Source: Eledone cirrhosa
Lineage: Eukaryota
DNA: 64,000 nt
Assembly: GCA_964016885.1 (NCBI GenBank)
Contig: OZ024742.1
Span: forward strand, 346,084,001 to 346,148,000
Reading direction: 5' to 3'
Shown here: positions 1-64,000 of the stretch, piece after piece
How positions within the stretch are numbered: position 1 is the first letter of the stretch
Layout: each line of letters opens with the position of its first letter
Notes under the pieces: generated by a model
What the model was told of the DNA's origin: nothing
Database searches by the model: none
Seen by the model: the letters and a program-made list of their open reading frames with translations, nothing else
Made by a program: the position numbers and the translations under genes

Positions 1-3000
1 TAGTAGTGTGAGTTAGTGGTGTGAGTTATTGGTGTGAGTTAGTAGTGTGAGTTAGTAGTGTGAGTTAGTAGTGTGAGTTAGTAGTGTGAGTTAGTAGTGT
101 GAGTTAGTAGTGTGAGTTAGTAGTGTGAGTTAGTGGTGTGAGTTAGTAGTGTTAGTTAGTAGTGTGAGTTAGTAGTGTGAGTTAGTGGTGTGAGTTAGTG
201 GTGTGAGTTAGTGGTGTGAGTTAGTGGTGTGAGTTAGTAGTGTGAGTTAGTAGTGTGAGTTAGTGGTGTGAGTTAGTGGTGTGAGTTAGTGGTGTGAGTT
301 AGTGGTGTGAGTTAGTGGTGTGAGTTAGTAGTGTGAGTTAGTGGTGTGAGTTAGTGGTGTGAGTTAGTGGTGTGAGTTAGTGGTGTGAGTTAGTGGTGTG
401 AGTTAGTGGTGTGAGTTAGTGGTGTGAGTTAGTGGTGTGAGTTAGTAGTGTGAGTTAGTAGTGTGAGTTAGTGGTGTGAGTTAGTGGTGTGAGTTAGTGG
501 TGTGAGTTAGTGGTGTGAGTTAGTGGTGTGAGTTAGTAGTGTGAGTTAGTAGTGTGAGTTAGTGGTGTGAGTTAGTGGTGTGAGTTAGTGGTGTTAGTTA
601 GTGGTGTGAGTTAGTACTGTGAGTTAGTAGTGTGAGTTAGTGGTGTGAGTTAGTGGTGTGAGTTAGTGGTGTGAGTTAGTAGTGTGAGTTAGTGGTGTGA
701 GTTAGTGGTGTGAGTTAGTAGTGTGAGTTAGTGGTGTGAGTTAGTGGTGTGAGTTAGTGGTGTGAGTTAGTAGTGTGAGTTAGTAGTGTGAGTTAGTAGT
801 GTGAGTTAGTGGTGTGAGTTAGTGGTGTGAGTATGTAGTGTGAGTTAGTAGTGTGAGTTAGTGGTGTTAGTTAGTAGTGTGAGTTAGTAGTGTGAGTTAG
901 TAGTGTGTGTTAGTGGTGTGAGTTAATAGTGTGAGTTAGTAGTGTGAGTTAGTGGTGTGAGTATGTAGTGTGAGTTAGTAGTGTGAGTTAGTGGTGTGAG
1001 TTAGTGGTGTGAGTTATTGGTGTGAGTTAGTAGTGTGAGTTAGTAGTGTGAGTTAGTAGTGTGAGTTAGTAGTGTGAGTTAGTAGTGTGAGTTAGTGGTG
1101 TGAGTTAGTACTGTGAGTTAGTGGTGTTAGTTAGTACTGTGAGTTAGTAGTGTGAGTTAGTGGTGTGAGTTAGTAGTGTGAGTTAGTGGTGTGAGTATGT
1201 AGTGTGAGTTAGTAGTGTGAGTTAGTGGTGTGAGTTAGTAGTGTGAGTTAGTAGTGTGAGTATGTAGTGTGAGTTAGTAGTGTGAGTTAGTGGTGTTAGT
1301 TAGTGGTGTGAGTTAGTACTGTGAGTTAGTAGTGTGAGTTAGTGGTGTGAGTTAGTAGTGTGAGTTAGTAGTGTGAGTTAGTACTGTGAGTTAGTAGTGT
1401 GAGTTAGTGGTGTGAGTTAGTAGTGTTAGTTAGTAGTGTGAGTTAGTAGTGTGAGTTAGTAGTGTGAGTTAGTAGTGTGAGTTAGTGGTGTGAGTTAGTG
1501 GTGTGAGTTAGTGGTGTGAGTTAGTAGTGTGAGTTAGTGGTGTGAGTTAGTAGTGTGAGTTAGTGGTGTGAGTTAGTAGTGTGAGTTAGTAGTGTGAGTT
1601 AGTAGTGTGAGTTAGTGGTGTGAGTTAGTAGTGTGAGTTAGTAGTGTGAGTTAGTAGTGTGAGTTAGTAGTGTGAGTTAGTAGGTGTGAGTTAGTAGTGT
1701 GAGTTAGTAGTGTGAGTTAGTAGGTGTGAGTTAGTAGTGTGAGTTAGTAGTGTGAGTTAGTAGTGTGAGTTAGTGGTGTGAGTTAGTAGTGTGAGTTAGT
1801 AGTGTGAGTTAGTAGTGTGAGTTAGTGGTGTGAGTTAGTAGTGTGAGTTAGTAGTGTGAGTTAGTGGTGTTAGTTAGTAGTGTGAGTTAGTGGTGTGAGT
1901 TAGTGGTGTGAGTTAGTGGTGTGAGTTAGTAGTGTGAGTTAGTGGTGTGAGTTAGTAGTGTGAGTTAGTACTGTGAGTATGTAGTGTGAGTTAGTAGTGT
2001 GAGTTAGTGGTGTGAGTTAGTAGTGTGAGTTAGTATTGTGAGTTAGTAGTGTGAGTTAGTAGTGTGAGTTAGTAGTGTGAGTTAGTGTGTGAGTATGTAG
2101 TGTGAGTTAGTGGTGTGAGTTAGTGGTGTGAGTTAGTAGTGTGAGTTAGTAGTGTGAGTTAGTGGTGTGAGTTAGTAGTGTGAGTTAGTAGTGTGAGTTA
2201 GTGGTGTGAGTTAGTAGTGTGAGTTAGTAGTGTGAGTTAGTGGTGTGAGTTAGTAGTGTGAGTTAGTAGTGTGAGTTAGTGGTGTGAGTATGTAGTGTGA
2301 GTTAGTAGTGTGAGTTAGTGGTGTGAGTATGTAGTGTGAGTTAGTAGTGTGAGTTAGTAGTGTGAGTTAGTAGTGTGAGTTAGTAGTGTGAGTTAGTAGT
2401 GTGAGTATGTAGTGTGAGTATGTAGTGTGAGTTAGTAGTGTGAGTTAGTAGTGTGAGTTAGTAGTGTGAGTTAGTAGTGTGAGTTAGTAGTGTGAGTTAG
2501 TGGTGTGAGTATGTAGTGTGAGTTAGTGTGTGAGTTAGTAGTGTGAGTTAGTGGTGTGAGTTAGTAGTGTGAGTTAGTAGTGTGAGTTAGTGGTGTGAGT
2601 TTGTAGTGTGAGTTAGTAGTGTGAGTTAGTAGTGTGAGTTAGTGGTGTGAGTTAGTAGTGTGAGTTAGTAGTGTGAGTTAGTGGTGTGAGTATGTAGTGT
2701 GAGTTAGTAGTGTGAGTTAGTAGTGTGAGTTAGTAGTGTGAGTTAGTAGTGTGAGTTAGTAGTGTGAGTTTGTAGTGTGAGTTAGTGGTGTGAGTTAGTG
2801 TGTGAGTTTGTAGTGTGAGTTAGTAGTGTGAGTTAGTAGTGTGAGTTATGTAGTGTGAGTTAGTAGTGTGAGTTAGTAGTGTGAGTTAGTAGTGTGAGTT
2901 AGTAGTGTGAGTTAGTGGTGTGAGTTAGTAGTGTGAGTTAGTGGTGTGAGTTAGTGGTGTGAGTTAGTAGTGTGAGTTAGTGGTGTGAGTTAGTGGTGTT

Positions 3001-6000
3001 AGTTAGTGGTGTGAGTTAGTAGTGTGAGTTAGTAGTGTGAGTTAGTAGTGTGAGTTAGTAGTGTGAGTTAGTAGTGTGAGTTAGTAGTGTGAGTTAGTAG
3101 TGTGAGTTAGTGGTGTGAGTTAGTAGTGTGAGTTAGTAGTGTGAGTTAGTAGTGTGAGTTAGTGGTGTGAGTTAGTAGGTGTGAGTTAGTAGTGTGAGTT
3201 AGTGGTGTTAGTTAGTAGTGTGAGTTAGTAGTGTGAGTTAGTAGTGTGAGTTAGTAGTGTGAGTTAGTAGTGTGAGTTAGTAGTGTGAGTTAGTAGTGTG
3301 AGTTAGTAGTGTGAGTTAGTGGTGTTAGTTAGTAGTGTGAGTTAGTAGTGTGAGTTAGTAGTGTGAGTTAGTAGTGTGAGTTAGTACTGTGAGTTAGTGG
3401 TGTGAGTTAGTAGTGTGAGTTAGTGGTGTGAGTTAGTGGTGTGAGTTAGTGGTGTGAGTTAGTAGTTGTGAGTTAGTGGTGTGAGTTAGTAGTGTGAGTT
3501 AGTTGTGTGAGTTAGTGGTGTGAGTATGTAGTGTGAGTTAGTAGTGTGAGTTAGTGGTGTGAGTATGTAGTGTGGTTAGTAGTGTGAGTTAGTGGTGTGA
3601 GTTAGTAGTGTGAGTTAGTAGTGTGAGTTAGTAGTGTGAGTTAGTAGTGTTAGTTAGTAGTGTGAGTTAGTAGTGTGAGTTAGTAGTGTGAGTTAGTAGT
3701 GTGAGTTAGTAGTGTGAGTTAGTAGTGTGAGTTAGTGGTTTGAGTTAGTGGTGTGAGTTAGTAGTGTCAGTTAGTGGTGTGAGTTAGTAGTGTGAGTTAG
3801 TAGTGTGAGTTAGTAGTGTGAGTTAGTAGTGTTAGTTACTGGTGTGAGTTAGTAGTGTGAGTTAGTAGTGTGAGTTAGTAGTGTGAGTTAGTAGTGTTAG
3901 TTAGTAGTGTGAGTTAGTAGTGTGAGTTAGTAGTGTGAGTTACTGGTGTGAGTTAGTAGTGTGAGTTAGTAGTGTTAGTTACTGGTGTGAGTTAGTAGTG
4001 TGAGTTAGTGGTGTGAGTATGTAGTGTGAGTTAGTAGTGTGAGTTAGTGGTGTGAGTTAGTAGTGTGAGTTAGTAGTGTGAGTTAGTAGTGTGAGTTAGT
4101 AGTGTTAGTTAGTAGTGTGAGTTAGTAGTGTGAGTTAGTAGTGTGAGTTAGTAGTGTGAGTTAGTAATGTGAGTTAGTAGTGTGAGTTAGTGGTGTGAGT
4201 TAGTGGTGTGAGTTAGTAGTGTCAGTTAGTGGTGTGAGTTAGTAGTGTGAGTTAGTAGTGTGAGTTAGTAGTGTGAGTTAGTAGTGTTAGTTACTGGTGT
4301 GAGTTAGTAGTGTGAGTTAGTAGTGTGAGTTAGTAGTGTGAGTTAGTAGTGTTAGTTAGTAGTGTGAGTTAGTAGTGTGAGTTAGTAGTGTGAGTTACTG
4401 GTGTGAGTTAGTAGTGTGAGTTAGTAGTGTTAGTTACTGGTGTGAGTTAGTAGTGTGAGTTAGTAGTGTGAGTTAGTAGTGTTAGTTAGTAGTGTGAGTT
4501 AGTGGTGTGAGTTAGTAGTGTGAGTTAGTAGTGTGAGTTAGTAGTGTGAGTTAGTAGTGTGAGTTAGTAGTGTGAGTTAGTAGTGTGAGTTAGTGGTGTG
4601 AGTTAGTAGTGTTAGTTAGTAGTGTGAGTTAGTGGTGTGAGTTAGTAGTGTGAGTTAGTAGTGTGAGTTAGTGGTGTGAGTTAGTAGTGTGAGTTAGTAG
4701 TGTGGGTTAGTAGTGTGAGTTAGTGGTGTGAGTTAGTAGTGTGAGTTAGTGGTGTGAGTTATTGGTGTGAGTTAGTAGTGTGAGTTAGTAGTGTGAGTTA
4801 GTGGTGTGAGTATGTAGTGTGAGTTAGTGTGTGAGTTATTGGTGTGAGTTAGTAGTGTGAGTTAGTGGTGTGAGTTAGTGGTGTGAGTTAGTAGTGTGAG
4901 TTAGTGGTGTGAGTTATTGGTGTGAGTTAGTAGTGTGAGTTAGTAGTGTGAGTTAGTGGTGTGAGTAGTAGTGTGAGTTAGTGGTGTGAGTTATAGGTGT
5001 GAGTTAGTAGTGTGAGTTAGTGGTGTGAGTTAGTAGTGTGAGTTAGTAGTGTTAGTTAGTAGTGTGAGTTAGTAGTGTGAGTTAGTAGTGTGAGTTAGTA
5101 GTGTGAGTTAGTAGTGTGAGTTAGTAGTGTGAGTTAGTGGTGTGAGTTAGTAGTGTGAGTTAGTAGTGTGAGTTAGTGGTGTGAGTTAGTAGTGTGAGTT
5201 AGTAGTGTGAGTTAGTAGTGTGAGTTAGTAGTGTGAGTTAGTAGTGTGAGTTAGTGGTGTGAGTTAGTAGTGTGAGTTAGTGGTGTGAGTTAGTAGTGTG
5301 AGTTAGTAGTGTGAGTTAGTGGTGTGAGTTAGTAGTGTGAGTTAGTAGTGTGAGTTAGTAGTGTGAGTTAGTAGTGTGAGTTAGTGTGTGAGTTAGTAGT
5401 GTGAGTTAGTAGTGTGAGTTAGTAGTGTGAGTTAGTAGTGTGAGTTAGTGGTGTGAGTTAGTAGTGTGAGTTAGTAGTGTGAGTTAGTAGTGTGAGTTAG
5501 TAGTGTGAGTTAGTAGTGTGAGTTAGTGGTGTGAGTTAGTAGTGTGAGTTAGTAGTGTGAGTTAGTAGTGTGAGTTAGTGGTGTGAGTTAGTAGTGTGAG
5601 TTAGTAGTGTGAGTTAGTGGTGTGAGTTAGTAGTGTGAGTTAGTGGTGTGAGTTAGTGGTGTGAGTTAGTAGTGTGAGTTAGTAGTGTGAGTTAGTAGTG
5701 TGAGTTAGTAGTGTGAGTTAGTGGTGTGAGTTAGTAGTGTGAGTTAGTAGTGTGAGTTAGTGTGTGAGTTACTAGTGTGAGTTAGTAGTGTGAGTTAGTG
5801 GTGTGAGTTAGTAGTGTGAGTTAGTAGTGTGAGTTAGTAGTGTGAGTTAGTAGTGTGAGTTAGTAGTGTGAGTTAGTAGTGTGAGTTAGTAGTGTGAGTT
5901 AGTGGTGTGAGTTAGTAGTGTGAGTTAGTAGTGTGAGTTAGTGGTGTGAGTTAGTAGTGTGAGTTAGTAGTGTGAGTTAGTGGTGTGAGTTAGTAGTGTG

Positions 6001-9000
6001 AGTTAGTAGTGTGAGTTAGTAGTGTGAGTTAGTAGTGTGAGTTAGTGGTGTGAGTTAGTGGTGTGAGTTAGTGGTGTTAGTTAGTAGTGTGAGTTAGTAG
6101 TGGTGTGAGTTAGTAGTGTGAGTTAGTAGTGTGAGTTAGTGGTGTGAGTTAGTGGTGTGAGTTAGTGGTGTTAGTTAGTAGTGTGAGTTAGTAGTGTGAG
6201 TTAGTAGTGTGAGTTAGTAGTGTGAGTTAGTGGTGTGAGTTAGTAGTGTGAGTTAGTGGTGTGAGTTAGTAGTGTGAGTTAGTAGTGTGAGTTAGTAGTG
6301 TGAGTTAGTAGTGTGAGTTAGTGGTGTGAGTTAGTGGTGTGAGTTGTGGTGTAGTTAGTGTGTGAGTTAGTAGTGTGAGTTAGTAGTGTGAGTTAGTAGT
6401 GTGAGTTAGTGGTGTGAGTTAGTAGTGTGAGTTAGTGGTGTGAGTTAGTAGTGTGAGTTAGTAGTGTGAGTTAGTAGTGTGAGTTAGTAGTGTGAGTTAG
6501 TAGTGTGAGTTAGTAGTGTGAGTTAGTAGTGTTAGTTAGTAGTGTGAGTTAGTGTGTGAGTTAGTAGTGTGAGTTAGTAGTGTGAGTAGTGGTGTGAGTA
6601 GTAGTGTGAGTTAGTGGTGTGAGTTAGTGGTGTGAGTTAGTAGTGTGAGTTAGTAGTGTGAGTTAGTGGTGTGAGTTAGTAGTGTGAGTTAGTGGTGTTA
6701 GTTAGTAGTGTGAGTTAGTAGTGTGAGTTAGTAGTGTGAGTTAGTAGGTGTGAGGTAGTGGTGTGAGTTAGTAGTGTGAGTTAGTGGTGTGAGTTAGTGG
6801 TGTGAGTTATTGGTGTGAGTTAGTAGTGTGAGTTAGTAGTGTGAGTTAGTAGTGTGAGTTAGTGGTGTGAGTTAGTAGTGTGAGTTAGTAGTGTGAGTTA
6901 GTAGTGTGAGTTAGTAGTGTGAGTTAGTAGTGTGAGTTAGTGGTGTGAGTTAGTGGTGTGAGTTAGTGGTGTGAGTTAGTAGTGTGAGTTAGTAGTGTGA
7001 GTTAGTGGTGTGAGTTATTGGTGTGAGTTAGTAGTGTGAGTTAGTAGTGTGAGTTAGTGGTGTGAGTTATTGGTGTGAGTTAGTAGTGTGAGTTAGTAGT
7101 GTGAGTTAGTGGTGTGAGTTATTGGTGTGAGTTAGTAGTGTGAGTTAGTAGTGTGAGTTAGTGGTGTGAGTTATTGGTGTGAGTTAGTGGTGTGAGTTAG
7201 TGGTGTGAGTTAGTAGTGTGAGTTAGTAGTGTGAGTTAGTGGTGTGAGTATGTAGTGTGAGTTAGTAGTGTGAGTTAGTAGTGTGAGTTAGTAGTGTGAG
7301 TTAGTAGTGTGAGTTAGTGGTGTGAGTTAGTAGTGTGAGTTAGTAGTGTGAGTTAGTGGTGTGAGTATGTAGTGTGAGTTAGTAGTGTGAGTTAGTAGTG
7401 TGAGTTAGTGGTGTGAGTTAGTAGTGTGAGTATGTAGTGTGAGTTAGTGGTGTGAGTTAGTAGTGTGAGTTAGTAGTGTGAGTTAGTAGTGTGAGTTAGT
7501 GGTGTGAGTTAGTAGTGTGAGTTAGTAGTGTGAGTTAGTGGTGTGAGTATGTAGTGTGAGTTAGTAGTGTGAGTTAGTAGTGTGAGTTAGTGGTGTGAGT
7601 TAGTAGTGTGAGTATGTAGTGTGAGTTAGTGGTGTGAGTTAGTAGTGTGAGTTAGTAGTGTGAGTTAGTAGTGTGAGTTAGTGGTGTGAGTTATTGGTGT
7701 GAGTTAGTAGTGTGAGTTAGTAGTGTGAGTTAGTAGTGTGAGTTAGTAGTGTGAGTTAGTAGTGTGAGTATGTAGTGTGAGTTAGTAGTGTGAGTTAGTA
7801 GTGTGAGTTAGTAGTGTGAGTTAGTAGTGTGAGTTAGTAGTGTGAGTTAGTAGTGTGAGTTAGTAGTGTGAGTTAGTAGTGTGAGTTAGTAGTGTGAGTT
7901 AGTAGTGTGAGTTAGTGGTGTGAGTTATTGGTGTGAGTTAGTAGTGTGAGTTAGTAGTGTGAGTTAGTAGTGTGAGTTAGTAGTGTGAGTTAGTAGTGTG
8001 AGTTAGTAGTGTGAGTTAGTAGTGTGAGTTAGTAGTGTGAGTTAGTAGTGTGAGTTAGTAGTGTGAGTATGTAGTGTGAGTTAGTAGTGTGAGTTAGTGG
8101 TGTGAGTTAGTAGTGTGAGTTAGTGGTGTGAGTTAGTGGTGTGAGTTAGTAGTGTGAGTTAGTAGTGTGAGTTAGTAGTGTGAGTTAGTAGTGTGAGTTA
8201 GTAGTGTGAGTTAGTAGTGTGAGTTAGTGGTGTGAGTTAGTAGTGTGAGTTAGTAGTGTGAGTTAGTAGTGTGAGTTAGTAGTGTGAGTTAGTAGTGTGA
8301 GTTAGTAGTGTGAGTTAGTGGTGTGAGTTAGTAGTGTGAGTATGTAGTGTGAGTTAGTAGTGTGAGTTAGTAGTGTGAGTTAGTAGTGTGAGTTAGTGGT
8401 GTGAGTTAGTGGTGTGAGTTAGTAGTGTGAGTATGTAGTGTGAGTTAGTGGTGTGAGTTAGTAGTGTGAGTTAGTAGTGTGAGTTAGTAGTGTGAGTTAG
8501 TAGTGTGAGTTAGTGGTGTGAGTTAGTAGTGTGAGTTAGTAGTGTGAGTTAGTAGTGTGAGTTAGTAGTGTGAGTTAGTAGTGTGAGTTAGTAGTGTGAG
8601 TATGTAGTGTGAGTTAGTAGTGTGAGTTAGTGGTGTGAGTTAGTAGTGTGAGTTAGTGGTGTGAGTTAGTAGTGTGAGTTAGTAGTGTGAGTTAGTAGTG
8701 TGAGTTAGTAGTGTGAGTTAGTAGTGTGAGTTAGTGGTGTGAGTTAGTAGTGTGAGTTAGTGGTGTGAGTTAGTAGTGTGAGATGTACTGTGAGTTAGTA
8801 GTGTGAGTTAGTGGTGTTAGTTAGTAGTGTGAGTTAGTAGTGTGAGTATGTAGTGTGAGTTAGTGGTGTGAGTTAGTGGTGTGAGTTAGTAGTGTGAGTT
8901 AGTAGTGTGAGTTAGTAGTGTGAGATGTACTGTGAGTTAGTAGTGTGAGTTAGTGGTGTTAGTTAGTAGTGTGAGTTAGTGGTGTGAGTTAGTAGTGTGA

Positions 9001-10069
9001 GTTAGTAGTGTGAGTTAGTAGTGTGAGATGTACTGTGAGTTAGTAGTGTGAGTTAGTGGTGTTAGTTAGTAGTGTGAGTTAGTAGTGTGAGTTAGTAGTG
9101 TGAGTTAGTAGTGTGAGTTAGTACTGTGAGTTAGTAGTGTGAGTTAGTAGTGTGAGTATGTAGTGTGAGTTAGTGGTGTGAGTTAGTAGTGTGAGATGTA
9201 CTGTGAGTTACTGGTGTGAGTTAGTAGTGTGAGTTAGTGGTGTGAGTTAGTAGTGTGAGTTAGTAGTGTGAGTTAGTAGTGTGAGTTAGTAGTGTGAGTT
9301 AGTGGTGTGAGTTAGTAGTGTGAGTTAGTGGTGTTAGTTAGTAGTGTGAGTTAGTAGTGTGAGTTAGTAGTGTGAGTTAGTAGTGTGAGTTAGTACTGTG
9401 AGTTAGTAGTGTGAGTTAGTAGTGTGAGTTAGTAGTGTGAGTATGTACTGTGAGTTAGTAGTGTGAGTTAGTGGTGTTAGTTAGTAGTGTGAGTTAGTAG
9501 TGTGAGTTAGTAGTGTGAGTTAGTAGTGTGAGTTAGTAGTGTGAGTTAGTAGTGTGAGTATGTACTGTGAGTTAGTAGTGTGAGTATGTACTGTGAGTTA
9601 GTAGTGTGAGTATGTACTGTGAGTTAGTAGTGTGAGTTAGTAGTGTGAGTTAGTAGTGTGAGTATGTACTGTGAGTTAGTAGTGTGAGTATGTACTGTGA
9701 GTTAGTAGTGTGAGTATGTACTGTGAGTTAGTAGTGTGAGTATGTACTGTGAGTTAGTAGTGTGAGTTAGTAGTGTGAGTATGTACTGTGAGTTAGTAGT
9801 GTGAGTTAGTAGTGTGAGTTAGTAGTGTGAGTATGTACTGTGAGTTAGTAGTGTGAGTATGTACTGTGAGTTAGTAGTGTGAGTATGTACTGTGAGTTAG
9901 TAGTGTGAGTATGTACTGTGAGTTAGTAGTGTGAGTATGTACTGTGAGTTAGTAGTGTGAGTATGTACTGTGAGTTAGTAGTGTGAGTATGTACTGTGAG
10001 TTAGTAGTGTGAGTATGTACTGTGAGTTAGTAGTGTGAGTATGTACTCTGAGTTAGTAGTGTGAGTATG
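1..10069. repeat. 13-bp satellite (GAGTTAGT[A/G]GTGT)n, extends beyond window start
   Basis: Continuous 13-mer with variants GAGTATGTAGTGT, GAGTTATTGGTGT, GAGTATGTACTGT; + strand almost lacks C. Confidence 0.98.
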
Positions 10070-10259
10070 ACTACATTGAATATATCTTTTCTGGATTCTC
10101 AATCTAATATTATTACAGTGATTTATTAGCATCAGGTGAATAGTAACTTTTGAAATGGCAGATGATTTTAAGTTCCAAATCAAGTTCACCATCCTTCCAC
10201 CCTGTAGTGCTATCATGATACAGAAAATCTCATTACCAAACCACTCACCCAGTACGGTT

Positions 10260-11330
<1,071 letters not shown>

Positions 11331-11774
11331 AAACATCCACTAATCAGCTTCATCCAGGACCTGATTAAAGCATTCTTTGGTCTTATTCATTGATGGCAAA
11401 ATTACTGCAAAGTGGCTGAAAATATTGACATAGATTTTAGTTACATGGGGCAACGGAGCGTTATCAGTGTTACAGAAATACTAACCAGAGGTTCTGAGGG
11501 ACTTTGTTAGAAGCGTGTTTTTGATGGCCAGTTCTTCTCCATAAATATGTTGTTAGATTAGGAGGGAAAGAGTGCCGGAAGAATGTATATCCCATATCTG
11601 TCATTTGTTAGAGGTCCCTCACATGGGCGTCTTGTCTCATCCAAGACAGCAATGTTGATGTAGCCAGATTAATGCTACTTTATAAGTAAGGGATATCAGA
11701 TGTGACACGTGAGTCCAGGAGAGTCCTTACATTCCATGTCAATAAATTCATGTTGAATTATTTCATATTTCGTA

Positions 11775-12160
11775 ATCATTAGTTCTCAGGTTTGATATCA
11801 CTGCGTGGTACCTTGGGTAAATGTCATTTACCATAGCTTCGGGTAGTTATATGTCTTGGGAGTGAAATTGGTTAGACAGAAGCTGTTCGAATGAGCGCCG
11901 GATGGTACTGTGCCTCTACTTCAAAAGCCAGCTTTGTCTCTCTCTCTCTCTCTCTCTCCCTCTCTCTCTCACACACACACACATACACATACACATATAC
12001 ACACACACGCTCACTCACTGTCACATTGAATCTCCTTAAGAATTAAGTTATGGGTACACGTGTCTGTGGAATTCTCTGCCACATTCACGTTCATTTCACG
12101 AGCAGGCTGTTCCGTTGATTGAACAACCAGAACACTCATCGTCGAATACGAAGAAGTTCC
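11775..12160 (+). mobile_element. Degenerate cephalopod-type SINE fragments
   Basis: B-box-like CAGGTTTGATATC followed by ACCTTGGGTAAATGTC core-like motif; later segment CACGAGCAGGCTGTTCCGTTGAT resembles an octopus SINE 3' part (from recall, not searched). Confidence 0.5.
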
Positions 12161-12430
12161 TTTACATTAGGAAGCAAATGAAATATATAATAACCATATC
12201 GTTTTGTGGCAAGCCTGGGAACCTCACTTAAAGAGCTAAAAGTACTAAAATTGGTCGAAATAACGACTTTGACTTTTAAATGGACTCTTCATCGCCCACC
12301 CCCTCCATAAAACGGCTTTTAAGTTTGCTCGAGTGGCAATTTAATATATATTACTGAAATAATTGAATAGGAATTTCAAAGTGAAGAAAATTAATAATAA
12401 AACGAAGACAATAAAATAATAAATAATCAC

Positions 12431-12488
<58 letters not shown>
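12431..12488. repeat. (TAA)n microsatellite abutting Tx1 3' end
   Basis: Pure TAA run directly next to the element 3' terminus. Confidence 0.95.
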
Positions 12489-12489
<1 letters not shown>

Positions 12490-13328
12490 TTTTCTTTATT
12501 AACCACAAGGGTTTACATAAAGTAGACATTAAGAACAGTACAGGACAATACAGGACGGTACAAATGGGCATTTCTGCGTGTAAAAAAAACAGAGGATGAA
12601 ATAAAATAACAAAGAAAAATTCCCCAATAGGGGGGAGACTTCCGAGGGACATTTGTGGAGAAAGCCCATTAAAAGACCACAGTGGCCCTGACCACCAGGG
12701 CAAGTGCCCTCTCCCAGTTTTCCACCCTTAATTTACAGACACATACTCAGAGAAGGCCCATTCATTCGGGCCATACTTGCTTCTCTCACCCATCTTTCAA
12801 CAAAATGCTGGGAAGAGAGCACTTCCCTCTCTACCCTGATTTTCCTTTTCAGATGAAATTTGAAAAAGTTAATCAGGGCATCACCGAAGAGGTAAGTGCT
12901 CGTCTTCAGCCCTTTCAAACGTGTCCACCATACTATCTCTTTCGCCATGGCCACCAGACAGATAAAAACTGCCTGCCCTTCCCGGCTAAAGGAAGAGGGC
13001 GGGGCAATCCTCACGATGGACTCAGCTGATAGCTGGATCCGTCCTACACGTGACAGCAGGTGTTCGACATAAACCCACAAGTCAGCAATGCTCGGACACT
13101 GGACGAGTGCGTGCAGGACGGTTTCGTCGCCCTGTGCGCATCTCGGACATGCCCGGCTGACGGCACCTCTATGCCTGTAAAGTTTATCCCGAACTGGCAA
13201 AGCACCCCGGTAGCACTGCCAGGCCAGGGATTTCTGGAAGTTGTCCATAGGCCCCGGCCCGAAAGTCCTTCCGAAGAGATTGGCTAGTTGATTTTCGTCG
13301 ACGCCTAGAGTTTCTCCAAGTACGTCGT
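12489..13328 (-). mobile_element. Tx1-like LINE 3' fragment (ORF2 C-terminus + 3'UTR)
   Basis: Reverse complement of 34538-35376; ORF 12733-13248 has zf-RVT-like CPRC..ETVLHALVQC; AATAAA close to the end. Confidence 0.92.
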
Positions 13329-13655
13329 GAAGCTTTTATAGGGAGCAAACGCACTGCACAAAGCCAGTCCCATTCTCTTAACCAAGATGATATTTACCAA
13401 AAAGAAGAACAAGTCAACATCATTGGATACCATCAGGGTTGCAGGTGTTATATCAGAGTTTTCCTTCTCCTAGAATTCTGCCTTGACAAAGGCTAAGGGG
13501 TCATCTCTCCCGGTGATTTTGGATGGCCATTGACTCTTAAGAGCTCCTTTGCCCTTTGACAGGTTTTGTTTTTAGTCCTGCAGGATGCCCAAAGTCACCC
13601 TCCTCACCAAGAAACCTTGGTGGGGTTGCCAGTTTAGTCGCCAACGAACCAAATC
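13329..13655 (-). mobile_element. RTE-clade LINE 5'-UTR-like fragment
   Basis: Minus strand has CTAGGAGAAGGAAAACTCTGAT, a motif typical of RTE 5' regions, and stacked hairpins (CACCAAG/CTTGGTG). Confidence 0.55.
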
Positions 13656-13659
13656 CTAC

Positions 13660-14164
13660 GAACACACGATATCATAAAGAGCAAAAGACAACCTAAGTCA
13701 ATGAAAAACATCCTAACACATGCCAAAGTACTGCCAACCACAACAACGAAACCCACAGTAAAAAAATGCGATAGACCCAACTGTGGCATTTGCATCAACC
13801 TAATAGAGGGTTCGGAATTCTATTTCAAAGAAGGACAACGTTTTATAGTAAAACACAATTTCACATGCGCATCAGAAAATCTAATATATGTATTAACTTG
13901 CTCAGGTTGTCGAGAACAATACATAGGCCAGACCAAAACAGCCTCCGCCAACGCATGACTGTCCATAGATCCCAAATTAAAATACAGGAATACAGTAAAA
14001 TACGACTTAATGAACAGATTGATACCTGTGCCGCCCAAAATCATCCCAACTTCAGAATCTTTCCCCTCTACAGATTTAAAGTTATTGCCACCCACACCCA
14101 GCGCATCAGCAAGGAATCTTACTTTATTAACAAATACGGACCCCGTCTAAACACTTCACCCTAA
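13660..14164 (+). pseudogene. Penelope-like element GIY-YIG endonuclease fragment (frameshifted)
   Basis: CDRPNCGIC zinc motif, NFTCASENLIYVLTCSGCREQYIGQT, then RMTVHRSQI..ESYFINKYGPRLN in the next frame. Confidence 0.88.
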
Positions 14165-14375
14165 GACGAACCCACAACATACACACGTCAACATACATAC
14201 CTACATCAGCATACATCTCTACCCACATATAAACACAATGACATACGTAAACACACATGTTCTATGGTGCAACAGAAATATACACAAATTTGCATACCTT
14301 TTGATGTCTATAGATAGAAACGTGCCGACACACACACATACATAAACGCACACATGCATTGCACACTGATGGGCA

Positions 14376-14652
14376 CATACATATTTGTGCACAGGTATTC
14401 CAATACGGCAAGGCCTAATGAATTCCCCTTGCAGTACGTACAATCTGGACACACTCCAGATACATATTTGTGCACAGGTATACAATTTTTGGACACACTC
14501 CAGATACATATGTACAATTTGTGCACAGGTATACAATTTGTGCACAGGTATACAATTTCTGAACACACTCCAGATACATATTTGTGCACAGGTATTCCAA
14601 TACGGCAAGCCCTAATGGATCCCCCTTGCAGTACGTACAATCTGGACACACT
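14376..14652. repeat. Nested local duplication (~78-bp block twice, with TTTGTGCACAGGTA subrepeats)
   Basis: TACATATTTGTGCACAGGTATTCCAATACGGCAAG at ~14377 and ~14574, shorter subrepeats between. Confidence 0.85.
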
Positions 14653-15545
14653 CACACACACCTTGGTATTATGCCAATACTATATATCATTTCACACCTT
14701 TTATTATTAAGGTTTTTGATGTTCTATTGAGAGAATCGATTTTACTGAAAATATCGAATGATGTACACCATTTTACCAGAAATAAAATACTGGTCCACCC
14801 ACACACACACAGACATTCTCTCTCACACACACACACACATATATATATACACACACACATACACACGCGTACATTAACATACAAAAGAGACATACACACA
14901 CACACACACACACTTCTCCGTATAAGACAAGAGCTGAAAAATATCTTTTAACATGTTAAAATATCCCCCACACACTTACAGACACATTTCTACTGACCAT
15001 CCCTCTACCAGGAATTACTCTGCTACACACACACACACACACACTTGTCTTAATAGGCATTTGAACTGTCAACAGGCTGCTGTTCGCACACACATCCCTG
15101 CTGACCATTACCACAACAACGAATCTCTTTACTACTACTACACACACACATATTTGTTGTGAAAGACTTATTTCTCAGTCAGCCGACACAAACCTACATT
15201 TGGCGCAAAATCAATTTTTTACATTCACATGACCTCTACCGACCAATCAAAATTGTTTTGACCACAAGAATTTTTGCAACACGAATTGGCGCAAAACTTA
15301 TTTTAATACCGCTGGAGCCACTTTTTTAACATAAAAACAGGTAGAATTCCCAAAACTAATCAGATCAGAGCAAACATCACGGACGCTCTATCTCAAAATT
15401 ATTTTTGAAAAGCATTAGAAATGCGCAACCGGTAAAACTTAAAACCAAAACTGAATACTAACCAATACTATTACTAATTCTCACTTATTCCTAATTAAAA
15501 TATTTTTCACTGTGAACAATTTGTCAGCATTTTCTATTCCGTTTA

Positions 15546-15596
<51 letters not shown>

Positions 15597-15885
15597 CTAT
15601 TTTTTTTTGCTTTTCCTTTTGAATTTCGTAACATATATATATATACACACACACACACATATATATATATATAAACGCGTGTATATATATATATAATAAA
15701 AATAAATTCAAATCTTACCTATTCTTTATCATCAAACGAAAAACAAGAAACTTAAAAAAAAATTATAGTTACATATATATATATGCGTATGTATGTGCGT
15801 ATATATACATATATATATATATATATATACATACATACATACGCACATATATACATATACACTCACATATATATCATATATATAC

Positions 15886-15974
<89 letters not shown>

Positions 15975-16097
15975 CAATATCGGAGAAAGCTTTTTAGCGA
16001 TACTCCGGCCAAATTCCAACTCACTCAACAAACATTAGGAAATAAGTGATTATATTCCCAATTATGCGTTCGGGGTACTATTATTTCATATGAGACA

Positions 16098-16196
<99 letters not shown>

Positions 16197-16297
16197 TATA
16201 TATCTTAAGGTTTGTTGGTTCACCACTGGATAGAAGTGGTCATTCCGTATGGTGAATCCTGGTGTAATATTGTGAAGAGTACTCAACGCAGTGTATT

Positions 16298-16362
<65 letters not shown>

Positions 16363-16570
16363 TAAAAATGAACAGAGAACAAATAACAGAGAGGCAGTAC
16401 AAATGAAATGGTTTTTAGTTTCACGCTTGAGAGTGGGGGGTATACATACATAAACACACACACACATATATATATATATATACACACACACTAAAAATAC
16501 TTTGATTTCTTTGAACTTTCTTGTTTTTCGTTTGATGATGAAGAATAGGTGATATTTGAATTTATTTATT

Positions 16571-16600
<30 letters not shown>

Positions 16601-16601
<1 letters not shown>

Positions 16602-17715
16602 CAGTTGCATTTATCTTGCTTTATGTTCATACGAGTTATCACCTATTCACAACCAGTGACCTCAAGAGACAACAAGGTCCGCCATGTTCAAGAAAGAACA
16701 TACATACTCACACATGCATCTTTAGTGTTTAGACTTGTGATGTACTTATATTGACAGAATCTTCCTTAGTATATGGGCAGTTCCCATTAGTACTATCTTT
16801 TGTATTTCTCCTATACGCGGGTTTCCTGGGATTTGCGATAAGTAATCATTAGACCCTTAGGTATCATTCCCAGAGCGCCTACAACCACTGGTATTGTTTT
16901 AGTTCTCAATTTCCACATTTTTCCAATTTCTATCTCCAGGTCCTTATACTTGCTCAATTTTTCAAATGTTTTTATAGATACATTCTTGTCTATTGGAACA
17001 GACATATCAATTAGCAGGCATACCCTATTTTTAAAGTCCTTCAATATTATATCAGGTCTATTTGCATCTATTTTTCGGTCTGTTTGGATGCTAAAGTTCC
17101 ACAAGATTGAGATGTGATCTTTTTCAAGTATGGGAGGTGGTTGATGCTCCCACCAATTCTTTTGATGGGGCAGGTCAAAATGCTTACACATTATCCAATG
17201 TATGTATTATGCAGCTCTGTCATGCCTGTTTAGGTATTCGTTTGGAGCTATAGGACTGCACATTGAAAGTATATGATCAATGGTCTCTGGTTGTTTTTTG
17301 CATACACGGCATAATGGGCTGCATCCATTTTTTATTATGTTGGCTTGGTAATTTTTTGTTGGCAGACACTGATCTTGTGCTGATATAATCAGTCCTTCAG
17401 TCTCCGATTTCAGTCCAGAGAATGCCAACCACTGATGGGTTAAAGTTTTGTCAACATCAGGATTGTTAGCTCGTTCTGGGTATTTTCCATACAGAGGCTT
17501 TTCTTGCCATTTCTTAGCCAGTTTCTGTAGCAGTTCTTTCTTTGCAGTTACTTTTACCTGCTTTGCTTTTTCTGTGTTTTCCATTTCAGCAGTAAATGGG
17601 ACTTCTGAAATTTGTAGTCCATTACTGTATCTTTGTGCATATTTTGTAATGGAATATGATCTTTTGATGCTTTCGTGTTTCTAAACGAGTTTGATCATCC
17701 AATCATGTGATTCCC

Positions 17716-17718
<3 letters not shown>
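16601..17718 (-). mobile_element. R4/Dong-like non-LTR element, 5'-truncated copy A
   Basis: Near-identical to 24755-25869; CCHC finger and RPD..D..K restriction-like endonuclease fragments; flanked by (TTA)n on both sides. Confidence 0.93.
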
Positions 17719-17744
<26 letters not shown>

Positions 17745-17746
<2 letters not shown>

Positions 17747-19456
17747 AGTTGCATTTTTCTTGCTTTATGTTCATACGAGTTATCACCAAGTCACAACCAG
17801 TGACCTCAAGAGACAACAAGGTCCGCCATGTTCAAGAAAGAACATACATACTCACACATGCATCTTTAGTGTTTAGACTTGTGATGTACTTATATTGACA
17901 GAATCTTCCTTAGTATATGTGCAGTTCCCATTAGTACTATCTTTTGTATTTCTCCTATACGCGGGTTTCCTGGAATTTGCGATAAGTAATCAATAGACCC
18001 CTTAGGTATCATTCCCAGAGCGCCTACAACCACTGGTATTGTTTTAGTTCTCAATTTCCACATTTTTCCAATTTCTATCTCCAGGTCCTTATACTTGCTT
18101 AATTTTTCAAATGTTTTTATAGATACATTCTTGTCTATTGGAACAGACATATCAATTAGCAGGCATACCCTCTTTTTAAAGTCCTTCAATATTATATCAG
18201 GTCTATTTGCATCTATTTTTCGGTCTGTTTGGATGCTAAAGTTCCACAGGATTGAGGTGTGATCTTTTTCAAGTATGGGAGGTGGTTGATGCTCCCACCA
18301 ATTCTTTTGATGGGGCAGGTCAAAATGCTTACACATTATCCAATGTATGTATTGTGCAAAGGGCCTTTGTAGCACGGCCAGGGGGTTCTGTCTATTATAT
18401 AGGGTAGGCTTGATCGGACGAGCTCGAAGAAAACGATTCCGGGTGCTACCCGTCGAGAGTCGTGAATATTCCGTTTTCAAGACGGGTACGTGACGGCTTA
18501 CCCTATGCTATGTCGGATGTCTCCGCCTCGACGACATGCCGTCCAGAACTCGTCCGCCCCGCATGCACATTAACGCCCGCCCTCCGCCTCCGCTCCGTAT
18601 TCCGCCTCCGATGCGTGTTCTGCCGTAAAGTCGTGCCAAGTTGGCCGCCTCCGACCCGTGTGGCTGCAGGGGAATCCAGCCGATGACGACGCCCGGACGG
18701 CGGCGTGGTGTAGCTTGGTCGATGAGACGACAACACGCCGCCAACTTGCTTCCTTCGGGGAGGCCCCGTGTAGACGGCGGAAAGAAATCCATTCCGCCGG
18801 CTAGGCGGTTCCGCCGCCGACCCGTACTTTTACGAGTAGCTGCCGGCAAGACGGCGTGTATACGCGAAGCGAGGCGAAGTTCCCCGACGCGACACGACGC
18901 CTTCCGTCTTCCGCCTGGAACCCGGCAAACGTTCCTTTATTCGTTCACGCCTTCCCGCTTCGATCGCGGTAAGAAATCCATTCCGCCGGCTAGGCGGTTC
19001 CGCCGCCGACCCGTACTTTTACGAGTAGCTGCCGGGAAAGACAGGCGGCAAGACGGCGTGTATTCCCGTCGCGAGGCGAAGTTCCGCGACGCGACACGAC
19101 GCCTTCCGTCTTCCGCCTCGAACCCGGCAAACGTTCCTTTATTCGTCCACGCCTTCCCGCTTCGATCGCGGAAAGAAATCCAATCTGCCTGTTTAGGTAT
19201 TCGGTTGGAGCTATAGGACTGCACATTGAAATTATATGGTCAATGGTCTCTGGTTGTTTTTTGCATACACGGCATAATGGGCTGCATCCATTTTTTATTA
19301 TGTTGGCTTGGTAATTTTTTGTTGGCAGACCCTGATCTTGTGCTGATATAATCAGTCCTTCAGTCTCCGATTTCAGTCCAGAGGATGCCAACCACAGATG
19401 GGTTAAAGTTTTGTCAACATCAGGATTGTTAGCTCGCTCTGGGTATTTTCCATACA
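17745..19456 (-). mobile_element. R4/Dong-like non-LTR element, 5'-truncated copy B, interrupted by an 827-bp insert
   Basis: Matches the 3' end of the full copy on both sides of 18359-19185; flanked by (TTA)n. Confidence 0.93.
18359..19185. other. GC/CpG-rich inserted fragment with ~190-200-bp internal repeats; origin unknown (possibly rDNA spacer/ETS)
   Basis: Replaces GCTCTGTCA of the R4 sequence; no TSD; GCGG[A/T]AAGAAATCCA repeat starts at 18777, 18966, 19168. Confidence 0.75.
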
Positions 19457-19496
<40 letters not shown>

Positions 19497-19702
19497 GGCG
19501 ACCTACGTAGTAAATCGTATCATCGTAAGCTCCGCAAAGGTTTGTTATTTCCGTTTGTTAAAAATTGTCATTTATGGAAAATTTTATTGTTAACTGTTTA
19601 TAAGCGCACATACATTGTTTTCCGAAAAGGACACCCAAAAAGATTGGGGCCTTGTGCCCAAAATTTAAACTTTTATTATTATCAAAAATTTCTTTGAAAA
19701 AA

Positions 19703-21698
19703 ATGGCTAATTCACCTCTGCAACAAGCAGCTGAAAGCCTTCCTCACAAATTAACACCTCACACCGACACCACCATTGTAAATGTTACTACGTTTGCCAA
19801 CACAAAAAAAAATATAAGCAGTAGCAATATTTTAAATTTGTCTCAGGCAGACATTCATTTCCCGCCATTACCAATGACTGCAGGTGTTAAAGCCTCCACC
19901 ACCACCACCACCACCGCGACAACCCCCACCCCCACCACCACCGCGACAACAGAAACAAAAGAAGAAAAATATAAATTAACTCGTGATGTCGAAATGAAAT
20001 CAAGCAAAATGGACTCTTCCGCACCAAAGACGACTGACGTCACCACCACCACAACTGAAACTAAAATTAATATTAACACAAATAACGATAGCAACAACAA
20101 CAACAATGACATTATAAAACCGACCCTCAGTTTCGCCATAGTAGCAAAACAGTTCGAAGCATTCACGGTAACTCAAGAGGATTTAGAAAATGCCAAACAA
20201 ATGGTAAAGAAAGATGGGTACAGGGTCAGCCTCACCCCCCACCTAATAAAATGGAGCATCGGCGCCTATGCACCGTGTCGTATAGAACAATAAATGTAAA
20301 ATCGCGCCGAGTGGAACGGGCATCCGAGTCCCAAATCCAAAAAGCTTTGGGACATGTGTGGGCAAGAAAAACCCACATCAGACGTGGGCAAAAGTATGGA
20401 ACCGTGGATGTGTTCTTTGAAACACCAGAGGAGGCTAGAGAACACTCCATGGCCCCATTAAAAAGTGACGACTTCACACTCGTCCCAAGCTATTGTGGCC
20501 AGAGACTCGTAAAGATCAGGGTGACCCACGTTCCACCGGCCATCGAAATTCCCTGGCTAATAGCGGCTGTCCTCGCCGGCATCGAAGCCAACACGAAAAT
20601 AATAGCAATAGCAAAAGAAAAGCAGGAAAACTGGTCCGGATCTGGAATGGAGCTCCTGATCCAAGCGGACCAAAAAAGCATTGAGGAGATCCCAGAAGTA
20701 ATAGACCTCACTGACGGCAGCCACCTCACCATAATTGTCGAGGGCAGAAGACCTAGGTGTGTCGTTTGTGGTGAAGGAACCCACCTAAGGGCTTTCTGCC
20801 CTCAGGCTAAAAGGTTGAGGCCACCTCTCCTACCCACCCCAGTGACACAACCATCAACACCACCAGTAGCAGAGATGGCAGCAACAACTGTAGCAGCAAC
20901 AACAGAAGCAACTATAACAGCAACAACCCCAGCAACAGTAGCAAAACCAACACCACTACCACCACCAGCAAAACCAACACCACCACCACCCAACGCTTCA
21001 GAACTAGCACCAGCGCCTACACCATCCACCACGCCACAACCAAAACAAACGGCTGTGGAGGATTTTCCACTCCCCGGCCTATCACAACTGGAGACAGATT
21101 GTGACGACGAGGAGTGGGAAACGATATCCGGAAAAAAAAAGAAACCAAAAAAGAAAAAAATTCTCTTCCTTCCCCCTCCAAAAACAAAATACAGAGGAAA
21201 ACAAATAAACTAAGAAACAAAAAAGTTAGGACAGATATGCCACCATCCACACCAGCATCACCAACCCCATCAACCCAAACACCAACACCATCACCATCAT
21301 TAACTCCAACACCACCATCACCTACACCACAAAAGTCACCAAAATGCGAAACAGAAACAAACCCACAACAAACGCAAACAAAACAAAACAACCAAAACGA
21401 TACACACTACACAGCATTAAATTTGAACAAGAAGCAATTATTAAACTACATCCAACACAATACCAGCATCACAGAAAAAGACTACACAACAACCCCAAAA
21501 TTCACACCACCTCCACACATACAAATCACTCGCATCACACAGAAAACGTACATGACACTAAAACAAAAATTCCCCAAAGACATCGGAGACTTCCGACAAG
21601 CACTCTCCAGGAGGATTTATAAGGACATCCTTCCTGAGGAGGCCACAAGCAGTGAAAAGGATGGTAAAACCGTCCTTCCCCTACGAGAAGTAAGGTAA
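19703..21698 (+). pseudogene. Tx1-like ORF1 (gag-like zinc knuckle, Pro/Thr-rich), frameshifted in homopolymers
   Basis: CVVCGEGTHLRAFC = CX2CX4HX4C; split across ORFs 19652, 20251 and 21114. Confidence 0.8.
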
Positions 21699-21732
21699 GT
21701 GGTCTTTCCCATCTTTTCCACTCCTTTTCAAC

Positions 21733-24433
21733 ATGACCTCACTCAGAATAGGCAGCATAAATGCGCGTGGCTTGGGGTCGCCATGGAAGCAGGGCCACCT
21801 GCTCAACGACCTCAGGTCACTAAACATAGATGTAGTGGCCATCAGCGAGACCAGAGTCTCCGAAGCACAGGCTTTCGCACCGATCTTCGGCGGCTACGAT
21901 GTGTACGCATCTCCCAGCCGTCCGGCATCGGGGGGAGGAGTTGCTGTGCTTTTTCGGAGAGGTTTGGATCTTGCCATACGGGCCATCTTCCTGGACCCGG
22001 AAGGTAAGTTGGTGGTGCTGGATGTGACCAGCGGAGACGGGCAAGCTTTCAGGTTAGTGGCCGTCTATGCCCCGACAGGAGCAGGGCGGCCTGATTTCTT
22101 CCGGCGTCTGGAGACCTTTCTTGGAACGTCCCGCTCTTTAGTGTTAGTGGGCGACTGGAACGGGATCTTAGATGCACGCTGGGATTGTGTGGGATTAGTG
22201 GATAGGGAAGGAGGGTACAAGAGTCTCACCAACCTGCTCAGACGTTTTGAACTGTTTGACAGGTACCGAATGGATTTCCCGAATGTACCAATGTGGATTT
22301 GGACAAATCGCATAGGGTCATCCAGATCATATCTAGATAGAGTATTTTGTAGGGAAATAGATAGGTCTAGCATAGGCTGTCCACAATTCAAGATAGTCAG
22401 CTACACGGACCACAAATTCGTGATCTGTGTGCTTGACTTAGATAGGCTTCATAGACGAGGACCCGGCTACTCGAAGCTAAACGCGTCCTTACCAGCGCGC
22501 AAGGCCTACAGAGACCGGATTAGCGAACTAGTTAAGCGGGCGTTGACGGGGGCCATCGTCAACAACAAGTGGTGGTTTGCTCTGAAAAGAGCAATTAGAA
22601 TAGAGTCCATTAGGTTTAGTAAGACTTTAGCAATAGAGAAAAATAGAGCAAAGGGAGAATTAGTTAGAAAATTAGATGAGGCGCTTAGCAAAGGCATCGC
22701 GACCGACGTACTTGCGGCGAAATTGGCCCTTGACCACGATCCGGTCTTTGGTGGACCACGACTGGCGCATGCTACTCGATCCCGGGCAAATGTGTGAAGC
22801 TTTTCAGCGACACTTCGCTCAACTGTTCGGGGGCAGTGGCGGGCCGGATCGAGGGATGGACTTTAGTGTCTACCTCGACGGACTGCCGCGGCTTTCGGCC
22901 ACTGAGGCGGAGTGTTGCGAAAAGCCGATAACAACCGCTGAAGTACGGGATGCAATGACTAGTTGCACAAGGGGTAAATCGCCTTGTTTGGATGGTCTGC
23001 CCTATGAACTTTACGTACAAATGCCAAACTTGTTCGGAGGCCTCTTGGCGGACGTCTAATGCAACTGGCAACAGAACGGGAGAATTCCCAGCTCTGTGAG
23101 CCGAGGAGCGGTGGCGCTGCTGAGAAAGGATCCGAACAAGGGGGATTACATAGATAATTTTAGGCCCATAACTCTGCTAAACACAGAGTTCAAGATTTTG
23201 GCCAAGGTGCTAGCAAAGAGGTTGGCGCTTGTCGTTGGTGGTCTGGTGGGAGAGGCACAGACATGCGCCATTCCCGACAGATCCATCCACGACAACCTCC
23301 ACCTCATGCGATACATCATAGAGAGGGTAGCTAGGGAACCTGGCACGGGTGGGTCTTTGATCAATTTAGATCAGTCGAAAGCCTTCGATAAGGTCGACCA
23401 TCGTTACCTAGCGGCAGTCCTGAGAGCGGCTGGCTTTGGGCCCGTCTTCAGAGGCTGGATCGCTGCCATGCACAGCAACATCTGCTCTGTAGTGAGAGTG
23501 AACGGTCACCTTTCGGAACCGTTCAACATGATGCGCTCGGTCCGCCAAGGATGTCCCCTCTCGTCCCTATTGTACGTATTGACTCTTGAGCCATTACTGC
23601 ACAAACTGGAGACGTTGAGGGGGTTCCCGCGCGAACTAGGATGCGGAAGATCCGTGTCAGCATATGCCGACGATGTCACCGTAGTGGTGTCGAACGCCAA
23701 ACACATCGAGGCGATCGGCACTACACTAAGAGAATACGAAGCGGTGACAGGAGCAATGATCAACCAGGAAAAGTCAGTGGGCCTGCAGCTCGGCACCTGG
23801 AGAGGCAGGTACATGCCGTCCAACAGCGTCGTCGGGCGCTGGACGGACCGACCGGTTAAATTGCTAGGGGTCTGGTTCGGTCCAGACCTCCAGACGGACA
23901 AAAACTGGGACGAGGTGACGAGCAGGGTGGCTTCTCTCACCCAGAAATGGGCCGAGAGGAAGCTATCCCTGAAAGGTCGAGCGGAGGTGGCTAACGCGTA
24001 CATCGCGTCCGTCATCTACTACCGCCTGACCGTCGTATCTTGTCCTAAGCCCCGCCTGACTGCGCTGGAGCGTTTGCTCTTTCGCTTCTTCTGGAAGGGA
24101 CGCGCTCCGATGGTCAGGCGGTCCATCTGCTGTCAACACCCGCTACGTGGCGGGCTGGGCATGCCGTGGCTGATGATGCGCAGACACGCGCTCAGGCTAC
24201 GACATCTCCACCTCTTCCTCGAGGGTGATCAGGTGTGGTCGCCGTTTGCTAGACACGTTTTTCCCCAGCTCGTCTCCTTGACGGAGCTGCAGTCCTGGGT
24301 CAAGCGAAGACCGAGAGGGAGCGCTTGGAGATTGGGATGTCTTCAGGCGCTCACAGCCCTCGACCAACCGGGCAATGTGATCGGTGGAAACTCCACCTTG
24401 GCGTTCTATAGGGGATTAGTGGAGGGGAAGAGC
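21733..24433 (+). pseudogene. Tx1-like ORF2 (APE endonuclease + reverse transcriptase), disrupted
   Basis: INARGL, ISET, VYAP, GDWN, YLDR, TDH (APE); NFRPITLLN, DQSKAFD, QGCPLS, YADD (RT); ~120-bp deletion near 22735 and a stop at ~23057. Confidence 0.92.
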
Positions 24434-24754
24434 AATATATATTATTATCATTTGATAATGCTTAAAAATGCTGAAACTGGTAATAGACAATTATTAAATA
24501 AATAAATAAATAAATAAATGCCATTGTTAATTAATAAATAAATCAACTAATACCTTAACACTTCACACAAAGTAAAATATTTCGTTTTAATCATTTTCTA
24601 ACCCAGAAAAAAAGAGAGAAATAAATAAAAAGGGAAAAAATTATTTTTTTCTTCCTTCCTAATAATCGTCTTTTTCTCCCTGTTTTCATATATATATATA
24701 TCCTAACATGTGTGCTTCCTCTCCACATTTTATTATTATTATTATTATTATTAT

Positions 24755-27700
24755 TTGCATTTATCTTGCTTTATGTTTATACGAGTTATCACCAAGTCAC
24801 AACCAGTGACCTCAAGAGACAACAAGGTCCGCCATGTTCAAGAAAGAACACACATATTCACACATGCATCCTTAGTGTTTAGACTTGTGATGTACTTATA
24901 TTGACAGGATCTTCCTTAGTATATGGGCAGTTCCCATTAGTACTATCTTTTGTATTTCTCCTATACGCGGGTTTCCTGGGATTTGCGATAAGTAGTCGTT
25001 AGACCCCTTAGGTATCATTCCCAGAGCGCCTACAACCACTGGTATTGTTTTAGTTCTCAATTTCCACATTTTTCCAATTTCTATCTCCAGGTCCTTATAC
25101 TTGCTCAATTTTTCAAATGTTTTTATAGATACATTCTTGTCTATTGGAACAGACATATCAATTAGCAGGCATACCCTCCTTTGAAAGTCCTTCAATATTA
25201 TATCAGGTCTATTTGCATCTATTTTTCGGTCTGTTTGGATGCTAAAGTTCCACAAGATTGAGATGTGATCTTTTTCAAGTATGGGAAGTGGTTGATGCTC
25301 CCACCAATTCTTTTGATGGGGCAGGTCAAAATGCTTACACATTATCCAATGTATGTATTGTGCAGCTCTGTCATGCCTGTTTAGGTATTCGGTTGGAGCT
25401 ATAGGACTGCACATTGAAATTATATGGTCAATGGTCTCTGGTTGTTTTTTGCATACACGGCATAATGGGCTGCACCCATTTTTTATTATGTTGGCTTGGT
25501 AATTTTTTGTTGGCAGACACTGATCTTGTGCGGAGATAATCAGTCCTTCAGTCTCCGATTTCAGTCCAGAGGATGCCAACCACTGATGGGTTAAAGTTTT
25601 GTCAACATCAGGATTGTTAGCTCGCTCTGGGTATTTTCCATACAGAGGCTTTTCTTGCCATTTCTTAGCCAGTTTCTGTAGCAGTTCTTTCTTTGCAGTT
25701 ACTTTTACCTGCTTTGCTTTTTCTGTGTTTTCCATTTCAGCAGTAAATGGGACTTCTGAAATTTGTAGTCCATTACTGTATCTTTGTGCATCTTTTGTAA
25801 TGGAATATGATCTTTTGGTGCTTTCGTGTTTCAAAACGAGTTTGATCATCCAATCATGTGATTCCCTTAGATATGTGGATAATCCAATTGTTGCAGTTTT
25901 CAACGCAATGTCTAACTGGATTAACCCACGTCCTCCTTCTTTCCTAGGGAGATATATTCTATCTATGTCTGCCTTAGGGTGATGCATTCTGTGCATGGTT
26001 AAGAATTTTCGGATTTTTGTATCGAGCCTACGGATCTCTGTGCTTGACCAGTTGATGACATTGTAACTGTAGGTTACTACTGGTATGGCAAGCGTGTTTA
26101 TGGCATCGATCCTATTCCTTGCATTCAATTCCGTTCTTAAGATTGCTCTGACTCTGCGGTAACATTCCTTCCTTATCCTTTCCCTCATTGTCGAGTGCTT
26201 GATTCCGTCTCCTTCACAAACACCTAGATATTTGTAAGTTTGTTCTTGATCAAGCTCTCTTATCACGTTCCCCCGATCAAGATTAATGTCTGAACTCTTC
26301 AGCAGCTTTCCTCTGGTGAACGTTGCTTTGGCGCATTTATCCAGTCCAAACTCCATTTTAATGTCATCACTGAACTGCTTCACAGTGGATAATAGCCCTT
26401 GCAATTGTTCATCATTTTTTGCGAATAGTTTCAGGTCATCCATGTAGAACAGGTGATTAATGGTTTTGTCATAGACTCTATATCCATGTTTTGTTTCATT
26501 GAGCATTTTACTTAATGGTATAAGTGCGATGCAGAATAAAAGCGGTGATAAAGAGTCGCCCTGAAAAATTCCACAATTAATGTTAACTTCTCCAGCTTCC
26601 AGTGATTTTGTTTCACTATTCAAAAGGAGTGTCGTTCTCCATGTCCTCATACTGAATGACAAAAACCTCCTGACAACGGGGGATATTTTGAAAATCTCTA
26701 AACATTTTTCAATCCAACTGTGTGGCAAACTATCAAATGCTTTTTTATAATCTATCCAAGCAATCGATAGATTTTTGTGTCTATTATGACAATCTTCCAG
26801 TATCATTTTGTTAACCAGAAGCTGATCCTTACAGCCATATGAGCCTCGTTTACACCCTTTCTGCTCAATGGGAAATAGGTCATTTGTTATCAGGTGGTCA
26901 TATGTGTATTCAGTTAGGACTGATGTTAAAATTTTATACATTGTGGTCAAGCAGGTTATCGGTCTGTAATTTTTGGGATTGTTTGTCTCATCATTCTTCG
27001 GTAGCAGGAATGTAATGCCGTTAACTAGCCATGATGGTATCTTTTCTGGCTCCTTAACTATTTCATTGTAAAGTTGGGCCAACAGCTCATGAGACTCTGT
27101 GAAGGCATTTATCCAAAAGTTTTGTATTTTGTCTTTTCCTGGGGATTTCCATTTGCTGGTTTTTCTTAGAGCCAAGCGCAGCTGTTCAACTGTTATATTT
27201 TCCCATGTTTGTTCTTCAAGGTGAGCTGTTTCTTTCATTTGTCTGTCTATCCATGGGGCATGTATGTTATGAACTTTTTCTTCGGCCCAGATCTTTTCCC
27301 AGAATTCTTGCACTTCCTCCTTGGGTGGTATTGATTTAGCAGTTATTGTTGACTTACCAATTTTTCTGTAGAAGTTTCTTTGGTTGTTTTTGAACATATT
27401 ATTGTCCTTATAGAATCTAGATCGTTTTTCAAAGCGCCTTATACGAGCAGCTTTGGCCGACACTTTTTGCTTGATTGTTTCTATCAGCATGTCTATGTCA
27501 CATGTTGATCTTATACTGTACTTTTTTTTCAATTTTCTAAGTTTAGTTTGTTTAACATGTTCACCTACTTTATAGTTTGTTAAAATTTCTATGTCAGATC
27601 GGAGAAGGTTTATTTGGCGATTGATGTTATCTTGCCAAGTAGATTTCTTGTGGGAATTCCTTTGTTTTTTCATCTTCACTCCACATAAGTGAGTGGTGAC

Positions 27701-29670
27701 TTTAGCCGATGCATAATAGAGATGATTTAAGTCAGTAATGTTTATTTTGTTTGTGATGATAATGTTTTTGAGAATTATGTTAGTCTTGTGTATTATCTTT
27801 TGGTTCTGTTTGGAGTTCTGGATCTTAGGGAGGGTGTCTCGTTCCCCCATGTCAGTTTCTTTCATTTTCATCCATTCGATCATAATTTCATCCTTCAAGT
27901 TGGCAAGTTCATTCTCATTCATTTCTTTATCATTTACGATCTCATTATTTTCATTTGGAGTTTCATCCTGAGCATGCACTCCCTCCACTTTTTCGCTCCT
28001 TTCTTTAATTTGTTCTGTTGCCAGTGATTCCGCCCCAACTCTGGGATTCGAAGTGTTACAGTTTACCTCGTTTTCACTGACACGTGCTTCATTTTCCCTT
28101 CGCTGACTTTGTGCTACTAGCTTGATCTGATCAATTTCTATATCAGTTAGTAACTTTTTTCTTACAATATTTCTTCGTATATTGGCTAGTTTGTTACTGT
28201 CAATATAGCCTCTGTTTTCGGGATGTTTCTTTTTCCAGTTGATATATGTTTGCTCTGTATTCGATGTATTTGATGGGTAGTACATGGCAGTATAGAAAGC
28301 CTCAAGGACTTCTTTATTATCTTCCCTTGACCATTTTTCTCTCTTTTTCTTTGGATTTCTTGGTGGTGAGCATGGAGGGCCAACAGTAGGAGTATTCCGG
28401 TTATGGGAGGTCTCCAGCTCCGAAGTGATGGGAAGGTTTGAACCATTAGCTGATTTTTCGACCCCAGTCTGGTTCCTCTCTGAGGGACGCGGCCCTTTTT
28501 TACCCGGGTGACGGCCGATCCGGTATGAGATTTCATCATTAGACATCTACTTTATTTTGTCACGTTTTATCCTTATCCGCCAAGGGGTAATCTTTTCGTG
28601 TTACCACTTCTAGAACGAGTGTCAACCAAGACTAGAGGGGTCGTTCTCCCCTAGAGACATGGCTATTCCCCGCCGGCCGCCATCCCGGTATTTCTTGGTC
28701 ACGGGGTTTTATTTTTGTTGTTTTTTTTTAAATTGTTATTATCATGAGTGGTTCCTTAATGTGAGCATTGCGTGGCTTAAGAATGAAATTATTAATAATT
28801 GTCTCCACTCCAGGGACAAGGCCAGCAATCACCCAGTGCATTACAATAATATAATATACTTTTTGTTGTAGTTGGCTGTTATTGCTGCTGGCTATGTCGG
28901 TGGTGGTGCCGGGGCTTTTTATATTGTTGGTGAGGAAGGGGTGAGCCAGCAGTCCCATAATTGTTGATGTAGACGTTTGTCCGTGGCAAGGTCACCAAGT
29001 CAATCTATTTATATCTTTTGCTAGCCTCTCTCTTGTCTAGTGCTACCACCACCTTCCCTTTTCTCTCTCAAGTTAACAGGGGAATAGTGTCAGTAGCATT
29101 GAATGAGTGGTGGCGGCGATGATGGATGTGGTGGAATGGTGGCAGCGGTGGTGTTGTGGTTACTGATATAGTATCTATGAGTTTGTGTTCGTATGTTTAA
29201 TATATATTTTCATTATATTTTGTGTTGACATATTCCCGTAAAATTTGAATTAAACATTTTTTTAAATTTGAGACAATAATAATAGTAATTATTATTATGA
29301 TGCCGGTGAAGTTGCCGTTATATTTAGTGTGATGGGATAGGTAGTGTATCAAGTTTCTGGTGTTGGTGAAATTGAAATTGCCGCTGTTCTATATAGTGTA
29401 GACAGAGGGTGTTTTGTTCCATTTATAACCATTTTCTTTTTTTGAATACAAAATATATCATACAAAATTGAATATTTGAGCGATACAACAATATAATATG
29501 GATACAACAATATAATATGGATCCGAAACTTTATGGGACCTCATTCGGTGCCTTTATGCAACATTTGTGCTAAGAATTGTTCTTTCACAATTGATTTAAA
29601 TATGTTAAAAATCAAAAAACTTACGGGAGCAATTTCGTGACGTTCTACCACCTCGTGCGTCTTCTTCCCT
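24755..29670 (-). mobile_element. Apparently full-length R4/Dong-like non-LTR retrotransposon
   Basis: Single long RT-RLE ORF, ~1.1-kb upstream region ending at a TAA/GAA tract, short 3'UTR ending at (TAA)n; 5' boundary inferred. Confidence 0.88.
24896..28546 (-). CDS. 1216-aa reverse transcriptase + CCHC finger + restriction-like endonuclease (R4/Dong clade)
   Basis: NYRPITCL, DYKKAFDS, QGDSLSPLLF, FYMDD, YKYLG; CRVC..ETIDHIISMC; RHD; NRPDI..LIDMSVP..KLSKY; uninterrupted. Confidence 0.95.
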   Translation of the reverse strand: MSNDEISYRIGRHPGKKGPRPSERNQTGVEKSANGSNLPITSELETSHNRNTPTVGPPCSPPRNPKKKREKWSREDNKEVLEAFYTAMYYPSNTSNTEQTYINWKKKHPENRGYIDSNKLANIRRNIVRKKLLTDIEIDQIKLVAQSQRRENEARVSENEVNCNTSNPRVGAESLATEQIKERSEKVEGVHAQDETPNENNEIVNDKEMNENELANLKDEIMIEWMKMKETDMGERDTLPKIQNSKQNQKIIHKTNIILKNIIITNKINITDLNHLYYASAKVTTHLCGVKMKKQRNSHKKSTWQDNINRQINLLRSDIEILTNYKVGEHVKQTKLRKLKKKYSIRSTCDIDMLIETIKQKVSAKAARIRRFEKRSRFYKDNNMFKNNQRNFYRKIGKSTITAKSIPPKEEVQEFWEKIWAEEKVHNIHAPWIDRQMKETAHLEEQTWENITVEQLRLALRKTSKWKSPGKDKIQNFWINAFTESHELLAQLYNEIVKEPEKIPSWLVNGITFLLPKNDETNNPKNYRPITCLTTMYKILTSVLTEYTYDHLITNDLFPIEQKGCKRGSYGCKDQLLVNKMILEDCHNRHKNLSIAWIDYKKAFDSLPHSWIEKCLEIFKISPVVRRFLSFSMRTWRTTLLLNSETKSLEAGEVNINCGIFQGDSLSPLLFCIALIPLSKMLNETKHGYRVYDKTINHLFYMDDLKLFAKNDEQLQGLLSTVKQFSDDIKMEFGLDKCAKATFTRGKLLKSSDINLDRGNVIRELDQEQTYKYLGVCEGDGIKHSTMRERIRKECYRRVRAILRTELNARNRIDAINTLAIPVVTYSYNVINWSSTEIRRLDTKIRKFLTMHRMHHPKADIDRIYLPRKEGGRGLIQLDIALKTATIGLSTYLRESHDWMIKLVLKHESTKRSYSITKDAQRYSNGLQISEVPFTAEMENTEKAKQVKVTAKKELLQKLAKKWQEKPLYGKYPERANNPDVDKTLTHQWLASSGLKSETEGLIISAQDQCLPTKNYQANIIKNGCSPLCRVCKKQPETIDHIISMCSPIAPTEYLNRHDRAAQYIHWIMCKHFDLPHQKNWWEHQPLPILEKDHISILWNFSIQTDRKIDANRPDIILKDFQRRVCLLIDMSVPIDKNVSIKTFEKLSKYKDLEIEIGKMWKLRTKTIPVVVGALGMIPKGSNDYLSQIPGNPRIGEIQKIVLMGTAHILRKILSI

Positions 29671-29678
29671 TCTTCTTC

Positions 29679-29711
<33 letters not shown>

Positions 29712-29714
29712 TTC

Positions 29715-29753
<39 letters not shown>

Positions 29754-29770
29754 TTATTATTATTATTATT
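29671..29770. repeat. (TTA/TTC)n tract between divergent R4 and Tx1 5' ends
   Basis: Trinucleotide run with interspersed TTC units. Confidence 0.95.
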
Positions 29771-29980
29771 GGCGACCTACGTAGTAAATCGTATCATCGT
29801 GAGCTCCGCAAAGGTTTGTTATTTCCGTTTGTTAAAAATTGCCATTTATGGAAAATTTTTATTGTTAACTATATATAAGCGCACATACATTGTTTTCCGA
29901 AAAGGACACCCAAAAAGATTGGGGCCTTTTGCCCAAAATTTAAACTTTTATGATTATCAAAAAATTTCTTTGAAAAAAAA

Positions 29981-31942
29981 ATGGCTAATTCACCACTGCA
30001 CCAAGCAGCTGAAAGCCTTTCTCACAAATTAGCACCTCACACCGACACCACCATTGTAAATGATACTACGTTTGCCAACACAAAAAATTTAAGCACTAGC
30101 AATATTTTAAATTTGTCTCAGGCAGACATTCATTTCCCGCCATTACCGATGACTGCAGGTGTTAAAGCCTCCACCACCACCACCACCACCGCGACAACAG
30201 AAACAAAAGGAAAAAATAAATCAACTAGTGATGTCGAAATATTTTCAACCAAAATGGACTCTCCCAAACCGAACTTCACTGACGTCACCACCACCACAAC
30301 TGAAACTAAAATTAATAATAACAAAAATAACGATAGCAACAACAACAACAATGACATTAAAAGAAACACCCTGAGTTTTGCCAGAGTAGCAAAACAGTGC
30401 GAAGCATTTACGGTCACTCAGGAGGAATTAGAAAATGCCAAACAAATGGTAAAGAAAGATGGGTACAGGGTCAGCCTCACCCCCACCTAATAAAATGGAG
30501 CATCGGCGCCTATGCACCGTGTCGTATAGAACAATAAATGTAAAATCGCGCCGAGTGGAACGGGCATCCGAGTCCTAAATCCAAAAAGCTTTGGGACATG
30601 TGTGGGCAAGAAAAACCCACATCAGACGTGAGCAGAAGTATGGAACCGTGGACGTGTTCTTTGAAACACCAGAGGAGGCTAGAGAACACTCCATGGCCCC
30701 ATTAAGAAGTGACGACTTCACACTCGTCCCGAGCTATTGTGGCCAGAGACTCGTAAAGATCAGGGTGACCCACATCCCACCGGCCATCGAAATTCCCTGG
30801 CTAATAGCGGCCGTCCTCGCCGGCATCGAAGCCAACACAAAGATAATAGCAATAGCAAAAGAAAAGCAGGAGAACTGGTCCGGATCTGGTATGGAGCTCC
30901 TGATCCAAGCGGACCAAAAAAGCATTGAGGAGATCCCAGAGGTAATAGACCTCACTGACGGCAGCCACCTCACCGTAATTGTCGAGGGCAGAAGGTCTAG
31001 GTGTGTCGTTTGTGGTGAAGGAACCCACCTAAGGGCTTTCTGCCTTCAGGCTAAAAGGTTGAGGCCACCTCTCCTACCCACCCCAGTGACACAACCATCA
31101 ACACCACCAGTAGCAGAGATGGCAGCAACAACTGTAGCAGCAACAACAGAAGCAACAATAACAGCAACAACCCCAGCAACAGTAGCAAAACCAACACCAC
31201 CACCACCAGCAAAACCAACACCCCCACCACCGCCCAACGCTTCAGAACTAGCACCAGCGCCTACACCATCCACCACGCCACAACCAAAACTAATGCCTGT
31301 GGAGGATTTTCCACTCCCCGGCCTATCACAACTGGAGACAGATTGTGACGACGAGGAGTGGGAAACGGTATCAGGAAAAAAAAAAAGAAACCAAAAAAGA
31401 AAAAATTCTCTTCCTTCCTCCTCCAAAAACAAAATACAGAGGGAAACAAATAAATTAACAAACAAAAAAGTTAGGACAGATATGCCACCTCCACACCAGC
31501 ATCACCAACCCCATCAACCCAAACACCAACACCATCACCATCATTAACCCCAACACCACCATAACCTACACCACAAAAGTCACCAAAATGCGAAACAGAA
31601 ACAAACCCACAACAAACGCAAACAAAACAAAACAACCAAAACGATACACACTACACAGCATTAAATTTGAACAACAAGCAATTATTACACTACATCCAAC
31701 ACAACACCAGCATCACAGAAAAAGACTACACAACAACCCCAAAATTCACACCACCTCCACACATACAAATCACTCGCATCACACAGAAAACGTACATGAC
31801 ACTAAAAAAAAAATTCCCCAAAGACATCAGAGACTTCCGACAAGCACTCTCCAGGAGGATTTATAAGGGCATCCTTCCTGAGGAGGCCACAAGCAGTGAA
31901 AAGGATGGAAAAACCGTCCTTCCTCTGCGAGAAGTAAGGTAA
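29981..31942 (+). pseudogene. Tx1-like ORF1 copy 2
   Basis: Same zinc knuckle; stops and frameshifts. Confidence 0.8.
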
Positions 31943-31976
31943 GTGGTCTTTCCCATCTTTTCCACTCCTTTTCAAC

Positions 31977-34900
31977 ATGACCTCACTCAGAATAGGCAGC
32001 ATAAATGCGCGTGGCTTGGGGTCGTCATGGAAGCAGGGCCACCTGCTCAACGACCTCAGGTCACTAAACATAGATGTAGTGGCCATCAGCGAGACCAGAA
32101 TCTCCGAAGCACAGGCTTTCGCACCGATCTTCGGCGGCTACGATGTGTACGCGACTGGAACGGGATCTTAGATGCACGCTGGGATTGTGTGGGATTAGTG
32201 GATAGGGAAGAAGGGTGCAAGAGTCTCACCAACCTGCTCAGGCGTTTTGAACTGTCTGACAGGTACCGAATGGATTTCCCGAATGTACCAATGTGGACTT
32301 GGACAAATCGCATAGGGTCATCCAGATCATATCTAGATAGAGTATTTTGTAGGGAAATAGATAGGTCTAGCATAGGCTGTCCACAATTCAAGATAGTCAG
32401 CTACACGGACCACAAATTCGTGATCTGTATGCTTGGCTTAGATAGGCTTCATAGACGAGGACCCGGATACTGGAAGCTAAACGCGTCCTTACCAGCGCGC
32501 AAGGCCTACAGAGACCGGATTAGCAAACTAGTTAAGCGGGCTTTGACGGGGGCCATCGTCAACAACAAGTGGTGGTTTGCTCTGAAAAGAGCAGTTAGAA
32601 TAGAGTCCATTAGGTTTAGTAAGGCTTTAGCAATAGAGAAAAATAGAGCAGAGGGAGAATTAGTTAGAAAATTGGACGAGGCGCTTAGCAAAGGCATCGC
32701 GAAATTGGCCGTTGACCAATTCTTCAATGCAAAGCACGAAGGCTGCGTTGTCAGAGCTAGGGTGCGTGCTCTCAGACAGGAGGGGACGAAAGCCGTTCAA
32801 TGGGCCCGAGTGGCGGAGGTGCGTCGTGGCAACAAGCCACGATCCGGTCTTTGGTGGACGACGACGGGCGCATGCTACTCGATGCCGGGCAAATGTGTGA
32901 AGCTTTTCAGCGACACTTCGCTCAACTGTTCGGGGGCAGTGGCGGACCGGATCGAGGGATGGACTTTAGTGTCTACCTCGACGGACTGCCGCGGCTTTCG
33001 GCCACTGAGGCGGAGTGTTGCGAAAAGCCGATAACAACCGCTGAAGTACGGGATGCAATGACTAGTTGCACAAGGGGTAAATCGCCTGGTTTGGATGGTC
33101 TGCCCTATGAACTTTACTTACAAATGCCAGACTTGTTCGGAGGCCTCTTGGCGGACGTCTACTGCAACTGGCAACAGAACGGGAGAATTCCCAGCTCTGT
33201 GAGCCGAGGAGCGGTGGCGCTGCTGAGAAAGGATCCGAACAAGGGGGATAACATAGATAATTTTAGGCCCATAACTCTGCTAAACACAGAGTTCAAGATT
33301 TTGGCCAAGGTGCTAGCAAAGAGGTTGGCGCTTGTCGTTGGTGGTCTGGTGGGAGAGGCACAGACATGCGCCATTCCCGACAGATCCATCCACGACAACC
33401 TCCACCTCATGCGATACATCGTAGAGAGGGTAGCTAGGGAACCTGGCACGGGTGGGTCTTTGATCAATTTAGATCAGTCGAAAGCCTTCGATAGGGTCGA
33501 CCATCGTTACCTAGCGGCAGTCCTGAGGGCGGCTGGCTTCGGGCCCGTCTTCAGAGGCTGGATCGCTGCCATGCGCAGCGACATCTGCTCTGTAGTGAGA
33601 GTGAACGGTCACCTTTCGGAACCGTTCAACATCATGCGCTCGGTCCGCCAAGAATGTCCCCTCTCGTCCCTATTGTACGTATTGACTCTCGAGCCATTAC
33701 TGCACAAACTGGAGACGTTGAGGGGGGTACCGCGCGAACTAGGATGCGGAAGATCCGTGTCAGCATATGCGGACGATGTCACCGTAGTGGTGTCGAACGC
33801 CAAACACATCGAGGCGATCGGCACTACACTCAGAGAATACAAAGCGGTGACAGGAGCAATGATCAACCAGGAAAAGTCAGTGGGCCTGCAACTCGGCACC
33901 TGGAGAGGCAGGTCCATGCCGTCCAACAGCGTCGTCGGGCGCTGGACGGACGGACCGGTTAAATTGCTAGGGGTCTGGTTCGGTCCAGACCTCCAGACGG
34001 ACAAAAACTGGGACGAGGTGACGAGCAGGGTGGCTTCTCTCACCCAGAAATGGGCCGAGAGGAAGCTATCCCTGAAAGGTCGAGCGGAGGTGGCTAACGC
34101 GTACATCGCGTCCGTCATCTACTACCGCCTGACCGTCGTACCTTGTCCTAAGCCCCGTCTGACTGCACTGGACCGTTTGCTCTTTCGCTTCTTGTGGAAG
34201 GGACGCGCTCCAATGGTCAGGCGGTCCATCTGCTATCAACACCCGCTACGTGGAGGGCCGGGCATGCCGTGGCTGATGATGCGCAGACAAGCGCTCAGGC
34301 TACGACATCTCCACCTCTTCCTCGACGGTGATCAGGTGTGGTCGCCGTTTGCTAGACACGTTTTTCCCCAGCTCGTCTCCTTGACGGAGCTGCAGTCCTG
34401 GGTCAAGCGAAGACCGAGAGGGAGCGCTTGGAGACTGGAATGTCTTCAGGCGCTCACAGCCCTCGACCAATCGGGCAATGTGATCGGTGGAAACTCCACC
34501 TTGGCGTTCTATAGGGGATTAGTGGAGGGGAAGAGCGACGACGTACTTGGAGAAACTCTGGGCGTCGACGAAAATCAACTAGCCAATCTCTTCGGAAGGA
34601 CTTTCGGGCCGGGGCCTATGGACAACTTCCAGAAATCCCTGGCCTGGCAGTGCTACCGGGGAGCTTTGCCAGTTCGGGATAAACTCTACAGGCATGGAGG
34701 TGCCGTAAGCCGGGCATGTCTGAGATGCGCACAGGGCGACGAAACCGTCCTGCACGCACTCGTCCAGTGTCCGAGCATTTCTGACTCATGGGTTTATGTC
34801 GAACACCTGCTGTCACGTGTAGGACGGATCCAGCTATCAGCTGAGTCCATCGTGAGGATTGCCCCGCCCTCTTCCTTTAGCCGGGAAGGGCAGGCAGTTT

Positions 34901-35132
34901 TTATCTGTCTGGTGGCCATGGCGAAAGAGATAGTATGGTGGACACGTTTGAAAAGGCTGAAGACGAGCACTTACCTCTTCGGTGATGCCCTGATTAACCT
35001 TTTCAAATTTGATTTGAAAAGGAAAATCAGGGTAGAGAGGGAAGTGCTCTCTTCCCAGCATTTTTTGAAAGATGGGTGAGAGAAGCAAGTATGGCCCGAA
35101 TGAATGGGCCTACTCTGAGTATGTGTCTGTAA
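31977..35132 (+). pseudogene. Tx1-like ORF2 copy 2 (APE with ~243-bp deletion, RT, zf-RVT)
   Basis: 759-aa RT-containing frame 32800-35079 with YADD; deletion junction TACGC|GACTGG at ~32152. Confidence 0.92.
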
Positions 35133-35393
35133 ATTAAAGGTGGAAAACTGGGAGAGGGCACTTGCCCTGGTGGTCAGGGTCACTGTGGTCTTTTAATGGG
35201 CTTTCTCCACAAATGTCCTTCGGAAGTCTCCCCCCTATTGGGGAATTTTTCTTTGTTTTTCTATTACATCCTCTGTTTTTTTTACACGCAGAAATGCCCA
35301 TTTGTACCGTACTGTATTGTCCTGTACTGTCCTTAATGTCTACTTTATGTAAACCCTTGTGGTTAATAAAGAAAACATTATTATTATTATATA

Positions 35394-35481
<88 letters not shown>

Positions 35482-35484
<3 letters not shown>

Positions 35485-38400
35485 CTTTGATAACTTTGAT
35501 AGGTTTCGGCCAGTACTGGCCCACGCCATGTCTAACTTAATAGCACCACCTGGCGAAGTCTTACAAATCAGGGTTTGGGCACCATGGCCCACTCGAGCAG
35601 AGAGTTATTGTTTACAGAGGCATATCCGGGTGTAGGAGGCTTATCCGTGATTTCTTGAAGGAATTTATCCAAAGACTTCTTGAACTTGATGGGGTCAGTC
35701 TCTGCTTTGATATGTCTTGGTGTAATGTTAAAGAGTGCAGGGCCAATTGAGGTGAAATAATTGTGCCGTATTGTTGTTAGGTAATGCGAGTGAGATTTTT
35801 GTCGTGGGCGGATAGCACGAGGCCCAAGCCTTGGGTGTACACTAAAGGTGATGCCAACATCATTTGGACAAAGCTGATGGAATATTTTCCACATTATACA
35901 GATAATGTAGCGCTCACGGCGACGTTGAAGAGAATAAAGTTTGAGCTTTTCTAATCGACCCCAATAGTCAAGGCCTGTCATTCCATTTATATTTTTTGTA
36001 ATTAACCTTTGGGTTGCTTCAACTTTCATAATACTTTGTTTTGTGTGGGGGGGTGACCACAGTGGACAACAGTATTCAAGGTGGGGTCGGGCAAAAGTGG
36101 AGAAGAGAAGGATAACAATGTGGATATCTCTCGACTGGAAAGTTCTAAGAATCCAGGAACACATTGTGCGGGCCATATCAACTTTTCTGTTTATATGAGT
36201 GGCCCAGCTTATATTGTTGTCCAAATTACTCCCAGGTCTCTGATGTTATTGGATGCCACTAGAGTTTCACTCGAAGGAAGAGAGTATGGTAGTTTCAGGG
36301 CATCCATTTTTCCAAAGTGGGTTAATTCAAATGTATCCTCATTCAACAGCATATTATTCATTTCTGCTCATTGGATAACAGCCAGTAGGTCTGACTGAAG
36401 GCAAGTCCGGTGACCCACCTCATTGATGACACTTTGGAACTTGGAATCATCTGCGAAGATTCTGATGTTGCTGTGCTTGATGTCAGTAATGTCATTAATG
36501 TAGATGATGAAAAGAAGTGGGCCCAACACAGTGCCTTGTGGGACACCACTGCTGACTTTGGCAGGGCTTGATTTTACTTCTTCGACTACAACATGCTGGG
36601 TTCTGCCTGTCAGGAAACATTTGATCCACTGTAGTAACCTTCCAGAGACACCAACATTGGATAGTTTTTTCAGTAGAATCTTATGATCAACCCTGTCGAA
36701 GGCCTTGCTGAAGTCAAGGTTGATGACATCAGTATTGGAGCCCTCTCCCAAGGCTCTCAAAACATTGTCAAAGTGATGCAGGAGCTGCGTTAGGCAGTCC
36801 CTTCCATTACGGAACCCATGTTGGTTGGAGTTCAGCAGGCCGTTGCTTTCAAGAAAGTGGGTTATTCGTGATCTCACCACCCTCTCAAATACCTTGATAA
36901 TATGAGAGATGAGTGAGATCGGACGGTAGTTCACTGCAAGGGACTTATTTCCCTTTTTGAAGACTGGGACAACGGACTGGGACAGAAAGTTTTCAGGAAT
37001 GTAGCCAGTGTCAGTGAATTCCTCCACAGATTACCAAGAGGAGATGCAAGTTGGTGTCGACACATCTTCAGGACACAAGCAGGGCCTACTGCTGAATTGT
37101 TTAATTTCGTTTATTGTCGCTAAGACATCAGGGGCGCCAAACGTTATGTCTGATATAGTGTGTTGGGGGTTAATATCACTGATACGGCCCAGATCGGCCA
37201 TATCAGGGTTGCTGAAAACAGAGCAGTATTGTTTCTGCAGTATCTCGCCCATGGTTTTGGCATTGTCCTGGAGTGTGCCATTTTCATCAACTAGGGGCCA
37301 ACAGTGGAGACGGTGACCTTGTGTTTTTTAGCAAATGAAAAGAACACTTTGGGGTTGAGTTTGATTTTCTCAATGGCCCACCTCTCTTCAGCTATTCTCT
37401 GGTTATTGATGATGGTCATCATGCATTGCTGGAGGTTATATCTTTTTTACTCATGCAGGGTGATAGCCATTGAATGTGTGTGTTGCTATTGGCAGTATTT
37501 TAGTGTGTTAATTTTTTTGTTTGTTCTTTTTATTTTTCTGATAATTGTTTTTCTGTTTTGGAGGATACTGCACTTGGTTTTGTTCACAGGTTTTGGTGGC
37601 GTGTGTTTTGAACATATATTTGTGACAGTGTCTACAAAGATCTGCCAAGATGTTTTGATGTTGGTGGAAGTGTGTGCGTGTGTAAAAGACCAGTCGACAT
37701 GTGATAGTTCGTTCATAATTGCATCCCAGTTGGCATTGTAGAGATCCATGTTATCAAATGGGTGGGTTGGAGAGAGAACCCTGGGATTAGCTTTCGGCTG
37801 ATGGAATCTCAGGTTACAAAGAACCATGTTATGGTCTGAGAAAAGGGTTTTTTTCCACTGTAATATTATGTATAGTGTTAGTGTGGTTACTAAACACTAG
37901 ATCCAGAATGTTCTTCTGGTGCCTCGTTGGTGCAAGGACAAGTTGGGACAAGAAAAACTCATTCATGAAGTCAAGAAGTGACTCGACAGCCCCTTTGTCA
38001 GTGGTTGAGCCTGTGGAGCCTGGTTTCAAACTACATGTAGACCAATCGACACAGGGTAGATTAAAGTCTCCCATCAAAAGTATGTTGCTAGAATGGCACT
38101 GTTTAATAAAGCATTTTATTTGTTGTTGTTGTGATCGTGTCTTTGTGAAAAGACTGGAGCAGCATTACTTTTGTTGTTTTTGTTGTTGTAATCATGTCTT
38201 TGTGAGGAGACTGGAGCAGCATTACCGCAACAGGGGGTGGCTTTATTGTGGTTTGTGGGTTAGCCTGAAGCCCCTTTTCTGTTCGTGCGTTGTGTCCCAG
38301 GAAGATGAGTGAAGGGACAGTCAGTCAGCAGACATAGCCTCTCACGTTGGGAATGTTGGCAGATTTTGGGACTGCGACCTATACGTGCGGGCAGCGTGCT

Positions 38401-38490
38401 AAGGTGTTGGCTGACATGTGTTGGACTCATAATTATGAAGTTGTGGGTTTCATTCCTGGACATAGTGATACTTTGTTGTGTTCTTAAGCA
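35482..38490 (-). mobile_element. Decayed CR1-group LINE (CR1/Crack/Daphne-like), with ORF1 tail and ORF2
   Basis: GDFNLP, PTR..NILDLVF (APE); NYRPISL, LDFSKAFD, SGVPQGTVLGP, FADD (RT); RPHLEYCCPLWSP, YSLQRRRER; tandem ATCAAAGTT 3' tail; Cys/His remnant at 38260-38463. Confidence 0.85.
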
Positions 38491-38550
38491 ATATGCTTCA
38501 TTATATATATATATATATAGTTATGTAATAAACAACATACGGTAATTATA

Positions 38551-38607
38551 TCATTTACCAGTGGTTTCTTGAAAGCAAACAAATTTTGCTTTCTATCATC
38601 AGAATGA
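38551..38607 (-). ncRNA. Type-I hammerhead ribozyme downstream of a Penelope ORF remnant
   Basis: TCATT CTGATGA ta GAAAGCAAA atttg TTTGCTTTC aa GAAA CCA c TGG TA AATGA; all core bases intact. Confidence 0.85.
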
Positions 38608-38713
38608 AAAAAATCCTGGTGTATTTTTTGACATTGGATTTTAAAAACAAAAATATAATCTATATGAAAGTGAGGCTGGAAAAGGGAGAAGGAAAGGAAA
38701 AATAAACACACAT

Positions 38714-38774
<61 letters not shown>

Positions 38775-38789
38775 CATACACACACGCAT

Positions 38790-39285
38790 CTAATTTACCC
38801 GTATGTTCTATTTTAGCATGTTGGTAGATTACAGATGATTCTTTACTATCTTGAAGGTCTCGCTAGTGTTCATTTATCCGTTCCCCTACACTACGAGCTG
38901 TCTCACCTATGTACACTATATTTTTGTCTCTACATTGTCCTTCAGTACATCTTATGCTATATACTACATTTCTAGTTTTACAGTTAATATGGGGGCTTAA
39001 TTTACAGGTTATACATTTCTTATCTATACAGGGGGGTCTTTGAAAAGGGTATGTCTTGCTAATAAGTGTTTTTATGGAGGTACCTGGTCTTTCTACTATC
39101 TTAATATTGAGTTTATGTTTATCTAGGGCCCTTCTAAATTTGTAAGCTAATTCACCTCTAGGGGTTGTATCGATGAACATTACACTCTGGTATTTATTGC
39201 TATCATACCATGAGTTTATTCTATTAGCCTTATTCCTAGTTCTTTCTATTCTATTCCAAATATTCAACCCTATAACTTCAACAGG
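38790..39285 (-). pseudogene. Penelope-like GIY-YIG endonuclease remnant
   Basis: SVMFIDTTPRGEL, IKIVERPG, C..C..C, NCKTRNVVYSIRC..VYIGETARSVGERINEH. Confidence 0.88.
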
Positions 39286-39554
39286 GGTTACAGGCCCATG
39301 TATACACATGCGCACAAACACAGATACGCACGCAAATACTTTCTATTTCTCATGCACACACACACACACGCATATACATATTTTAGGTGGCATACTCCCG
39401 AAAGAGAAGTAGGAGCACCATTTTGACATACGGAGTTTCTAGAACATTTGAAAACCTGGCGGAGCCTATTACCTCTCCAGGCTTGAATACAGCAGATTTC
39501 TTCTAGTGAAGGATAGCGAGGTGGAGAATGGAAGTGAGAAAGAGATATAGTGGA

Positions 39555-39710
39555 AGAATTGACCTCAGTACATGACTGGTACCTTTTTTATTGACGTCGA
39601 AAGGATGAAAAACAAAGGTGACTTCAGTGGTTGAAGTCAGTCAACGCAGATGGTCAGCACGGAACGCCGCAAAATATTCTATCCGACGCTCTAACGACTC
39701 CTCGCCTGCA
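39555..39710 (-). mobile_element. Degenerate tRNA-derived SINE (Meta-like core)
   Basis: TGACTGGTAC..ATTGACGTCGAAAGGATGAAAA is the reverse complement of the TTTCATCCTTTCG..GATAAA..GTACCAGT SINE core. Confidence 0.6.
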
Positions 39711-39739
39711 CATATACATACACATATACAAACTCTCAT

Positions 39740-40075
39740 TCCATGTTTCATTCGTCGATTTTTACGATGAGTTTTCCAGTTGTTCGATCAACTTGCTCGA
39801 AAGTTAAGGGGTGAGTGTCTGAGCATTCTATAAACATGTGTCTCCTTAACGTAATTCTCAGGGAGATTCGCCGTCTTGTAGTGTCTAACATGGCTGTCCC
39901 TTTGAATTACAGGTAGCATCCATCCAATGGGCTTCCAAACAGTTTCTGTCTACAAAATTCCAGCCACAAGGCTATGGTAAATGATTCTTGCCCTTTCTTG
40001 GACACCCAGTGGGATCGAACAGGGAGCTAAATATTGAAAAACGAACTTCTTAAGCAGACGACCATGTTGCGTCTA
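39740..40075 (-). mobile_element. Degenerate SINE
   Basis: Minus strand B-box GTTCGATCCC near 40010-40020; 39770-39870 resembles the reverse complement of 12020-12130. Confidence 0.5.
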
Positions 40076-40080
40076 CGTTA

Positions 40081-40086
40081 CATACT

Positions 40087-40132
<46 letters not shown>

Positions 40133-40500
40133 TGCACACACACACACACAGATGCACACACACACACAGATGCACACACACATATACACCCACCAGCACA
40201 GACGCACACACACACATACACATTCACACACTCTCACACACACACAAACACATGTATACAGTCACACTCACACAGACGCACGTATACAGACACATACAAC
40301 ATACAAACACATACACACACACACACACTCACACACACAGACGCACACAAACATACACATACACACAATCACACACACACATTCACACATACACATACGC
40401 ACATGCACAAACACACTCACACATACAAACACATCCACACACTCACACACACTTTCACACACTCACCTTCACACCTCCACACACAATTACACACACGCAT
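40081..40500. repeat. Degenerate (CA)n low-complexity tract
   Basis: CA-rich run; His/Thr ORFs are artefacts. Confidence 0.9.
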
Positions 40501-40694
40501 TGAAATGTAAAGTATATATAGTTTTACTGTGAAAAAATAGGCAAAATTGTTTTATCCCAGTTTTTATTTGTCTGTGAGGGGAAATCCTAGGATTAGCACT
40601 CCCTCTAACTCTCCTTCCAACGAGACTTCAGCTAATTCTTCCACTTTCCAGAAACCCCCTCTAACTCTCCTCCTTCCACCGAGACCCCCTCTAA

Positions 40695-42452
40695 CTCACC
40701 CCAAGCAACAAGACTCAGCCCTACCTCCTCCCTTCCAACCTCACCCCCTCTAACTCCCCGCAACCAACAAAACTCAGCCCTACCTCCTCCCTTCCAACGT
40801 GACCCTCTCTAACTCCCCCCAACCAACAACACTCAGCCCTACCTCCTCCCTTCCAACCTCACCCATTCTAACTCCCCCCAACCAGCAACACTCAGCCCTA
40901 CCTCCTCCCTTCCAACGTGACCCCCTCTAACTCCCCCAACCAACAACACTCAGCCCTACCTCCTCCCTTCCAACGTGACCCCCTCTAACTCCCCCCAACC
41001 AACAACACTCAGCCCTACCTCCTCCCTTCCAACGTGACCCTCTATAACTCCCCCCAACCAACAACACTCAGCCCTACCTCCTCCCTTCCAACCTCACCCA
41101 TTCTAACTCCCCCCAACCAACAACACTCAGCCCTACCTCCTCCCTTCCAAAGTGACCCCCTCTAACACCGCCAACCAACAACACTCAGCCCTACCTCCTC
41201 CCTTCCAACCCCACCCATTCTAACTCCCCCCAACCAACAACACTCAGCCCTACCTCCTCCCTTCCAACCTCACCCATTCTAACTCCCCTCAACCAACAAC
41301 ACTCAGCCCTATCTCCTCCCTTCCAACGTGACCCCCTCTAACTCCCCCCAACCAACAACACTCAGCCCTACCTCCTCCCTTCCAACCTCACCCATTCTAA
41401 CTCCCCCCAACCAACAACACTCAGCCCTACCTCCTCCCTTCAAACGTGACCCCCTCTAACTCCCCCCAACCAACAACACTCAGCCCTACCTCCTCCTTTC
41501 CAACGTGACCCCCTCTAACTCCCCGCAACCAACAAAACTCAGCCCTACCTCCTCCCTTCCAACGTGACCCTCTCTAACTCCCCCCAACCAACAACACTCA
41601 GCCCTACCTCCTCCCTTCCAACCTCACCCATTCTAACTCCCCCCAACCAGCAACACTCAGCCCTACCTCCTCCCTTCCAACGTGACCCCCTCTAACTCCC
41701 CCAACCAACAACACTCAGCCCTACCTCCTCCCTTCCAACGTGACCCCCTCTAACTCCCCCCAACCAACAACACTCAGCCCTACCTCCTCCCTTCCAACGT
41801 GACCCTCTATAACTCCCCCCAACCAACAACACTCAGCCCTACCTCCTCCCTTCCAACCTCACCCATTCTAACTCCCCCCAACCAACAACACTCAGCCCTA
41901 CCACCTCCCTTCCAAAGTGACCCCCTCTAACACCGCCAACCAACAACACTCAGCCCTACCTCCTCCCTTCCAACCCCACCCATTCTAACTCCCCCCAACC
42001 AACAACACTCAGCCCTACCTCCTCCCTTCCAACCTCACCCATTCTAACTCCCCTCAACCAACAACACTCAGCCCTATCTCCTCCCTTCCAACGTGACCCC
42101 CTCTAACTCCCCCCAACCAACAACACTCAGCCCTACCTCCTCCCTTCCAACCTCACCCATTCTAACTCCCCCCAACCAACAACACTCAGCCCTACCTCCT
42201 CCCTTCAAACGTGACCCCCTCTAACTCCCCCCAACCAACAACACTCAGCCCTACCTCCTCCCTTCCAACGTGACCCTCTATAACTCCCCCCAACCAACAA
42301 CACTCAGCCCTACCTCCTCCCTTCCAACCTCACCCATTCTAACTCCCCCCAACCAACAACACTCAGCCCTACCTCCTCCCTTCCAACGTGACCCCCTCTA
42401 ACTCCCCCAACCAACAACACTTAGCCCTACCTCCTCCCTTCCAACGTGACTC
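40695..42452. repeat. ~59-bp C-rich minisatellite (~30 units) with a 765-bp higher-order duplication
   Basis: CCAACCAACAACACTCAGCCCTACCTCCTCCCTTCCAACGTGACCCCCTCTAACTCCCC; rare variants at 40756/41521 and 41164/41929. Confidence 0.95.
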
Positions 42453-42809
42453 AATCTTACTGTCTCTCTTTCTTATGATTACCTCTACCAAAGTTCCCAC
42501 TAACTTTCCCCATCCCCATCCGCTTTGACCAAAAATATTTTACATTGAAAGCTGCAGTGAGGCAACAGTTTGAAGTGTGCCTTACCAACACAGTTACAGG
42601 CAACAATTCAAGGTAACTGAGTAGCAACATTTTGATAAATGTGGCACCAACACAATTACAGGAAACATTTCAAAGTAACTGAGTAGCAACTTTTAGTAAA
42701 TGTGACATCAAAGCAACTGAGTAGCAACTTTTTGGTGCAAACAGCATCAATAAAGACAACATGTCAAAGATACCGAGCAGCAACATTTTGATGCGTTCAG
42801 CACCAACAC

Positions 42810-45800
42810 ATCGATTGTGTAGCACCAACACACCAACTATGTAGTACCAACACACCAACTGTTTAGTACCAACACAACAACTGTGTAGTACCAATACACC
42901 AACTGTTTAGTACCAACACACCAACTGTGTAGTACCAACACACCAACTGTTTAGTACCAACACACAACTGTGTAGTACCAACACACCAACTATGTAGTAC
43001 GAACACACCAACTGTTTAGTACCAACACAACAACTGTGTAGTACCAATACACCAGCTGTGTATCACCAACACACCAACTGTGTAGTACCAACACACTAAC
43101 TGTGTAGTACCAACACACCAACTGTGTAGTACCAATACACCAGCTGTGTATCACCAACACACCAACTGTGTAGTACCAACACACTAACTGTGTAGTACCA
43201 ACACACCAACTGTGTAGTACCAACACACCAACTGTGTATCACCAACACACCAACTGTGTAGTACCAATACACCAGCTGTGTATCACCAACACACCAAATA
43301 TGTAGTACCAATACACTAACTGTGTAGTACCAACACACCAACTGTGTAGTACCAACACACCAACTGTGTAGCAGCAACACACCAACTGTTTAGTACCAAC
43401 TGTGTATAACCAACACACCAACTGTGTAGTACAAACTGTGTAGCACCAACACACAAACTGTGTAGTACCAACACACCAACTGTGTAGTACCAACTGTGTA
43501 GAACCAATGCACCAACTGTGTAGTACCAACGCACCAACTGTTTAGTACCAATACACCAACTGTATAGTACCAACACACCAATTGTGTAGTACCAACACAC
43601 GAACTGTGTAGTACCAACAAACCAGCTCTGTAGTACCAACACACCAACTGTTTAGTACTAATGACCAGCTGTATAGTACCAACACACCAACTGTGTAGTA
43701 CCAAGAGACGAACTGTGTATCACCAACACACCAACTGTTTAGTACCAACACACCAGCTGTGTAGTACCAACACACCAATTGTCTAGTACCAACACACCAA
43801 CTGTGTAGTATCAACACACCAACTGTGTAGTACCAACGTACCAACTGTGTAGTACCAACACACCAGCTGTGTAGTACCAACACACCAATTGTGTAGCGCC
43901 AACACACCAACTGTTTAGTACCAACTGTATAGTACCAACACACCAACTGTGTAGCACCAACACACCAACTGTCTAGAACCAATACACCAGCTGTGTAGTA
44001 CCCATACACCACCTGTGTAGTACCAACACACCAACTGTGTAGTACCAACACACAAACTGTGTAGTACCATCACACCATCTGTGTAGTACCAACACACCAA
44101 CTGTGTAGTACCAACACACCAACTGTGTAGGACCAACACACCAACTGTGTAGCACCAACACACCAACTGTTTACTACCAATACACCAGCTGTGTAGTACC
44201 ACCACACCAGCTGTGTAGTACCAACATATCAACTGTGTAGAACCAACACCAACTGTTTAGTACCAACACATCAACTGTGTAGTACCATCACACCAACTGT
44301 GAAGTACCAACACACCAACTGTGTAGTACCAACACACCAACTGTGTAGAACCAACACACCAACTGTGTAACACCAACTGTGTAGTACCTACTGTGTAGAA
44401 CCAACGCACCAACTGTGTAATACCAACACACCAACAGTTTAGTACTAATACACGAGCTGTATAATACCAACACACCAACTGTTTAGTACCAACACACCAG
44501 CTGTGTAGTACCAACACAACAGCTGTATAGTACCAATACACCAACTGTGTAGTTCCAACACACCAACTGTGTAGTACCAACACACCAACTGTCTAGTACC
44601 AACACACCAACTGTCTAGTATAAACACACGAATTGTGTAGTACCAACACACTAACTGTCTAGTACCAACACATCAACTGTATAGTACCAACACACCAACT
44701 GTGTAGCACCAACACACCAACTGTTTAGAACCAACACACCAGCTGTGTAGTACCGACACACAACCTGTGTAGTACCAACACACCAACTGTGTAGTACCAA
44801 CACACTAACTGTTTAGTACCAACACACCAACTGTGTAGTACCAACACACCAGCTGCGTAGTACCAACACACCAACTGTGTAGCACCAACACACCAACTGT
44901 TTCGTACCACTGTGTAGTACCAACACACCAGCTGTGTAGTACCAACACACCAACTGTGTAGCACCAACACACCAACTGTTTAGTACCAACTGTATAGTAC
45001 CAACACACCAACTGTGTAGTACCAACACACCAACTGTTTAGAACCAATACACCAGCTGTGTAGTACCGACAGACCAGCTGTGTAGTACCAACACACCAAC
45101 TGTGTAGTACCAACACACCAAATGTTTAGTACCAACACACCAACTGTGTAGTACCATCACACCATCTGTGTAGTACCAACACACCAAATGTGTAGTACCA
45201 ACACACCAACTGTGTAGTACCAACACACCAACTCTGTAGTACCAACACACCAACTGTGTAGCACCAAAACACCAACTGTTTAGTACCAATACACCAGCTG
45301 TGTAGTACCAACACATCAACTGTGTAGAACCAACATATCAACTGTGTAGTACCGACACACCAACTGTTTAGTACCAACACATCAACTGTGTAGTACCATC
45401 ACACCATCTGTGTAGTACCAACACACCAACTGTGAAGTACCAACACACCAACTGTGTAGTACCAACACACCAACTGTGTAGCACCAACACACCAACTGTT
45501 TGGTACCAACACACCAACTTTGTTGTACCAACACAGCAACTGTTTAGTACCAACACACCAACTGTGTAGTACCAACACACCAACTATGTAGTACCAACAC
45601 ACAAATTGTTTAGTACCAGCACACCAACTGTGTAGTACCAATACACCAACTGTATAGTACCAACTCACCAATTGTGTATCACCAACACACCAACTGTGTA
45701 GTACCAACACACCAACTGTGTAGTACCAACACACTAACTGTGTAGTACCAACACACCAACTGTGTAGTACCAACACACCAACTGTGTATCACCAACACAC

Positions 45801-48800
45801 CAACTGTGTAGTACCAATACACCAGCTGTGTATCACCAACACACCAAATATGTAGTACCAATACACTAACTGTGTAGTACCAACACACCAACTGTGTAGT
45901 ACCAACACACCAACTGTGTAGCAGCAACACACCAACTGTTTAGTACTAACTGTGTATAACCAACACACCAACTGTGTAGTACAAACTGTGTAGCACCAAC
46001 ACACAAACTGTGTAGTACCAACACACCAACTGTGTAGTACCAACTGTGTAGAACCAATGCACCAACTGTATAGTACCAACACACCAACTGTTTAGTACCA
46101 ATACACCAGCTGTATAGTACCAACACACCAATTGTGTAGTACCAACACACGAACTGTGTAGTACCAACACACCAGCTCTGTAGTACCAACACACCAACTG
46201 TTTAGTACTAATGACCAGCTGTATAGTACCAACACACCAACTGTGTAGTACCAAGAGACGAACTGTGTATCACCAACACACCAACTGTTTAGTACCAACA
46301 CACCAGCTGTGTAGTACCAACACACCAACTGTCTAGTACCAACACACCAACTGTGTAGTATCAACATACCAACTGTGTAGTACCAACGTACCAACTGTGT
46401 AGTACCAACACACCAGCTGCGTAGTACCAACACACCAATTGTGTAGCGCCAACACACCAACTGTTTAGTACCAACTGTATAGCACCAACACACCAACTGT
46501 CTAGAACCAATACACCAGCTGTGTAGTACCAACACACCACCTGTGTAGTACCAACACACCAACTGTGTAGTACCAACACACCAACTGTGTAGTACCATCA
46601 CACCATCTGTGTAGTACCAACACACCAACTGTGTAGTACCAACACACCAACTGTGTAGCACCAACACACCAACTGTTTACTACCAATACACCAGCTGTGT
46701 AGTACCACCACACCAGCTGTGTAGTACCAACATATCAACTGTGTAGAACCAACACACCAACTGTTTAGTACCAACACATCAACTGTGTAGTACCATCACA
46801 ACATCTGTGTAGTACCAACACACCAACTGTGAAGTACCAACACACCAACTGTGTAGTACCAACACACCAACTGTGTAGAACCAACACACCAACTGTGTAA
46901 CAACCAACTGTGTAGTACCTACTGTGTAGAACCAACGCACCAACTGTGTAGTACCAACACACCAACAGTTTAGTACTAATACACCAGCTGTATAATACCA
47001 ACACACCAACTGTTTAGTACCAACACACCAGCTGTGTAGTACCAACACAACAACTGTGTAGTACCAATACACCAACTGTGTAGTTCCAACACACCAACTG
47101 TGTAGTACCAACACACCAACTGTCTAGTATAAACACACGAATTGTGTAGTACCAACACACTAACTGTCTAGTACCAACACATCAACTGTATAGTACCAAC
47201 ACACCAACTGTGTAGCACCAACACACCAACTGTTTAGTACCAACACATCAACTGTGTAGTACCATCACACCATCTGTGTAGTACCAACACACCAACTGTG
47301 AAGTACCAACACACCAACTGTGTAGTACCAACACACCAACTGTGTAGAACCAACACACCAACTGTGTAACACCAACTGTGTAGTACCTACTGTGTAGAAC
47401 CAACGCACCAACTGTGTAGTACCAACACACCAAAAGTTTAGTACTAATACACCAGCTGTATAATACCAACACACCAACTGTTTAGTACCAACACACCAAC
47501 TGTGTAGTACCAACACACAAACTGTGTAGTACCATCACACCATCTGTGTAGTACCAACACACCAACTGTGTAGTACCAACACACCAACTGTGTAGGACCA
47601 ACACACCAACTGTGTAGCACCAACACACCAACTGTTTACTACCAATACACCAGCTGTGTAGTACCACCACACCAGCTGTGTAGTACCAACATATCAACTG
47701 TGTAGAACCAACACCAACTGTTTAGTACCAACACATCAACTGTGTAGTACCATCACACCAACTGTGAAGTACCAACACACCAACTGTGTAGTACCAACAC
47801 ACCAACTGTGTAGAACCAACACACCAACTGTGTAACACCAACTGTGTAGTACCTACTGTGTAGAACCAACGCACCAACTGTGTAATACCAACACACCAAC
47901 AGTTTAGTACTAATACACGAGCTGTATAATACCAACACACCAACTGTTTAGTACCAACACACCAGCTGTGTAGTACCAACACAACAGCTGTATAGTACCA
48001 ATACACCAACTGTGTAGTTCCAACACACCAACTGTGTAGTACCAACACACCAACTGTCTAGTACCAACACACCAACTGTCTAGTATAAACACACGAATTG
48101 TGTAGTACCAACACACTAACTGTCTAGTACCAACACATCAACTGTATAGTACCAACACACCAACTGTGTAGCACCAACACACCAACTGTTTAGAACCAAC
48201 ACACCAGCTGTGTAGTACCGACACACAACCTGTGTAGTACCAACACACCAACTGTGTAGTACCAACACACTAACTGTTTAGTACCAACACACCAACTGTG
48301 TAGTACCAACACACCAGCTGCGTAGTACCAACACACCAACTGTGTAGCACCAACACACCAACTGTTTCGTACCACTGTGTAGTACCAACACACCAGCTGT
48401 GTAGTACCAACACACCAACTGTGTAGCACCAACACACCAACTGTTTAGTACCAACTGTATAGTACCAACACACCAACTGTGTAGTACCAACACACCAACT
48501 GTTTAGAACCAATACACCAGCTGTGTAGTACCGACAGACCAGCTGTGTAGTACCAACACACCAACTGTGTAGTACCAACACACCAAATGTTTAGTACCAA
48601 CACACCAACTGTGTAGTACCATCACACCATCTGTGTAGTACCAACACACCAAATGTGTAGTACCAACACACCAACTGTGTAGTACCAACACACCAACTCT
48701 GTAGTACCAACACACCAACTGTGTAGCACCAAAACACCAACTGTTTAGTACCAATACACCAGCTGTGTAGTACCAACACATCAACTGTGTAGAACCAACA

Positions 48801-51800
48801 TATCAACTGTGTAGTACCGACACACCAACTGTTTAGTACCAACACATCAACTGTGTAGTACCATCACACCATCTGTGTAGTACCAACACACCAACTGTGA
48901 AGTACCAACACACCAACTGTGTAGTACCAACACACCAACTGTGTAGCACCAACACACCAACTGTTTGGTACCAACACACCAACTTTGTTGTACCAACACA
49001 GCAACTGTTTAGTACCAACACACCAACTGTGTAGTACCAACACACCAACTATGTAGTACCAACACACAAATTGTTTAGTACCAGCACACCAACTGTGTAG
49101 TACCAATACACCAACTGTATAGTACCAACTCACCAATTGTGTATCACCAACACACCAACTGTGTAGTACCAACACACCAACTGTGTAGTACCAACACACT
49201 AACTGTGTAGTACCAACACACCAACTGTGTAGTACCAACACACCAACTGTGTATCACCAACACACCAACTGTGTAGTACCAATACACCAGCTGTGTATCA
49301 CCAACACACCAAATATGTAGTACCAATACACTAACTGTGTAGTACCAACACACCAACTGTGTAGTACCAACACACCAACTGTGTAGCAGCAACACACCAA
49401 CTGTTTAGTACTAACTGTGTATAACCAACACACCAACTGTGTAGTACAAACTGTGTAGCACCAACACACAAACTGTGTAGTACCAACACACCAACTGTGT
49501 AGTACCAACTGTGTAGAACCAATGCACCAACTGTATAGTACCAACACACCAACTGTTTAGTACCAATACACCAGCTGTATAGTACCAACACACCAATTGT
49601 GTAGTACCAACACACGAACTGTGTAGTACCAACACACCAGCTCTGTAGTACCAACACACCAACTGTTTAGTACTAATGACCAGCTGTATAGTACCAACAC
49701 ACCAACTGTGTAGTACCAAGAGACGAACTGTGTATCACCAACACACCAACTGTTTAGTACCAACACACCAGCTGTGTAGTACCAACACACCAACTGTCTA
49801 GTACCAACACACCAACTGTGTAGTATCAACATACCAACTGTGTAGTACCAACGTACCAACTGTGTAGTACCAACACACCAGCTGCGTAGTACCAACACAC
49901 CAATTGTGTAGCGCCAACACACCAACTGTTTAGTACCAACTGTATAGCACCAACACACCAACTGTCTAGAACCAATACACCAGCTGTGTAGTACCAACAC
50001 ACCACCTGTGTAGTACCAACACACCAACTGTGTAGTACCAACACACCAACTGTGTAGTACCATCACACCATCTGTGTAGTACCAACACACCAACTGTGTA
50101 GTACCAACACACCAACTGTGTAGCACCAACACACCAACTGTTTACTACCAATACACCAGCTGTGTAGTACCACCACACCAGCTGTGTAGTACCAACATAT
50201 CAACTGTGTAGAACCAACACACCAACTGTTTAGTACCAACACATCAACTGTGTAGTACCATCACAACATCTGTGTAGTACCAACACACCAACTGTGAAGT
50301 ACCAACACACCAACTGTGTAGTACCAACACACCAACTGTGTAGAACCAACACACCAACTGTGTAACAACCAACTGTGTAGTACCTACTGTGTAGAACCAA
50401 CGCACCAACTGTGTAGTACCAACACACCAACAGTTTAGTACTAATACACCAGCTGTATAATACCAACACACCAACTGTTTAGTACCAACACACCAGCTGT
50501 GTAGTACCAACACAACAACTGTGTAGTACCAATACACCAACTGTGTAGTTCCAACACACCAACTGTGTAGTACCAACACACCAACTGTCTAGTATAAACA
50601 CACGAATTGTGTAGTACCAACACACTAACTGTCTAGTACCAACACATCAACTGTATAGTACCAACACACCAACTGTGTAGCACCAACACACCAACTGTTT
50701 AGTACCAACACATCAACTGTGTAGTACCATCACACCATCTGTGTAGTACCAACACACCAACTGTGAAGTACCAACACACCAACTGTGTAGTACCAACACA
50801 CCAACTGTGTAGAACCAACACACCAACTGTGTAACACCAACTGTGTAGTACCTACTGTGTAGAACCAACGCACCAACTGTGTAGTACCAACACACCAAAA
50901 GTTTAGTACTAATACACCAGCTGTATAATACCAACACACCAACTGTTTAGTACCAACACACCAGCTGTGTAGTACCAACACAACAACTGTGTAGTACCAA
51001 TACACCAACTGTGTAGTTCCAACACACCAACTGTGTAGTACCAACACACCAACTGTCTAGTATAAACACACGAATTGTGTAGTACCAACACACTAACTGT
51101 CTAGTACCAACACATCAACTGTATAGTACCAACACACCAACTGTGTAGCCCCAACACACCAACTGTTTAGAACCAACACACCAGCTGTGTAGTACCGACA
51201 CACAAGCTGTGTAGTACCAACACACCAACTGTGTAGTACCAACACACTAACTGTTTAGTACCAACACACCAACTGTGTAGTACCAACACACCAGCTGCGT
51301 AGTACCAACACACCAACTGTTTCGTACCACTGTGTAGTACCAACACACCAGCTGTGTAGTACCAACACACCAACTGTTTCGTACCACTGTGTAGTACCAA
51401 CACACCAACTGTGTAGCACCAACACACCAACTGTTTCGTACCACTGTGTAGTACCAACACACCAGCTGTGTAGTACCAACACACCAACTGTGTAGCACCA
51501 ACACACCAACTGTTTAGTACCAACTGTATAGTACCAACACACCAACTGTCTAGTACCAACACACCAACTGTTTAGAACCAATACACCAGCTGTGTAGTAC
51601 CGACAGACCAGCTGTGTAGTACCAACACACCAACTGTGTAGTACCAACACACCAAATGTTTAGTACCAACACACCAACTGTGTAGTACCATCACACCATC
51701 TGTGTAGTACCAACACACCAAATGTGTAGTACCAACACACCAACTGTGTAGTACCAACACACCAACTCTGTAGTACCAACACACCAACTGTGTAGCACCA

Positions 51801-54800
51801 ACACACCAACTGTTTAGTACCAATACACCAGCTGTGTAGTACCAACACATCAACTGTGTAGAACCAACATATCAACTGTGTAGTACCGACACACCAACTG
51901 TTTAGTACCAACACATCCACTGTGTAGTACCATCACACCATCTGTGTAGTACCAACACACCAACTGTGAAGTACCAACACACCAGCTGTGTAGTACCAAC
52001 ATACCAACTGTGTAGCACCAACACACCAACTGTTTGGTACCAACACACCAACTGTGTTGTACCAACACAGCAACTGTTTAGTACCAACACACCAACTGTG
52101 TAGTACCAACACACCAACTGTGTAGTACCAACACACCAATTGTTTAGTACCAGCACACCAATTGTGAAGTACCAATACACCAACTGTATAGTACCAACTC
52201 ACCAATTGTGTATCACCAACACACCAACTGTGTAGTACCAACACACCAACTGTGTAGTACCAACACACCAACTGTTTAGTACCAACACACCAACTGTGTA
52301 GTAGCAATACACCAACTGTGTAGTACCAACACACCAATTGTGTATCACCAACACACCAACTGTGTAGTACCAATACACCAGCTGTGTATCACCAACACAC
52401 CAACTGTGTAGTACTAACGCACTAACTGTGTAGTACCAACACACCAACTGTGTAGTACAAACACACCAACTGTGTATCACCAACACACCAACTGTGTAGT
52501 ACCAATGCACCAGCTGTGTATCACCAATACACCAACACTGTAGTACCAATACACTAACTGTGTAGTACCAACACACCAACTGTGTACTACCAACACACCA
52601 GCTGCGTAGTACCAACACACCAACTGTGTATCACCAACACACCAACTGTTTTGTACCAATACACCAGATGTGTAGAACCAACACACCAGCTGTGTAGTAC
52701 CAACACACCAACTGTGTAGTACCAACACACCAACAGTTTAGTACCAACACACCAACTGTGTAGTACCATCACACCAGCTGTGTAGTTCCAACACACCAAC
52801 TGTGTAGTACCAACACACGATCTGTGTAATACCAACACACCAACTATGTAGTACCAACTGTGTAGTACCAACACACCAACTGTATAGTACCAACACACCA
52901 ACTGTTTAGTACCAACACACCATCTGTGTAGTACCAACACACCAACAGTGTAGTACTAACACACCAACAGTGTAGTATCAACACACCAACTGTGTATTAC
53001 CAACGCACCGACTGTGTAGTACCAACACACCATCTGTGTAGTACCAACACACCAGCTGTGTAGTACCAACACACCAACTGTGTAGTACCAACACACGAAT
53101 TGTGTATCACCAATACACCAGCTGTGTAGTACCAACACACCAGCTGTGTAGTACCAACACACCAACTGTGTAGTACCAACACACCAGCTGTGTAGTACCA
53201 ACACACCAACTGTGTAGCACCAAAACACCAACTGTTTACTACCAACTGTGTAGCACCAACACACCAACAGTTTAGTACCAACTGTGTAGCACCAACACCA
53301 ACTGTTAGTACCAATACACCAACTGTGTAGTACCACCACACCAGCTGTGTAGTACCAACATACCAACTGTGTAGTACCATCACGCCAATGTTTAGTATCA
53401 ACACACCAACTGTGAGCACCAACACACCAACTGTGTAGTACCAACGCACCAAGTGTGTAGTACCAACACACCAACTGTTTAGTACCAACACACCAACTGT
53501 GTAGTACCAATACACCAACTGTGTAGTACCAACTCACCAATTGTGTATCAACAACACACCAACTGTGTAGTACCAACACACCAACTGTGTAGTACCAACA
53601 CACCAACTGTATAGTACTGACACACCAACTGTGTAATACCAATACACCAAATGTGTAGTACCAACACACCAGTTGTGTATCACCAACACACGAACTGTGT
53701 AGTCCAAATATACCAGCTGTGTATCACCAACACACCAACTGTGTAGTACCAACACAATAACTGTGTAGTACCAACACACCAACTGTGTAGTACCAACACA
53801 CCAACTGTGTATCACCAACACACCAGCTGTGTAGTACCAATATACCAGCTGTGTATCACCAACACACCAAATCTGTAGTACCAATACACTAACTGTGTAG
53901 TACCAATACACCAACAGTGTAGCACCAACACACCAACTGTTTAGTACCAACTGTGTAGTACCAACTGTGTAGCACCAACACACGAACTGTGTAGTACCAA
54001 CACACCAACTGTGTAGTACCAACTGTATAGAACCAACTCACCAACTGTGTAGTACCAACACACCAACAGTTTAGTACTAATACACCAGCTGTATAATACC
54101 AACACACCAATTGTGTAGTACCAACACACGAACTGTGTATCACCAACACACCAACTGTTTAGTACCAACACACCAGCTGTGTAGTACCAACACACCAACG
54201 GTGTTGTACCAACACATCAACTGTGTAGTTCCAACATACCAACTGTGTAGAACCAACACACCAACTGTGTAGTATCAACACACCAACTGTGTAGTACCAA
54301 CACATCAACTGTATAGTACCAGCACACAAACTGTGTAGCGCCAACACACCAACTGTTTAGAACCAAATCACCAGCTGTGTAGTACCAACACACGAGCTGT
54401 GTAGTATCAACACACCAACTGTGTAGTACCAACACACCAACTGTTTAGTACCAACACACCAAATGTGTAGTACCAACACACCAACTGTGTAGTACCAACA
54501 CACCAGCTGCGTAGTACCAACAGACGAACTGTGTATCACCAACACACCAACTGTTTAGTACCAACACACCAACTGTTTAGTACCAACACAACAACTGTGT
54601 AGTACCAACGCACCAAGTGTGTAGTACCAACACACCAACTGTTTAGTACCAACACACCAACTGTGTAGTACCAACACACCAACTGTGTATCACCAACACA
54701 CCAACTCTGTAATACCAATACACTAATTCTGTAGTACCAACACACCAACTGTGTAGTACCAACACACCAACTGTGTAGCACCAACACACCAACTGTGTAG

Positions 54801-57172
54801 CACCAACACACCAACTTTTTAGTACCAACTGTGTAGTACCAACTGTGTAGCACCAACAAACCAACTGTGTTGTACCAACACACCAACTGTGTAGTATCAG
54901 CACGCCAATTGTGTAGTACCAACACAGCAACTGTATAGTACCAACACACCAACTGTGTAGTACCAACACACCCACTGTTTCGTACCAACACACCAACAGT
55001 GTAGTACCAACACACCAGCTGCGTAGTACAAACACACCAACTGTGTAGCACCAACACACCAACTGTTTAGAACCAATATACCAGCTGTGTAGTACCAACA
55101 AACGATCTGTGTAGTACCAACACACCAACTGTGTAGTACCAACACACCAACTGTTTAGTACCAATACACCAGCTGTGTAGTACCAACACACAAGCTGTGT
55201 AGTACCAACACACCAACTGTGTAGTACCAACACACCAACTGTTTAGTACCAACACACCAACTGTGTAGTACCATCACACCAGCTGTGTAGTACCAACACA
55301 CCAACTGTGTATTACCAACACACCAACTGTGTAGTACCAACACACCAACTGTGTAGTACCAACACACCAACTGTGTAGCACCTACACACCAACTGTTTCG
55401 TACCAACACACCAACTGTGTAGAACCAACGCACCAACTGTGTAGTACCAACACACCAACTCTTTTGTACAAACACAACAACTGTGTAGTACCAACACACC
55501 AACTGTGTAGTACCAACACACCAACTGTGTAGTACTAATACACCAACTGTGTAGTACCAATACACCAACTCTGTAGTACCAACACACCAACTGTGTAGTA
55601 CCAATACACCAGTTATGTAGTACCAACACACCAACTGTTTAGTACCAACACACCAACTGTGTAGTACCAACACACCAACTGTTTAATACCTACACAACAA
55701 CTGTGTAGTACCAACACACCAACTGTATAGTACCAACACACCAACTGTGTCGTACAAACCCACCAACTGTGTAGTACCAATACACCAGCTGTGTAGTACC
55801 AACACACCAACTGTGTAGTACTAATACACCAACTTTGTAGTACCAATACACCAACTGTGTAGTACCAACAAACCAACTGTTTCGTACCAACACACCAACT
55901 GTGTAGTACCAACACACCAGCTGCGTAGTACCAACACACCAACTGTGTAGCACCAACACACCAACTGTTTAGTACCAACTGTGTAGCACCAACACACCAA
56001 CTGTTTAGTACCAATACACCAGCTGTGTAGTACCAACACACCAACTGTGTAGCACCAACACACCCACTGTTTCGTACCACTGTGTAGTACCAACACACCA
56101 GCTGTGTAGTACCAACACACCAACTGTGTAGCACCAACAAACCAACTGTTTAGAACCAATACACCAGCTGTGTAGTACCGACACACCAGCTGTGTAGTAC
56201 CAACACACCAACTATTTAGTACCAACACACCAACTGTTTAGTACCATCACACCATCTGTGTAGTACCAACACACCAACTGTGTAGTACCAACAGACCAAC
56301 TGTGTAGTACCAACACACCAACTGTTTAGTACCAACACACCAACTGTGTAGGACCAACACACCAACTGTATAGTACCAACACACCAACTGTGTAGTATCA
56401 ATACACCAACTGTGTAGTACTAATACACTAACTGTGTAGTACCAACACACCAACTGTGTAGTACCAACACACCAACTGTGTAGCACCAACAGACCAACTG
56501 TGTAGTACCAACACACCAACTGTTTAGTACCAACACACCAACTGTGTAGAACCAACACACCAACTGTATACTACCAACACACCAACTGTGTAGTACCAAC
56601 ACACCAACTGTATAGTACCAACACACCAACTGTGTAGTACTAATACACTAACTGTGTAGTACCAACACACCAACTGTGTAGTACCAACACACTAACTGTG
56701 TAGTACCAACACACCTAACTGTGTAGTACCAATACACCAACTGCGTAGTACCAATACACCAACTGTGTAGTACCAACACACCAACTGTGTAGTACCAACC
56801 CACCAACTGTGTAGTACCAATACACCAACTGTGTAGTACCAACACACCAACTGTATAGTACCAACACACCAACTGTGTAGTACTAATACACTAACTGTGC
56901 ATTACCAACACACCAACTGTGTAGTACCAACACACTAACTGTGTAGTACCAACACACCAACTGTGTAGTACCAATACACCAACTGTGTAGTACCAACACA
57001 CCAACTGTATAGTACCAACACACTAACTGTGTAGTACCAACACACCAACTGTGTAGTACCAATACACCAACTGTGTAGTACCAATACACCAACTGTGTAG
57101 TACCAATACACCAACTGTGTAGCACCAACACACCAACTGTGTAGTACCAATACACCAGCTGTGTATCACCAA
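42810..57172. repeat. 22-bp satellite (GTAGTACCAACACACCAACTGT)n, ~14.4 kb
   Basis: Continuous 22-mer with occasional 14-bp deletion units. Confidence 0.98.
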
Positions 57173-57179
57173 TACGCCG

Positions 57180-59408
57180 GGTGTGTATCCGTGTATATGT
57201 GTATCTGTGTATCTGTGTATCCGTATATCCGTGTATCCGTGTATTCGTGTATCCGTGTATCTGTGTATCCCTGTATCCGTGTATCTCTGTATCCGTGTAT
57301 CCCTGTATCCGTGTATTCGTGTATCCGTGTATATGTGTATCCGTGTATCCGTGTATCTCTGTATCTGTGTATCTGTGTATCTGTGTATCCGTGTATCCGT
57401 GTATTCGTGTATCTGTGTATCTGTGTATCCGTGTATTCGTGTATCTGTGTATCTGTGTATCCGTGTATCCGTGTATCTGTGTATCCGTGTATCTGTGTAT
57501 CTGTGTATCCGTGTATCTGTGTATCCGTGTATCTGTGTATCTGTGTATCCGTGTATCTGTGTATCTGTGTATCCATGTATCCGTGTATCCGTGTATCCGT
57601 GTATTCGTGTATTCGTGTATATGTGTATCCGTGTATCCGTGTATCTCTGTATCTGTGTATCTGTGTATCCGTGTATCCGTGTATCCGTGTATATGTGTAT
57701 CTGTGTATCCGTGTATTCGTGTATCTGTGTATCTGTGTAACCGTGTATCCGTGTATCTGTGTATCCGGGTATCTGTGTATTTGTGTATCCGTGTATCTGT
57801 GTATCCGTGTATCTGTGTATCTGTGTATCCGTGTATCTGTGTATCTGTGTATCGGTGTATCTGTGTATCCGTGTATCTGTGTATCTGTGTATCCGTGTAT
57901 CTGTGTATCCGTGTATCCGTGTATCCGTGTATCTGTGTATCTGTGTATCCGTGTATCCGTGTATCCGTGTATCTGTGTATCCGTGTATCTGTGTATCCGT
58001 GTATCTGTGTATCCGTGTATCTGTGTATCCGTGTATCCGTGTATCCGTGTATCTGTGTATCCGTGTATCTGTGTATCTGTGTATCCGTGTAGTGTATCTG
58101 TGTATCCGTGTATCCGTGTATCCGTGTATCCGTGTATCCGTGTATCCGTGTATCCGTGTATCCGTGTATCTGTGTATCCGTGTATCCGTGTATCTGTGTA
58201 TCCGTGTATCTGTGTATCTGTGTATCCGTGTATCTGTGTATCCGTGTATCCGTGTATCCGTGTATCTGTGTATCCGTGTATCCGTGTATCCGTGTATCCG
58301 TGTATCCGTGTATCCGTGTATCTGTGTATCCGTGTATCCGTGTATCCGTGTATCCGTGTATCCGTGTATCTGTGTATCCGTGTATTTTTGTATCCGTGTA
58401 TTCGTGAATCCGTGTATCCGTGTATCTTTGTATCCGTGTATCCGTGTATCCGTGTATCTGTGTATCTGTGTATCTGTGTATCTGTGTATCCGTGTATCTG
58501 TGTGTATCCGTGTATCCGTGTATCTGTGTATCTGTGTATCTGTGTATCCGTGTATCTGTGTGTATCCGTGTATCCGTGTATCCGTGTATCCGTGTATCTG
58601 TGTAACCGTGTATTTTTGTATCCGTGTATTCGTGAATCCGTGTATCCGTGTATCTTTGTATCCGTGTATCCGTGTATCCGTGTATCTGTGTATCTGTGTA
58701 TCTGTGTATCTGTGTATCCGTGTATCTGTGTGTATTCGTGTATCCGTGTATCTGTGTATCTGTGTATCTGTGTATCTGTGTATCCGTGTATCTGTGTGTA
58801 TCCGTGTATCCGTGTATCTGTGTATCTGTGTATCTGTGTATCCGTGTATCTGTGTGTATCCGTGTATCCGTGTATCTGTGTATCTGTGTATCTGTGTATC
58901 TTTGTATCCGTGTATCCATGTATCTGTGTATCCGTGTAGCCGTGTATCCGTGTATCTGTGTATCCGTGTATCTGATTATCCGTGTATCTGTGTATCCGTG
59001 TATCTGTGTATCCGTGTATCCGTGTCTCCGTGTATCTGTGTATCCGTGTATTTTTGTATCCGTGTATTCGTGAATCCGTGTATCCGTGTATCTTTGTATC
59101 CGTGTATCTGTGTATCCGTGTCTCCGTGTCTCCGTGTATCTGTGTATCTGTGTATCTGTGTATCTGTGTATATGCGTATCCGTGTATCCGTGTATCCGTG
59201 TATCTCTGTATCCGTGTATCTGTGTATCTGTGTATCCGTGTATCCGTGTCTCCGTGTATCTGTGTATCTGTGTATCCGTGTATCTGTGTATCCGTGTATC
59301 CTTGTTTCTGTGTATCTGTGTATCCGTGTATCCGTGTTTCTGTGTATCTGTGTATCCGTGTATCCGTGTATCCGTGTATCTGTGTATCCGTGTATCCGTG
59401 TATCCGTG
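57180..59408. repeat. 8-bp satellite (GTGTATC[C/T])n
   Basis: Continuous octamer repeat; long YTDT/RVSVY ORFs are artefacts. Confidence 0.97.
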
Positions 59409-59567
59409 CACCCACGTAGCTAAGACGGAGTGTTGATCCCTACCCATACATTGTATCATATCTCTCAGGGACGTATCCACTAACTAAACATCCTTCTTCT
59501 AACTAGTACTCCCCGCACCATTCAAGCAGGTTATACTAAAAAATAAACCAAACCTACAAAATAACAC

Positions 59568-59670
59568 ACGTGGCCCATTGGTTAGGGTTGTTGGGATCAA
59601 GATCGTAGGGTCGTGAGTTTGATTAATGAACTGGGTATTCTCGAGAATGCTAGTTCATTTCCTGTTGTTT
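59568..59670 (+). mobile_element. tRNA-derived SINE head remnant
   Basis: A-box-like GTGGCCCATTGGTTAG and B-box-like GAGTTTGATT. Confidence 0.45.
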
Positions 59671-59676
59671 TTGAGG

Positions 59677-59978
59677 ATAGGACTGGGGCCCCTAATCATT
59701 GAAAGACTCCAGAAACCTCATATAAGATAAAACCCTGTAGAAGGGCAATTAAATCTACATCTGACTGAGCTGTAATATTCATCATAGGAATGGGGCCCCT
59801 ATCATTAAATCACTCCATAAACCTCATATAGGATGAAACCTCGTAGAGAGCCAGCTAAATCTATATAGCATTGAGCTGTAATTTCATGATAGGACTGGGG
59901 GCCCTATCGTTAAAACATTTGATAAACCTCATATTAGATGAAACCTCGTAGAGAGCCATTTAAATCAACATAGGACTG
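59677..59978. repeat. Diverged ~106-bp tandem repeat, ~3 copies
   Basis: ATAGGA[C/A]TGGGG..CCCTA and AAACCTCATAT..GAT[G/A]AAACC recur at ~59677, 59784, 59889. Confidence 0.8.
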
Positions 59979-60281
59979 TTGATTTAATTAATTCTTTCTA
60001 CCAGATAAAGAAATTTAATGATAATATCTCGACATTATACTAAGTATATAAACAAATACAACCACTACGGAAACTGTAGCCAGACGAAGCCAATCGTAGC
60101 AGAAATTTCGCAATAGCTCTCAACTATGTTTCCTTGTAAAATATAATCAATATTATATTTACATACGTATTGAGTGCTCACACACTTAATATTGGACTGT
60201 ATTATATATGCTAATAGATAAAAAAGAACACATCCATTAATATCTTTCCCTGTATATGCATAGATGCGAACACATACTCCA

Positions 60282-60416
<135 letters not shown>

Positions 60417-60472
60417 CAAACATACACGTGTAACACGGGGATATATATGTATGTGTATCTGTATACATATAA

Positions 60473-60567
<95 letters not shown>

Positions 60568-60913
60568 AATTGAAACAAAATGAAAACGAAATTTCATTTC
60601 TCACTCTTAGTATGGCACTTACTTAAATGTAAGTATGCATGTTTACAAACGAACAAAGCGACGTTATAATAAGCGCCGCTAAACTGATACGTGCATATAT
60701 GTATGTGTACCTGTATGCATATGTATGTATATATGTATATATATATATATATATGTGCATGCTACTGTACGTCTGTATACATATATGTATGTACGCATAC
60801 ATGCATACTTACATTTAAGTAAGTGCCATACTAAGAGTGAGAAATGAAATTTCGTTTTCATTTTGTTTCAATTTATCGTTTTCGGTATGCTTGACCGATT
60901 TAACTCACTCAAT

Positions 60914-60962
60914 ATGCAAATTAGGCTGCTCAGCCGTTAATTTTCATAAGGAAAGTATATAC
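60914..60962 (+). promoter_or_regulatory. Octamer ATGCAAAT + TAATTTTCATA + TATA-like block (repeated at 61390 and 63283)
   Basis: Conserved between families A and B; promoter function is inferred only. Confidence 0.45.
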
Positions 60963-60994
60963 TTTCGAACGTTCAACTATCTGGCAGATGGGTA

Positions 60995-61039
60995 AACGGT
61001 GCTGATGATAGCTAACAAGCTTGAAACTAGTACATCGTT
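60995..61039 (+). ncRNA. Type-I hammerhead ribozyme (family A, unit 1)
   Basis: AACGGTG CTGATGA t AGCT aaca AGCT t GAAA CTAG TA CATCGTT; palindromic ACTAGT stem III; GUA site. Confidence 0.87.
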
Positions 61040-61470
61040 CCTGTGTCAGTGTTGAACAAAAAGGTGACGTGGTTGCCTTAACACCGTATGGCATAAATTC
61101 AGGCTGTTCAGTTTGTTTACAAACGAACAAAGCGACGTTATATTAAGCGCCGCTAAACTGATACGTGCATATATGTATGTGTACCTGTATGCATATGTAT
61201 GTATATATGTATATATATATATATATATATGTGCATGCTACTGTACGTCTGTATACATATATGTATGTACGTATACATGCATACTTACATTTAAGTAAGT
61301 GCCATACTAAGAGTGAGAAATGAAATTTCGTTTTCATTTTGTTTCAATTTATCGTTTTCGGTATGCCTGACCGATTTAACTCACTCAATATGCAAATTAG
61401 GCTGCTCAGCCGTTAATTTTCATAAGGAAAGTATATACTTTCGAACGTTCAACTATCTGGCAGATGGGTA

Positions 61471-61515
61471 AACGGTGCTGATGATAGCTAACAAGCTTGA
61501 AACTAGTACATCGTT
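61471..61515 (+). ncRNA. Type-I hammerhead ribozyme (family A, unit 2)
   Basis: Identical to 60995-61039, 476 bp downstream. Confidence 0.87.
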
Positions 61516-61750
61516 CCTGTGTCAGTGTTGAACAAAAAGGTGACGTGGTTGCCTTAACACCGTATGGCATAAATTCAGGCTGTTCAGTTTGTTTACAAAC
61601 GAACAAAGCGACGTTATAATAAGCACCGCTAAACTGATACGTGCATATATGTATGTGTACCTGTATGTATATATGTATATATATATATATATGTGCATGC
61701 TACTGTACGTCTGTATACATATATGTATGTACGTATACATGCATACTTAC

Positions 61751-61828
<78 letters not shown>

Positions 61829-61833
<5 letters not shown>

Positions 61834-61943
61834 AACGAGTAGGACCCCGACGGCTGAGCTCAAGCCGTTTCAACAGCTAATTCAGTCCAGAATTAGCCGT
61901 CGAAACGGCTTGAGCTCAGCCGTCGGGGTCCTACTCGTTCCTA
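61829..61943. repeat. ~115-bp near-perfect palindrome
   Basis: ATAGGAACGAGTAGGACCCCGACGGCTGAGCTCAAGCCGTTTC mirrored around GCTAATTC-agtcca-GAATTAGC. Confidence 0.92.
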
Positions 61944-62024
61944 TTACCCACTCTACTACCCTAAGTATTGAGTACTTTGGAGCGTTGTGGTCCACCTGGT
62001 TCCTTACCACATTCCTTCGTTATA

Positions 62025-62055
<31 letters not shown>

Positions 62056-62103
62056 TAGTTTTGCGAGGTTTTTTATATGAAATCGTGTGTCGAAACAGAT
62101 ATT

Positions 62104-62739
62104 GTTATATTTGGGGAGGGTCATATTTGCGTAATATTGCCAGAATTAATAACAGAACACACTCACTGTTTGGTTGGTTTTCGCTTCTCGCTGTCTTTTA
62201 TATATATATATCTGCGATCTAACTTACTCGGTCCTCAATGTTGCCATTGACTGACCGGCGGTCAAAAATAATACAGATACAATATAGACACAAACACATA
62301 TATATATAGTTTACATAATTTACATAAATCTTTCGTTGCACATCTGCAACATCGTCAGTGGTGTTATATTCATTGTTCCTCCTGTTGTGTTGTATGTCTA
62401 CGCCATTCAGTCTGTCTATAGACAGACTGAACAAAAAAAATGGCGTAGACATACAACACAACAGGAGGAACAATGAATATAACACCACTGACGATGTTGC
62501 AGATGTGCAACGAAAGATTTATGTAAATTATGTAAACTATATATATATGTGTTTGTCTATATTGTATCTGTATTATTTTTGACCGCCGGTCAGTCAATGG
62601 CAACATTGAGGACCGAGTAAGTTAGATCGCAGATATATATATATAAAAGACAGCGAGAAGCGAAAACCAACCAAACAGTGAGTGTGTTCTGTTATTAATT
62701 CTGGCAATATTACGCAAATATGACCCTCCCCAAATATAA

Positions 62740-62740
<1 letters not shown>
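62104..62740. repeat. ~640-bp inverted repeat (~300-bp arms) with a central 24-bp palindrome
   Basis: 62104-62406 mirrors 62440-62740; spacer TCAGTCTGTCTATAGACAGACTGA + A-run. Confidence 0.92.
62481..62553 (+). ncRNA. Hammerhead-like motif (mirror copy at 62293-62365, minus strand)
   Basis: AACACCA CTGACGA t GTTGCA gatg TGCAAC GAAA; imperfect stem III; (AT) run between the UH site and the GTGTT stem-I strand. Confidence 0.6.
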
Positions 62741-62816
<76 letters not shown>

Positions 62817-62819
<3 letters not shown>

Positions 62820-63712
62820 CAATTAAGTTAAAAATGTACATCCATATATGTATACTGAAATACTAGTATGCATATGAATACACACACGTATACATATGTA
62901 GATGTACCAAGTCTTTCACTGGTTACTTTACTGTGAGTATCCAGCTATGCTGTATGTAAACACACAGACAAACCGGTTTTTAGAGTCATACTGGTTTTTG
63001 AGGAAACACCTTTCCTCTATTCTCCAGAAAGCCAGACAAGGAATTTTGAACTAGTTTCGTTGTTGTATGTAAACCAGTGAAAGACTTGGTACATCTACAT
63101 ATGTATACGTGTGTGTATTCATATGCATACTAGTATTTCAGTATACATATATGGATGTACATATTTAACTTAATTGTTTAAGCGTCAGTCATACAAAAGT
63201 GAGTTACAAACGAAACGAAATTTAATTTCGTTTCGTTATTTGTTTTTATCGTCTCCGTTGAACCGGTACGTACTCACACTCTATGCAAATTAGTCTGCCC
63301 ACTACTAATTTTCATAGAAAAAGCATATAACGATATGTGCTTTTACGATTCTCCAGAAAGGCCGGTAGATAGGTAAATATTGCTGATGAGTTGTAACAAC
63401 AACGAAACTAGTTCAATATTCCTTGTCTGGCTTTCTGGAGAATAGAGGAAAGGTGTTTCCTCAAAAGCCAGTATGACTCTAAAAACCGGTTTGTCTGTGT
63501 GTTTACATACAGAATAGCTGGATACTCACAGTAAAGTAACCAGTGAAAGACTTGGTACATCTACATATGTATACGTGTGTGTATTCATATGCATACTAGT
63601 ATTTCAGTATACATATATGGATGTACATTTTTAACTTAATTGTTTAAGCGTCAGTCATACAAAAGTGAGTTACAAACGAAACGAAATTTAATTTCGTTTC
63701 GTTATTTGTTTT

Positions 63713-63713
<1 letters not shown>
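62817..63713 (+). mobile_element. HHR-containing non-coding element, family B: 466-bp unit x1.4 with a 5' inverted partial copy
   Basis: AACCAGTGAAAGAC at 63072 and 63538; 62817-63066 is the reverse complement of ~63396-63645; flanked by (AT)n. Confidence 0.85.
63376..63420 (+). ncRNA. Type-I hammerhead ribozyme (family B)
   Basis: AATATTG CTGATGA GTTGT aaca ACAAC GAAA CTAG TT CAATATT; perfect stems I and II; palindromic ACTAGT. Confidence 0.9.
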
Positions 63714-63744
<31 letters not shown>

Positions 63745-63795
63745 ATACATATATATATATAAACACCTCTATATACACATAATACACACACACAT

Positions 63796-63904
<109 letters not shown>

Positions 63905-64000
63905 AGTGTAATTTACTACACAAAACGAAGGTTATAGAGAAAATTGAGGTTGGTAATGGCACATGGAATATATGAGACAGAATACTTTTTTGTGAAAAAA

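Follow-up and report, generated by a model that had tools for sequence, protein, structure and literature searches.

A Tx1-like LINE in the genome of Eledone cirrhosa appears to have been a single element that was split, after or during its insertion, by homology-independent end joining, a reading that its sequence supports. The two oppositely oriented pieces lie within the window, a stretch of 64,000 nucleotides (assembly GCA_964016885.1, contig OZ024742.1, forward-strand positions 346,084,001 to 346,148,000) from whose first letter all positions below are counted. The rearrangement is of an ordinary repair type, and probably there was no 11-kb flip, only the 1-kb tail of the element having moved. 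Its best explanation, which we regard as evenly poised between right and wrong, is a three-break intrachromosomal inverted insertion of a 987-bp piece, including the case of two successive inversions that reuse one breakpoint and give the same product.

The significance is modest: no host gene in the window is touched, and events of both candidate types are familiar. A split young retroelement lets a single genome reveal a rearrangement at base resolution and date it roughly, and the locus is a worked case of how a 1-kb inverted insertion can look like an 11-kb inversion. No report of this split Tx1 locus or of a genome-wide split-LINE census was found in a non-exhaustive check of the literature.

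The two pieces of the Tx1-like copy

The 5' piece of the split copy (copy 1) occupies 19497-24433 on the plus strand, 4.9 kb with ORF1, endonuclease and reverse transcriptase (RT), and ends at junction J2 (24433|24434). The 3' piece, 840 bp with the end of ORF2 and the 3' UTR, occupies 12489-13328 on the minus strand and ends at junction J1 (13328|13329). Both were compared with copy 2 (29771-35376, plus strand), an unsplit reference placed by alignment and tandem-repeat finding between (TTA)30 and (ATT)n. The 5' piece aligns to 29771-34536, its last base 24433 falling on 34536, and the minus-strand piece, read from 13328 to 12489, aligns from 34538 through the Tx1 3' end at 35376 (97.3% identity), leaving the G at 34537 as the sole base absent from both pieces. 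The preliminary description, which had called the pieces complementary with one base missing, was borne out by this alignment. An independent full-length homolog, P0005, covers 22718-24436 (plus) with residues 365-935 and 13326-12757 (minus) with residues 936-1128, and because these ranges are consecutive, the pieces abut at the codon level as well. The missing G sits in a CpG, where a G>A change would reduce the loss to zero, but only 3 of 127 such sites had changed in the ORF2 comparison.

The label Tx1, within the L1 group, is assigned from the architecture of the element. An APE endonuclease opens ORF2 (PF03372, E=1.4e-13, 21694-22794) and is followed by an RT of the L1 group (PF00078) and a C-terminal cysteine-rich zf-RVT domain (PF13966, E=2.8e-8 in the 3' piece); the RT scores 145-147 bits with human L1 ORF2p versus 51-73 bits with R2 proteins. 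A zinc knuckle of the form CX2CX4HX4C was found in ORF1 at 20758, and a CCHC knuckle in ORF1 is a feature of the Tx1 clade. The one named relative is Argonauta hians (69%), which places the host as probably an octopod. In prokaryotic genome contigs, where further Tx1 loci were sought as possible host contamination, eight pattern matches arose and none was confirmed.

Neither copy is whole. In copy 2, described earlier as intact, deletions have removed 244 nt of the endonuclease region and a further 18 nt, and small indels and an in-frame stop are present; the expectation that an inversion would rebuild a complete element fails on copy 1's own 121-nt deletion near 22737 and stop near 23058. The three internal deletions in the Tx1 copies have 2, 4 and 3 nt of microhomology (chance 0.004), which, set against the near-blunt junctions (0-1 nt), is a hint that the octopod germ line uses two routes of repair. 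The copies differ by about 3%, which the rate implied in PMC13282606 converts to about 4 My.

Complementary pieces, equal divergence and the lack of junction homology together argue for a single element split by end joining. The last 840 nt of the 5' piece differ from copy 2 at 22 of 840 positions and the 3' piece at 22 of 839 (Fisher p=1.0), the pieces meet with a 1-nt gap and no overlap, and homology at the junctions is 0-1 nt. The earlier preference for end joining over recombination between repeats was thereby upheld; NAHR was rejected, since the pieces do not overlap and no repeat is common to the junction flanks. That two independent copies, one 3'-deleted and one 5'-truncated, should have matching ends by chance or through a truncation hotspot is scarcely credible. 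LINE 5' truncation is common, three other truncated fragments lie in the block between the junctions, and for 11 of 120 homologous proteins the alignment starts or stops no more than 10 residues from the site; but two unrelated ends would agree within 1 nt on a ~5.9-kb element with a chance of about 5e-4, the five close homologs that span the site all continue through it, and the 11 ending nearby are distant (43-49% identical). Nor does the site form an unusually stable hairpin, as 36% (RNA) and 59% (DNA) of element windows fold more stably.

Both copies begin at the same base after (TTA)n. In copy 1 the 5' half of the target microsatellite is (TAT)13 (19457-19496, plus strand) and the 3' half is (AAT)26 (12410-12488, minus strand), both located by TRF, the latter reading (ATT)n on the element sense strand and keeping the same register to the element end that copy 2 shows. 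The statement that (TAA)n flanks the element on both sides holds for the opposite strand; on the sense strand the flanks are (TTA)n and (ATT)n. Two of two copies lie in (TTA)n in register, a sample of only two, where PMC4494074 takes one sequence type in over 20% of flanks as the criterion for target preference.

Junction sequences and base composition

Directly after J2 stands an 11-nt AT-rich motif (24434-24444, plus strand), the proposed site of a staggered break, with degenerate (ATT)n following at 24441-24452. An exact inverted copy lies at 12342-12352 (minus strand), inside a 12-nt AT palindrome (12342-12353), and here GC content changes, at 12335-12342, from 0.48 on the left to 0.23 on the right. 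These two marks make 12342 a probable third breakpoint. Between it and the microsatellite, 57 AT-rich nucleotides (12353-12409, minus strand; GC 0.23, compared with 0.21 from 24445 onward) would originally have flanked the Tx1 copy on its 3' side. The 11-mer, a low-complexity AT sequence, occurs again at 29198. A match of that length arose within 12010-12409 for 5 of 2455 AT-rich control starts (2 of 5000 under a Markov-1 null) and within 10067-12409 for 58 of 2455 (61 of 5000), so that the overall chance of the duplicate is 0.2-2.4%. Because GC steps are common beside such matches in the controls (3 of 5; 23 of 58), the step at 12342 adds little.

The two models differ in the ancestral joins that they imply. 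Under three-break insertion both are smooth in GC, 0.48|0.46 and 0.23|0.21, and both ends of the excision site can be traced, the Tx1 end lacking 1 nt and the flank end being marked by the 11-nt duplicate. A two-break inversion requires GC steps of 0.25 at both places, each matched by 4% of the background at 56 nt, and the step at its join 13329|24434 is reached by 1-2% of the background at 150-290 nt. A homolog with 12341 and 13329 contiguous was not found in Pfam, protein and in-window searches, and 12157-12341 gave no Pfam match in six frames. The near-nucleotide precision claimed for the rearrangement is shown only for the break inside Tx1; the non-Tx1 ends rejoin unevenly.

An origin in assembly or curation, with a contig cut and flipped or a chimeric molecule assembled, is very unlikely. 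An off-by-one edit could cause a one-base loss, and the end of the window has fold-back palindromes. However, no N bases occur anywhere in the window, none of five Hi-C ligation motifs lies near the junctions, and the junctions do not coincide with repeats; a cut-and-flip should moreover leave a smooth second join, of which none is seen, and a typical long read would exceed the block in length, in a region where long satellites have been resolved.

According to the three-break model, a full-length Tx1-like LINE would have entered a (TTA)n microsatellite and then decayed. Later, three nearby breaks would have arisen together, inside ORF2 with the loss of 1 nt, ~57 nt past the Tx1 tail at the AT-rich palindrome, where a staggered end would duplicate 11 nt, and 11 kb upstream. 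The 987-bp piece 12342-13328, comprising the Tx1 3' end, (ATT)26 and flank, would have been captured in reverse orientation by the upstream break, and the vacated gap sealed almost bluntly at 24433|24434, with the 11.1-kb block retaining its original orientation. The complementary pieces, the 1-nt gap, the 0-1 nt homology, the 11-nt duplicate and the composition steps are observed; the use of 12342 as a breakpoint, the simultaneity of the breaks and classical end joining are what we infer.

The same 11-mer at both sites and a non-inverted block would also be accounted for if the 987-bp piece were a 5'-truncated, 3'-transduced daughter retrocopy of copy 1, which later lost the matching inverted-repeat arm. 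This is highly improbable: it needs a deletion whose two ends agree with those of the daughter to within 1 nt and 11 nt, respectively, and the insertion site has no (TTA)n target and no poly(A) at 12342.

Orientation and contents of the 11-kb block

In the tests of orientation, which like those of GC and of the duplicate were chosen after the data had been seen, CA/CT tracts are C-rich on the plus strand in 12 of 13 cases in the flanks and 10 of 10 inside the block. The agreement loses strength as the tracts are clustered more coarsely, with p=0.003 at 300 nt, 0.2 at 500 nt and 0.25 at 1000 nt. With tracts masked, GC skew is -0.20 left of the block and -0.15 inside it, and the right flank as a whole has none (+0.02). 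Nine of 11 (TTA)/(AAT) runs read TTA on the plus strand, and the single long AAT run is that in the moved piece.

The main rival, a two-break end-joined inversion of 13329-24433 after insertion, perhaps with a deletion at the non-Tx1 breakpoint, is on the whole unlikely, while deserving serious weight. It needs the fewest breaks, and three breaks would be less likely a priori than two; it also accounts for the 1-nt gap and the 0-1 nt homology. Repeat-free inversions are a common class as well: 51 of 183 resolved balanced human inversions are reported to lack breakpoint repeats, 23 of the 51 with adjacent deletions or insertions or more complex events (10.1101/2021.12.20.472354), and an L1 is reported across one breakpoint only in about 41 of 252 human-chimp inversions (PMC2603318). 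However, the two-break inversion places the GC step of its ancestral join 13329|24434 in the top 1-4%, leaves the 11-nt duplicate to chance, and would have the microsatellites of the unflipped block oppose both flanks (p 0.003-0.25). Because of the duplicate, the smooth GC at both implied joins and the microsatellite orientation, three-break insertion appears to fit somewhat better. What stands of the 11.1-kb inversion of 13329-24433 proposed earlier is a Tx1 element split by end joining; an inverted block is not established, given the GC step, the duplicate and the tract orientation.

An inverted block is also predicted if insertion and inversion were coupled, a break 6 kb away having primed the RNA internally during Tx1 insertion, so that element and flank were never colinear. 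L1 intermediates are reported to recombine with distal breaks (10.1101/2025.09.17.676864), in one described case with separate junctions bearing two pieces of cDNA 12 nt apart (10.1101/2024.12.14.628481), and J2 lies 7 nt from degenerate (ATT)n, as near as only 1.8% of positions. Against this stand the tract orientation and skew, the lack of priming homology at J2 and precedents that come from human cells only, and the chance of such coupling is slight indeed.

The block begins at J1 with a sequence of ~45% GC (13329-13640) that has no copy in the window and no credible match: there was none in Pfam in six frames, among longer proteins (one of six frames searched) or to the 120 Tx1 homologs, and Atlas scores for a 47-residue part were 0.85 or less. 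P0122 (E=8.6e-17), the single match among 1.84 billion representatives with one frame searched, is a Thr/Ser repeat protein whose score adds up from weak matches of 23-30 bits, and it was rejected on that ground; a resemblance to PIN-like or Crypton motifs was unsupported by searches. Nor is the sequence part of the adjacent Penelope-like fragment (13644-14166, plus strand), a 5'-truncated GIY-YIG end with one frameshift. Six proteins are 60-70% identical to this fragment, of which five carry PF26215 and three the GIY-YIG domain PF01541. Two Dong/R4-like LINE fragments follow on the minus strand. Fragment A (16577-17718), 5'-truncated and in (TTA)n, is 97.5% identical to 24729-25869; fragment B (17722-19456) consists of 17722-18358 and 19186-19456, split by an 827-bp piece of 61% GC (18359-19185) whose ORF gave no credible match. 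Outside the rearrangement, a Dong/R4-like LINE at 24729-28546 (minus strand) has an open 1216-codon ORF with RT and restriction-like endonuclease motifs, found by ORF, domain and motif search. In the window, Rfam gave only sub-threshold microsatellite matches and ARAGORN no tRNA genes; several fold-back palindromes lie at its end (60.5-64 kb).

Comparison with known systems

Microsatellite-targeting Tx1 families have been described, namely Kibi in (TC)n and Koshi in (TTC)n (PMC4494074), and the present copies resemble them as two-ORF APE/RT elements inside a simple repeat, but differ in their (TTA)n/(TAA)n target, seen in two insertions only. Dong is reported to target TAA (PMC3812793), and the Tx1-like copies share this target with their Dong/R4-like neighbours but use the opposite strand. 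Both L1-Tx1 and Dong-R4 are described as recently active in Octopus vulgaris (PMC13282606).

The geometry also recalls the twin-primed 5' inversion of L1, in which the internal break of the 5' part lies outermost and the 3' part starts almost at the next base, so that complementary ends arise naturally; among 273 reported L1 cases the ends had short deletions in 61%, duplications in 33% and blunt joins in 7%. On this account 12354-24433 would be a single insert of 12 kb whose 5' part is inverted and which carries transduced sequence on both sides, 6.2 kb at the 5' end and a short stretch at the 3' end. The 11-mer, readable as a direct repeat at 12343-12353, would be a TSD within the 10-20 bp range given for 5'-inverted L1 (PMC4245944), and the GC step at 13329|24434 would disappear; the TSD would measure 3 nt directly at the Tx1 tail, and 11 nt once a 3' transduction of 56 nt is granted. 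Unlike in L1, however, the parts are not directly joined, 6168 bp of old genomic sequence standing between 13328 and 19497, and the 5' end is normal, still in its own (TTA)n target. The inverted part would measure 11.1 kb, where those reported for L1 measure 666 bp at the median, 88% of them being shorter than 1.5 kb. Microhomology or insertions mark the primed end in 87% of the reported L1 cases; there are none here, and the bases after 24433 share 0 nt with the next Tx1 bases. The transcript would moreover traverse three AATAAA signals, the GC match of 12341 to 13329 would go unexplained, and 5' inversion is reported almost only for L1 in human cells. Twin priming is thus highly unlikely, and even taken together with a rearrangement driven by the element's own insertion through a second break it remains quite improbable. 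If true, either would extend mechanisms documented mainly for human L1 to the mollusc germ line, and a twin-primed 11-kb inverted cDNA would be of unprecedented length.

Repeat-free NHEJ inversions of the cut-and-paste and staggered-break types (PMC7584159, 10.1101/2021.12.20.472354, PMC2603318), as described, likewise lack junction homology, with a LINE at one breakpoint only, and the staggered-break type is marked, as here, by a short inverted duplication. In a plain inversion so described there are two junctions with the duplicate at both block ends, whereas here 24434 pairs with 12342, 1 kb outside the supposed block.

The closest likeness to the proposed three-break insertion is the human ins(9) (PMC12914905), whose report states that three-break inverted insertions are often mistaken for inversions. 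There, as would be the case here, an excised piece was reinserted inverted in the same chromosome, and the junctions are near-balanced, one break having lost and another having duplicated very few bases; its breaks are given as one clean, one with a 2-nt deletion and one with a 2-nt duplication. That insertion spans 17.8 Mb and was proven by reads and FISH, whereas in Eledone cirrhosa 987 bp would have moved 11 kb, as read from one sequence, and, unlike in ins(9) as reported, it is a split retroelement that serves as the marker.

Repeat setting and the Tx1-like element

The window is composed of repeat-only eukaryotic DNA, satellites with LINE and Penelope-like remnants in between, and contains zero N bases. 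Satellite arrays, with units listed as 13, 59, 22/44 and 8 nt, occupy 1-10066, 40667-42450, 42802-57172 and 57183-59408, and two of the four have TGTGTAGT/TAGTGTGAGT-like motifs in common on opposite strands. Minus-strand remnants include an older LINE with RT (35500-38400; RT 36371-37030), a second Penelope-like GIY-YIG fragment (38866-39342) and a degenerate LINE-like stretch without Pfam match (10950-11800). Just downstream of a Penelope-like fragment, 14374-14653 contains locally duplicated stretches of 83 and 45 nt as well as a 19-nt tandem. At 60565-63900, fold-back palindromes cluster with inverted and direct duplications (61829-61944, 62019-62820, 62818-63715, 60565-61755). Several of these stop at (AT)n runs, and the cluster reflects either real template switching or a sequencing artefact.

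The Tx1-like element is present as copy 1, split into a 5' piece (19497-24433, plus strand) and a 3' piece (12489-13328, minus strand), and as unsplit copy 2 (29771-35376, plus strand). The closest named relative of its ORF2 is an Argonauta hians protein (69% identity), which points to an octopod as the probable host. It carries APE endonuclease, RT and zf-RVT domains and a CCHC knuckle in ORF1, and is closer to human L1 ORF2p than to R2; by these domains and the L1/R2 match, it fits the Tx1 type within the L1 group. Both copies have the same first base after (TTA)n and the same last base before (ATT)n, in register. Microsatellite-targeting Tx1 families, such as Kibi and Koshi, are already known (PMC4494074), and TAA is the reported Dong target (PMC3812793); a (TTA)n-targeting Tx1 family is absent among the targets named in these two sources. 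In Octopus vulgaris, recent activity is reported for L1-Tx1 as well as for Dong-R4 LINEs (PMC13282606). One (TTA)n tract at 16577-19496 holds Tx1 copy 1 and two Dong/R4-like fragments as three stacked insertions, and here and at 29679-35420 (TTA)n targets are common to Tx1-like and Dong/R4-like elements, inserted on opposite strands. Another LINE in (TTA)n (24729-28546, minus strand), presumably Dong/R4-like from its architecture and target, has an uninterrupted 1216-codon ORF (RT, YMDD, RHD and PD..D motifs) and is possibly a recently active copy. Within a Dong/R4-like fragment, an 827-bp piece (18359-19185, 61% GC) stands in place of 9 nt; it contains a ~190-nt internal tandem duplication (18777-19189), gave zero matches in Rfam, Pfam and Atlas, and has a start that may resemble an rDNA promoter/ETS.

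The split of copy 1

In self-alignment, 19457-24433 (plus) follows copy 2 as far as 34536 and 13328-12478 (minus) follows it from 34538, leaving one copy-2 base, 34537, unassigned between them. A full-length outside homolog places residues 365-935 on the first piece and 936-1128 on the second. Divergence from copy 2 is equal (22/840 in the 5' piece, 22/839 in the 3' piece; p=1.0), the chance of two pieces meeting so closely is ~5e-4, and all five close homologs spanning the break site run through uninterrupted; alignments end within 10 residues of the break in 11 of 120 proteins, all 11 distant. On this alignment evidence, the two pieces are one split element. Two independent Tx1 copies would require coincidences and form the least credible account, and a daughter retrocopy with a matching deletion, which also requires them, is very unlikely.

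The near-nucleotide precision of the split, claimed in the preliminary description, holds for the break inside Tx1. Copy 2, described there as intact, has 244- and 18-nt deletions, indels and a stop, and copy 1, said to be rebuilt complete by inversion, carries a separate 121-nt deletion together with a stop. Hairpin stability at the break site is not unusual. The element contains two near-identical copies of a ~15-nt motif (22700-22714 and 34535-34549), 11 nt of which match exactly, with one copy at the split point and the other at copy 2's 18-nt deletion; this was noticed post hoc, and 11-nt exact matches are expected by chance (E=1.8).

Recombination between repeats, already rejected in that description, is ruled out by the lack of overlap between the pieces, of any repeat found in common between the junction flanks, and of homology beyond 0-1 nt at the rearrangement junctions. 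Microhomology at three internal deletions of the two copies is 2, 4 and 3 nt (chance of at least 2 nt at all three, 0.004), so the rearrangement junctions appear blunter than local deletions. We infer classical end joining, and end joining was the correct class of mechanism to propose. Gaps, ligation motifs and repeats are absent from the junctions, and we consider an assembly artefact improbable.

Which piece moved

A simple two-break inversion of the block 13329-24433 requires only its two breaks and is of a common type: among 183 resolved balanced human inversions, 51 are reported without breakpoint repeats (10.1101/2021.12.20.472354), and ~41 of 252 human-chimp inversions with L1 at a single breakpoint only (PMC2603318). 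It predicts that the 13329 end formerly adjoined 24434. Composition was tested because 13329-13640 could not be identified (Pfam, six frames; protein searches, one frame). The implied join shows a GC step from ~45% to ~21%, a size reached at 3.8%, 2.1% and 1.0% of background positions (60-, 150- and 290-nt windows). In addition, a search for a target-site duplication showed that the 11 nt at 24434-24444 have a minus-strand copy at 12342-12352, which lies 57 nt past the (AAT)n tail and inside a 12-nt AT palindrome. Among 2455 AT-rich control starts, 5 had an 11-nt match in 12010-12409 and 58 in 10067-12409 (Markov null, 2/5000 and 61/5000). The best GC change point within 12160-12409 is 12337 (range 12335-12342), and with the 987-bp piece 12342-13328 put back between 24433 and 24434, both ancestral joins are smooth (GC 0.48|0.46 and 0.23|0.21). 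Match and step are not independent, since a step lies beside the match in 3/5 and 23/58 of the matched controls.

CA/CT microsatellites of at least 4 units are C-rich on the plus strand in 12/13 cases in the flanks and 10/10 inside the block, so that the block, flipped back, would oppose both flanks (p=0.003, 0.2 and 0.25 with tracts merged at 300, 500 and 1000 nt). Masking the tracts gives a GC skew of -0.20 to the left of the block and -0.15 within it; to the right it is -0.41 in the first 285 nt but +0.02 over all six segments. Moreover, 9/11 (TTA)/(AAT) runs read TTA on the plus strand, and the sole long AAT run lies within the 987-bp piece. These signals support an unflipped block, although not decisively. 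The CA/CT bias spans >50 kb (10067-40600 and 59409-64000; 22/23 tracts C-rich on plus).

Simple inversion leaves three things to chance, namely the 11-nt duplicate, the step in GC and the matching orientation, and is a possible but doubtful explanation; we regard the proposed 11.1-kb inversion with precise ends as unproven, and a 1-kb inverted insertion as probably the likelier event. Insertion-coupled inversion has reported human precedents (10.1101/2024.12.14.628481, 10.1101/2025.09.17.676864) but predicts a reversed block, and its likelihood is slight. Twin-primed retrotransposition would produce the same geometry with complementary ends, and could take the 11-mer as a direct duplication, but the median length published for inverted parts is 666 bp, microhomology or insertions mark the primed end in 87% of reported cases (see also PMC2912911), and 5' inversion is described as nearly confined to L1, in human cells (PMC4245944); we hold it to be highly improbable.

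A proposed three-break origin and known rearrangements

A 1-kb inverted insertion via three breaks is the explanation we prefer and has, in our view, an even chance of accounting for the split, all confidences here being judgement rather than computation. One break would lie inside Tx1, with 1 nt lost, a second at the AT palindrome past the tail, with 11 nt duplicated in the style of a staggered cut, and a third 11 kb upstream; 12342-13328 would have been excised at 24433|24434 and reinserted at 12341|13329, all three breaks being joined without homology. Short duplications are reported as marks of staggered cuts (PMC7584159). The staggered site has a degenerate (ATT)n only 7 nt away, a proximity seen for 1.8% of positions, so a LINE endonuclease cut might, speculatively, be its source. 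On this account the rearrangement is younger than the Tx1 insertion; the copies are separated by a JC distance of 0.027-0.031, which the rate implied in PMC13282606 converts to roughly 4 My.

Either event type would be a further instance of known structural change, in gene-free repeat DNA. Three-break inverted insertions are reported to be often taken for inversions, and a human example has similar junctions, one clean, one with 2 nt lost and one with 2 nt gained (PMC12914905).

What the first reader, a model, noticed from the sequence alone, without database searches (positions are those of the whole stretch)
60565..63713. Two diverged ~470-bp non-coding units, each carrying a covarying hammerhead ribozyme: candidate retrozyme-like family
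Seen: family A (units 474/476 bp) and family B (466 bp) differ in sequence but share one architecture. Both have the CTGATGA/GAAA core, loop II AACA and stem III ACTAGT. Stem I covaries (AACGGTG/CATCGTT vs AATATTG/CAATATT), as does stem II (AGCT/AGCT vs GTTGT/ACAAC). Stem I extends past a GG-TA-AA/TTCC bulge into a long hairpin (GTTCAAC..CTGGCA/TGTCAG..GTTGAAC vs ATTCTCCAGAAAG/CTTTCTGGAGAAT), followed by a small hairpin in both. Neither has a credible ORF. Known: tandem type-I HHR repeats in metazoans (non-LTR retrozymes, newt satellite 2, Schistosoma SM-alpha) self-cleave to monomeric, sometimes circular, RNAs, and palindromic stem III permits dimeric cleavage. Inference: a non-autonomous ribozyme-processed retroelement family; I do not know whether it has been described in cephalopods.
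Basis: partly seen in the sequence, partly recalled or inferred. Interest (0 to 1): 0.9.

Follow-up and report, generated by a model that had tools for sequence, protein, structure and literature searches.

The report
Penelope-pasted hammerhead retrozyme, two subfamilies
These two repeats are diverged versions of one very abundant non-coding mobile element of a probable octopus; each unit carries a motif predicted to cut its own RNA, and the ends and A-to-G changes of sister copies suggest that a Penelope-type transposon enzyme likely copies a small, probably circular RNA into the genome, a known kind of element whose way of spreading has been proposed but not shown.

Summary
Observation confirmed: three type I hammerheads, with predicted cleavage after 61032, 61508 and 63413, and covarying stems. 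A (474/476 bp) and B (466 bp) are not separate inventions; they align end to end. The genome holds 23,699 exact cores of this pattern (control 2).

Copies are head-to-head, tandem arrays in (TA)n with two fixed outer ends about 60-70 nt apart. One long and one short end occur in 30 of 30 two-armed insertions. This is the Penelope-like element (PLE) 'tail', also seen in autonomous PLEs of this genome.

No PLE ORF adjoins any of 188 hammerhead contexts, and five PLE 3' regions tested show no similarity, so these are not pseudo-LTR debris. A real pseudo-LTR remnant sits between A and B. Variants fixed across whole insertions are enriched for sense-strand A>G, and one 9-kb two-armed array has 18 of 18 identical monomers. 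This fits repeated copying of an edited RNA circle but does not prove it.

Verdict: new member of a known kind (animal non-LTR retrozyme). Cleavage, expression, circles and the helper are unshown. This scan has noted the same kind of element many times, in this genome too.

The parts
60565..60646 (-). Inverted arm of the A insertion (unit positions 239-320, counted from the cleavage site); outer 'long' end at 60565 against (TA)n
60640..61755 (+). Tandem arm of A: unit 82-476, 1-476, 1-261; outer 'short' end at 61755 against (TA)n; the two arms overlap by 7 nt at the junction
60913..60948 (+). Hairpin holding an ATGCAAAT octamer and an inverted ATGAAAAT, conserved between A and B (second copy 61389-61424); hot spot of A>G changes in B copies
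   Evidence: sequence
60971..61057 (+). Hammerhead A1 with extended stem I; core 61002-61008, stem II 61009-61022 (U-U base, loop AACA), palindromic ACTAGT, predicted cleavage after GUA at 61032
61447..61533 (+). Hammerhead A2, identical core; predicted cleavage after 61508
61832..62021 (.). Unrelated short two-armed insert in the same (TA)n nest; its right arm recurs in 40 fetched loci, some overlapping; not part of A or B
62024..62745 (.). Two-armed pseudo-LTR remnant of an autonomous PLE (PLE-2, locus L206; 93-97% identical) with its own minimal hammerhead-like core; internal control for what pseudo-LTR debris looks like
62818..63066 (-). Inverted arm of the B insertion (unit 449-466 and 1-231); outer 'short' end at 62818
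63072..63715 (+). Tandem arm of B: unit 125-466, 1-302; outer 'long' end at about 63713-63715; octamer hairpin 63282-63316
63348..63443 (+). Hammerhead B with extended stem I; core 63383-63389, stem II GTTGT/ACAAC, predicted cleavage after GUU at 63413

Best explanation
A and B are two subfamilies of one non-coding, hammerhead-bearing repeat whose insertions carry Penelope-like (PLE) ends; it is likely transcribed, predicted to cut itself to about 470-nt monomers that probably circularise, and likely copied back into (TA)n by the enzyme of an autonomous PLE. SHOWN: hammerhead motif and covariation; end-to-end homology; thousands of near-identical copies; head-to-head tandem arrays; two fixed outer ends far from the cleavage site; (TA)n targets with short duplications; no adjoining ORF; young intact PLEs in the genome with the same two-end spacing. 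INFERRED: (1) Tandem units are transcribed; the octamer hairpin may be part of a promoter. (2) Adjacent hammerheads pair their palindromic stem III and cleave as dimers. (3) Monomers are ligated to circles, and some are A-to-I edited. (4) The PLE GIY-YIG nicks both target strands with a short stagger. Each 3' end primes reverse transcription at one of two internal sites (about 260 and 320 in A, about 233 and 302 in B). Both cDNAs run through the cleavage junction for up to tens of rounds and are joined head to head. (5) Older arrays are later also changed at the DNA level. The helper PLE is not identified; the young PLE-4 and PLE-1 are candidates.
For: Pattern count 23,699 vs control 2; B-type cores 9,276 vs 0. 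Covariation on 20 hand-picked subfamily rows: 89% of cells paired, 48 double-sided changes, 0/500 shuffles as high, slid controls 35-48%. One long plus one short end in 30 of 30 two-armed insertions whose two ends were recognised. In a young B subfamily, 23 of 25 further two-armed insertions follow the rule, 2 have one atypical end and none has two alike (read). Both ends lie at homologous positions in A and B. Autonomous PLE-1 ends at 164/224 and PLE-4 at 127/188, a spacing of about 60 nt, matching the two RT start sites and 'tail' of PMC11167929. Target duplications of about 7-11 nt including microhomology are readable at irregular targets (L011, L054, L056, L065). Arms cross the cleavage junction seamlessly. 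One insertion holds 31 units between PLE ends; another has 18 of 18 identical monomers over both arms. Insertion-fixed variants in B are A>G in 9 of 15 cases vs 12 of 125 single-unit variants (p=2e-5). In the young subfamily they are 25 of 43 vs 10 of 59, or 9 of 23 counted by distinct site (p=0.04); different A>G sets are fixed in all units of both arms, e.g. L319 and L324.
Against: No cleavage, transcript or circle was observed. The three-edit haplotype of the 18-monomer array is not private: it occurs at 7 places (69 matches), so that array could descend from an already homogeneous source. Only 34 insertions of its 487-match subfamily were examined, so 'private' variants may be lineage marks. 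Family A shows no clear A>G excess (3 of 14 fixed vs 13 of 153 single). The 31-unit array has 19 monomer types with a recurring pattern, pointing to DNA-level amplification or a mixed template. In vitro, a PLE used uncleaved RNA and needed no hammerhead activity (PMC11167929). Eight of nine Xenopus retrozyme dimers did not cleave in vitro (bioRxiv 10.64898/2026.07.22.740005). No helper with shared sequence was found. Covariation rows are related, so the shuffle number is not a probability.
Confidence: 0.72

Rival explanations
1. Same non-autonomous PLE passenger, but the template is a linear, largely uncleaved multimeric transcript. Long arrays come from long source arrays and unequal crossing-over, and circles play no part in transposition.
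For: PMC11167929: hammerhead mutants did not affect insertion and unprocessed RNA was the main substrate. Mixed or alternating unit types occur in L329, arrB2 (L125-L126) and the 31-unit array. The three-edit haplotype is shared by 7 loci.
Against: It needs homogeneous edited source arrays, which must themselves arise somehow. Different A>G sets are fixed in all units of both arms with no single-unit variants (L319). Strong covariation of the hammerhead and its extended stem I implies selection on the ribozyme.
Confidence: 0.2
2. The units are 5'-truncated pseudo-LTR remnants of an autonomous PLE that was not sampled.
For: All PLE footprints are present. Vertebrate retrozymes are related to PLE pseudo-LTRs (bioRxiv 10.64898/2026.07.22.740005). 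Only six PLE families were sampled, and the 3' region of PLE-5 could not be delimited.
Against: Of 188 distinct hammerhead contexts, 161 have the unit's own tail upstream, 22 an inversion, 5 a truncation into unrelated flank, and 0 a PLE ORF end. Five PLE 3' regions score 21-33 against A/B, within their shuffle ranges, while A vs B scores 139. True pseudo-LTR debris (62024-62745) is traceable to its ORF.
Confidence: 0.06
3. A DNA-level satellite or fold-back element in which the hammerhead is incidental.
For: Tandem arrays up to 14.6 kb and inverted ends; AT-rich palindromes fold well in any case.
Against: Dispersed young copies with fixed unequal ends, variable inner truncation points, strand-biased A>G and compensatory changes around an invariant catalytic core.
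Confidence: 0.02

Closest known systems
Metazoan non-LTR retrozymes (Cervera and de la Pena 2020, PMC7229834: coral, mussel 350-390 bp, axolotl Rtz331/Rtz353; parts 3-4 of 6 and passages read; supplement not readable)
   Same: Short, AT-rich (35% GC), non-coding tandem units, each with a type I hammerhead with a short palindromic helix III. A has the U-U base of helix II described for HHR_Amex2. Thousands of copies, coexisting with PLEs.
   Different: Units are longer (466-476 nt vs about 170-400). The main text does not mention octopus, cephalopod, microsatellite, inverted copies or target sites. PLE mobilisation and rolling-circle RT are proposed there; here they are read from insertion ends. 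Cleavage and circles are shown there and not here.
Animal retrozymes as non-autonomous PLE derivatives (Li, Clavereau and Pollet 2026, bioRxiv 10.64898/2026.07.22.740005; parts 1-3 of 5 read)
   Same: Argues that retrozymes derive from and depend on PLEs; unit range 51-972 bp covers these.
   Different: 35 genomes (vertebrates, insects, one anthozoan; no mollusc). Evidence is co-occurrence and pseudo-LTR similarity. Here no pseudo-LTR similarity was found, but insertion geometry matches PLEs.
EN+ Penelope-like elements (Craig et al. 2021, bioRxiv 10.1101/2021.04.23.441226, passages; Frangieh et al. 2024, PMC11167929, parts 1-2 of 4)
   Same: Partial tandems, inverted 5'-truncated copy, a 'tail' on one end only, microsatellite targets, two internal RT start sites, hammerhead upstream of the start sites.
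   Different: No ORF; the whole unit is circularly repeated; the tail is about 60-70 nt rather than 30-40; the hammerhead is of the extended type rather than minimal.
Newt satellite 2 (described in PMC7229834; its octamer/snRNA-type promoter is recalled, not confirmed by search)
   Same: Tandem hammerhead repeat active as a dimer; possibly an internal octamer.
   Different: About 330 bp, amphibian; no sequence comparison made.

Membership tests
Type I hammerhead ribozyme | CUGANGA and GAAA core, NUH triplet, three helices with open stem I | tested here: met
   GUA in A, GUU in B
Type I hammerhead ribozyme | Compensatory changes in helices I and II around an invariant core | tested here: met
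   (20 hand-picked rows including two other families of the genome; helix III pairs invariant, so uninformative)
Type I hammerhead ribozyme | Rfam model match at gathering score | tested here: not met
   none; HH9 38.6 bits (cut-off 52) at B, 18.5 at A
Type I hammerhead ribozyme | Self-cleavage | not testable with these tools
   needs in vitro transcription
Animal non-LTR retrozyme | Tandem short units, each with a type I hammerhead (at least two consecutive) | tested here: met
   A in the window; B has one here, but arrays of up to 31 elsewhere
Animal non-LTR retrozyme | No coding capacity, GC below 45%, no LTRs | tested here: met
Animal non-LTR retrozyme | Dispersed, high copy number | tested here: met
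Animal non-LTR retrozyme | Expressed as linear and circular monomers | tested here: inconclusive
   no RNA holder listed; indirect A>G signature only
PLE-mobilised sequence | Inverted truncated copy, tail at one end only, microsatellite target | tested here: met
PLE-mobilised sequence | Identified autonomous partner | tested here: inconclusive
   six families sampled, none sharing sequence
Pseudo-LTR of an autonomous PLE | Joined to an RT/GIY-YIG ORF in some copies | tested here: not met
   0 of 188 contexts; a sample, not a census
Pseudo-LTR of an autonomous PLE | Sequence similarity to a PLE 3' region | tested here: not met
   five regions at shuffle level

The most novel reading that the evidence does not exclude
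The insertions are a direct genomic record of a Penelope-type enzyme reverse-transcribing one small, sometimes A-to-I-edited RNA circle round and round from both ends of a DNA break, starting at two fixed sites. The passenger is recognised by shape rather than by sequence shared with its helper. This would turn the proposed rolling-circle retrotransposition of animal retrozymes into a defined, reconstitutable reaction, with young passengers and intact candidate enzymes (PLE-4, PLE-1) in the same genome.
Probability: 0.45. Interest if true: 0.75.

Novelty: new member of a known kind. Interest (0 to 1): 0.5.

Why it matters
How animal retrozymes get back into the genome, and what hammerheads do for Penelope-like elements, are open questions in the papers read. 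This family is young and abundant, and its ends specify exactly where reverse transcription would start. Intact candidate helper ORFs lie in the same genome, so an existing in vitro PLE assay could test circle versus linear template and identify the helper. At about 24,000 cores it is also a sizeable unannotated component of a probable octopus genome: a 2026 Octopus vulgaris repeat annotation (PMC13282606, passages) has no mention of hammerhead, ribozyme or retrozyme. The element class itself is not new.

Tried and rejected
Expression: no RNA holder listed; this is no evidence either way. Four runs of unknown kind were laid on B. One (X4) gave a single 496-nt contig, equal to 466+30 as a cyclic assembly would give, but tandem DNA gives the same shape, so it was not used.

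Uniqueness test of the three-edit haplotype: negative, 7 loci.

Helper search: PLE-1, PLE-2, PLE-3, PLE-4, PLE-5 and PLE-6. None shares sequence with A/B. One 15-nt antisense match between B 419-433 and the PLE-4 long end (E 0.15-0.27) was treated as chance. A local fold of the end regions showed no obvious shared structure with PLE-1 or PLE-4. PLE clade names were not tested by a tree; Pfam gave only a weak RVT_1 hit for PLE-1.

Other dead ends: a loose pattern with a downstream ATG was uninformative. The bacterial promoter scan does not apply. Rfam miRNA hits are TA-rich hairpin noise. An apparent haplotype switch in L129 may be a gap-placement artefact and was not used. L1-style twin priming on one linear RNA was considered; inner junction positions are scattered and both arms repeat the same sequence, so it was not favoured.

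Literature: searches listed no paper describing cephalopod retrozymes. The supplement of PMC7229834 and one file of PMC4209133 could not be read, and bioRxiv supplements are closed; they could list cephalopod motifs.

Full report
OBSERVATION. The region is a nest of insertions in (TA)n. A descriptor scan of both strands of the window found three type I hammerheads and no others at its thresholds: core at 61002, 61478 and 63383, predicted cleavage after 61032, 61508 (GUA) and 63413 (GUU). Dinucleotide shuffles gave 0.002 loose hits each and no strict hit in 500. Stem I is 7 bp and continues past a bulge into a long hairpin. Stem II has loop AACA and, in A, a U-U first pair. Stem III is the palindrome ACTAGT. 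Rfam finds nothing at gathering level, but Hammerhead_HH9 scores E=1.6e-7 at B. As circles, both monomers fold as multi-hairpin structures (z about -7.7 and -11.8 against 30 shuffles); they are 35% GC and lack credible ORFs.

ONE FAMILY, NOT TWO. Counted from the cleavage site, A (476 nt) and B (466 nt) align end to end (score 315 vs 119+/-12, maximum 159, in 200 block shuffles). They share the order of hairpins, an ATGCAAAT-containing hairpin and both insertion-end positions. On 20 hand-picked rows (A and B subfamilies plus two other hammerhead families met in the loci; rare decayed single copies mostly left out), 89% of cells pair. Eleven of 17 pairs show double-sided change, no shuffle reaches the covariation score, and slid controls fall to 35-48%. 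The rows are related, so this is support, not a probability.

ABUNDANCE. The genome is 3.0 Gb. The exact pattern CTGATGA-N10-18-GAAACTAGT occurs 23,699 times against 2 for the control, and B-type cores 9,276 times against 0. Many B copies are 99-100% identical to the window copy. The nearest named protein to a PLE of this genome is from Octopus vulgaris at 69%, so the host is probably an octopod; this is an inference.

INSERTION ANATOMY. In the window, A is an inverted cap (unit 239-320) joined head to head to 82-476, 1-476, 1-261. B is an inverted 449-466/1-231 joined to 125-466, 1-302. Sister copies repeat this. Outer ends cluster at 258-261 and 315-320 in A and at 228-233 and 302 in B, nearly always in (TA)n, while inner junctions are scattered. 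Among two-armed insertions whose two ends the anchors recognised, 30 of 30 (24 B, 6 A) have one long and one short end. In a further young B subfamily, 23 of 25 do, and 2 have one atypical end (read). Where the target is irregular, a duplication of about 7-11 nt including microhomology is readable (L011, L054, L056, L065). Craig et al. (passages) describe partial tandems, an inverted truncated copy, a one-sided tail and microsatellite bias as PLE features. Frangieh et al. show that the tail is the interval between two internal RT start sites and that the enzyme cuts and extends both strands. Autonomous PLEs of this genome behave alike: PLE-1 ends at 163-164 (37 hits) and 220-224 (35); PLE-4 ends at 127 (5) and 186-188 (20) (positions include some AT overshoot). 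The ends of A and B lie 230-320 nt downstream of the cleavage site and the arms run through that site without a seam. The template was therefore not a single linear cleaved monomer: it was a circle, an uncleaved multimer, or monomers joined by template jumps (inference).

NOT PSEUDO-LTR DEBRIS. Of 188 distinct A/B hammerhead contexts in the fetched loci, 161 have the unit's own sequence upstream, 22 an inversion, 5 a truncation into unrelated flank, and none a PLE ORF end. Six autonomous PLE families with a C-terminal GIY-YIG domain were sampled. The 3' regions of five of them score 21-33 against A/B, within shuffle range, versus 139 for A against B; PLE-5's region could not be delimited. The insert between A and B (62024-62745) is 93-97% identical to the pseudo-LTR of PLE-2, which shows what such debris looks like. 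PLE-4 is very young, with many intact 775-aa frames at 98-99% identity. Its hammerhead has the same U-U helix II base and a palindromic helix III, which makes it a candidate helper; no sequence link supports this.

TEMPLATE. I took the idea of looking for editing marks from earlier scan notes and tested it. In B, substitutions fixed in all covering copies of an insertion and absent from its five nearest neighbours are A>G on the ribozyme strand in 9 of 15 cases, against 12 of 125 single-copy changes (50 insertions analysed of 54; Fisher p=2e-5). A shows no clear excess (3 of 14 vs 13 of 153). One 9-kb insertion has 18 of 18 identical monomers over both arms, all with three A>G in the octamer. 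That haplotype, however, occurs at 7 places, so it is a lineage and not a private mark. In 34 insertions of its 487-match subfamily, fixed substitutions are A>G in 25 of 43 cases against 10 of 59 singles. By distinct site the figure is 9 of 23 (p=0.04), and 8 of those 9 sites are paired in the predicted fold. Different sets are fixed across both arms in different insertions (L319: three A>G in 6 of 6 units with no single-unit change; L324: two in 5 of 5). This fits repeated copying of one edited monomer. Against it: the sample is partial; L329 and the L125-L126 array carry alternating unit types; and a 31-unit array has 19 monomer types (mean 3.4 differences within, 14.9 to the window copy). 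Mixed templates or later DNA-level amplification therefore also contribute.

MECHANISM (committed, 0.72). Tandem copies are likely transcribed and cut by dimeric hammerheads, as described for short palindromic helix III in PMC4209133 (passages) and PMC7229834. Monomers are probably circularised and sometimes edited. A PLE protein likely nicks both strands of a (TA)n target and primes cDNA from each at one of two fixed internal sites; the two cDNAs run for up to many rounds and are joined head to head. Shown: motif, covariation, copy number, end geometry, absence of an adjoining ORF in the sample, A>G bias in B. Inferred: transcription, cleavage, circularisation, editing, helper identity. No RNA run was listed, which says nothing either way.

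COMPARISON AND NOVELTY. It works like, and meets every sequence-testable feature of, the animal non-LTR retrozymes (PMC7229834; bioRxiv 10.64898/2026.07.22.740005). Those papers propose PLE mobilisation and circle templates; in the parts I read, neither reads it from insertion ends or treats cephalopods. Six searches listed no paper on cephalopod retrozymes; unread supplements could bear on that. The scan's own notes record the same kind of element repeatedly, including 467-470-bp units in this genome that may be family B (unchecked). Verdict: new member of a known kind, with unusually readable evidence on an open mechanism; interest 0.5.

Noticed in passing
window 62024-62745: Two-armed pseudo-LTR remnant of autonomous PLE-2 (L206, 911-aa open frame, 66% to PLE-1 over RT-EN) with a minimal hammerhead-like core near 62486 and its inverted copy.
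   Followed up: yes
window 61832-62021: Short two-armed (TA)n insert with a near-perfect 110-nt palindrome and a one-sided tail; recurs in 40 fetched loci (some overlapping); parent element not identified.
   Followed up: partly
window 38760-39270 (-) and 13660-15551 (+): Fragments of two autonomous PLE families (PLE-1 C-terminus; PLE-3 C-terminus with a long 3' region in which no canonical hammerhead was found).
   Followed up: partly
L267, L268, L270: PLE-4: very young PLE in 4.2-kb tandems, with an upstream open frame and an intact 775-aa RT/GIY-YIG frame; CCAAT and TATA-like motifs precede its hammerhead. Good candidate for an active enzyme.
   Followed up: partly
L203:7509-7880, L082, L044, L262, L277, L198: Further hammerhead repeat families in this genome (310-nt and 332-nt spacings and others); two share the GG-bulge/UUCC stem I extension with A and B.
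   Followed up: partly
window 60913-60948, 61389-61424, 63282-63316: Octamer ATGCAAAT plus inverted ATGAAAAT conserved in A and B as a hairpin; possible POU-type promoter element (newt satellite 2 parallel recalled, not confirmed). A B lineage that lost the octamer by A>G still has arrays at 7 loci.
   Followed up: partly
L329 (G000:C3:103652000-103657500): Units alternate between two A>G patterns, as a dimeric template would give.
   Followed up: partly
window 24896-28546 (-), 19604-24505 and 29954-35079 (+): A LINE-type element with an intact 1216-aa frame inserted between two copies of an L1/Tx1-like element (labels by eye).
   Followed up: no
window 1-10066, 40667-42450, 42802-57172, 57183-59408: Large satellite arrays of 13, 59, 22 and 8 bp.
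   Followed up: no
run X4 on window 63114-63609: Single 496-nt contig (466+30) of a B variant in a run of another, coded organism of unknown kind.
   Followed up: partly

Follow-up and report, generated by a model that had tools for sequence, protein, structure and literature searches.

INTRODUCTION

Newt satellite 2 (Coats, Zhang and Epstein, 1994; Cremisi, 1992), one of the closest described systems to the DNA analysed here, is a tandem non-coding repeat that carries a type I hammerhead with a palindromic short stem III. Its promoter reportedly contains an octamer and a PSE. The promoter is internal and of the snRNA type, and has been shown experimentally to be used by Pol II (PMC2220036, PMC6765202); in the parts of the printed literature that were covered, this is the one case of an snRNA-type promoter in a hammerhead repeat. 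The Schistosoma Sm-alpha hammerhead SINE is also tandem, and there the internal promoter of an upstream unit transcribes the next unit (PMC6765202), but it is a Pol III promoter, in an element similar to tRNA-Gln-derived repeats (PMC2770079), and is not of the octamer/PSE type.

Metazoan non-LTR retrozymes are tandem arrays of low-GC monomers, with one type I hammerhead per unit, highly self-paired RNA and no real ORF, for which Penelope elements are the proposed helpers (PMC7229834; 10.64898/2026.07.22.740005). Every tissue examined is reported to transcribe animal retrozymes at a high level (PMC7229834). The main text of PMC7229834 (Cervera and de la Pena, 2020) uses the word promoter only for T7 constructs, and parts 1–3 of the 5 parts of 10.64898/2026.07.22.740005 (Li, Clavereau and Pollet, 2026) name no internal promoter. 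The Penelope-like elements themselves have pseudo-LTRs, characterized by an inverted 5' piece, a partial tandem, offset ends and insertion into (TA)n, with a hammerhead and a promoter inside the repeat (PMC8557442, PMC2377424). The promoter of Drosophila Penelope is TATA-less and LINE-like (PMC2377424).

Further background was drawn from PMC5460494, PMC2837043 and PMC6155905. A literature search, with most subscription journals and some supplements outside its coverage, returned neither a paper on octopus retrozymes nor an octopus or mollusc PSE.

Two related elements inserted in (TA)n repeats

The window, by which we mean the whole 64-kb stretch of DNA that was analysed, is animal repeat DNA, made up of satellites, LINE remnants and runs of (TA)n and (CA)n. 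Long strand-skewed satellites occupy 1–10066, 42802–57172 and 57183–59408, with periods of 13, 22 and 8 nt. An intact LINE ORF of 1216 aa (24896–28546, minus strand; RT domain, Pfam E 2.6e-29) lies between two Tx1-like LINE copies. For one LINE protein, the best named relative belongs to Argonauta hians, at 69% identity, which fits an octopod host.

Two elements, here called A and B, lie near the end of the window. Element A consists of an inverted 5' piece (60565–60646, minus strand), which is the reverse complement of approximately 60795–60876 and abuts (TA)n at its outer end, followed by a direct arm (60640–61755, plus strand) in which a 476-nt non-coding monomer is repeated about 2.3 times in tandem; the right end of this arm is also at (TA)n. 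Element B has the same arrangement: an inverted 5' piece (62818–63066, minus strand; the reverse complement of 63396–63644), which spans the predicted cleavage site, and a direct arm (63072–63715, plus strand) built from a 466-nt monomer present in about 1.4 copies, again with both outer ends at (TA)n. Element A contains tandem hammerheads, while element B has one complete hammerhead and one inverted partial one. The monomers have a GC content of 0.30–0.34. Ten ATG ORFs of at least 60 aa overlap the region of the elements; all are short or derived from microsatellites, and none is a real ORF.

The outer ends fall at two homologous positions of the unit, 60817 and 60876 in A and about 63180 and 63249 in B. 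These two end positions recur in other copies of B, in 4 and 5 contigs of sequencing run X1, and tandem joins of B are present in runs X1 and X5. Both elements thus have the insertion anatomy described for Penelope-like elements (PMC8557442): an inverted 5'-truncated piece, a partial tandem, offset ends and a (TA)n target. They differ from those elements in having no RT/endonuclease ORF and in the offset of the ends, which is 59–69 nt as against 30–40. The combination of Penelope-type ends, hammerhead-bearing monomers and no real ORF fits non-LTR retrozymes, and judged from their sequences A and B are sister families of this known class of element. Their monomers are longer than the 170–400 nt of PMC7229834 but inside the 51–972 range of 10.64898/2026.07.22.740005. 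The integrated copies run unbroken through the hammerhead and the conserved block upstream of it (described below), from which it follows that the block belongs to the template that is copied. We infer that the copying is done by a Penelope enzyme. The insertion ends were at one stage taken as proof of a Pol III terminator, and this was dropped because priming on (TA)n explains the ends equally well.

Penelope-like remnants are also seen elsewhere in the window. One of them (38530–39342, minus strand) has a C-terminal GIY-YIG fragment with a type I hammerhead-like motif behind it (38565–38602). The GIY-YIG fragment matches Pfam weakly (E 0.002, below cutoff), and none of 100 candidates in a homolog search was a homolog of it. 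A second, frameshifted Penelope-like endonuclease remnant, with a CxxxxCxxC finger and a YIGQT motif, was recognized by eye at 13638–14164. Between the two elements, at the edge of (TA)n, there is a GC-rich, nearly perfect palindrome of 116 nt (61829–61944), with a predicted folding energy of −105 kcal/mol.

Hammerhead motifs

For all three hammerhead motifs of A and B, the predicted fold is that of a type I hammerhead whose stem III is the palindrome ACTAGT; tandem non-coding organization, hammerhead type and short palindromic stem III are all as in newt satellite 2. In the first copy of A (60983–61049, plus strand), CTGATGA is at 61002 and GAAA at 61023, and cleavage is predicted after GTA, at 61032. 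The second copy of A is at 61459–61525 (plus strand). The motif of B is at 63364–63428 (plus strand), with its core at 63383 and predicted cleavage after GTT, at 63413. The core, stems I–III and the NUH triplet are all present, and stems I and II show compensatory changes between A and B. The Rfam HH9 model scores B at 38.6 bits (E 1.7e-7) and each A copy at 18.5 bits (E 0.5), all of these being below its gathering score of 52; in the window as a whole there are no Rfam matches at gathering level. Matches to miRNA families in the window were rejected as artefacts of palindromes or microsatellites.

The hammerheads vary within each family. In stem II of B, variants at 63391 (36%) and 63402 (27% of X1 depth) together convert a T-A pair to A-T, and in family A the free core position 61006 is variable (36%).

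When the window was searched with a sequence-only model built from the three copies, the inverted arm of B was the only further member of the family detected. A third palindromic element in (TA)n, at 62019–62820, has a hammerhead-like core of the form CTGACGA..GAAA (62488 on the plus strand and 62331 on the minus strand), with no matching stem I or III. Near 62713 it also carries ACGCAAAT, an octamer with one mismatch, ahead of a C-rich run; TATAAAAA lies further along, in the left arm. This element is possibly a truncated third retrozyme family.

A conserved block upstream of the hammerheads

The first-pass annotation described a block common to the two families, consisting of ACTCAC, an octamer, CTGC.CA, the 11-mer TAATTTTCATA and a TATA-like segment, and located about 90–100 nt before CTGATGA. 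This consensus stands as first written. A motif search of the 64-kb window finds the exact octamer starting at 60914, 61390 and 63283, and the octamer precedes CTGATGA by 88 nt in family A and by 100 nt in B. All three copies of the block are real. However, the A copies with octamers at 60914 and 61390 are 97% identical over 656 nt and are therefore tandem duplicates, which leaves two independent cases. The block had also been placed before each ribozyme; this is correct for the three type I motifs, but the fourth hammerhead-like motif, that at 38565–38602, has no octamer upstream of it.

In the first copy of A, the ACTCAC segment is at 60903–60910 and the octamer (60914–60921) is contained in TATGCAAATTAG at 60913–60924, which is identical in A and B. 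TAATTTTCATA follows at 60938–60948, and TATA starts at 60956 within a hairpin at 60951–60966 (all plus strand). The block of the second copy of A, with the octamer at 61390, is at 61379–61442. The B block (63272–63344, plus strand) has ACTCAC at 63272, the octamer at 63283, the equivalent of TAATTTTCATA at 63306–63316, and a TATA hairpin at 63319–63344, with TATA at 63326.

Alignment of the A block with B gives a score of 51, compared to a maximum of 23 across 500 shuffles, and so the homology is far above chance. The spacing from octamer to TATA is 42 bp in one family and 43 bp in the other. The distance from TATA to the start of the hammerhead (GG.AG) is unequal, being 27 nt in one family and 38 nt in the other, a difference of 11 nt. 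There are six further octamers elsewhere in the window.

Predicted RNA hairpins

The circular folds predicted for A and B contain the same series of helices, and the monomers fold much better than shuffled sequences (z-scores of −8.8 and −9.5 in the linear fold, each against 100 shuffles). Six of nine homologous helices, registered by hand, contain compensatory changes, among them the TATA hairpin, in which 2 of 6 pairs are changed; the earlier observation that the TATA-like segment lies within a predicted hairpin in A and B alike is thus borne out. All the named pieces of the block are predicted helix arms, except that CTGC.CA falls in a loop in B. ACTCAC is the predicted 3' arm of a long-range helix, pairing in the circular fold with GTGAG about 65 nt upstream (within GAGTGAG, 60835–60841, plus strand). 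TATGCAAATTAG pairs with TAATTTTCATA, the two being the 5' and 3' arms of one hairpin, with a single C.T mismatch common to A and B, and TAATTTTCATA is accordingly an inverted near-octamer with one mismatch.

The variants within each family also respect this hairpin. In about 54% of the family A depth in run X1, position 60942 is changed from T to A and position 60944 reads G; both lie within TAATTTTCATA. The two changes are found in 108 and 105 X1 contigs, and both are also present in one X4 contig; their equal shares suggest that they are linked. The double change repairs the C.T mismatch and opens an A.A mismatch, and takes the predicted energy from −8.9 to −11.9 kcal/mol. The reference and double-variant forms of TAATTTTCATA are each one base away from an inverted octamer. 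The only variant in the B block, at 63292, changes an A-U pair to G.U. No octamer variant was seen in X1 at 3% or above in A (7411 contigs) or at 2% or above in B (1179 contigs). The reading of the block as a set of RNA hairpins is well supported by the compensatory changes and the variants, within the limits of a predicted fold.

It might be that this is all the block does. It would then be an RNA-level element, made up of retrozyme hairpins and perhaps including a protein-binding stem with a required mismatch; the octamer would be a coincidence, and transcription would come from read-through or from elsewhere in the unit. Several observations fit: the sub-blocks are helix arms, the variants keep exactly one mismatch or wobble, the TATA stem covaries, and the block adjoins a recurrent insertion end, so that it is part of the copied RNA. 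The octamer itself arises by chance in 2–7% of shuffled monomers (200 of 3000, or 6.7%, for A, and 52 of 3000, or 1.7%, for B). Against this, a constraint on pairing usually permits compensation. The outer pairs of the octamer hairpin are identical between A and B in 10 cases out of 10, whereas 14 of the 48 pairs in the other eight helices are changed (P about 0.03, uncorrected for the nine helices). From the octamer through CTGC.CA, 18 of 20 nt are identical between A and B, although CTGC.CA is unpaired in B. The octamer-to-TATA spacing is also kept, and the newt repeat provides a precedent for a promoter. We therefore consider a purely RNA-level role unlikely, while giving it real weight.

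Conservation between and within families

Because the bases of the block also form hairpins in the monomer, RNA pairing has to be controlled for in any argument from conservation. The homology of A and B extends over the whole monomer (59% identity with gaps, and 70% in aligned columns). The block is the best 59-column window, with 46 of 59 columns identical, and matches the catalytic region in its degree of conservation. The first-pass statement that neighbouring sequence diverges was overstated, since the homology covers the whole monomer and conservation equal to that of the best window is found in 22–40% of 5000 permutations, so that the excess is not significant; the permutation is however conservative, since the matches in the hammerhead and the block are themselves reshuffled.

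The first-pass annotation counted its promoter reading as refuted if the motif proved no more conserved across copies than its flanks, and within families this is what is seen. Family A has 24 variable sites in 361 nt, of which 3 fall in the 59 nt of the block, compared to 3.9 expected (P 0.43), and family B has 23 in 441 nt, of which 1 falls in the block, compared to 3.1 expected (P 0.16). These sites were taken from run X1, at thresholds of at least 3% (A) and at least 2% (B), with one window-private allele dropped in each family, and contig depth is a crude weight. X1 is the only deep run. Seven runs were mapped: X1 is deep in both families; X4 (97 contigs, A), X11 (26 contigs, B) and X5 (5 contigs, B) are thin; and X2, X23 and X7 gave only short AT-rich fragments or nothing on A and B, even though X2 and X7 have shares in the index. 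None of the runs listed for these families is recorded as RNA. With cover this thin outside X1, the index list of 15 organisms is no evidence of wide spread. In run X11, low-depth contigs on 63075–63545 carry clustered A>G (63123–63181) and T>C (63472–63504) changes, which are as would be expected for ADAR-type editing of dsRNA or for re-inserted edited copies.

The block had no match in metagenome, genome and viral contig collections. The hammerhead pattern was absent from viral contigs, and its two loci in genome contigs, both bacterial and having neither the fold nor an octamer, were judged to be chance matches. TATA combined with the U6 5' motif gave no loci in metagenome contigs.

A further explanation is that the block is simply residual homology: A and B have a common ancestor, and the block would be the stretch that happens to have changed least in a self-paired, AT-rich monomer. 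The permutation frequencies are as this explanation would have them, and within neither family is the block depleted of variable sites. An identical run of 12 nt turns up in 45% of permutations, and there is an identical run of 13 nt between A and B in the TA-rich arm. On the other side, the permutation test is conservative, and the best window is one that contains the exact octamer and an equally spaced TATA, conserved like the catalytic region. Residual homology is on balance rather improbable as the full explanation.

Position of a candidate PSE

If the block is a promoter of the snRNA type, the question is which part would be the PSE. The first-pass annotation proposed TAATTTTCATA, either with the adjacent TATA, as in a U6-type promoter, or as part of a TATA-less Pol II promoter, as in the newt. 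TAATTTTCATA is identical between A and B at 11 of 11 positions, it loosely resembles the invariant ATTC-CAA core of the Drosophila PSEA (PMC1761439), and newt satellite 2 is indeed transcribed by Pol II. However, the octamer arm and TAATTTTCATA are reverse complements of each other, and about 54% of the family A depth carries TAATTTTCATA changed at two sites. Its spacing is also wrong. From the start of TAATTTTCATA to the start of TATA is 18–20 bp in A and B, whereas PSEA to TATA in insect U6 genes is 33 bp start to start (PMC1761439), and neither family has a TATA 33 bp after TAATTTTCATA; for vertebrates, the spacer is 15–19 bp counted from the end of the PSE (PMC7949045). The proposal has not survived these comparisons well and is now improbable, and TAATTTTCATA is best read, from its sequence relationships, as the second arm of the hairpin. 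Another PSE candidate, some 170 nt further downstream (61083–61094), was also dropped, because it forms an arm of a long-range helix that covaries.

If the 33-bp distance is measured back from TATA, the PSE slot falls elsewhere. If the TATA at 60956 is of the U6 type, the slot would be at 60923–60943 (plus strand), on AG.CTGC.CA. Its 5' half is common to A and B and its 3' half is variable, which is the pattern of insect PSEAs (PMC1761439). The slot is defined from TATA, and its fit is therefore partly by construction, but the shared 5' half is not. The segment TAG.CTGC.CA adjoins the octamer, is partly unpaired and falls in this slot. By the same 33-bp geometry the candidate +1 would be just before the hammerhead and the octamer near −72, touching the PSE slot. 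The usual distal element is at −250 to −170 (PMC9652321). The human H1 promoter is a compact precedent, in which octamer, PSE and TATA all lie within 100 bp, but its octamer is near −99 to −90 (PMC7949045), and the arrangement in A and B would be tighter still.

Type 3/SNAPc promoters (human H1, U6 and 7SK, and insect U6) resemble A and B in combining an octamer with a PSE, for which A and B have a candidate slot, and a TATA; in A and B these lie inside some 75 bp. They differ in lying outside the transcript, whereas the block of A and B is copied with the element, and in A and B the octamer would abut the candidate PSE slot. The TATA of B is short and inside a stem. Runs of T4 in A and T5 in B precede the next block and hammerhead, and integrated copies are continuous across them, so that a promoter here would require either Pol III read-through or Pol II, as in the newt.

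The idea that the two arms are an inverted octamer pair, which would bind a POU dimer and stimulate a Penelope-like internal Pol II promoter without SNAPc, is in keeping with both forms of the 3' arm being one base from an inverted octamer and with the internal TATA-less Pol II promoter of Drosophila Penelope (PMC2377424), but it leaves CTGC.CA and the TATA spacing unexplained and is very improbable.

DISCUSSION

The reading that we prefer, to which we would give a little less than an even chance, is that the block consists of hairpins of the monomer RNA whose DNA doubles as a compact internal promoter of the snRNA type. An internal snRNA promoter in a hammerhead repeat has its precedent in newt satellite 2, as had been pointed out at the start. 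That precedent, the retention of the octamer and TAG.CTGC.CA without compensatory change, and the 42/43-bp spacing together favour a promoter. Against one stand the chance frequency of the octamer in shuffled monomers, the six octamers elsewhere in the window, the fact that pairing accounts for every conserved piece but CTGC.CA, the non-significant excess of conservation, an octamer that would touch the PSE slot, the unequal TATA-to-hammerhead distances, the short TATA of B within a stem, and the T runs. As a promoter the block is plausible, by analogy with the newt repeat, and unproven.

On the preferred reading, the octamer would be the binding site of an Oct/POU factor, the adjoining TAG.CTGC.CA (and not TAATTTTCATA) that of SNAPc, and the TATA 42–43 bp beyond the octamer that of TBP. 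The start site would fall about 29 bp past TATA, just before the hammerhead, at about 60985 in A and 63355 in B. If transcription then ran on through the following unit, the RNA would contain a fresh block and a second hammerhead, and self-cleavage would release monomers or circles. A Penelope-type RT/GIY-YIG enzyme, acting in trans, would then copy these into (TA)n sites, and each new copy would bring its own promoter with it.

The comparison with newt satellite 2 has limits. The newt promoter was demonstrated by experiment and uses Pol II, whereas that of A and B is a candidate recognized from sequence, has a TATA, and is in an invertebrate host. The TATA also distinguishes it from the promoter of Drosophila Penelope. 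In A and B, unlike newt satellite 2, every candidate promoter element is also a predicted helix arm. The more specific proposal, that octopod retrozymes have acquired, independently of newt satellite 2, an ultra-compact SNAPc promoter in which the octamer is fused to the PSE, TATA follows 42–43 bp on and all the elements are folded as helix arms, is a possibility that we hold more loosely, at perhaps one chance in three.

The 11-mer TAATTTTCATA is the wrong motif to seek in host snRNA genes. Were a mollusc to provide a second case of an snRNA-type promoter in a hammerhead repeat, this would point to a mechanism of general use and offer a target of 60 bp that can be mutated directly. If octopod retrozymes did acquire the ultra-compact promoter independently, self-promotion of the snRNA type would be a recurring solution among animal hammerhead retrotransposons, and would explain their constitutive expression.
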